DNA of 32,000 nt from Nitratidesulfovibrio vulgaris str. Hildenborough (lineage in GTDB: Bacteria > Desulfobacterota > Desulfovibrionia > Desulfovibrionales > Desulfovibrionaceae), in contig NC_002937.3 of assembly GCF_000195755.1 (NCBI RefSeq), positions 2,190,001-2,222,000 of the forward strand, given 5' to 3'. Both the position numbers and the translations under genes were made by a program. Numbering within the stretch: the stretch's first letter is position 1; every line of letters begins with the position of its first letter. The notes beneath the pieces are model-generated. The model saw nothing but the letters and a program-made list of their open reading frames with translations, was not told where the DNA came from and ran no database searches. Below are positions 1-32,000 of the stretch, one piece after another.

Positions 1-3000
1 ACCCGCGGCAGCAGTTCGACCTCGACCCGCACCCCGAACGACCCGGCTTCCGCCCCCTGTTCGACGCCCACATACACGTTGTCCATGAGGTACTTGCCAG
101 CCTCGACCGAAGGGCCTTCCGGCACTGCGGGAGTCTGGGCCTGACGCGCCGGAGATGAAAGCGCCCTGTCCCCGGCGGGTGTGATGCGGGCGGTGTCCTG
201 CGTGCCGCGCCCGTCTCCGAGACGCAGCACATCGATGCCGAGCGTCTCCTGCACGGTGGCAAGCGGGTCGATGCCCGCCTTGCCCACGCCCGCCAGCATT
301 CTCATGGCATTGGCGGCCTGCAACGCCTCGAAGCGGCTCAGTTCGGTCGCCGACTTGTCGAAAAGCACATGTGCCATCACTTCATCCTGCGGCAACGACG
401 GACGGCTGTCGAAGGTGAGCGTCGGCTTCGAGGCCCGCCCTCCGACACGTATGAAGGCTGTCACGGTACTGCCCGCGTGTGAAAGCTCAAGGTCGAGGAC
501 AGGGTCGGGCGGCACGGCACCCGCGAAGGTGATTGCCCCCTTGGTGAAGACGAACGGCTTGCCGAGCAACGAGAAACGGCCCCGCACCGGTGACAGGCTT
601 CCGCGTAGCGTGGGTTTCGCCGCCGTTCCCGACACATGCAAGCGCCCCTGCCACTCGCTGTCCAGCCCCCTGCCCCGCACGAACAGCCTGTTTGGAGCAC
701 GAACCGCAATGTCCAGCAGCAACGACGCTGCATCCGGCAAGGCAACGCCAGACACTCTCCCGGCGGCGATGGCCCCTTTTTCATGCACGTTCAACGTCCG
801 CACCGTGGAACCGAGGCCGTTCACCAGTTCAAGTGTAGCCCCTTCGAGCACAAGGTCGGCATGTAGCGAAGGTGCGCGCAAGGGGCCAGTGAGTTCGACC
901 GGGCCGGAGAGTGTGACGTCGAGGTCGTCACGCCTGAAAGGGCGCAGACCTGCCATGGCCCCGCGAAGCACGATGTAGGGGCCGGGGATGGCAGCGCGTA
1001 ACTGTCCTGTTCCCGATGTGGGGCCTGCATGGTTGCCCATACCCTGTACCGCCCCGACAGAAGGCGTGGCGCCGCGCACTGAAGAGGCTAGAGGCGCAGC
1101 AACGACGCGGTCATCTTCGCCAGTGGGGAACAACGCCGACATGCCGCCGATGGCACGCGGCGACGCCCCATCCGCCAACGAGGTACCACCCTGTGCAGCC
1201 CCTGCCATGAAACCGAACCCGCCGCCCGCAAGCAGTGCCCCGTTAAGAACGACACGCCCGCCCTTGCCGTCTGCCGCGGCGAGGCGGCACACCAGCCCGT
1301 TACCCGCATCGTGCCGCAGTTCACCCGTAATATCCGTGAGCAGTATGCCCTGCACGAGGTCCTCGTACCGACCGCCACAGAGGAACCCGCGCACAGCCAG
1401 TTGCGGTGCTTCCACCGTACCCGTCACATCGACGGCGACATCGGCGCGTCCGGCAAGGCGTCTGTCCGGCAAGGGCACGAAGCGCCAGAACGGCGCCACA
1501 TCACCGCGCAGCCTGACTCGGGCCGAAACCGGCGACGCCTCCCGCAATGCCGGGGTGCCTGATGCGAGGCCTTGCACGGGCAAGGAGATGTCAGCCCGTG
1601 CCGCCTCTAGTCCCTCCAGGCCGACTTCCAAAGCTGCGGTGAGCCTGCCATGCTTCGCATCCTCCGGGGCAAGTCGCCCGGTCAGCAGCAGGCTGGCGGT
1701 AGAGGGCCGGGTGCCATCCCGGCGTACAGCATCACCGGAGAGGTGAAGATTGCCGGTCTCGAACCGGAAGGCACCTTCCGTCCTGCCCTCCACCGTGCTC
1801 ACGCGGGCCTCGCCCGAGACCTCTCCCGCCACAGGCACTGTATCGACCACGAGGCGGGCCAACGATACCGGGACATCATGCAGACGCAGCGAGGCCTCCG
1901 TCCCTGAACGCAGGTCGAAGGTCAGTTGCGCGCGCCCCTGCGGTTCGAACGCCATATCTGCGGCATCAAGACGCGGCCCACCTGCGAGGGACAACCGGGC
2001 GGGGCCGGTGAGACGCACTCCGGCACCGGCTGAAGGACGGCGCACCGCAAGGCGTTGCACCTGCACTTCAGCCCGTTGCATGAGAAGGCTGCCCGCCACG
2101 TCGGTCACAAGGTCGCCCCGCGTATGCAGGTCGAACCGGGCATCGCGGGCATCACCTTCGAGAGTCGCCCCGGCGGTGAGCCACGAGATGCCCCGCATCT
2201 CACCACCGGCAGTGGTCAACTTCAAAGAATAGCTTGCGGTTTGCAGCGCCGTGGCAAGGCTGTCGGCATACCCGGCGGCATCAAGACGCACATGGCTGGC
2301 GGAAACCGCCCCCATGTCCATCTCCGCTGCCGAGAAGACCGCCGACACAGCCTGACCGCCCCGACGTGCAGAAGTCTTGCTGACTCGAGAGGGCTGCACC
2401 TTCTCGCCGGAGAAACGCATGTGCAGTTGCGCATCTCGCCCGCTGAGGGGAAGCCCGGCGAACGCGGCGAGGGGCTTCCAGTCCATGACGACAGCTTCGA
2501 AGCCACCCGACAGGAGGCCGTCACCCGACGGCGTAACGTCACCTGGCGTTCCCTCCGCCCTAGCCCTCGAACCTTTGCCAGCCACGCCGCCCGTGCCCCC
2601 TCCCGTCCCATGTGGGGCAAAAGCCAGCGCGCCAGAGACATCCACACCAAGAAGGGTTCCACGCAATGCATCCAGCCTGAAGCCCGACGCGCCCGCCCCA
2701 TCAAGGCCCCACGTGGCGGTCACCCCCATGGGCGCTTGCCATGCCTCACGTGCACTCAACGCGACGTTTCCCGACACGGAAATCCCTGCCGGGTGTCCGC
2801 GCGGTTTGTCAGCCGGACGGCGAGAAGCATGAACGCGAGAAAGCCCCGAAGCACTCTCCCCGCGCAGGGAGGCGTCACGGACAGAGTCACGCGACACGAC
2901 ACCTGCCACATGCAGGACAGGGGCGACGATGTCGCCTCCCTTCGCCACAAGACGCGGCGACGACGCCTCCAGCGTGAACGCCGGGGATGTGGCGTCACCA

Positions 3001-5285
3001 GTGATACCCACGGCAACATGCATCGGCCCGCGCAAGGCTGCCGTGCCGGACGGCGCGGGTGACAAGACCGATATGTCAGTCAGTGCGAGGCTTGCCATGG
3101 CATTCAGCGTCTTGGCGCCTTCCCCCATGGTGTCGTGAGCAGAAGGTCTTCTCGCATCGGCTGGACGTGGCGCCTCCCGCGCACCATAGCGGAGGGACGC
3201 CGTGCCGCGTAGCCCTGCCCCCGCGAGAGTGCTCACATCGAGTTCAATGGTGTCGCCGACCACTTCGCATGTCCCCGCCACCGCCGGAGACCGTCCCAGA
3301 AGACCCGCCAGCATGGGTGACCGCCAGCGCAGACCTTCGCCCGTGATACGCCATGCCGCCTTCACACCCGCATGGACGTCGCCCCCCATGCCGTCAGACG
3401 CATCGGGCGTAGCAGCCCCTGCCCCCGATGCCACGTCACTGCGGGGCACCATTCCGGCTGATGTACCGGGCAGGGGTACGGGAACGCCATCGACCGGCAT
3501 TGGCCCGTCAGCCCTGTCAGGCGACTCCATGCCTGCGGATTGGCGGTCTTCAGCCTCGCGCTCGTCCTGCCCTCCCTGACCGACAGGAATGGCCCCGACA
3601 GTCCGGCGGGCGCTTCCGCGCTCGATGTCGACAGTTGCCCTGATACGCCCGTGGGCACCTGCCACTGCGGCAAGCCATCCCCCCTCCGCCAGTTCGAATC
3701 CCACGTCGCCCTGTACCCGACTCCCGCGCCCCGCCGCTTGTCCCTGACCTTGCCCGTTTGCATGCAGGGACGCTCCATCCGTCTCAAGGCGCAGGTCGTC
3801 CAGCAGCACGTCCATTCCCTCGCGCCGCATGGACAGCCCATAGGAAACGGGCAAATCCGCCTGCCGCCCCGGCAGACCTCCAACCTCTGCGCGACCGGAT
3901 ACACCGAGCAGTGCACCCTGCGCCGTTGCTGAACCTTGGGCGTCGCCCTCAAGGACGAGACGGCCGAAAGGCAGGGATACGAGCGGGGCAAGGCGTGCGC
4001 CATCGGCAAGCTGCGCCGCATACTGCAACGAAAAACCCGAGCCGCCCGCGCGATTCTCGAGCATGATGTTCTCTGCCGTAAACTGCCAGTGCTGCGAAGA
4101 CGCCCTCACGGAACCGCCGGAGACGACAGGCTTCGATACGGCATCACGCACGGTGGCACTCCAGCCCACGTCCACACGTTCGCCGAGAAGGGCTCGCCAC
4201 GTTTGCGGTGTCGCCGTACCGGGAACCAGCGACGCCGTCCCGGTCACCCCGACTCCTGCCAGTGCTGCCCCCGAGGATGGCACCCGACTACCCTTCGCGT
4301 CTGTGTGAGCATCCGCGCCATGCCTCTCACCTGTTAATGCGACCTCCCCCTCGAACACGAGCACATCGCCAAGGTCAGCCCTTGCCGTCGCCCGCCAGTC
4401 AGCCGCTGTCCCGTCACCCGAGAGAGAGAGGGATATCCCGCCCTGCCCGGAGAGAATCTCGCGCGGAAGCCACGGCATGAGAACGCCCGCAAGGCTGCCG
4501 GACGACGCAGCAGCATTGACCGCTGCCGCTGAATCCCCCCCCGCACCCGGTATATGGCCGCCCCCCACCGTCAGACGTGCGTCGACCCACGACCGCCCGC
4601 CGGAAGCCCCGGCGCGAAGTCGTGCGACGCAGGCGTCACGCGCATCGGTGCCCCCTTCAGGAGTCTCGACCCGCACAGTGGCGTCAGCCCGCACATCCGC
4701 GTGCCCCGGTCGCATCGTGACCGCGCCGGAAAAGGCCACCCCGAGCGGCGTACCTGCGAACGCGCCGCCCAGATGCCCATCCGTCATCTCGACACTGCCG
4801 ATGTGCAACGCGGGCAGGGTAGACAGCGAAGGACGCACAGCACCTGCCGCATCGTCCGTGACGGGCTTGTCTTCACCATGTTCCACGACAGGCGCCCGGT
4901 ACAGCCGGGGCCCGCTCAACTCCAGCGCATCGATGGAGACCTCGCCCGACAGCAGGGCCACGGGTCGCCAGCGCAAGGCCACCGTGTCCGCCGTCGCCCA
5001 TTCGCCCGAGGCGTCGCCAAGGCGCACCCCCTCCAGCGTGAGCACACCGGGCAACGGCCCGGACAGCCGGTCGTAGGAAAGGGCCACGCCAGAACGGGAT
5101 GCCGCCAGCACCAAAGCCCGCCCGACGAGGGATTCCCCTGCCGGGGTTCGCAACACCAGCAGAAGGGCGAGAAGAAGACCCGTCACACCCGCCGCGCACC
5201 ATACCGCGACACGTCGTGCGCGAGATGCATACAGCCGGGGAAGCAGGCGACCACCAAGGGCCTTGAGGGAATCAGGCCAACGCAT
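1..5285 (-). CDS. tamB: TamB-like translocation and assembly module protein (DUF490 family), >1760 aa; C-terminal end lies beyond the left window edge
   Basis: The minus frame anchored at 5285 has no listed stop: every minus-strand ORF in the track between 1 and 5285 is in another frame, so this frame is open to the edge. ATG 5285-5283 overlaps the TGA of the upstream gene (ATGA). Hand translation of the N-terminus gives MRWPDSLKALGGRLLPRLYASRARRVAVWCAAGVTGLLLALLLVLRTPAGESLVGRALVLAASRSGVALSYDRLSGPLPGVLTLEGVRLGDASGEWATADTVALRWRPVALLSGEVSIDALELSGPRLYR, a signal anchor plus a TamB-type N-terminal region. At the window edge the frame reads ...PEGPSVEAGKYLMDNVYVGVETGAEAGSFGVRVEVELLPR, which resembles the conserved TamB/DUF490 C-terminal motif. 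The gene sits directly downstream of a TamA-like gene. Confidence 0.8.
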   Translation of the reverse strand, partial: MRWPDSLKALGGRLLPRLYASRARRVAVWCAAGVTGLLLALLLVLRTPAGESLVGRALVLAASRSGVALSYDRLSGPLPGVLTLEGVRLGDASGEWATADTVALRWRPVALLSGEVSIDALELSGPRLYRAPVVEHGEDKPVTDDAAGAVRPSLSTLPALHIGSVEMTDGHLGGAFAGTPLGVAFSGAVTMRPGHADVRADATVRVETPEGGTDARDACVARLRAGASGGRSWVDARLTVGGGHIPGAGGDSAAAVNAAASSGSLAGVLMPWLPREILSGQGGISLSLSGDGTAADWRATARADLGDVLVFEGEVALTGERHGADAHTDAKGSRVPSSGAALAGVGVTGTASLVPGTATPQTWRALLGERVDVGWSATVRDAVSKPVVSGGSVRASSQHWQFTAENIMLENRAGGSGFSLQYAAQLADGARLAPLVSLPFGRLVLEGDAQGSATAQGALLGVSGRAEVGGLPGRQADLPVSYGLSMRREGMDVLLDDLRLETDGASLHANGQGQGQAAGRGSRVQGDVGFELAEGGWLAAVAGAHGRIRATVDIERGSARRTVGAIPVGQGGQDEREAEDRQSAGMESPDRADGPMPVDGVPVPLPGTSAGMVPRSDVASGAGAATPDASDGMGGDVHAGVKAAWRITGEGLRWRSPMLAGLLGRSPAVAGTCEVVGDTIELDVSTLAGAGLRGTASLRYGAREAPRPADARRPSAHDTMGEGAKTLNAMASLALTDISVLSPAPSGTAALRGPMHVAVGITGDATSPAFTLEASSPRLVAKGGDIVAPVLHVAGVVSRDSVRDASLRGESASGLSRVHASRRPADKPRGHPAGISVSGNVALSAREAWQAPMGVTATWGLDGAGASGFRLDALRGTLLGVDVSGALAFAPHGTGGGTGGVAGKGSRARAEGTPGDVTPSGDGLLSGGFEAVVMDWKPLAAFAGLPLSGRDAQLHMRFSGEKVQPSRVSKTSARRGGQAVSAVFSAAEMDMGAVSASHVRLDAAGYADSLATALQTASYSLKLTTAGGEMRGISWLTAGATLEGDARDARFDLHTRGDLVTDVAGSLLMQRAEVQVQRLAVRRPSAGAGVRLTGPARLSLAGGPRLDAADMAFEPQGRAQLTFDLRSGTEASLRLHDVPVSLARLVVDTVPVAGEVSGEARVSTVEGRTEGAFRFETGNLHLSGDAVRRDGTRPSTASLLLTGRLAPEDAKHGRLTAALEVGLEGLEAARADISLPVQGLASGTPALREASPVSARVRLRGDVAPFWRFVPLPDRRLAGRADVAVDVTGTVEAPQLAVRGFLCGGRYEDLVQGILLTDITGELRHDAGNGLVCRLAAADGKGGRVVLNGALLAGGGFGFMAGAAQGGTSLADGASPRAIGGMSALFPTGEDDRVVAAPLASSVRGATPSVGAVQGMGNHAGPTSGTGQLRAAIPGPYIVLRGAMAGLRPFRRDDLDVTLSGPVELTGPLRAPSLHADLVLEGATLELVNGLGSTVRTLNVHEKGAIAAGRVSGVALPDAASLLLDIAVRAPNRLFVRGRGLDSEWQGRLHVSGTAAKPTLRGSLSPVRGRFSLLGKPFVFTKGAITFAGAVPPDPVLDLELSHAGSTVTAFIRVGGRASKPTLTFDSRPSLPQDEVMAHVLFDKSATELSRFEALQAANAMRMLAGVGKAGIDPLATVQETLGIDVLRLGDGRGTQDTARITPAGDRALSSPARQAQTPAVPEGPSVEAGKYLMDNVYVGVEQGAEAGSFGVRVEVELLPR

Positions 5286-7615
5286 CAGAAACTCTGCCCT
5301 ATGCTGAAGTAGAACTGGAGAGGCGCGTCATCTTCTCGCGGATTGACAGGTGTCGCCACATCGAACCGCAACGGGCCGATGGCCGTATAGTACCGCAGCC
5401 CGACACCGGCACCGAAGCGCATCCCGTCTCCGAAACGCGGCATGGACTCCTCGTAGACGTTGCCCCCATCGACGAACGTCACGAGACCGAGTGTCTCGGT
5501 GATGCGCGTTCGCGCCTCAAGCCCGACCTCGCCAAACGAACCGCCGCCAAGCGGCACGTCGCCATCGCGCGGGCCCAGCGACTGGTAGGCGTAGCCGCGT
5601 ACGGAACCGCCACCACCGGAATAGAACCTGAACGACGCCGGGATGTCGGCGGGCGACTCTCCATGCAACGCCCCCGCCGCCGCCCGCAGCGCCAGCACGG
5701 TACGCCCTCCCGGCAACGCCGTGTAGGCGCTGGCGTCCAGACGGCTTCGCACCATCGACCGCCACTCGTGATACACCCCGGTATACGGCGTCGTCGAAAG
5801 GGCCGCCCGGACACCCTCATGGGGGTCGAGAAGGTTGTCGGTACCGTCGTACCTGATGGTGAGCGGTACGCCCCACATCGAATAGGAACGCTCCGGTCCC
5901 TGATGGTCGTTGATGGAACCGCCCTCGGTCGTACCGCCCGCGCTGGCCCACAGGTGCCGTGAGATGCGACGCTCGACACTGGCGGACACCGCCCCCGCGC
6001 GCTGGTCGTAGGCGTCGGAGTTCTCGTTACGTGCCCACGCATCGGCGATGAAATCCTGGTCGGGGCGCAGCAGGAACGGCTTGCGGAACGAGGCCACGAC
6101 CTCCTGCCGCCGTTCCCACACGGGCAGTTCAAGGCGCAACCGCTCGCCTCCGCCCCACAGGTTGCGATGCTCCCAGAAGGCGAGCACACCCGGCCCCAAG
6201 GCCGAATCGTATCGTAGCCCACCACCGAAGCTGCGGGGCGGGCCGTAGGTCAGGCGCGCCATCACGGGCCGACATCCGGTGGCGTCGTCATGGTCGGCGG
6301 GAACGACCTCCATGCCGCTGAACAGCCCTGTGCCGCGCAACGACTCCCTGAAACGCTCGACAAGGCGCTCATCCCACGGCTGCCCCGGTCGCCATCCGAC
6401 GTACGTCGCCACATAGTCACGTGACACGTCGTCCGCGCCTTCCACATCCAGCCCGCCCATGAGCACATAGGGGCCGGGGTCGACGGTCACGGTGGCATGA
6501 AGGGTGTGCGCAGCGTGGTCGACCTCGAATCGGGTGCCCGTGACCACTGCGAAGGGATGCCCCCGTTCATGCAGAAAGACCGGAATCCGCGCCACGGCGT
6601 CGAGGATGTCGTCCGCCCGCGCGGGGGCGCCCCCGGCGACCCCGGCGTCGGACAGTGCACGAGGGAACCCTTCGGGAACAGGGGCGGAATCGGCATCGGC
6701 CGTAGGTACGGCGATTCCGGCGGGGCGACCTTTCATGCCACCCTCTTCCGGCGTTCCGTGTGCGAACGATGGAGAGGGAACATCATCGCCCGCCCCTGCG
6801 CTGTCTGCTGCCTGACCTGTCGCGCTTGTCTGGTCTGATGCACTTGTCTGGTCTGGCGCGTCAGCCGGCCCCACCATGCCTACCACGCCCGTCATGCCCG
6901 CCTTGTCGTCTGCCACCTCTGAATGTCCTGCCCCCGCACGGTAGACCACCCGCGAGTCCGCCACCGTGTACAGCGGCCCCGGAAAGAGCGTGAGCGTAAC
7001 CCGCAAGGGTGATGAGGCTGCATCAAGCCGCCCCTCTACGCGACCGGCGTAGAAGCCACGGGAATGCAGCACGTTGCGCGCTTCATCCTCGTCAGACCGA
7101 AGGCGGCGTTCGACACCGGTGACGCTGTCGGGGGCTTGGTCGGCGAGGCGTTCCAGAAGGCTCACCCCGCGTACGGCATCCAGCAGTGCGGAGCGTTCCT
7201 CGGTGGAGACTGACGACGCACCTGCATCGTCAGCGATGGAGAAGGTCACCTCGTAGGGCACGGGGCGCGCGTCATGCGAGGTGTCTTGCTTCGCAGTCGG
7301 CGCACCCGCGCAAAGGTCGGCGGGTACCTGCGGCGGTGTCAGGCCTTCGGGCAAGATGTGCTGCGTAAGCGATGTGGCGTTTCCGGATGCGGAAGGAAGC
7401 TGCATGTCCGTATGGTGCGCGGCGTTCGTGTCTGGGGCGTCACCCGGCCCCCGGTCATGGGCACTGCCTTGCCCTGCCTGCGGTGGTGGCACCACCGTAG
7501 GGAAAGGGTCACTTCCCCCACCGTCGGACACAGGGCGGGTGCGCCCGGAACAACCGGACAAGACCAGCACGAGGACAAGACACGAAAGAAGGGCACGCAT
7601 CTGCATGGTGCGCAC
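5285..7615 (-). CDS. tamA: Omp85-family outer-membrane protein, TamA-like (POTRA region + surface antigen D15 barrel), with lipoprotein-type signal peptide
   Basis: ORF 5285..7684. The C-terminus ...GPLRFDVATPVNPREDDAPLQFYFSIGQSF ends in an aromatic residue (beta-barrel signal). The Gly/aromatic-rich barrel region is typical of Omp85/TamA. The N-terminus is MQMRALLSCLVLVLVLSGCSG (lipobox LSGC). Start assigned to GTG 7615, with GGAGGG 7 nt upstream; ATG 7606 is an alternative. Translationally coupled to the tamB-like gene. Confidence 0.75.
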   Translation of the reverse strand: MRTMQMRALLSCLVLVLVLSGCSGRTRPVSDGGGSDPFPTVVPPPQAGQGSAHDRGPGDAPDTNAAHHTDMQLPSASGNATSLTQHILPEGLTPPQVPADLCAGAPTAKQDTSHDARPVPYEVTFSIADDAGASSVSTEERSALLDAVRGVSLLERLADQAPDSVTGVERRLRSDEDEARNVLHSRGFYAGRVEGRLDAASSPLRVTLTLFPGPLYTVADSRVVYRAGAGHSEVADDKAGMTGVVGMVGPADAPDQTSASDQTSATGQAADSAGAGDDVPSPSFAHGTPEEGGMKGRPAGIAVPTADADSAPVPEGFPRALSDAGVAGGAPARADDILDAVARIPVFLHERGHPFAVVTGTRFEVDHAAHTLHATVTVDPGPYVLMGGLDVEGADDVSRDYVATYVGWRPGQPWDERLVERFRESLRGTGLFSGMEVVPADHDDATGCRPVMARLTYGPPRSFGGGLRYDSALGPGVLAFWEHRNLWGGGERLRLELPVWERRQEVVASFRKPFLLRPDQDFIADAWARNENSDAYDQRAGAVSASVERRISRHLWASAGGTTEGGSINDHQGPERSYSMWGVPLTIRYDGTDNLLDPHEGVRAALSTTPYTGVYHEWRSMVRSRLDASAYTALPGGRTVLALRAAAGALHGESPADIPASFRFYSGGGGSVRGYAYQSLGPRDGDVPLGGGSFGEVGLEARTRITETLGLVTFVDGGNVYEESMPRFGDGMRFGAGVGLRYYTAIGPLRFDVATPVNPREDDAPLQFYFSIGQSF
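6825..6860. repeat. Tandem 18-bp direct repeat (cttgtctggtctg core twice) inside the tamA-like CDS, encoding DQTSA-SDQTSA
   Basis: The core cttgtctggtctg is seen at 6825-6837 and again at 6843-6855. It lies in a low-complexity Asp/Ala/Gly/Ser-rich segment of the protein. Confidence 0.7.
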
Positions 7616-7889
7616 GATAACGCCCTCCGCCCTCTTTTGCCAACTGACAGCTTGTGCGCTGGCAATCCACGCAGGAGGGGGCAAGACAGACGGGCGCGGC
7701 GGGACGCGGGCACTCTCCGTCCTATGGCTGACGCCTGAAAGGCATGGGAAGGCGTTCCCCCGTCAGACTTCGCGCATGTAACGATGCTGCGAGGCCTGAC
7801 GGGGGTTGTCGCCGCCATCAAGGGCCGGATGATGCGCTCTTCTTCGCCAGCCCCTGCGGAACAGGGCCAATGACGACGACGTCACGCGG

Positions 7890-8753
7890 TCAGACGAGTG
7901 CCAGCAACTGGTTCCAAACTCCGTTGAACCGTTGCCTCCACTCGCCGGAATCCTGTTCCGGCAATGTCCTGCCTTCCAGCTGTGCCTGTACGAACAAGGG
8001 AGAGAAGCCGAAGCGGCCCACCAGAGGCAGGTCGTGTGTGGTGCAATAGCCGATGATGCGCTCTGCCATGCCGGGGTGGATGTCGGCCTTGTTGAGCAGT
8101 ACCGCCATGCGCACATCGAAGTGACGGGCGAGGGCATGGACACGCTCAAGGTCGTGCAAGGCCGAAACGGTGGGTTCGGTGACAGCAAGCGCGGCATCCG
8201 CCCCGGCAAGCGAGGCGATGACCGGACAACCGACACCGGGCGAACCGTCGATGAGCACGACAGACGCGTCGCGTGCCTCGGCAAGTTCGCGGGCACGGGT
8301 GCGTACGGTGCTCACCAGCTTGCCCGAATTCTCTTCACCGATGCCGAGCGCGGCATGTACCATGGGCCCGAAGCGCGTGTCGGAGACGTACCATTCACCG
8401 CAACGCCTGTCGCTCAGGCGCGCAGCCCCTGTAGGACAGACATGGGCGCATACGCCGCAGCCTTCGCAATGCTCCGGTGCCACCTGTGGTGCATAGCCCT
8501 GCGGAATGGCCCCGTACCGACAATGTGTGGTGCACAGCCCGCATGAGATACAGGCTTCGGGTTCGATGGAGGCCACGACACCACTGATGAAATCATGGCG
8601 TTCGCGTATCTCCGGCGCAAGGACGAGATGAAGGTCGGCGGCGTCCACATCGCAGTCGGCGAGCACCATGTCCTTGCCGACGGCTGCAAGCCCCGCCGTC
8701 ACGCTGGTCTTGCCCGTGCCGCCCTTGCCGCTGATGACGACGAACTGTTTCAT
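7890..8753 (-). CDS. MinD/ParA-type P-loop ATPase with inserted 2x[4Fe-4S] ferredoxin motifs (orp1-operon type)
   Basis: ORF 287 aa. Deviant Walker A at the N-terminus (VISGKGGTGKTS). Two Cys clusters are present: CISCGLCTTHC and CEGCGVCAHVCP. The ATG overlaps the stop of the upstream paralog (ATGA at 8750-8753). Confidence 0.85.
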   Translation of the reverse strand: MKQFVVISGKGGTGKTSVTAGLAAVGKDMVLADCDVDAADLHLVLAPEIRERHDFISGVVASIEPEACISCGLCTTHCRYGAIPQGYAPQVAPEHCEGCGVCAHVCPTGAARLSDRRCGEWYVSDTRFGPMVHAALGIGEENSGKLVSTVRTRARELAEARDASVVLIDGSPGVGCPVIASLAGADAALAVTEPTVSALHDLERVHALARHFDVRMAVLLNKADIHPGMAERIIGYCTTHDLPLVGRFGFSPLFVQAQLEGRTLPEQDSGEWRQRFNGVWNQLLALV

Positions 8754-9655
8754 GACCTTATCCCCTTTTCCAGAAGCCTTGCGCCAAGGTCGCGGTAGGC
8801 GGCTTCAAGGTCGTGCGAGGCATCCAGCAACAAGCCGCCACCCGCATTACGCGAAGCAGCCTCGAGGCTGAACGGCAGTCTGCCCAGTACGTCGATGCCT
8901 TCTGAGGCGGCCCATGTTGCGACCCGGTCGTCACCCATGCCGAAACGGTTGATGACGATACCGTGCGGCAATCCGAGATGGCACACCAACCCGACAGCCA
9001 GTCTGAGGTCGTGCAGCCCGAAGGCGGTGGACTCGGCCACCAGCACCACGAAGTCCGCCTCGTCCAGCGCGTTGATGGTGGCACAGGCCGTTCCGGGCGG
9101 GCAGTCCCACAGGGTGACGCCATACCCTGCATGGCTGGTGGCATTGGCGTCTTCAGCTGTGCGTTTCACGGCCTTGATGAGCGGTGTCGCCATGGCCTCG
9201 CCCACGCGCAACACCCCGTCGCGGAACGCCATGTGGCAGGTTTCGCCATGGACATGGCAACTCGCCACGCCCTGCCGCACCTCACCCACCGGACGGCTTG
9301 CCGTGCCTACCACGCCTGCCGGGCAGACGAGTTCACAGAGTCCACACCCGTGGCAGAGTTCGGCGAAGACCAGCAGTTCACCACCCAGCATGGCCAGTGC
9401 CTTGAAACGGCACGCCTCGACACAGCGACGGCAACTCTCACCGAGGCACCTGTCGGGGTCGATGGCGGGCACGGGCACACCGCAGAGGCTACGAACCTGC
9501 CAACGCGCATCCACGAACAGATGCGCGTTGGGCTCCTCGACATCACAGTCCACCAGCGTCACGGGAAGGCCCTGCATCGCATACGATGCCGCAAGGTTCA
9601 CAGCCACGGTGGTCTTGCCCGTGCCGCCCTTGCCGCTGGCTACGGCAATATTCAT
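8750..9655 (-). CDS. MinD/ParA-type P-loop ATPase with inserted ferredoxin-like Cys clusters (paralog of 7890..8753)
   Basis: ORF 301 aa. Walker A is VASGKGGTGKTT. Cys motifs are CLGESCRRCVEAC and CHGCGLCELVCP. A Shine-Dalgarno sequence GGGAGAA lies upstream of ATG 9655. Confidence 0.85.
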   Translation of the reverse strand: MNIAVASGKGGTGKTTVAVNLAASYAMQGLPVTLVDCDVEEPNAHLFVDARWQVRSLCGVPVPAIDPDRCLGESCRRCVEACRFKALAMLGGELLVFAELCHGCGLCELVCPAGVVGTASRPVGEVRQGVASCHVHGETCHMAFRDGVLRVGEAMATPLIKAVKRTAEDANATSHAGYGVTLWDCPPGTACATINALDEADFVVLVAESTAFGLHDLRLAVGLVCHLGLPHGIVINRFGMGDDRVATWAASEGIDVLGRLPFSLEAASRNAGGGLLLDASHDLEAAYRDLGARLLEKGIRS

Positions 9656-9675
9656 GCGTTCTCCCTGTCCATGTG

Positions 9676-10188
9676 TCAGTTGCGTTCGGGGGCGGCGTCA
9701 GTCGGCGCATCGGCAAGGGCCGGAGAGTCTCCGGTGAAGCGTCCCCGCCGTCCGAACCCTTGCCCGTTGCCACGGCCATTGCCACGCCCCTGCCCAGTGG
9801 GCACACGACCGGCGCGCATACGGCCACAGCCCGTGCCACGTCCGAAGCCGCCACGGTCGCCCGCACCGGGAGACATCACGACATCGAGAGGTGCCCCGCG
9901 TTCAGACATGACGACGTTTTCTTCCGTCTGCGGTGTCAGTGTCGCCCCCTGTCCGGCAGCACGGCCCGCGCCTCTACCTGCACCGAATTGGGTACCTAAC
10001 TGGGCACCAAGCCCGACACCGCGGCAGAGACCACGACGACGACCGGCCCCTCTGCCAACACCTGTACCCGCACCGGCTTCGGCACCGGCAGGGCCTAGAC
10101 CTGTCTGCCCCGGACGCTGCCCCGGACGCTGCCCGACAGGGCATTCTTCATAGGTCCCGAACGGCCCGGTTCCATCTCCGTATGGCAT
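9676..10188 (-). CDS. DUF5320-like Gly/Arg-rich low-complexity protein (170 aa)
   Basis: This is the 3' part of track ORF 9676..11508. An in-frame ATG at 10188 is preceded by GAAGGAG. The N-terminus MPYGDGTGPFGTYEECPVG matches my memory of the DUF5320 signature (MPxxDGTGPxG). The rest is GRG/GQG/RPGQ repeats. It is the first gene of the minus-strand operon with the two ATPases. Confidence 0.7.
   Translation of the reverse strand: MPYGDGTGPFGTYEECPVGQRPGQRPGQTGLGPAGAEAGAGTGVGRGAGRRRGLCRGVGLGAQLGTQFGAGRGAGRAAGQGATLTPQTEENVVMSERGAPLDVVMSPGAGDRGGFGRGTGCGRMRAGRVPTGQGRGNGRGNGQGFGRRGRFTGDSPALADAPTDAAPERN
10105..10140. repeat. Tandem 12-nt repeat (ctgccccggacg x2 plus a degenerate third copy) inside the DUF5320-like CDS, encoding GQRPGQRPGQ
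   Basis: Read directly: ctgccccggacg at 10105-10116 and 10117-10128, then ctgcccgacagg. Confidence 0.75.
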
Positions 10189-10229
10189 ATGTGCTCCTTC
10201 CGCCGCGTATGCAGCGTTTGCCACGGACG

Positions 10230-10246
10230 AAGCACGTTCCGTTCCA
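10230..10246 (-). promoter_or_regulatory. Candidate sigma-54 (-24/-12) promoter for the DUF5320 / ATPase / ATPase operon
   Basis: The minus strand reads TGGAACggaacgTGCTT, with GG and GC at the canonical 12-nt register (consensus TGGCAC-N5-TTGCW). It lies about 40 nt upstream of ATG 10188. Confidence 0.6.
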
Positions 10247-10308
10247 CGACTCCAATACATCGTAATCAAACATCTTTTCCCAACACACATGCACGCCCAA
10301 GAAAAATA

Positions 10309-10325
10309 GGGCGCAAAATGCGCCC
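10309..10325. promoter_or_regulatory. Perfect palindrome GGGCGCA-AAA-TGCGCCC, candidate enhancer (UAS) site for the adjacent sigma-54 activator
   Basis: The 7+3+7 palindrome was read directly. It lies about 65-80 nt upstream of the minus-strand -24 element and about 32 nt upstream of the activator start codon. Related copies are at 11931 and 11962. Confidence 0.55.
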
Positions 10326-10356
10326 ACATGATAGAGACTTTCACACGGAGGATCAT

Positions 10357-11733
10357 ATGGCCCTGCCCCGAGACATCCCCTGCGAAACCATCATGGAAAG
10401 TGTCGCCGACGGCGTGTTCACGGTCGACCTCGACTGGCGCATCACCTCGTTCAACCGTGCCGCTGCCGCCATCACGGGAGTCCCCGCCGAAGAGGCACTG
10501 GGCCGACGCTGCCGAGACGTGTTCCACTCCAGCGTGTGCGACGGCGCATGTGTCCTGCGCGCCTGCATGGAACAGGACACCCCCTTCGGCAGCCGCACGG
10601 TGTTCATGGTGCGCACCGACGGGACGCGCGTTCCCGTCAGCATCAGTGCCGCACCGCTCAAAGACAGACGCGGCAGGCTCATTGGCGGGGTCGAGACGTT
10701 CCGCGACCTCACCGCGCTGCACCTCATGCGGCGTGAACTCGAAGGGCAACGCACCGTAGAGGACATCGTCACCCGCAGCCACGCGATGACGCGCCTTCTC
10801 GACCTCCTTCCGCAGATAGCCGCCAGCGACGCACCGGTGCTCATTCTCGGCGAATCCGGCACGGGCAAGGAACTCTTCGCCCGTGCGCTGCACAACCTCA
10901 GCCCCCGCGCCGCGAAGCCGTTCGTGGGCGTCAACTGCGGGGCGCTGCCTGAGAACCTGCTGGAATCGGAACTGTTCGGCTACAAGGCCGGGGCATTCAC
11001 TGACGCACGCCGAGACAAGCCGGGGCGCTTCCACACGGCGGGCGACGGCACCATCTTCCTCGACGAGATTGGCGACATGCCCCTGCCCTTGCAGGTGAAG
11101 CTGTTGCGGGTACTTCAGGAGAAGTGCTTCGAACCGCTGGGGGCGGTGAACGCGGAACCCGCGCTGGCGCGTGTCATTGCGGCCACCAACCGCGACCTTG
11201 AACGCATGACGGCCGAAGGCACGTTCCGCACCGACCTCTACTATCGGCTGAATGTGGTGCTGTTGCGTCTGCCCCCGCTGCGTGAACGCCCCGAAGACGT
11301 GCCCGCGCTCATCGACCACTGCGTCAGGCGGCGCAACCTGCTCACCGGCAAGGACATCGAAGGCGTCTCGGAGGATGTGCTGCACCTCATGCTGCGCTAC
11401 CCATTTCCGGGCAACGTGCGTGAACTCGACAACATCATCGAATATGCCTTCATCCTGTGCGGGCACGGGTTCATCCAGTTGGAACACCTGCCGGAGTACC
11501 TGCTGCACGCAGGGGGCATCGCCACCCCCTCCCTCGCGCCTTCACGTCCGCAGCCCCGCCCAGCCGGGGAGCCCGGAGACGACGGACAGCCCGCCACCCT
11601 TGAAGCCATCAAATACCGGGCGGTGGTCGACGCCCTTGCCCGCAACAATGGCAGGCGGATGGCGACCTGCCGCGAACTGGACATCTCCAAGGACACGCTG
11701 CGCCGCATCCTGCAACGTGGCGACACGAAATGA
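10357..11733 (+). CDS. Sigma-54-dependent transcriptional activator (PAS sensor + AAA+ + Fis-type HTH), no receiver domain
   Basis: In frame with track ORF 10189..11733. ATG 10357 is preceded by GGAGG. The N-terminal region is PAS-like ([28 protein letters not shown]). Walker A is GESGTGKE, the GAFTGA-type loop is GAFTDA, and the C-terminal HTH is [17 protein letters not shown]. Confidence 0.88.
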
Positions 11734-11930
11734 CGTAGCCGGTCGACGCCATTCCCGGCGCACCCTGCGCGCTAACGCCGCCTCTCAGTCCCGACAGACC
11801 TGTCTGCGCACCCCGTGTAGCCAGTCTGACCACACCTCGCCGCGCTGGCCTCCATGCCGGTCTCCAAGACCGTTATCCCCTGCCCGACGCCTTGGCGGCT
11901 ATCCCTGCCAGCCCGTCTCCCCCTGACATA

Positions 11931-11947
11931 GGGCGTGTTTTGCGCCC
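11931..11947. promoter_or_regulatory. UAS-like motif copy 2: GGGCGTGTTTTGCGCCC
   Basis: It has the same GGGCG-N7-CGCCC architecture and the same 3' flank (CACATG) as the 10309 site. It lies about 95-110 nt upstream of the plus-strand -24 element. Confidence 0.5.
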
Positions 11948-11961
11948 ACATGGCCACGACA

Positions 11962-11978
11962 AGGCGCATTTTACGCCC
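11962..11978. promoter_or_regulatory. UAS-like motif copy 3: AGGCGCATTTTACGCCC
   Basis: This is the third copy of the RGGCGY-N5-RCGCCC motif, starting 31 bp after copy 2 (about three helical turns). Confidence 0.45.
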
Positions 11979-12041
11979 ATCACAAGCTCGACGTTCCACG
12001 CAAAAAGCAACAACCAATCAGAATAAAAGCATTTCTTTTCA

Positions 12042-12058
12042 CGGCATCATTCCTGCTT
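12042..12058 (+). promoter_or_regulatory. Candidate sigma-54 (-24/-12) promoter for the NifX-like / NifX-like / Mrp operon
   Basis: CGGCATcattccTGCTT has GG and GC in the canonical register. It lies 35 nt upstream of ATG 12091. An unusually AT-rich tract (about 12004-12040) lies between it and the UAS copies. Confidence 0.6.
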
Positions 12059-12090
12059 CGGAGTGGTCGGTACCGGAGGTACGCCACGCC

Positions 12091-12501
12091 ATGATCGTCC
12101 ATGCCTGTCTCGCCAGTTACGAGGGCAGACTCGCCACACTGCTCGAAACAGCATCGGCACTGCATTTCGTCCGTCTTGACGACGCAGGGCCGCACACCCT
12201 CCATGTGCGCCCCTTCCGTCCGACGACCCCGATGCACCTCGCCGCGACGCTGCTAGAGGCCGACACACACCTGCTGGTGTGCGGCGGTGTCTGCGGACGT
12301 TGGCTGCATACCCTCGAAGCACAGGGCGTGGAGGTCATACCGTGGCTATCCGGCACCGAACAGGAAGTGCTGGCGGCACTTGCGAAGGGCACCGTCGACG
12401 AACTGGTCATGCCCGGCTGCATGAGACGCCTTGGAACAACAGGCGGCGTGTGCGCACGCGCCCGCTGCCGTACCAGAAGGGAGCGAAACGGATGCGAATA
12501 G
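12091..12501 (+). CDS. NifX/NifB-C-terminal (dinitrogenase FeMo-cofactor-binding, MTH1175-like) family protein with Cys-containing C-terminal tail
   Basis: In frame with track ORF 11935..12501. ATG 12091 has GGAGG 8 nt upstream. The sequence is MIVHACLASYEGRLATLLETASALHFVRLDD...LLVCGGVCGRWLHTLEAQGVEVIPW. This is a weaker family match than the next gene. Confidence 0.6.
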   Translation: MIVHACLASYEGRLATLLETASALHFVRLDDAGPHTLHVRPFRPTTPMHLAATLLEADTHLLVCGGVCGRWLHTLEAQGVEVIPWLSGTEQEVLAALAKGTVDELVMPGCMRRLGTTGGVCARARCRTRRERNGCE

Positions 12502-12851
12502 TCATCACCGCACAGGGGAATACGCTCGACAGCCCCCTCGACCCGCGCTTCGGACGCGCCCGGTCGTTCATCGTCTGCGACACCGAAACCGGGGCGACGC
12601 ATGCCGTCGACGTATCCGCCAACATGAACCTCGCACAGGGGGCGGGCATTCAGGCTGCCCAGATGGCTGCGGATGCCGGGGCGGAAGCCGTCATCACCGG
12701 GCATGTGGGTCCCAAGGCGTTCACGGCCCTCAACCGGGGGCACATCGCCGTGTACCTGTGCGACCTCGCCACCCCCCGCGAGGCACTTGCCGCCTTCATC
12801 GAAGGCAAACTCCGCCCTGCCGACACCGCCGACCGTGAAGGACACTGGTGA
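12492..12851 (+). CDS. orp: NifX/NafY/MTH1175-like small cofactor-binding protein; position and size fit the orange protein (ORP) of Desulfovibrio
   Basis: In frame with track ORF 12279..12851. ATG 12492 has AAGGGAG upstream and the gene overlaps the previous one by 10 nt. MRIVITAQGNTLDSPLDPRFGRARSFIVCDTETG...AVITGHVGPKAFTAL is a classic Nitro_FeMo-Co-type fold signature. The orp symbol rests on recalled synteny only. Confidence 0.7.
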   Translation: MRIVITAQGNTLDSPLDPRFGRARSFIVCDTETGATHAVDVSANMNLAQGAGIQAAQMAADAGAEAVITGHVGPKAFTALNRGHIAVYLCDLATPREALAAFIEGKLRPADTADREGHW

Positions 12852-14311
12852 GTACCGTGAACGGCGCGAACATACAGAGCGAAGAACAGCATACGGGTGG
12901 GTGTTCCGCCGGATGCTCTGGCGGAAGCACGGGTGGAAGCACGGACGGAAGCACTGGCGGAAACACGCAACAGGGGTGCTCGTGCGACACGCACGATGAG
13001 CAGCGCGACGGCAGCGTCGCCGCGCAGACCTTTGGCGAAGAGGGTCCCGTCAAGACACTCGGGCGCATCGGCTCGAAGCTTGTCGTCCTCAGTGGCAAAG
13101 GCGGCGTGGGCAAGAGCACCGTGGCGGTCAACCTTGCCGTGGGTCTGGCACGGGCAGGTCGCAAGGTCGGTCTGCTCGACGTCGACGTACACGGCCCCAG
13201 TGTGCCCCGGCTTCTGGGACTCACGGGAACCCGCCCCATGATCGGCGAAGACGCCATGTACCCCGTTGGCTGGCGCAACAACCTGCGCGTCATGTCGCTT
13301 GGCTTCTTCCTGCCCGACCCGGAACAGGCGGTCATCTGGCGCGGCCCGGTCAAGATGGGACTCATTCGCCATTTTCTCACCGAAGTGCGCTGGGGCGACC
13401 TCGACCATCTGGTGGTCGACTGCCCGCCCGGAACGGGTGACGAACCGCTTTCCGTCCTGCAACTGCTCGGAACCGATGCACAGGCCGTCATCGTCACCAC
13501 CCCGCAGGGCGTGGCCGTCGATGACGTGCGCCGTTCGGTGGGCTTCTGCCGTGAACTGGGCAACCCCATCCTCGGCATCGTCGAGAACATGGGCGGCTAC
13601 GTCTGCCCCAAATGCGGCGAACTCACACCGCTGTTCCCCGCCGGTGGCGGTGAGGCACTGGCAGCCGAACAGGGCGTGACCTTCCTCGGACGCATCCCGC
13701 TGCACCCCGACCTCACCAGCGCAGGTGACGCGGGCCGCAGCCTCTACGAGGCCGATGCCGCCCACCCCATCGTTCGCGCGCTGGCACCCATCGTCGAACG
13801 CGCCGCCGCCACCCTGCACGCAAGCGACATCAGGCACGAAAGCACGACCGGACCACAATCCGAAGCGGCCCCCGGAACGGGCAAGACCGCCGCGACCATG
13901 CCCACGGCCCCCACCCGCAACGAATCATGCGCCCCCGCAACGAACCATCCCGATACCAACGGAGACACGACCATGAAGATAGCCATTCCCGTCGCCGGTG
14001 ACGTACTCTGCCAGCATTTCGGCCATTGTGAACGCTTCGCGCTCATCGATGTCGACCCCGCCACCGGTTCCGTCACCGGGCGTAACGACGTCACCCCGCC
14101 CCCGCACGAACCGGGGCTGCTGCCCGTGTGGCTGTCTGAGAAGGGTGCCAACCTCGTCATCGCAGGCGGCATGGGTGCCCGTGCCCGCGCACTCCTCGAA
14201 GAACGTGGCGTGAAGGTGCTCATCGGCGCACCTGCCGCTGCCCCCGAAGCCATCGTCGCAGCACATATGGCCGGAACCCTCACCCTTGGTGCCAACACCT
14301 GCGACCATTGA
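12848..14311 (+). CDS. mrp: Mrp/NBP35/ApbC-type Fe-S cluster carrier ATPase fused to a C-terminal NifX/MTH1175-like domain
   Basis: Track ORF of 487 aa. GTG 12848 overlaps the TGA of the previous gene (GTGA). Walker A is LSGKGGVGKSTV, followed by CPPGTGDE and a CPKCG motif. From 13973 the frame reads MKIAIPVAGDVLCQHFGHCERFALIDV...LVIAGGMGARA, a NifX-like domain. The start codon is uncertain (GTG 12857 is also possible). Confidence 0.85.
   Translation: MSTVNGANIQSEEQHTGGCSAGCSGGSTGGSTDGSTGGNTQQGCSCDTHDEQRDGSVAAQTFGEEGPVKTLGRIGSKLVVLSGKGGVGKSTVAVNLAVGLARAGRKVGLLDVDVHGPSVPRLLGLTGTRPMIGEDAMYPVGWRNNLRVMSLGFFLPDPEQAVIWRGPVKMGLIRHFLTEVRWGDLDHLVVDCPPGTGDEPLSVLQLLGTDAQAVIVTTPQGVAVDDVRRSVGFCRELGNPILGIVENMGGYVCPKCGELTPLFPAGGGEALAAEQGVTFLGRIPLHPDLTSAGDAGRSLYEADAAHPIVRALAPIVERAAATLHASDIRHESTTGPQSEAAPGTGKTAATMPTAPTRNESCAPATNHPDTNGDTTMKIAIPVAGDVLCQHFGHCERFALIDVDPATGSVTGRNDVTPPPHEPGLLPVWLSEKGANLVIAGGMGARARALLEERGVKVLIGAPAAAPEAIVAAHMAGTLTLGANTCDH
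12920..12967. repeat. Four tandem 12-nt units (ggNggaagcacg-like) encoding (G-G-S-T)-type repeats in the Mrp N-terminus
   Basis: Read directly as ggcggaagcacg / ggtggaagcacg / gacggaagcact / ggcggaaacacg. The translation is GGSTGGSTDGSTGGNT, flanked by GGCSAGCSG and QQGCSCDTH. Confidence 0.8.
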
Positions 14312-14482
14312 TCAGGACGAGAGGCCCTTCAAGCTTGCCGGTTCCCTCCGGTGACGCACGCCGGGATGCCGACGCCACCGCATGACGTCGGAACGCACGG
14401 CCCGGAGTGCCCTTGTGCCCTGTCCGGCATGGGTAACGACAACCGCCGCCGGATGAGAGGAGCGGCGGTTCCCATGCAGCAT

Positions 14483-14517
14483 GAAGCCCCCCCGGTTGCG
14501 GTCCGGGGGGGCTTTTC
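14483..14517. terminator. GC-rich hairpin with U/A tracts on both sides (bidirectional rho-independent terminator candidate)
   Basis: gaagcccccccgg-ttgcggt-ccgggggggcttttc. It lies between the convergent mrp-fusion gene and lctP. Confidence 0.7.
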
Positions 14518-14615
14518 ATGGCACATGGGTGTCCAGCCATGTGCCTGTGCTACGCCGTCGGGAGCGGCGAGCCCTTATCGAAAGGGTCTACCCGTGGAAC
14601 GGAGCATCCGTCCAT

Positions 14616-14649
14616 CTGTGGCCTCCCTCCCTCGAGACGGAGGCCACAG
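14616..14649 (-). terminator. Hairpin immediately downstream of the lctP stop codon
   Basis: ctgtggcctcc-(12 nt)-ggaggccacag, an 11-bp stem 10 nt beyond the stop at 14660. There is no clear U-tract. Confidence 0.45.
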
Positions 14650-14659
14650 GACGAAATGC

Positions 14660-16297
14660 CTATCTGGCGGGCAACATCCACGGGATGACATACGCCTGCA
14701 AGGTCACCAGCACGCAGATGACCAGCGTCATGGCGATGCTGTGCTTGAGCGCGAAGCGGAACAGGGCACCCTCCTGACCGACCGTATGTGTCGAGGCCGT
14801 GGCCACCGAGATGGACTGCGGCGAGATCATCTTGCCCGTGACGCCGCCCGTGGCGTTGGCTGCCACGGTGAGGTAGGGGTCGACCCCCACGGCACTGGCC
14901 GTAGCATGCTGCATGCTGCCGAAGAGGGCGTTCGACGACGTGTTCGAACCGGTGAGGAAGACGCCAAGCCAGCCCATGATGGGGGCGAAGAACGGGAAGA
15001 GTGCCCCCGTGTGCGTGAACGCGATGCCCAGCGTGGAGCTCATGCCCGAGTAGTTCATGAGCTGCGCCAGCCCGAGAATCATGACGATGGTCAGAATCGG
15101 GAAGCGCAACTGGTAGCAGGTACGGGCAAGGCAGCCGAAGGCGCGCCCATAGCCGTACCCCGGCATGACGGGTACGGAGAGAAGCCCCGCGAAGAGGATG
15201 GCTGTGCCACCCGCCGAGATGAGATTGAAGGTGAACTTGGCGGCGTAGGGCGCATCAGCCTTGACGATGGGCGCGGTCTTGGCGATGGCCGCGTGCAAGC
15301 CGGGCCACTCGAAGCTCATGATGAAGATGTTGTTGAGGAAGGTCTTCACGCTACCGAGACCCCAGAAGAACACGAAGACGGCGAGAATGGCATAGGGAGC
15401 CCACGCCCGCAGCACCTCGCCCGTCGAGTGCCGTGTCTCGCCGGTGGCGGCTTCGGGCTTCTCGTCGGCGAAGTGCCATGTGCGTGCGGGCTTCCAGAAG
15501 CGCAGAAGCACCAGCAGGCCCACGATGGTGACGATGGCGGCCATGACGTCCGGCAGGGTCGGCCCGTGCCAGTCGGCGAAGATGAACTGCGTACCGCTGA
15601 AGCACACGCTGGCGACGACGATGGCGGGCATGACCTCCATGGTGCGCTTGAAGCCGCACATGACCACCGTCATCCACAACGGAACGATGAGCGAGAACAC
15701 GGGCAACTGGCGGCCCACATACTGGCTCAGGGTGAGCGTATCGAGCCCGCTGACCTGACTGGCGACGATGACCGGAATACCCAGCGCACCGAATGCCACA
15801 GGCGCAGTGTTGGCGATGAGGCAGATGCCGCCCGCATAGACGGGACTGAAGCCCAGCCCCATGAGCATGGCCGCGGTGATGGCGACCGGGGTACCGAAGC
15901 CCGCAGTGCCTTCGAGGAAGGCACCGAAGGCGAAGGCGATGAAGAGCGCCTGCAACCTGCGGTCGTCGGTGAGGCGCGCCAGCGAACTCTTGATGATCTC
16001 GAACTCGCCCGACTCGACGGTCATGTTGTACAGCCACACCGCCGTCAGCACGATCCAGATGATGGGGAACAGGCCCATGGCCACACCGTAGAGCGTGGCG
16101 TTGACAGCCAGACCGGCGGGCATGCCCCACACGGCCACAGTGGCGGCAAAGGCCCCGGCGAGGCCGCATGCCGCCGCCACATGCCCCTTGGCACGCCTCA
16201 CGGCGAGCATGTAGAACAGGATGGCGAGGGGCAGCATCGCCACCATCGCCGACAGGGTTATGTTCGAGAAGGGATCGTACACCTGTGTCCAGAGCAT
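14660..16297 (-). CDS. lctP: L-lactate permease (LctP family)
   Basis: Track ORF 14660..16351. It is polytopic and hydrophobic, with an LctP-type motif TGSNTSSNALFG. Start moved to ATG 16297 (MLWTQVYDPFSN), which has GAGG 5 nt upstream. Confidence 0.88.
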   Translation of the reverse strand: MLWTQVYDPFSNITLSAMVAMLPLAILFYMLAVRRAKGHVAAACGLAGAFAATVAVWGMPAGLAVNATLYGVAMGLFPIIWIVLTAVWLYNMTVESGEFEIIKSSLARLTDDRRLQALFIAFAFGAFLEGTAGFGTPVAITAAMLMGLGFSPVYAGGICLIANTAPVAFGALGIPVIVASQVSGLDTLTLSQYVGRQLPVFSLIVPLWMTVVMCGFKRTMEVMPAIVVASVCFSGTQFIFADWHGPTLPDVMAAIVTIVGLLVLLRFWKPARTWHFADEKPEAATGETRHSTGEVLRAWAPYAILAVFVFFWGLGSVKTFLNNIFIMSFEWPGLHAAIAKTAPIVKADAPYAAKFTFNLISAGGTAILFAGLLSVPVMPGYGYGRAFGCLARTCYQLRFPILTIVMILGLAQLMNYSGMSSTLGIAFTHTGALFPFFAPIMGWLGVFLTGSNTSSNALFGSMQHATASAVGVDPYLTVAANATGGVTGKMISPQSISVATASTHTVGQEGALFRFALKHSIAMTLVICVLVTLQAYVIPWMLPAR

Positions 16298-16434
16298 AGA
16301 GGCCTCATGGGTTGCGGATGGATGATGACCGACGTGGAAAAAGCCGACCACGACGCCACGCGGTTGCGGAGTGTTGCCAATGTTGTTAGCGGAGGACGAC
16401 GAACGTTGTGAAATGAATTGTCGGCATAACCATC

Positions 16435-16449
16435 ATTCCAGATTGGAAT
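16435..16449. promoter_or_regulatory. LysR-type T-N11-A box within the palindrome ATTCCA-GAT-TGGAAT
   Basis: Read directly. It sits in the lctP/lysR divergent intergenic region and ends 4 nt before the lysR ATG. Confidence 0.5.
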
Positions 16450-16453
16450 ACCC

Positions 16454-17356
16454 ATGAACCTGCGTGTGCTCAGATGCTTCGTCGAAGTCGTTCGCAACGG
16501 TGGTTTCTCAGCCGCAGCCCGCGTCGTCTGCGCCACACAGTCCACCGTCAGCAAGGCTGTGCGCAGTCTTGAAGACGAATATGGCACTCCGCTTCTCGAC
16601 CGCAGTAACGGTGTCGCCCTCACGGCGGCGGGTGAGACCGTGTACCGGCGCGCCCTCGCCATACTCGCCGAAAAAGAGGCCCTGGATGCCGAACTCGGGG
16701 CACAGCAGTCGCTACAGCACGGGACGCTGCGCTTCGGGGTGCCTCCCGTCGCGTGTGACAGGCTGTTCGCACGCCCCTTGAGCGCCTTTCATGCGCGCTA
16801 TCCGGGTATCCGCATGGAATTGCACGAAGCCGGATGCTACGCACTGGAAGAGATGGTGCTGCGCGGCGAACTTGAGATGGTTCTCGCCCTGCTGCCCGTG
16901 TCGGAGAGGTTCGAAACCGCGCCGCTGTGCGACGAACCCCTCATCGCCGTACTGCCTGAAGGCCACCCGCTGAGCGGTCGGCCCTGTATCCGGCTTGAAG
17001 ACCTCGATGGCAGTCCGTTCATCCAGTTCGAACAGGGGTTCGCCCTCAACCCGCGTATCCGGGACGCCTGCCTGCGTCGCGGCGTCAGCCTGCGCGAGAC
17101 CTTGTGCAGTTCACAGATGGCGTTCATAATCAGCCTTGTAGCCGCAGGGCTAGGGGTAGCGCTCATCCCGCGGCTGATGCTCGCGGAGGGGACGCCCGCC
17201 GGAGTGGTCACAGCGCATCTCGACGCGGACGACCTCCGGTGGCAGGGGGCGCTCGCATGGCGCAAGGGGCACGCGCTCTCGCCGCCTGCCAGGGCATGGC
17301 TGGACATCATGGCAGAGATGCCGCCCCGGCTTTCGCCCGACATGGGCCAGACGTGA
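16454..17356 (+). CDS. LysR-family transcriptional regulator
   Basis: Track ORF of 300 aa. The N-terminal wHTH is MNLRVLRCFVEVVRNGGFSAAARVVCATQSTVSKAVRSLEDEYGTPLLDR, followed by a LysR substrate-binding-type C-terminal region. It is divergent from lctP. Confidence 0.9.
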   Translation: MNLRVLRCFVEVVRNGGFSAAARVVCATQSTVSKAVRSLEDEYGTPLLDRSNGVALTAAGETVYRRALAILAEKEALDAELGAQQSLQHGTLRFGVPPVACDRLFARPLSAFHARYPGIRMELHEAGCYALEEMVLRGELEMVLALLPVSERFETAPLCDEPLIAVLPEGHPLSGRPCIRLEDLDGSPFIQFEQGFALNPRIRDACLRRGVSLRETLCSSQMAFIISLVAAGLGVALIPRLMLAEGTPAGVVTAHLDADDLRWQGALAWRKGHALSPPARAWLDIMAEMPPRLSPDMGQT

Positions 17357-17532
17357 CCGTCTGTGCCCTGTCCCCCCGAGCATGCCCTTGCTGCCTGCCC
17401 CGCACGATGACCTGCCGCCCAGCCAGCAGTGAGGCAAGGTACCGAGTCTGCACCGGCGCAACTGCCCGCAGCAGGACGACCTGCCGCCGGACTCGCGGAA
17501 AACGCACAAAACTCTCCGCACCATGGAGCATC

Positions 17533-17772
17533 ATGATGGAAATCTACGACGTCGACTTCGTGCAAACCCCGAACATGGATGGCAACAAGGGCTCGCTCTT
17601 CGTGGATGCCACCCTCGACACGGGCGATGACGCGATGCGCATTCACCGCGGCGTTCCCGAAAGCCTCTACGAAGCATGGGAAAAGGATGGCTTCTCTGTG
17701 GCCATGTACCTGCGTGACATCCAGAACGCCTTTCCCTTCACCGAAGAGTCGGATGACGAGGACGACGAATAA
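17533..17772 (+). CDS. Small acidic hypothetical protein (79 aa), possibly KTSC-like
   Basis: This is the 3' part of track ORF 17104..17772. ATG 17533 has GGAG 6 nt upstream. The sequence is MMEIYDVDFVQTPNMDGNKGSLFVDATLDTGDDAMRIHRGVPESLYEAWEKDGFSVAMYLRDIQNAFPFTEESDDEDDE. The GVPESLYEAW segment recalls KTSC-domain proteins, but the assignment is weak. Confidence 0.5.
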   Translation: MMEIYDVDFVQTPNMDGNKGSLFVDATLDTGDDAMRIHRGVPESLYEAWEKDGFSVAMYLRDIQNAFPFTEESDDEDDE

Positions 17773-18025
17773 CGCCTGACCACGCCAGCCCGCCGCAGTG
17801 AAAGGCCCGGTTCACCGAAGCCCCGGATGCGGGGGGATGCACGGCTGACACCCGGCGCGGCAGGGGGCGACCCTGCCTGCGGGCCTTTCCGCATGCCATG
17901 CCGTTTGAGCCCCTACCGGTGTACCAAACGTCGCACAAGGTACGACCGTCCCGCTGCCGTCAGCCTCTGCCCCCTGAAGCTGAAGCCCGGCATCCGGCAA
18001 ATTCGCAAAGGGTCTTCAGAGCACA

Positions 18026-18057
18026 AAAGGGCCGCCCGTTCACACGGGCGGCCCTTT
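18026..18057. terminator. Bidirectional rho-independent terminator candidate
   Basis: aaagggccgcccg-ttcaca-cgggcggcccttt is a perfect 13-bp stem with A/T tracts on both sides. It lies 27 nt downstream of the permease stop codon. Confidence 0.8.
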
Positions 18058-18083
18058 GCACATCTGACACGTCTTCGCGAATG

Positions 18084-19412
18084 CTAGTGCGAACGCAACG
18101 CGAAGTTGAAGATGAAGGCGATGGCGATGAGCCACATCACCGGGCTCACCTCGCGGGCACGGCCCGAACACGTCTTGACGAAGGCATAGCTGATGAAGCC
18201 GAAACCGAAGCCGCTGGCGATGCTGAAGGTAAGCGGCATCATGACGATGGTCATGAACGCGGGAAACGCCTCGGTGAAGTCGGTGAAGTCCACATGCCGC
18301 ACTTCCATCATCATGAGTGCACCGACGATGACCAGCGCGGGCGCCGTGGCGAAGGCGGGCACAAGGCCCACCAGCGGGGCGAAGACGAGTGCGAACATGA
18401 ACAGTATCGCCGTCACCACGGCGGCGAGACCCGTACGGGCACCTTCGGCGATGCCCGCCGCACTCTCGACATAGCTGGTGACAGTCGAAGTGCCGAGAAA
18501 GCTGCTGAGAACCGTTCCCACGGAGTCGGTCACCAGTGCCTTGTCGAGGTTGGGGATGTGCCCCTTGTCATCCATCAGTCCGGCCTTGCGGCTGAGTCCG
18601 ATGAGCGTACCCATGTTGTCGAACAGGTCGACGATGGTGAACGTGAAGAGAATGGAGAACAGCCCGTACTTGATGGCACCCATGATGTCGAGTTGCATCA
18701 GGGTGGGGGTGAGGCTGGGCAGGTTGAAACTCATGACCGAATCCATGCCCGTGGGCATGGGCACGGCACCCACGGCCATGCCAAGGCCCGTGGTGACGAG
18801 GATGCCGATGAGAATGGCGCCACGCACGTTGCGCGCCATGAGTACCGCCGTGAGGATGAGGCCGGTGCAGGCGAGCAGGGGTTCAGCCTTGGCGAGGTTG
18901 CCCGTGGTCACGAAGGTGGCGGGGTTGGACACCACGATACCCGCGCTCTTGAGGCCGATGAAGGCGATGAAGAGGCCGATGCCCACCACGATGGAACACT
19001 TGAGGTTCATGGGCACGGCGTCGATGATGATCTGCCGCACCCGCGTGACCGTCAGCAGCAGGAATATCACGCCGGAGATGAACACCGCCCCGAGTGCGAC
19101 CTGCCACGGGAGTCCCAGTACGCCGCACACATAATAGGCGAAAAAGGCGTTGAGCCCCATGCCGGGGGCCACAGCCACAGGGAAGTTGGCCCACAGGCCC
19201 ATGAGCAGGGTCGTCGCCGTGGCGGCCCATATGGTGGAGGCAATGGCTGCCTCCTTGGGGATGCCGGCATCGGCGAGGATGCTCGGATTGACGAAGATGA
19301 TATAGGAGACGGCGACGAACGTGGTAATGCCGCCGAGGATTTCTGTCCGTACCGTAGACCCTTTCTCGCGTATCCTGAACAACCGTTCGAGAACGCCCGC
19401 TGCACCTGCCAT
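18084..19412 (-). CDS. NCS2-family purine (adenine/guanine/hypoxanthine, AzgA/PbuG-like) permease
   Basis: Track ORF 18084..19511. The sequence LERLFRIREKGSTVRTEILGGITTFVAVSYIIFVNPSILADAGIP...FPVAVAPGMGLNAFFAY is characteristic of this family. Start moved to ATG 19412 (MAGAAGVLERLF), which has AAGGAG 7 nt upstream. Confidence 0.85.
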   Translation of the reverse strand: MAGAAGVLERLFRIREKGSTVRTEILGGITTFVAVSYIIFVNPSILADAGIPKEAAIASTIWAATATTLLMGLWANFPVAVAPGMGLNAFFAYYVCGVLGLPWQVALGAVFISGVIFLLLTVTRVRQIIIDAVPMNLKCSIVVGIGLFIAFIGLKSAGIVVSNPATFVTTGNLAKAEPLLACTGLILTAVLMARNVRGAILIGILVTTGLGMAVGAVPMPTGMDSVMSFNLPSLTPTLMQLDIMGAIKYGLFSILFTFTIVDLFDNMGTLIGLSRKAGLMDDKGHIPNLDKALVTDSVGTVLSSFLGTSTVTSYVESAAGIAEGARTGLAAVVTAILFMFALVFAPLVGLVPAFATAPALVIVGALMMMEVRHVDFTDFTEAFPAFMTIVMMPLTFSIASGFGFGFISYAFVKTCSGRAREVSPVMWLIAIAFIFNFALRSH

Positions 19413-20046
19413 CACGTCTGCTCCTTGATTGATTCGCGAAAGACGCCACACCCGTGCAGCGCCACCCTGACGTTCCAGCGGCGCGGGGTAGCCCTCCCCT
19501 GCCGCGGACACGTCCGCCTACACTGCATCTGCCATGATGACAAGACGCAAACGGGCCATGTCCCCGTGAACGGCTACGTCTTTGGCGTGCCCTTTCAGCA
19601 GGCCCGTCTGCACACCAGGGTCACAGGTATCGTGAAGCGCCCCGCCAGCCACATCATGCAGTCTACGGGCAGACACGCCGGAAAACCCGTGCTTCCGTTT
19701 CATCATGCCGAAAGCACCGGACATCAGGGGGGGCAAACAGGGTGCTCAACGTCACAACCGATTGCCCCAAGTACCCATCGATGCACCATTATTTTCATCC
19801 CGCGGCCCGCCCCACCACCGGTCACGGCCGACACGTGCCCCCCCGTCGTCGCAAGCCGTCACATTCCGTCTGATTTCCGGCTGTTGACCGCAAAGATGCA
19901 TGTTCTCATGGACGTCCATCGAAGCCGGGGCTAGGCTTTCTGAAGATGGCATGAGGGTCAAACCAGCTGCTATCCACCCTGAAACATTGTCTGCTCGCCC
20001 GTTTCGGTCTACACATGCCCCTCTATCCAGCCACAAGAGAGGAACG

Positions 20047-21435
20047 ATGAAAGGGCATATCCTGCTTATCGAAGACGACACAGCCTTTCAGGGTATGCTC
20101 CGTGAAGCCCTCGAAGAACGCGGCTACCGCGTCACCGCCGTCAACCGCGCCGAAGACGGGGTGCGCATCGTGCGTAGCGGAGACTTCGACCTTGTGCTCA
20201 CCGACGTGATGCTGCCCGGCATATCGGGTGTCGAGGCCATCCCCCGCCTGCGTGAAGCCGCCCCCGGGACGGACATCGTCGTGATGACCGCGTTCTCCAC
20301 ACGTGAACTCGCGCTGGAGGCGGTCAAGCTGGGGGCCTACGACTTCTTCTCGAAGCCTTTCAGTCTCAAGGAACTGGACATCGTCATACGCCGCGCCATG
20401 GAGAAGCGGCGTATGCAGGGTGAAATCGTGGCGCTTCGAGAGACACTGCGCCGCGACACGCCCACCAGTCGCATCGTGGGCGAAAGCCGCGCCATGCGCG
20501 ACGTGAAGGCGCTTCTCGAACGCATCGCCCCGCTGGAGAGCACCGTTCTCATCATGGGAGAATCGGGTACCGGAAAGGAACTCATCGCCGATACCATCCG
20601 CGCCCTCTCGCCCCGCGCCGCCAATCCTTTCGTCAAGGTCAACTGCGCCGCCATCCCTGAACACCTGTTCGAGAACGAACTTTTCGGCCACGAGAAGGGG
20701 GCGTTCACGGGGGCTGCCACTGCCATGCCGGGCAAATTCGAGCAGGCGCAGGGCGGCATGATCATGCTCGACGAAATCGGCGACATGCCCCTCGCCATCC
20801 AGCCGAAGCTTCTGCGCGTCGTCGAGCAGAAACAGGTCGAACGCCTCGGCGGACGCGCCCCTGTGCCGCTCGACGTGCGCATCATCGCCGCCACCAACCA
20901 GAATCTTGCTGAACGGGTACGCGAGAAGGCCTTCCGCGAAGACCTGTACTACCGCCTCAGCGTAGCTGTGGTTCTCATTCCCCCGCTACGCGACCGCAAG
21001 GACGACATCCCGCTGCTGGCCCAGTATTTCGTGAACAAGCTGGAAGGTACGCTGGGCCTTCCGGTGCATGGACTCTCTCCCGACGCCATCGCCGTACTCA
21101 TGGACCATGACTGGCCGGGCAACGTCCGCCAGCTTGCCAACGTACTCGAACGCGCAGCCATCGCAGCCGACGGGCTCATCTGCGCCCGCGATGTCATGGC
21201 GGCCATTGGCACGGCGCGCGGTTCGAACGTCGACAAGGCGACACTGTCCGGCATGGACCTCAAGACGACCCTTCGCATGGTCGAACGCAACCTGATTCTC
21301 GACGCGTTGCGCCGCTGCCACGGGCGGCAGACCGAAGCCGCCGTGCTGCTTGGGCTGACCCCCAAGAACCTGTGGGCCAAACTCCGCAAGCACGGCATCC
21401 GTGCGGGCACGGAAGACCTGCTCCAACAAACGTAG
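20047..21435 (+). CDS. NtrC-family sigma-54-dependent response regulator (receiver + AAA+ + HTH)
   Basis: In frame with track ORF 19900..21435. ATG 20047 has GAGAGGA upstream. The receiver reads MKGHILLIEDD...DLVLTDVMLPG...SKPF. Walker A is GESGTGKE, a canonical GAFTGA is present, and the C-terminal HTH is QTEAAVLLGLTPKNLWAKLRKHGI. Confidence 0.9.
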   Translation: MKGHILLIEDDTAFQGMLREALEERGYRVTAVNRAEDGVRIVRSGDFDLVLTDVMLPGISGVEAIPRLREAAPGTDIVVMTAFSTRELALEAVKLGAYDFFSKPFSLKELDIVIRRAMEKRRMQGEIVALRETLRRDTPTSRIVGESRAMRDVKALLERIAPLESTVLIMGESGTGKELIADTIRALSPRAANPFVKVNCAAIPEHLFENELFGHEKGAFTGAATAMPGKFEQAQGGMIMLDEIGDMPLAIQPKLLRVVEQKQVERLGGRAPVPLDVRIIAATNQNLAERVREKAFREDLYYRLSVAVVLIPPLRDRKDDIPLLAQYFVNKLEGTLGLPVHGLSPDAIAVLMDHDWPGNVRQLANVLERAAIAADGLICARDVMAAIGTARGSNVDKATLSGMDLKTTLRMVERNLILDALRRCHGRQTEAAVLLGLTPKNLWAKLRKHGIRAGTEDLLQQT

Positions 21436-21807
21436 AGTCCCGCGCAAGCCCCCCATACGCCAACCGTTGTCAGGCCGCCGGGTCGGGGGGAGGCTTTCCG
21501 GGGGCGCCCTTCTCCGGCATCCCTCCAACCATCAGGCTACGCTACGCCCGGTGACCGCCTCCGCGTCGAGGAACAGTGAGGCTCGCGCACCGGGCCACTC
21601 TACAAATCATAGATGCCCATCGCCCTGTCACGCCTCATCTTTCAGCTGTCCCCCCTCTGACGACACGCCCGTAATCTACAGAACGTAGACAAAACGTGGC
21701 CCCTTCCGGGACTGAAGGCCGACGCGGCACGTCACGCCCATCTCCCCTTCCAAAAAAAAACATCCTGAACAGCATGTTATGCAAGAGCATGTCCTTTCGA
21801 TCGCGTT

Positions 21808-21823
21808 TGGCATGAGGGTTGCT
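21808..21823 (+). promoter_or_regulatory. Near-consensus sigma-54 promoter upstream of flp1
   Basis: TGGCATgagggTTGCT against the consensus TGGCAC-N5-TTGCW. It lies 61 nt upstream of ATG 21884. An A9 tract is at 21752-21760 and an AGCATGT direct repeat is at 21771 and 21786. Confidence 0.75.
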
Positions 21824-21883
21824 CATACGGTTTCAACCGGGCCGGAGTCCACCCCCCGGCAACCGCAGCCAACGAGGCACACA

Positions 21884-22060
21884 ATGAACGCCATCATGCA
21901 AAGACTGTTCAAGGAAGAGACCGGCGCCACCGCACTCGAATACGGCCTTATCGCCGCCCTCATCGCCGCCGTCATCGTCGCCGCCGTCACAGCACTCGGT
22001 ACCAAGGTAAGCGCGACCTTCTCGTACATCGACTCCAAGATGCCCACCCCCGGCCAGTAA
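21884..22060 (+). CDS. flp: Flp-family type IVb pilin (58 aa prepilin)
   Basis: In frame with track ORF 21779..22060. The sequence is MNAIMQRLFKEETG/ATALEYGLIAALIAAVIVAAVTALGTKVSATFSYIDSKMPTPGQ, with the Flp motif G/xxxxEY followed by a hydrophobic helix. GAGG lies upstream. Confidence 0.9.
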   Translation: MNAIMQRLFKEETGATALEYGLIAALIAAVIVAAVTALGTKVSATFSYIDSKMPTPGQ

Positions 22061-22100
22061 GGCGCGGCGGACACAAACCACAAGACAAAGGGGAAAAGCC

Positions 22101-22274
22101 ATGAAGACCATCATTCGTCTGTTCAAGGAAGAGGAAGGGGCCACTGCACTCGAATACGGACTCATCGCCGCCCTCATAGCCGCCGTCATCGTCGCTGCCG
22201 TCACTGCACTCGGTACCAAGGTGAGCTCCACCTTCTCGTACATCGACTCCAAGATGCCCACCCCCGGTCAGTAA
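22101..22274 (+). CDS. flp: Second Flp-family pilin (57 aa); below the ORF-track length cutoff
   Basis: Hand translation gives MKTIIRLFKEEEG/ATALEYGLIAALIAAVIVAAVTALGTKVSSTFSYIDSKMPTPGQ, then a stop codon. AAGGGGA lies upstream of the ATG. Confidence 0.88.
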   Translation: MKTIIRLFKEEEGATALEYGLIAALIAAVIVAAVTALGTKVSSTFSYIDSKMPTPGQ

Positions 22275-22304
22275 CACCAATCCCGACGGACCCCATGCCG
22301 CTCC

Positions 22305-22342
22305 CGAAGGGGCCGGAGCATGCCCCCTGCCCGGCCCCTTCG
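22305..22342 (+). terminator. Strong hairpin after the pilin genes (partial terminator/attenuator or mRNA-stabilising stem candidate)
   Basis: cgaaggggccgg-(14 nt)-ccggccccttcg is a 12-bp GC-rich stem, 31 nt after the flp2 stop. No U-tract follows. Confidence 0.5.
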
Positions 22343-22494
22343 TAACGTCCAAAGCACTGGACACGACACGTAATCATGGATTGACCAGACGTTACGGCCT
22401 ACATTCGGACACTGGTGGAGAAGCATGTCATGCCAGCCACCTGCCCAGATGCCCCTGGAGACGACCGGAACACCGAAATGGAAAAGGAGACGAC

Positions 22495-23061
22495 ATGGAC
22501 GGCATCATCATACCTGTCCTCGGGGTCATTCTCCTCATCGCGGTCGTCACCGACATACGGTCGATGCGCATCCCCAACTGGCTCACCTTTCCGGCGATGC
22601 TGATGGGACTGGGCTACCACACGGCCATGCGCGGGCTGGACGGCCTGCTCTTTTCTGCTGGCGGCCTCGCCCTTGGCGGGGCATTGATGCTGCTGCCCTT
22701 CATCCTCCGGGTCATGGGCGCAGGCGACGTGAAGCTCATGGCGGCCGCCGGGGCCTTTCTCGGAACACGAGGGGTTCTTTCGGCATTCATCTGGACCAGC
22801 CTTGCGGGCGGCCTCTACGCCCTTGTCGTCCTCCTGTTCCACCTTCCGCAACTGATGGCCATCCTGCGGGCAGTGGTCGCCAGCGTGCGGTTCATGTCCG
22901 TCACGGGTAAGCTTTCATACATTCCGGCCACCAAGGACGCACGTCTGCCACGCCTCTGCTACGGCGTGGCCATCGCGGCCGGAACGACGTTCTCGATGCT
23001 GCTTTCCTCCGGGCTGCTTCCGGAGGCATGGTTTCCTGTCCAGTGGTTAACGGCGTTGTAG
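22495..23061 (+). CDS. tadV: Prepilin peptidase, A24 family (TadV/CpaA-like)
   Basis: In frame with track ORF 22381..23061. ATG 22495 has AAGGAGA upstream. The protein is polytopic and carries the two catalytic Asp contexts VVTDIRSMRIPN and GAGDVKLMAAAG. Confidence 0.85.
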   Translation: MDGIIIPVLGVILLIAVVTDIRSMRIPNWLTFPAMLMGLGYHTAMRGLDGLLFSAGGLALGGALMLLPFILRVMGAGDVKLMAAAGAFLGTRGVLSAFIWTSLAGGLYALVVLLFHLPQLMAILRAVVASVRFMSVTGKLSYIPATKDARLPRLCYGVAIAAGTTFSMLLSSGLLPEAWFPVQWLTAL

Positions 23062-23070
23062 GGGGTCTCC

Positions 23071-23889
23071 ATGCGCAGGACGGCAGTGATACAGGTCATA
23101 GCGGCACTGGTGCTGGCCCTCGTGGCAGGCGTTCTGGTGTTCCGCTTCGTGCAGGTCAACCGGGTGGCGCAGCAGACGCAACAGCCCCCCGGAGTCGTGC
23201 TCGTCGTCGCCGCCGTCGATATGGAGAAGGGTGCGAAGATACGCGCCGACCAGCTCAAGACATCGACCTTTCTCTCCGCATCCGCCCCTCCCGGCGGATT
23301 CACTGATGCGAAGTCCCTCGTCGGCAGGGTGCTGGCAACCCCCGTCACGACCGGTGAGGTCATCACCGAGACCCGCCTGCTGCCCGCCGACGCGACCTCC
23401 GGCGGGGTGAGCACCATGATCGCCCCCGGAATGCGCGCCGTGGCAGTCAAAGGCAACAAGGTCATGGGTCTTGCTGGGTTCATTCGCCCCGGCAACCGGG
23501 TCGACATCATGGTCACCATCGACGACGAGACCCGTGAGAAGGCCAAGGCGCGGACGAAGGTCATCCTCGCGGGCATCAAGGTGCTGGCTACCGGCACCGA
23601 ACTGCGGCAGGAGGGAGACGACACGGCGACATCGCCCGTGGAGGTCTACACCCTCGAAGTCACCCCTGAACAGGCCGAGCTGCTCTCGCTTGCCGCCTCA
23701 CGAGGCGAACTGCACTTCGCGCTCCGCAACCCCGCCGACGACCTGCCCGTACGGACGGCCGGCACCGACGTTCCGGCCACGCTCAGGCAGTTGCAGGGTG
23801 GAGACAACGGCACCCCGCGCCGCGACCGGGGTTTCAAGGTCGAGATCATCTCCGGCACCGAACGGTCAACGATGAGGATCGAACGATGA
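23071..23889 (+). CDS. cpaB: Flp pilus assembly protein CpaB/RcpC (N-terminal TM + SAF-like + RcpC domain)
   Basis: Track ORF of 272 aa. The N-terminal anchor is VIQVIAALVLALVAGVLVF. VVAAVDMEKGAKIRADQL is a SAF-type segment. The gene sits between the peptidase and the secretin. Confidence 0.8.
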   Translation: MRRTAVIQVIAALVLALVAGVLVFRFVQVNRVAQQTQQPPGVVLVVAAVDMEKGAKIRADQLKTSTFLSASAPPGGFTDAKSLVGRVLATPVTTGEVITETRLLPADATSGGVSTMIAPGMRAVAVKGNKVMGLAGFIRPGNRVDIMVTIDDETREKAKARTKVILAGIKVLATGTELRQEGDDTATSPVEVYTLEVTPEQAELLSLAASRGELHFALRNPADDLPVRTAGTDVPATLRQLQGGDNGTPRRDRGFKVEIISGTERSTMRIER

Positions 23890-25340
23890 CCAGCCGCACC
23901 GCACCATCAGCATACGACGCATCCACACTCCTTTTCACCCTGCTGTGCACCATCGCCCTGTCCTGCGCCGCGCTGACGGTACCAACGTTCTGCGGTGCCG
24001 CCTCCTCCGAGTTGCAGGTCGCGACGGGCAAGTCCTCTGTCGTCTCCACGTCACGCCCGGTGGGTCGTCTGGCCATCGCGGACGAAGCCATCGCGGGTGT
24101 CGTCGTCCTTTCGCCGCAGCAGGTCTACGTGACCGGCAAGAAGGCTGGCACGACCACGCTGACCCTGTGGGACGGCGGTGGCGCGGTGATTGGCGTGTAC
24201 GATGTGCAGGTCACGCCCGACATCGCCCAGCTCAAGGAGATGCTGCACCGCGTACTGCCCGGCGAGAACGACATCATGGTCATGGGCGTCAACGACACAG
24301 TGACACTCGCAGGCACGGTGCGAAGCGCGGCAAGCATGACCACCGCCATGGACATGGCGCGCCTCTACGCTCCCGACAAGGTGACCAACCTCATGCAGGT
24401 CGGCGGCGTGCATCAGGTGATGCTGGAGGTGAAGGTGGCCGAGATGCGACGTAACGTCATGGAACGTCTCGGCATCGACCTCACCTACGCATGGCGTGGC
24501 GACTTCATCTTCGGGATGCTCAACCAACTTTTCACCCTCGACAGCCAGAAGGGTGTCGTGGACGCTGGCCCCAGCGGGGCGGTGCTCAGCCCCAACGTGA
24601 ACGGCGCCTTCCGCATCACGTCCGGACAGGTGAGCATCATGGGATTTCTTGACGTGCTCAAACAGAACGGACTGGTGAAGGTCCTCGCCGAACCCACCCT
24701 CGTATGCCGCAGCGGCGAGAAGGCCGAATTCCTCGCCGGGGGCGAGATTCCCATTCCCGTACCGCAAGGGCTCGGCACCGTTGCCATCGAATACAAGGAG
24801 TTCGGCGTCACCCTTCAATTCCTGCCCACGGTGGTGGGGGACGGTCGCATCAGCATGAAGGTGGCCCCGGAAGTCTCTGAGCTCGATTACACCAACGTGG
24901 TGCAGATTCAGGGCTTCACCATTCCCGCCATCACCAGCCGACGGGCGTCGACCACCGTCGAACTGGCCGACGGGCAGAGCTTCGCCATCGCGGGACTGCT
25001 GCGCGACGACGTGCGGCAGGCGGTGAACAAGTACCCGGTACTGGGCGACATGCCCGTACTGGGGACGCTCTTCCGTTCCAGCAACTGGCAGAAGAACGAG
25101 ACGGAACTTGTCATCATCGTCACGCCGCATCTGGCCAAACCGCTTGAAGCGAACGCCACACGCCTGCCCACGGACGCCTATCGCGAGCCTTCCGCCTTCG
25201 AGTACTTCATCCTCGGCAGGATGGAAGGAAGCAGACGTGCGGATGCGACAGCCGCAGCGGCCCGCACTTACGGCACGACGGGCGCAGGCGCGCCCTCGGG
25301 AATGGAAGGCGCTTTCGGCCATATGCTGCCAGCCCGCTAG
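23886..25340 (+). CDS. cpaC: Tad secretin CpaC/RcpA (T2SS/T3SS secretin family)
   Basis: Track ORF of 484 aa, with a signal peptide. The N-terminal pilus-formation domain reads IADEAIAGVVVLSPQQVYVTGKKAGTTTLTLWD. The secretin core contains GGEIPIPV and YPVLGDMPVLGTLFRS. Its ATG overlaps the cpaB stop codon (ATGA). Confidence 0.88.
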   Translation: MTSRTAPSAYDASTLLFTLLCTIALSCAALTVPTFCGAASSELQVATGKSSVVSTSRPVGRLAIADEAIAGVVVLSPQQVYVTGKKAGTTTLTLWDGGGAVIGVYDVQVTPDIAQLKEMLHRVLPGENDIMVMGVNDTVTLAGTVRSAASMTTAMDMARLYAPDKVTNLMQVGGVHQVMLEVKVAEMRRNVMERLGIDLTYAWRGDFIFGMLNQLFTLDSQKGVVDAGPSGAVLSPNVNGAFRITSGQVSIMGFLDVLKQNGLVKVLAEPTLVCRSGEKAEFLAGGEIPIPVPQGLGTVAIEYKEFGVTLQFLPTVVGDGRISMKVAPEVSELDYTNVVQIQGFTIPAITSRRASTTVELADGQSFAIAGLLRDDVRQAVNKYPVLGDMPVLGTLFRSSNWQKNETELVIIVTPHLAKPLEANATRLPTDAYREPSAFEYFILGRMEGSRRADATAAAARTYGTTGAGAPSGMEGAFGHMLPAR

Positions 25341-25349
25341 GAGAACGCC

Positions 25350-25754
25350 ATGCACGCCGCCACGACACAACTTCACCACGATGCCCGCGCCGACGACATA
25401 TCATGCCAAACGACAGGGAATCCCGGCTTCACGCGACACCACCCTGCCCCCCGCAGCCTGCCGCGGAGCACGGCACTGGCGGGCATTCTGCTGGCGCTCG
25501 CCCTCACCGGTGGCTGCAGTGCCTACCTTGAAGAACCCGTAGCCGAATGGCGCGAACCCCTCGGCGAGGCGTTCCACGCCCAGCGGGAACAGCAACGGCT
25601 CAATCCCGCCCCGGTCGATGCGTCCCCCGTGACGGGACTCGACGGGCAGGCCGTGGAACGTTCCATGAAGGTCTACCGGCAAGGTGAAGACAAGAAGCAG
25701 GAGAACGGCAACACGTTCCAGTTCAAGTTCGGCAACGCCAAGTCGAAGCAATAG
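25350..25754 (+). CDS. Small lipoprotein of unknown family at the RcpB/CpaD position of the tad operon
   Basis: Track ORF of 134 aa. A strong SD (TAGGAGAA) lies upstream of ATG 25350. The lipobox is LALALTGGC, about 55 residues in. I recognised no family. Confidence 0.6.
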   Translation: MHAATTQLHHDARADDISCQTTGNPGFTRHHPAPRSLPRSTALAGILLALALTGGCSAYLEEPVAEWREPLGEAFHAQREQQRLNPAPVDASPVTGLDGQAVERSMKVYRQGEDKKQENGNTFQFKFGNAKSKQ

Positions 25755-25765
25755 CGGAAGCCGCC

Positions 25766-26980
25766 ATGAACAACATCCATCCCGTTTGCCTCATGCCGAA
25801 AAGCCCCGTGACGGGTGACGAACTCGCCATTCTCGTCACGCGGCAGGGCGGATTCAGGCTTGTGTCGCCCGAAGAGGATGAACTCGGGCTGGTCATCGTC
25901 GAACTGGGGCGGGCCTCTGACAACGACTTCGACCTTCTTCGCAAACTCGACGCCGACCCGCGCGTCACCGAAATATTCGTCACCGCGCGCAAGAAGGACC
26001 CCGACCTCATCATCGAAGCCATGCGCGCCGGGGCCACAGAGTTCATGGCCCAGCCGCTTCGCCCCGAAGACATGAGCGCAGCCCTCGAAGGCTACCTCAT
26101 GCGATGCCGCACCCGTGAGGCACATCCTGTCGCCACCAGCGAAGAGGGCGGGCGCATCGTCCATGTCGTCTCGGCCAAGGGCGGCGTTGGCGGCACGACC
26201 GTGGCCGCGAGTCTCGGCGTGCTGGCAGCGCAGCGCGGAGAGACCGTTCTCATGGACATGCGGCTGCCACAGGGCGACGTGCCTCTCTTTCTCGACCTCG
26301 CCTACACCCACACATGGGCATCGGCCATGCGCGACCTGGCACGCCTCGACGCGACCTTCCTGCGAAGCCTCGTCGAACGCCACTCCAGCGGGCTGCATGT
26401 ACTGCCCTCGCCCGACAGACAAGACGGACTTGAGAGCCTGAGCGCCCTCGGCGTGAAAGCCATGCTGGGCCTCATGCGCGCCACCTTTCCCACCACCATC
26501 GTCGATGGTGGCCCCTTCAGCGACGAACTTGCGCTGGCTTCCATGCAACAGGCCGAGAGCATTCTGCTGGTCACTGAACTGGCACTGCCCTCCCTCTCCG
26601 GGGCACGGCGCATCCTCGATGACATCCGCCAACACGCGCCACAGGTCGAAGACAGGGTCCGACTTGTGGTGAACAGGTTGTGCTCGCGTTCTGGCGTCGA
26701 GGCCGAAGAGGCCGAACAGCTTCTTGAGCGCAAGGTCTTCTGCGCCATCCCCGACGACTACAGCAACGCCGTCTCCGCCATCAATCAGGGCGTGCCGCTG
26801 GTCACGGCGCATCCGCGTTCAGCGGCAGCCCGCGCCCTGCAACAGCTGGGCGAACGTACGTTCCCGCAGGAAGGGGCCGATGCACGGCCGGGCGGCCTTT
26901 TCGCACGCCTCCTCCGCCGGGGTGAAGCGGGGCAGGCATCCGTGCCCCAGACCCCGCTGCTGCACGGGTCGAGGGGGTAG
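25766..26980 (+). CDS. tadZ: TadZ/CpaE-type pilus localisation protein (pseudo-receiver + atypical ParA/MinD ATPase domain)
   Basis: Track ORF of 404 aa. The N-terminal receiver-like fold lacks the usual phospho-acceptor context. The P-loop reads VVSAKGGVGGTTVAA, so the classical Walker A Lys is replaced by Gly. The gene lies directly upstream of tadA. Confidence 0.8.
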   Translation: MNNIHPVCLMPKSPVTGDELAILVTRQGGFRLVSPEEDELGLVIVELGRASDNDFDLLRKLDADPRVTEIFVTARKKDPDLIIEAMRAGATEFMAQPLRPEDMSAALEGYLMRCRTREAHPVATSEEGGRIVHVVSAKGGVGGTTVAASLGVLAAQRGETVLMDMRLPQGDVPLFLDLAYTHTWASAMRDLARLDATFLRSLVERHSSGLHVLPSPDRQDGLESLSALGVKAMLGLMRATFPTTIVDGGPFSDELALASMQQAESILLVTELALPSLSGARRILDDIRQHAPQVEDRVRLVVNRLCSRSGVEAEEAEQLLERKVFCAIPDDYSNAVSAINQGVPLVTAHPRSAAARALQQLGERTFPQEGADARPGGLFARLLRRGEAGQASVPQTPLLHGSRG

Positions 26981-26983
26981 GCC

Positions 26984-28810
26984 ATGCGACTCGCCGAACG
27001 CCTCATGCGCGCGACACGACGCCAGCAGGAAACGGACGACGTACCCGCCGCCCCGGTTCATGCGAGACGCGCCACCGACCGCATCGCCATGCCCGACACC
27101 CTGCGTGGTGACACCGGGACACACGGGCCGGAGAACGCCCCTTCTTCGCACCTCGACGTCACCACGGCATCGGCCGGGCAACCGGACACGCACAGCCAGA
27201 CCGGCATGCCGTACGATGTGGCGGTCGATGGCCTGCACGTCCGGCCTCCGCAAGACGGCCCTGCATCCGGACTTTTCCAGACGACCAGCGACCAGCCCCC
27301 CACCATTGCGGACGGCGAGAACGACGAGAACCCGATTCTGCCCCCTGCGGCCACCACGGCGGCACCGCGACGCCCTGTGGTCGCGCCGTCGTCATCAAGG
27401 CGCACGGACGACGCCACCGTGTCCCCCGCCGCTGCCGAAACACAGGCAACCGCCCCGGCACAGGCCGAGCAACCCCTGCGGGCAGCCCGCAGCACCCCCC
27501 GGGCCGCGGAACAGGTCGTGGACGTGAGCAAGCTCACCCTGCACGGTGACCACTATTACGAAATCAAGGAACATCTGCTCGACCGACTGCTTGAGCTTCT
27601 CGACCTCGCCGCCGTGGAGTCGCTTCCCCCCGAACGACTTGGCGACGAGATTGGCCGCCTCGTCGAGAGGCTCATGCGCGACGAGTTCAGGCAAGCCCCC
27701 CTCAACGCCAGTGAACGCCGCCAGATAACCGGTGACATCCGCGACGAGATCCTCGGCCTCGGCCCGCTGGAACCGCTGCTGCACGACCCCACCGTCAACG
27801 ACATCCTCGTCAACAACTACAGGCAAATCTACGTCGAACGCCGCGGCAAGCTCATCAAGGTCAACACGCGCTTCCAGGACGACGACCACCTGCGCAAGAT
27901 CATCGACCGCATCGTCTCGCGCATAGGCCGCCGAGTGGACGAATCGTCGCCCATGGTCGACGCCCGCCTTGCCGACGGGTCGCGCGTCAACGCCATCATC
28001 CCGCCTCTGGCGCTCGACGGACCCAGCCTGTCCATCCGCCGCTTCTCGAAGGACCCTCTGGAGTTGCACGACCTCATCGGCTTCGGCGCCCTGACGCCGG
28101 AGATGGGCGAAGTGCTGCAGGGCATCGTCAAGGCGCGGCTGAACATCATCGTCTCGGGCGGAACAGGGTCGGGCAAGACCACCATGCTCAACTGCCTTTC
28201 GCGTTTCGTGCCGCACGACGAACGCATCGTGACCATCGAGGACGCCGCAGAACTCCAGCTCAAACAGGAGCATGTGGTGCGCCTTGAGACACGGCCCGCC
28301 AACATCGAGGGACACGGCGAGGTCACGGCCCGCGACCTTGTGAAGAACTGCCTGCGTATGCGCCCCGACCGCATCATCGTCGGCGAAGTCCGTAGCGGTG
28401 AAGTGCTCGACATGCTGCAAGCCATGAACACCGGTCACGACGGGTCGCTGACGACCATCCACGCCAACACCCCGCGAGACTGCCTGATGCGCCTTGAGAC
28501 CATGGTCGCCATGGCAGGGCTGAACATCAGCACCCTTTCGCTCAAACGCTACATATCCTCCGCCGTGGACGTGATCATACAGGTCTCACGCCTCTCGGAC
28601 GGTTCACGCAAGCTCACCAGCCTGATGGAACTGACCGGCATGGAAGGCGAGGCCATCACCATGCAGGAAATCTACAGCTTCGAGCAGACCGGAGTGGACG
28701 ACAAGGGCAAGGTTCAGGGGCACTTCCGCAGCGGCGGCATCAGGCCGAACTTCGCCCCGCGCCTAGCGGCCATGGGCATCCATCTCGGCGGCAGCCTCTT
28801 CGACGTCTGA
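26984..28810 (+). CDS. tadA: Tad pilus secretion ATPase TadA/CpaF with ~189-aa low-complexity N-terminal extension
   Basis: Track ORF of 608 aa. The conserved part begins near [18 protein letters not shown] (about nt 27551). It contains [20 protein letters not shown], Walker [22 protein letters not shown] and the His box [12 protein letters not shown]. Confidence 0.9.
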
Positions 28811-28889
28811 GGCCCGCCGCACACCACGCAGGCGCCACCACCGCGCCTGCGGCGGCACGAAGGATAGCAGGAAGGTCAAGGAGAAGACC

Positions 28890-29855
28890 ATGACGCTCAT
28901 CATCCCCATACTGGCCATCATCGCCATGTTCATGCTCGTCATGGGACTCGCCAACCTCGTGACGGGCAAGCGCCGCACCGAACGCGAACGCATCGCGCGA
29001 AGGCTGGGCACACTGCACGGCGCGAAGGGCGATACACGCGGCGTCGACCTTGAGCGCAAACTCACCCTCTCCGACATGCCGTGGCTTGACGACCTCCTCG
29101 CGGCGCAGGCGTGGACACGCCGCATGGCCCTCATCCTCGAACAGGGGCAGGTGAAGACCACGCTGGGCATGCTGGTGCTCACCTCTGTCATGGCAGGCGC
29201 CCTCTGCCTGATGGCCATGGCCCTTTTCTCGAGCAATGTGTTCCTGCTTGTGGTGCCGCCGCTTGCCGTGGCCTATGTCCCGTTCATGCTGGTGTTCCGC
29301 AAGCGCGCCCGGCGCATGGCCAGATTCCAGCGGCAACTGCCCGACGCACTCGACCTCGTGGGACGCGCCCTGCGCGCCGGACACGCCTTCAATCAGGGAA
29401 TGCGGATGGTGGCCGACGAGTTCGAAGACCCCATCGGCCCCGAATTCCAGAAGGTGCTTGATGAGATCAACTACGGCGTCCCCGCCGACACGGCCCTCAT
29501 CAACCTCGTGCGCCGGGTGGACTGCCCGGACCTGAAGTTCTTCGTCGTCTCCGTGAACATCCAGCGCGAAACGGGGGGCAACCTCGCGGAAATCGTCACC
29601 GGCATCGCACGGCTCATCCGCGAACGATTCAAACTGGCGGGCAGGGTGCGCGTGCTTTCAGCCGAAGGCAGGCTCACGGCGTGGATACTGCTGGCGCTGC
29701 CCTTCGGCATCGGCATCATCATCAACATGCTGAACCCCGACTTCATGAGCGTGCTCTACGAGACACCGGAAGGGAACCTGCTGATGACGGGCTCGCTGTT
29801 CCAGATGACCATCGGCGCCATCGCGCTCAAGCGCATGACCACCATCAGGGTATGA
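28890..29855 (+). CDS. tadB: TadB (GspF/T2SSF-like inner-membrane platform protein)
   Basis: Track ORF of 321 aa. AAGGAGAAG lies upstream of the ATG. The T2SSF-type segment reads LPDALDLVGRALRAGHAFNQGMRMVADEF...INYG. Confidence 0.85.
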   Translation: MTLIIPILAIIAMFMLVMGLANLVTGKRRTERERIARRLGTLHGAKGDTRGVDLERKLTLSDMPWLDDLLAAQAWTRRMALILEQGQVKTTLGMLVLTSVMAGALCLMAMALFSSNVFLLVVPPLAVAYVPFMLVFRKRARRMARFQRQLPDALDLVGRALRAGHAFNQGMRMVADEFEDPIGPEFQKVLDEINYGVPADTALINLVRRVDCPDLKFFVVSVNIQRETGGNLAEIVTGIARLIRERFKLAGRVRVLSAEGRLTAWILLALPFGIGIIINMLNPDFMSVLYETPEGNLLMTGSLFQMTIGAIALKRMTTIRV

Positions 29856-30838
29856 AGGGTGACAGCATGATCGACGAAACATCCCTCACTCCCCTTCTGG
29901 CCGCACTGCTGGCCGGTGCCTCCGTGCTGCTGGCCTTCTTCGGCGTACAGGGGATGCGTGGCAGCAGACGTCGTATCGACCGTATGCAGTCGCGGGTGGC
30001 CCGCCACCTCGACCGCAATGCCCCGACAGCAGCGGCATCCGCCACCACGTTGAGTGACGACATGCGCCGGGGCATCAACGCCATGGCCGAACGACTCGGG
30101 CAGCGGGTCATCAACGAGGGCGACACCGAACTCACCGAGGCGGGCATGGCGCTTGCCCGCGCGGGCTACCGCAATCGCACGGCACCGAGGGTGTTCTGGG
30201 GCGTCAAGGCGGGTCTCACCGTGGCGGGATTGCTCATGGGCCTGACGGTGCGTCTGCTTCTCGGCGACGACGTCCCCGCAGGCATGGTGGCCCTCCTCTT
30301 CATCGGCCCTGCCGTGACGGGCCTCTACCTGCCCAACATCTGGCTTTCATCGCGCATCAAGGAGCGCAGGCAGGAAATCATCAACGCGCTGCCAGATGCT
30401 CTCGACCTTCTGGTCGTCTGCGTCGAGGCGGGCATGGGACTCGACCAGGCCCTCGCACGGGTGGCGAAGGAACTGCAAAGCACCAGCCCCGTGCTTGCCG
30501 AAGAACTGCAACTCTCCATCCTCGAACTGCGCGCGGGCAAAAGTCGCGCCGACACGCTCAAGAACCTCGCCGCACGGGTCGCCATCGAGGATGTGAACAG
30601 CCTCGTCACGCTCATCATCCAGGCAGACGCCTTCGGGACCAGCATCGCCAGCACCCTGCGCGTGTACTCGGACACCATGCGCACCACGCGCTTCCAGCGC
30701 GCCGAGGAAATCGCCGCCAAGATGCCCGTGAAGCTTCTCTTTCCTCTTGTTTTCTGCATTCTTCCAGCACTCTTCGTCACCATCATGGGCCCGGCCTTCA
30801 TCAAGTTGATGCAGGTCTTCGCCCAGATGAACCAGTGA
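29852..30838 (+). CDS. tadC: TadC (GspF/T2SSF-like inner-membrane platform protein)
   Basis: In frame with track ORF 29681..30838. ATG 29852 overlaps the tadB TGA (ATGA); ATG 29867 is an alternative start. The T2SSF-type segment reads LPDALDLLVVCVEAGMGLDQALARVAKEL. Confidence 0.85.
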   Translation: MKGDSMIDETSLTPLLAALLAGASVLLAFFGVQGMRGSRRRIDRMQSRVARHLDRNAPTAAASATTLSDDMRRGINAMAERLGQRVINEGDTELTEAGMALARAGYRNRTAPRVFWGVKAGLTVAGLLMGLTVRLLLGDDVPAGMVALLFIGPAVTGLYLPNIWLSSRIKERRQEIINALPDALDLLVVCVEAGMGLDQALARVAKELQSTSPVLAEELQLSILELRAGKSRADTLKNLAARVAIEDVNSLVTLIIQADAFGTSIASTLRVYSDTMRTTRFQRAEEIAAKMPVKLLFPLVFCILPALFVTIMGPAFIKLMQVFAQMNQ

Positions 30839-30891
30839 CCCCCAAGCACTCGCCAGAAGCACGTGACAGGACCTCACGACAGGAGCACACC

Positions 30892-32000
30892 ATGAGCATC
30901 ACAGCCACGCACGACACATCTTCGAAGGGCCGCCATGCCCTGCCCGCCCTCGCGCTTCTGCTGCTCATGACACTCTCGGGCTGCGCTGCGCGTGACATGG
31001 GCGACGGAACGTCTCCCTCGCTCATGGAACGGCATGCCACGGGCAAGAGCCTCGCCCCCGATGCGCCGGGGACACCGCAACGGCAAGGCACACCGGCGGC
31101 CGAGGCGGAAGCCCACCTCCAGCGCGGCCTCGCCTACCTCGCACAGGACAGGCCCGAACTCGCCTTCGAGCATTTCAGCCGCGCCGCCTCGCTTGCCCCG
31201 GAGATGGTCGAACCCCGTCTGCAACGGGCGCGCCTGCTCGTCCGGCGCGGCATGCCCAACGAAGCCGCCGCCGACATCGAGGCCGTGCTCGCCGCCTCCC
31301 CGCAACACGCACGCGCATGGGAACTTGCGGGCATGGTGGCTTTCGACAGGGGACTTCTGGACGAAGCCGAAGCGGACTTCACGCGCGCCATCACCCTCGA
31401 CCCCGACCTTGCCTCCTGCTACGCGCATCTAGGTGCCGTACACGACTACAAGGGGCGCCCCGACCTCGCACGTGACGTGTACGCCGCCGCCCTTGTCCGC
31501 TTTCCGCAGTCGGGCGAATTGCACAACAACCTCGGTGTCGCCTTCTCCATGCTTGGAGACGACGCCTCGGCCCTGCACCACTTCCACGAGGCCGTCGTGC
31601 TGGGCGCGTCCTCCGAACGGTCATGGAACAACATGGGGCTGGCCCTGTGCCGTCTGGGGCGCTTCGACGAGGCCTTCGAAGCCTTCCGCAACGCGGGGGG
31701 CGAGGCCGCAGCGCATAACAACCTCGGCTATTTCTTCCTCGTCAACGGCGACGCCTCGCTGGCCGTGCAGCACCTGCAACGCGCCGTCGAACTCGAACCC
31801 CGCTACTACGTCCGTGCCGCCGAGAACCTCAAGCGTGCCCGACTCGCGGCCAGATTCGCAGCGGGCGGCGTACCTGTGCCCGCCGCGGGGCCACAGACAG
31901 GAGGCATTGCCGGTACGCCCGTGAACAAGGCAGGCGTCTTGCCGCCAGCAACGGGCAAGGGTCCCGGCACACGGACGACCGGCGCAGGCGAACGGGTCAT
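30892..32000 (+). CDS. tadD: TadD-like TPR-repeat lipoprotein, 3'-partial (open to the right window edge)
   Basis: It is absent from the ORF track because no stop codon lies in the window. My codon-by-codon translation from ATG 30892 (AGGAG 6 nt upstream) found no stop through 31998. The N-terminus is MSITATHDTSSKGRHALPALALLLLMTLSGCAARD (lipobox LSGC). Repeated TPR-like units follow (AEAHLQRGLAYLAQDRPELAFEHFSRAASLAP..., NNLGVAFSMLGDDASALHHFHEAV..., NNLGYFFLVNGDASLAVQHLQRAVELEP). Confidence 0.8.
   Translation, partial: MSITATHDTSSKGRHALPALALLLLMTLSGCAARDMGDGTSPSLMERHATGKSLAPDAPGTPQRQGTPAAEAEAHLQRGLAYLAQDRPELAFEHFSRAASLAPEMVEPRLQRARLLVRRGMPNEAAADIEAVLAASPQHARAWELAGMVAFDRGLLDEAEADFTRAITLDPDLASCYAHLGAVHDYKGRPDLARDVYAAALVRFPQSGELHNNLGVAFSMLGDDASALHHFHEAVVLGASSERSWNNMGLALCRLGRFDEAFEAFRNAGGEAAAHNNLGYFFLVNGDASLAVQHLQRAVELEPRYYVRAAENLKRARLAARFAAGGVPVPAAGPQTGGIAGTPVNKAGVLPPATGKGPGTRTTGAGERV

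Follow-up and report, generated by a model that had tools for sequence, protein, structure and literature searches.

The orp1 and orp2 operons of Desulfovibrio vulgaris Hildenborough (DvH) and their regulator OrpR have been described in a series of studies (Fievet 2011, 2014, 2021; Pardoux 2019; PMC3897727, PMC6345978, PMC8359166, PMC4641369). The operons are read from divergent sigma-54 promoters, ahead of each of which lies a 17-bp palindrome that OrpR binds (PMC3897727, PMC8359166), and the DNA between the OrpR box and the promoter is bent by IHF (PMC3897727). Redox potential is sensed through a [4Fe-4S] cluster in the PAS domain of OrpR, liganded by C52, C61 and C65: at low potential the [4Fe-4S]2+ form keeps the activator competent and both orp7-orp8-orp9 and orp5-orp4-orp3 are transcribed, and a rise of about 140 mV turns both operons off (PMC8359166). 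Orp3, Orp4, Orp5, Orp8 and Orp9 form one complex, and loss of OrpR gives misshapen cells (PMC3897727, PMC6345978, PMC8359166, PMC4641369). Orp9, or MrpORP, is found at one cell pole; it holds a bridging [4Fe-4S] cluster on a CXXC motif and in vitro passes Fe-S clusters on to the ferredoxin domains inserted in Orp3/Orp4, and its NifX-like domain carries a [3Fe-4S] cluster that is transferred inefficiently (PMC6345978). The orange protein (ORP) of D. gigas carries [S2MoS2CuS2MoS2]3- non-covalently (PMC6345978).

We analysed a 32-kb stretch of DNA (the window), in which positions 7890-14311 hold seven close-set genes, arranged as two divergent units with a PAS/sigma-54 activator gene between them. 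The orp2 unit, on the minus strand, opens with orp5 (DVU2105; 9676-10188; 170 aa; AAS96578.1), continues after a 20-nt gap with orp4 (DVU2104; 8750-9655; 301 aa; AAS96577.1) and closes with orp3 (DVU2103; 7890-8753; 287 aa; AAS96576.1), which overlaps orp4 by 4 nt. On the plus strand, the orp1 unit comprises orp7 (DVU2107; 12091-12501; 136 aa; WP_014524460.1), orp8 (DVU2108; 12492-12851; 119 aa; AAS96581.1) and orp9, or mrpORP (DVU2109; 12848-14311; 487 aa; AAS96582.1/Q72A88), with overlaps of 10 nt (orp7/orp8) and 4 nt (orp8/orp9). Between the units lies orpR (DVU2106; 10357-11733, plus strand; AAS96579.1); for orpR and orp7 we adopted the start codons of the deposited proteins (10357 and 12091). 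Each of the seven products matches its counterpart among AAS96576-AAS96582 (DVU2103-DVU2109) of D. vulgaris Hildenborough with 100% identity, strain RCH1 accessions are listed next to those of Hildenborough for six products (Orp5 excepted), and the RefSeq annotation already carries the names OrpR and MrpORP.

The regulatory DNA matches equally closely. Upstream of orp2, a sigma-54 -24/-12 promoter, TGGAACGGAACGTGCT (10231-10246, minus strand), occupies, with respect to the IHF and OrpR sites, the place expected from the -11/-43/-88 layout in PMC3897727. The IHF site, AATCAAACATCTT (10264-10276, plus), is exactly the one for which PMC3897727 gives mutation and gel-shift evidence, and the OrpR upstream activating sequence, GGGCGCATTTTGCGCCC (10309-10325, minus), is exactly the published 17-bp box, GGGCGYRTTTTGCGCCC. 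Upstream of orp1 we found a second exact copy of the box, GGGCGTGTTTTGCGCCC (11931-11947, plus), exact matches to the functional IHF2 site, CATCACAAGCTCG (11978-11990, plus), and to IHF1, AATCAGAATAAA (12016-12027, plus), reported as dispensable (both PMC3897727), and a GG-N10-GC sigma-54 -24/-12 promoter, cGGCATCATTCCTGCT (12042-12057, plus), which precedes the orp7 start codon by 34 nt. An imperfect box-like palindrome with two mismatches, AGGCGCATTTTACGCCC (11962-11978, plus), adjoins IHF2 and is arranged with the box at 11931-11947 as an inverted repeat; this second orp1 palindrome has no mention in the papers cited here by PMC number. Allowing up to two mismatches, three OrpR boxes were observed (two exact, one with two mismatches) against a mean of 0.05 in 100 shuffles.

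Given the identity of all seven products and the exact published OrpR box, IHF sites and promoters, this is therefore the orp1/orp2 type locus itself and not a new relative. An earlier note on this DNA had described seven genes in two divergent units with the activator between them, as the coordinates bear out, and had named the Hildenborough orp1/orp2 operons, correctly in view of the identical proteins and cis elements. Its further statements that both operons are co-regulated through sigma-54 and the activator lying between them, that there is a multiprotein complex and that there is a cell-morphology phenotype are all confirmed in the literature (PMC3897727, PMC6345978, PMC8359166, PMC4641369), whereas its view that the signal was still open is outdated, OrpR being known to read redox potential via its PAS [4Fe-4S] cluster (PMC8359166). 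The locus is already known: it has been published as a redox-switched, sigma-54-controlled cluster for Fe-S/metal-cluster-binding proteins, with its regulation understood in detail.

The products were compared with domain profiles. OrpR, a PAS-[4Fe-4S]/AAA+/HTH sigma-54 enhancer-binding protein, matches Pfam PAS, Sigma54_activat and HTH_8, as expected of the PAS-containing sigma-54 activator previously proposed, and has C52, D54, C61, C65 and a GAFTDA variant. Orp5, a small Gly/Arg-rich protein with three Cys, had been called DUF5320-like; this claim holds in weaker form, for its match to Pfam DUF5320 has E = 1.1, but its N-terminus, MPYGDGTGPFG, fits the invariant MPxGDGTGPxG of DUF5320-type neighbours in other orp loci. 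A custom HMM built from those neighbours scores Orp5 at 8.4 bits, all 1000 composition-preserving shuffles scoring -6.6 or less, and we regard the protein as only weakly DUF5320-like.

The proposal of two MinD-ferredoxin ATPases was upheld by a profile-HMM check, which placed CbiA/ParA and Fer4 domains in both Orp3, a MinD-type ATPase into which a 2x[4Fe-4S] ferredoxin domain is inserted, and Orp4, the second of the kind. Orp3 carries GKGGTGKT, CISCGLCTTHC and CEGCGVCAHVC motifs, and some of the more than 8000 Orp4 homologues are titled 'MinD superfamily P-loop ATPase, contains an inserted ferredoxin domain'. The AlphaFold model of Orp4 (pLDDT 90.9), whose closest PDB folds are archaeal MinD, confidently predicts a MinD fold with an insert. 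This confirmed fold is one reason to ask whether the ORP complex is mainly a spatial regulator of cell division, in which membrane-binding Orp3/Orp4 place the septum and the clusters are only redox sensors tying division to anaerobiosis. According to the orp authors, Orp3 and Orp4 have amphipathic helices at their C-termini, MrpORP is localised at the pole and inactivating OrpR causes morphological defects, and a sigma-54 regulome table classes the locus under 'cell division'. Loss of Orp proteins, in work by Fievet in 2011, reportedly also produced misshapen cells. Against a division role, the eight Cys of the ferredoxin insert are invariant in the family, the locus has no MinC/MinE-like partner, and the phenotype is tied to no direct divisome interaction in the papers cited here by PMC number; with the gene neighbourhoods described below, these points lead us to consider it rather unlikely. 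The orp authors themselves prefer a cell-division role, an opinion that counts against cluster handling.

Three products are NifX-like to differing degrees. Orp7, with a Cys-rich basic tail, scores 21.3 bits on Pfam Nitro_FeMo-Co, under the cut-off of 26.3; profile-profile alignment (hhalign) with the ORP family gives a probability of 98.2% (E 6e-14), and 25 of 26 members of its family, the window's Orp7 included, match Nitro_FeMo-Co at E<=0.01. By these sequence comparisons Orp7 is a divergent NifX-like protein; for this 136-aa product, too, the earlier assignment holds in weaker form. The 119-aa product, likewise proposed as an ORP-sized NifX-like protein, is indeed the orange protein ORP: Orp8 is a single NifX-like domain scoring 74 bits on Nitro_FeMo-Co, and its family profile finds D. 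gigas ORP (2WFB). Orp9 contains ParA (NUBPL type, 307 bits) and Nitro_FeMo-Co (65 bits) domains and reaches 514 bits on NCBIfam NF041136 MrpORP, above the equivalog cut-off of 450, in line with the suggested Mrp/NBP35-NifX fusion; its motifs are GKGGVGKS, CPKC, CQHFGHCE, TPPPHEPGLLP, a C-terminal CDH and an N-terminal CX3CX20CXC. A deviant Walker A motif, GKGGxGK[ST], is present in all three ATPases of the locus, and with the Pfam/hhalign results this agrees with the three NifX-type domains and three deviant-Walker-A ATPases counted before.

Such domains invite two further readings. The locus could be left over from, or accessory to, nitrogenase cofactor biosynthesis, pairing NifX/NafY/NifB-type carriers with a NifH-like ATPase, as Nitro_FeMo-Co domains in three products and the weak similarity of the P-loop region to the NifH family might suggest. 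We give this almost no credence: nif genes are absent from the 32-kb window, the ATPases are MinD/Mrp-type and not NifH (MinD comes top in the PDB by both sequence and fold), non-diazotrophic anaerobes and archaea widely carry the cluster, and control is by redox potential, not nitrogen. The nitrogenase-cofactor reading is effectively refuted.

Alternatively, the module could handle Mo (or W) and Cu in a sulfide-rich cytoplasm, sequestering or building thiomolybdate-copper clusters, whether for storage, for detoxification or to supply molybdo-/tungsto-enzymes. Orp8 is orthologous to the D. gigas protein that bears [S2MoS2CuS2MoS2]3- (2WFB; PMC6345978), and the Nitro_FeMo-Co family takes its name from FeMo-cofactor binding. 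However, the other NifX-like domain characterised, that of MrpORP, binds Fe-S and not Mo, the OrpR regulon answers redox potential and not metals, and no molybdate/tungstate transporter or molybdopterin-synthesis gene occurs in the 32-kb window, nor any such family among the 25 commonest families in 149 ORFs sampled from the flanks of other orp loci; we judge this reading quite improbable. The sole cofactor from a native ORP, the Mo-Cu-S cluster of D. gigas, has no obvious fit with Fe-S handling.

Conservation was examined in an 80-locus set covering Desulfobacterota, Chloroflexota, Planctomycetota, Bacillota, Thermoplasmatota and Altiarchaeota, from which we scored the 51 loci flanked on each side by 3 kb or more. 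An Orp3-like partner adjoins the Orp4 homologue in 51/51, at least one NifX-like gene is present in 48 and at least two in 44, and an Mrp gene in 26. The MinD-ferredoxin pair and the NifX-like proteins make up the conserved core, to which Mrp, OrpR/Orp7 and DUF5320 are lineage-dependent additions; co-conservation of all seven genes, as once proposed, is seen in a subset of Desulfobacterota-type genomes, but elsewhere only the pair and NifX-like proteins persist. Where an OrpR-like gene is present (15 loci), an Orp7-type gene accompanies it in 13, directly 3' of it where examined, and the top -24/-12-like site downstream of orpR has GG/GC spacing in 15/15, scores at least 10/12 in 14 and in 13 precedes the next orp gene by 13-72 nt, against a background of 0.04 such sites per kb per strand. 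C52/C61/C65 are kept in 19/20 orp-linked bEBPs. The association of the Orp3/Orp4 pair with NifX-like and Mrp genes across phyla speaks against a division role, as do the flanks of other orp loci, where NifU_N/IscU (6), radical SAM (5) and rhodanese (4) recur and no division family is among the 25 most frequent. FeoB (2) recurs in these flanks as well. This Fe-S flanking signal is thin, at 6 NifU matches in 149 sampled ORFs.

Taken together, we put at roughly 80% the probability that this is the DvH orp locus with its published regulation, in which an Orp4-Orp3 core and NifX-like proteins handle a metal-sulfur cluster. In favour we count, besides the identities, the conservation of the core and of its control, the Fe-S-related genes and missing Mo families in the sampled flanks of other orp loci, and the confident Orp4 model. 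The functional core would be the Orp4-Orp3 pair of MinD-fold, deviant-Walker-A ATPases with two [4Fe-4S] sites each, acting with one to three NifX-like cluster-binding proteins. Its most likely job would be ATP-dependent handling (loading, transfer or redox conditioning) of an Fe-S or heterometal-sulfur cluster for a client; if the module handles such clusters, the cell-shape defect would be a downstream effect. The assembly or trafficking line suggested in the earlier note is reasonable but unproven. Against cluster handling, neither a client protein nor a transferred cluster is known; against cluster transfer, the [3Fe-4S] of the MrpORP NifX-like domain moves inefficiently (PMC6345978).

Compared with the published DvH system, proteins (100%), gene order, OrpR boxes, IHF sites, sigma-54 promoters, OrpR Cys triad and MrpORP motifs are the same, with no difference among the features tested. 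The window holds this locus or its equivalent in a near-identical strain such as RCH1. The orp cluster of Oleidesulfovibrio (Desulfovibrio) alaskensis G20 has the same protein types, including a MrpORP fusion (Dde_3202) within the cluster (comparison via PMC6345978), and an Orp4 homologue 50% identical (P0188); its MrpORP is smaller than that of DvH (43 versus 50 kDa), without the DvH interdomain linker and with another N-terminal Cys motif (PMC6345978). Orp8 belongs to the same family as D. gigas ORP (2WFB), the top PDB match of its family profile (E 6.5e-37) and the only ORP-type protein with which the Mo-Cu-S cluster has been isolated, and the profile also matches MTH1175/TM1290-type single-domain NifX-like proteins (1RDU, 8e-28; 1EO1, 2e-26). 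Orp3/Orp4 have the fold and P-loop of MinD/ParA (SIMIBI, deviant Walker A), with archaeal MinD 1G3Q, 1HYQ and 1ION as top sequence and fold matches. Unlike MinD, they carry an inserted domain of about 100 residues including the 8-Cys ferredoxin motifs, an insert absent from all solved structures, score far under the equivalog cut-offs for MinD (54 against 202 bits), and are encoded in tandem pairs with NifX-like genes. In its P-loop domain Orp9 shares the deviant Walker A and CXXC with the ApbC, Nbp35-Cfd1 and Ind1 carriers; it scores 201 bits on the ApbC model, and in vitro it binds a [4Fe-4S] cluster and passes it on. To the Mrp/NBP35/ApbC plan Orp9 adds a NifX-like domain at the C-terminus, which has a [3Fe-4S] cluster of its own, as well as an N-terminal 4-Cys motif and polar localisation.

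Exact-sequence look-up of the seven predicted products returned D. vulgaris Hildenborough (DvH) proteins AAS96576-AAS96582 and their RefSeq WP_ entries. These accessions are consecutive and correspond to DVU2103-DVU2109, and the gene order orp3-orp4-orp5 / orpR / orp7-orp8-orp9 is that of DvH. As the earlier note had described, the seven genes are closely packed in two divergent units around an activator gene, spanning 7890-14311. The orp2 operon on the minus strand comprises orp3 (7890-8753, a 287-aa ATPase), orp4 (8750-9655, a 301-aa ATPase) and orp5 (9676-10188, a 170-aa Gly/Arg-rich protein), and the orp1 operon on the plus strand comprises orp7 (12091-12501, 136 aa), orp8 (12492-12851, 119 aa) and orp9, also called mrpORP (12848-14311, 487 aa). 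Between both units, on the plus strand, lies orpR (10357-11733), encoding a 458-aa activator; junctions between genes consist of one 20-nt gap and overlaps of 4, 10 and 4 nt. Because the proteins are identical, the cis elements match letter for letter, and the OrpR and MrpORP motifs agree, this is the type locus of the orp system and not a relative, and its identity and regulatory mechanism are essentially certain. The match to orp1/orp2 of DvH put forward in the earlier note is therefore an identity, with products identical to DVU2103-DVU2109 and the published cis elements exact. The result is also a rediscovery: the locus is already known and named, and it has been dissected experimentally in its model organism, with separate papers devoted to the locus itself and to its regulator, promoters and one ATPase. 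Two genes are named in RefSeq, as 'sigma 54-interacting transcriptional regulator OrpR' and 'iron-sulfur cluster carrier protein MrpORP'.

OrpR has the PAS/AAA+/HTH_8 architecture, with the PAS cysteines and D/E54, of OrpR-type enhancer-binding proteins: it matches the Pfam PAS, Sigma54_activat and HTH_8 models, and C52, D54, C61, C65 and the unusual GAFTDA loop are all present. The C52/C61/C65 triad is kept in 19 of 20 orp-linked enhancer-binding proteins of other genomes, and GAFTDA in most. In published work, the PAS domain holds a redox-sensitive [4Fe-4S]2+ cluster requiring C52/C61/C65, the sensed variable is redox potential and not O2 as such, a rise in potential of ~140 mV silences both operons, and OrpR lacking the PAS domain or its cysteines gives constitutive expression with DNA binding unaffected (PMC8359166). 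The signal, which the earlier note had left open, has thus been settled since 2021. Both operons need OrpR for transcription, both promoters need IHF, and the OrpR regulon determined by ChIP-seq consists of these two operons only (PMC3897727, PMC8359166); expression of orpR itself is independent of IHF (PMC3897727).

The cis elements follow the same plan at each operon. The 17-bp OrpR box GGGCGYRTTTTGCGCCC (motif from PMC8359166) occurs upstream of each operon as exact copies at 10309-10325 and 11931-11947; allowing up to 2 mismatches, three matches were observed (two exact, one with 2), against a shuffle mean of 0.05. Between OrpR box and promoter lie the IHF sites at 10264-10276, 11978-11990 and 12016-12027, exact to the published sequences (PMC3897727). 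The -24/-12 promoters of orp2 (TGGAACGGAACGTGCT, 10231-10246, minus strand) and orp1 (cGGCATCATTCCTGCT, 12042-12057, plus strand) both have the GG/GC elements at 10-nt spacing. The loose sigma-54 pattern TGG-N9-TGCW is unenriched in the window (16 versus 10.7 expected) and misses the orp1 promoter, which starts with CGG; counting the pattern alone is no proof of sigma-54 control. Since the pattern is not rare, support for the promoters comes from their position and from conservation elsewhere: we examined 15 OrpR-bearing loci, and in every one the best sigma-54-type site on the downstream side of orpR shows GG/GC spacing. Fourteen of these sites agree with 10 or more of the 12 consensus positions, and 13 are placed 13-72 nt ahead of the next orp gene; the background density is 0.04 such sites per kb on each strand. 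Judging from these sites and from the kept Cys triad, loci with OrpR also retain the control logic. Co-regulation by sigma-54 and the intervening activator, as originally proposed, is upheld by the published OrpR requirement at both operons together with the exact boxes and promoters found here.

Scans for sigma-70 promoters and terminators gave nothing above chance, and the call of an OrpR box as a terminator hairpin was dismissed as a mis-call. A second, imperfect OrpR-box-like palindrome (AGGCGCATTTTACGCCC, 11962-11978, plus strand, 2 mismatches) has its centre 31 bp downstream of that of the exact orp1 box and has one base in common with the functional IHF2 site (11978-11990); published descriptions give one OrpR box per promoter (PMC3897727, PMC8359166). 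Such a tandem site could help in assembly of the activator hexamer, or in interplay with IHF binding. The orp2 box, for its part, ends 31 nt upstream of the orpR start codon (10357), so it must overlap or abut the putative orpR sigma-70 promoter, a position that hints at orpR autoregulation.

The genes surrounding the cluster were also catalogued. Immediately beside orp3 are a TamB-like gene that continues past the window start (3-5327, minus strand; at least 1775 aa; Pfam TamB, E 1.5e-49) and, preceding it, a gene for a 799-aa Omp85-family protein (5285-7684, minus strand); they resemble a TAM pair for outer-membrane translocation and assembly. On the downstream side, the orp1 operon is flanked by an L-lactate permease gene (14660-16351, minus strand, 561 bits) and a divergent LysR-type regulator gene (16454-17356, plus strand), which belong to ordinary energy metabolism and show no evident connection with orp. 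Further along is a second sigma-54 activator gene, of response-regulator type (19900-21435, plus strand), which by position is DVU2114, described as controlling pili (PMC4641369). Directly upstream, overlapping it by 35 nt, is a putative 678-aa ORF (17898-19934, plus strand) that has no Pfam match even at E 1e-3, though it occupies the slot where a sensor kinase would be expected; on the other strand, a 475-aa ORF (18084-19511) overlaps it, leaving the coding strand ambiguous. The activator gene is followed by a textbook sigma-54 promoter (TGGCATGAGGGTTGCT, 21808-21823, plus strand) and then by a Flp/Tad pilus gene set (22381-30838, plus strand) encoding an A24 prepilin peptidase, RcpC/CpaB, a secretin, a CpaE-like REC+MinD ATPase, a T2SSE ATPase and two T2SSF proteins.

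The three proposed NifX-like domains did not all stand on the same footing. Orp8 and the C-terminal domain of Orp9 score 74.3 and 65.1 bits on Nitro_FeMo-Co (Pfam PF02579), above its gathering threshold of 26.3 bits, but Orp7 alone reaches 21.3 bits and falls under this cut-off. We therefore aligned Orp7 with 25 positional or sequence relatives from other genomes, a family with the signature SPVFD, LICGAIS, MPGC and a basic Cys-rich tail. Profile comparison with the Orp8 family by hhalign gave 98.2% probability (E 6e-14), and PF02579 is matched at E<=0.01 by 25 of the 26 sequences, the window's Orp7 included. On profile evidence, Orp7 is a divergent NifX-like protein, its homology being well supported, as distinct from formal Pfam membership of the Orp7 sequence.

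Orp9 joins a NUBPL/Mrp-type ParA domain (307 bits) to Nitro_FeMo-Co and scores 514 bits on the NCBIfam MrpORP equivalog NF041136 (cut-off 450), covering model positions 2-365 of 365, which substantiates the predicted Mrp/NBP35-NifX fusion. Motif residues map to the deviant Walker A (83), CXXC (253), CXHFGHCE (388), TPPPHXPGXXP (416) and CDH (485), and the CX3CX20CXC, CPKC, CQHFGHCE, TPPPHEPGLLP and terminal CDH motifs agree with the published description (PMC6345978). MrpORP carries a bridging [4Fe-4S] cluster on CXXC and a [3Fe-4S] cluster in the NifX-like domain, and apo-aconitase and the apo Orp3-Orp4-Orp8 subcomplex both accept Fe-S clusters from it in vitro (PMC6345978).

Orp5 has no significant Pfam or NCBIfam match, DUF5320 (PF17253) reaching only 10.9 bits (E=1.1) against a threshold of 27. 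Low sequence complexity limited the database homology search to two near-identical proteins without a Pfam domain; as direct searches were unproductive, we approached its family assignment via positional neighbours in other genomes. Small proteins beginning MPxxDGTGP adjoin the ATPase pair in other orp loci; when 42 such neighbours and Orp5 itself were scanned, 34 of the 43 proved to be bona fide DUF5320. Orp5 has the invariant N-terminal residues and a matching Gly/Arg-rich composition, carries an insertion of ~32 residues and has no C-terminal DUF5320 coiled coil; its score on a custom HMM of DUF5320-type neighbours is 8.4 bits, whereas none of 1000 composition-preserving shuffles exceeds -6.6. 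The label 'DUF5320-like' given in the earlier note thus appears fair from the N-terminal motif and the custom HMM, but DUF5320 membership proper, at 10.9 bits in Pfam, is unsupported. A second kind of small protein was seen in L028, L036, L049, L051, L054, L058, L063 and L070, our handles for orp loci of other genomes (e.g. L036:5035-5265). It has an MPRGDGTGP N-terminus, a Gly/Arg stretch and a C-terminal CxCPxCG...CPxCG four-Cys module, and a few such proteins match zinc-ribbon Pfam models; DvH Orp5 lacks both this module and the DUF5320 coiled coil.

Conservation of the seven genes was assessed in at least 80 loci pulled with a profile of Orp4 homologues from one-genome-per-species contigs, mostly distant MAGs with few close Desulfovibrio relatives, and every ORF in them was scored with the seven DvH proteins. 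Among the matches listed, sources were Desulfobacterota and MAGs labelled Chloroflexota, Planctomycetota, Bacillota, Acidobacteriota, NC10, Thermoplasmatota and Altiarchaeota, and 51 loci had at least 3 kb on both sides. In this set, still among the matches listed, an Orp3-like partner directly follows Orp4 in 51/51 loci, 48/51 have one or more NifX-like genes, and 44/51 have two or more. Frequencies for the remaining genes, among the same listed matches, are lower: an Mrp domain in 26/51 (NifX-fused in 6), an Orp7-like gene in 21/51, a DUF5320-motif protein in 18/51 and an OrpR-like activator in 15/51, with Orp7-like genes in 13 of these 15 OrpR loci; seven loci are complete among the matches listed, save for a recognisable DUF5320 gene in five of them. 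In the OrpR loci examined, the Orp7-like gene comes directly after orpR. Of the co-conservation anticipated for all seven genes, then, what holds across the 51 listed loci is a core of the MinD-ferredoxin pair plus NifX-like proteins, but OrpR with Orp7, Mrp and DUF5320 are lineage-specific additions. The orp genes are co-directional in other genomes among the matches listed, which makes the divergent two-operon arrangement look like a peculiarity of the Desulfovibrio lineage.

Families recurring among 149 ORFs beside the orp core in other loci were DUF134 (7), response-regulator receiver (6), NifU_N/IscU (6), radical SAM (5), rhodanese (4) and FeoB (2). The 25 most frequent families in these 149 ORFs include neither a molybdate transporter nor a molybdopterin-synthesis family. 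The flanks lean, if thinly, towards iron-sulfur handling over molybdenum metabolism, and this lean agrees with MrpORP biochemistry. The D. gigas orange protein, whose orthologue in DvH is Orp8, holds a Mo-Cu-S cluster non-covalently (PMC6345978). We consider it quite improbable that the ORP complex serves Mo/Cu homeostasis. A connection to nitrogenase is effectively excluded: as the first inspection had indicated, there are no nif genes in the window, and the ATPases are of MinD/Mrp type, not NifH type. Our preferred reading, with a probability of roughly 0.45, is that the ORP complex handles Fe-S or heterometal-sulfur clusters for a client in an ATP-dependent manner, the cell-shape defect being secondary. 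Separately, DUF134 proteins, which are small and predicted to bind DNA, recur with NifU_N/IscU, rhodanese and radical-SAM genes by the Orp4-Orp3-NifX core in genomes without OrpR, where DUF134 may act as regulator of the orp core.

The assignment of Orp3 and Orp4 as MinD-ferredoxin ATPases was corroborated by their Pfam CbiA/ParA P-loops with Fer4 domains, their 8-Cys motifs and the MinD fold of Orp4. Each carries two CxxCxxCxxxC-type four-Cys ferredoxin motifs inserted after switch I, corresponding in the Orp4-family alignment to invariant C70, C75, C78, C82, C101, C104, C107 and C111, and the deviant Walker A GKGGxGK[ST] is present in all three ATPases (Orp3, Orp4 and Orp9). Some homologues of Orp4 are already named as MinD-type proteins with an inserted ferredoxin domain (COG1149-type). 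The high-confidence structure model of Orp4 (pLDDT 90.9) is closest to archaeal MinD, Soj, FleN, ATPase-type HypB and Cfd1, with NifH-type folds lower down, and the ferredoxin insert is found in none of these closest solved folds. Two further invariant cysteines lie outside the 8-Cys insert, C37 and C191 in Orp4 (C34 and C176 in Orp3): the first in a DCD motif in switch I, the second at Walker B Asp+7 (D-x-PPG-xx-C), a spacing that we take to be that of the NifH cluster ligand C132. By analogy, the Walker B+7 Cys might provide a nucleotide-responsive (nucleotide-gated) inter-subunit metal site at the dimer interface.

These ATPases bear on a further possibility, that the ORP complex primarily places the division site. 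MrpORP is positioned at one cell pole (PMC6345978), and published work describes a cell-morphology phenotype for the orp system and an ORP complex made up of Orp3, Orp4, Orp5, Orp8 and Orp9 (PMC6345978, PMC8359166). Orp3 and Orp4 have the MinD fold but are not MinD proper: on TIGR01968/TIGR01969, whose true-MinD cut-offs are ~202-213 bits, Orp3 scores 54 and 47 and Orp4 49 and 40, far below the equivalog level. We consider a primary role in division-site placement unlikely.

Among the papers searched, none later than 2021 deals with Orp function. The ORP complex stands as one of few anaerobe-specific, widely conserved metalloprotein assemblies without an assigned function, in a little-explored corner of how strict anaerobes make Fe-S clusters. 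The comparative split between universal core and lineage-specific additions points functional work to its target. Extending the preferred reading of cluster handling, we tentatively suggest, as possible rather than probable, that the core is a distinct, ancient, ATP-driven system to build, repair or insert Fe-S or heterometal-sulfur clusters in strict anaerobes. This core, found in more than ten phyla including archaea, comprises tandem 2x[4Fe-4S]-insert MinD-fold ATPases with one to three NifX-like proteins, and a DUF5320 protein and an Mrp carrier frequently go with it. The Desulfovibrio cell-shape phenotype would be a consequence of failed maturation of a client. If true, this would add a further cluster-handling route beside ISC, SUF and NIF.
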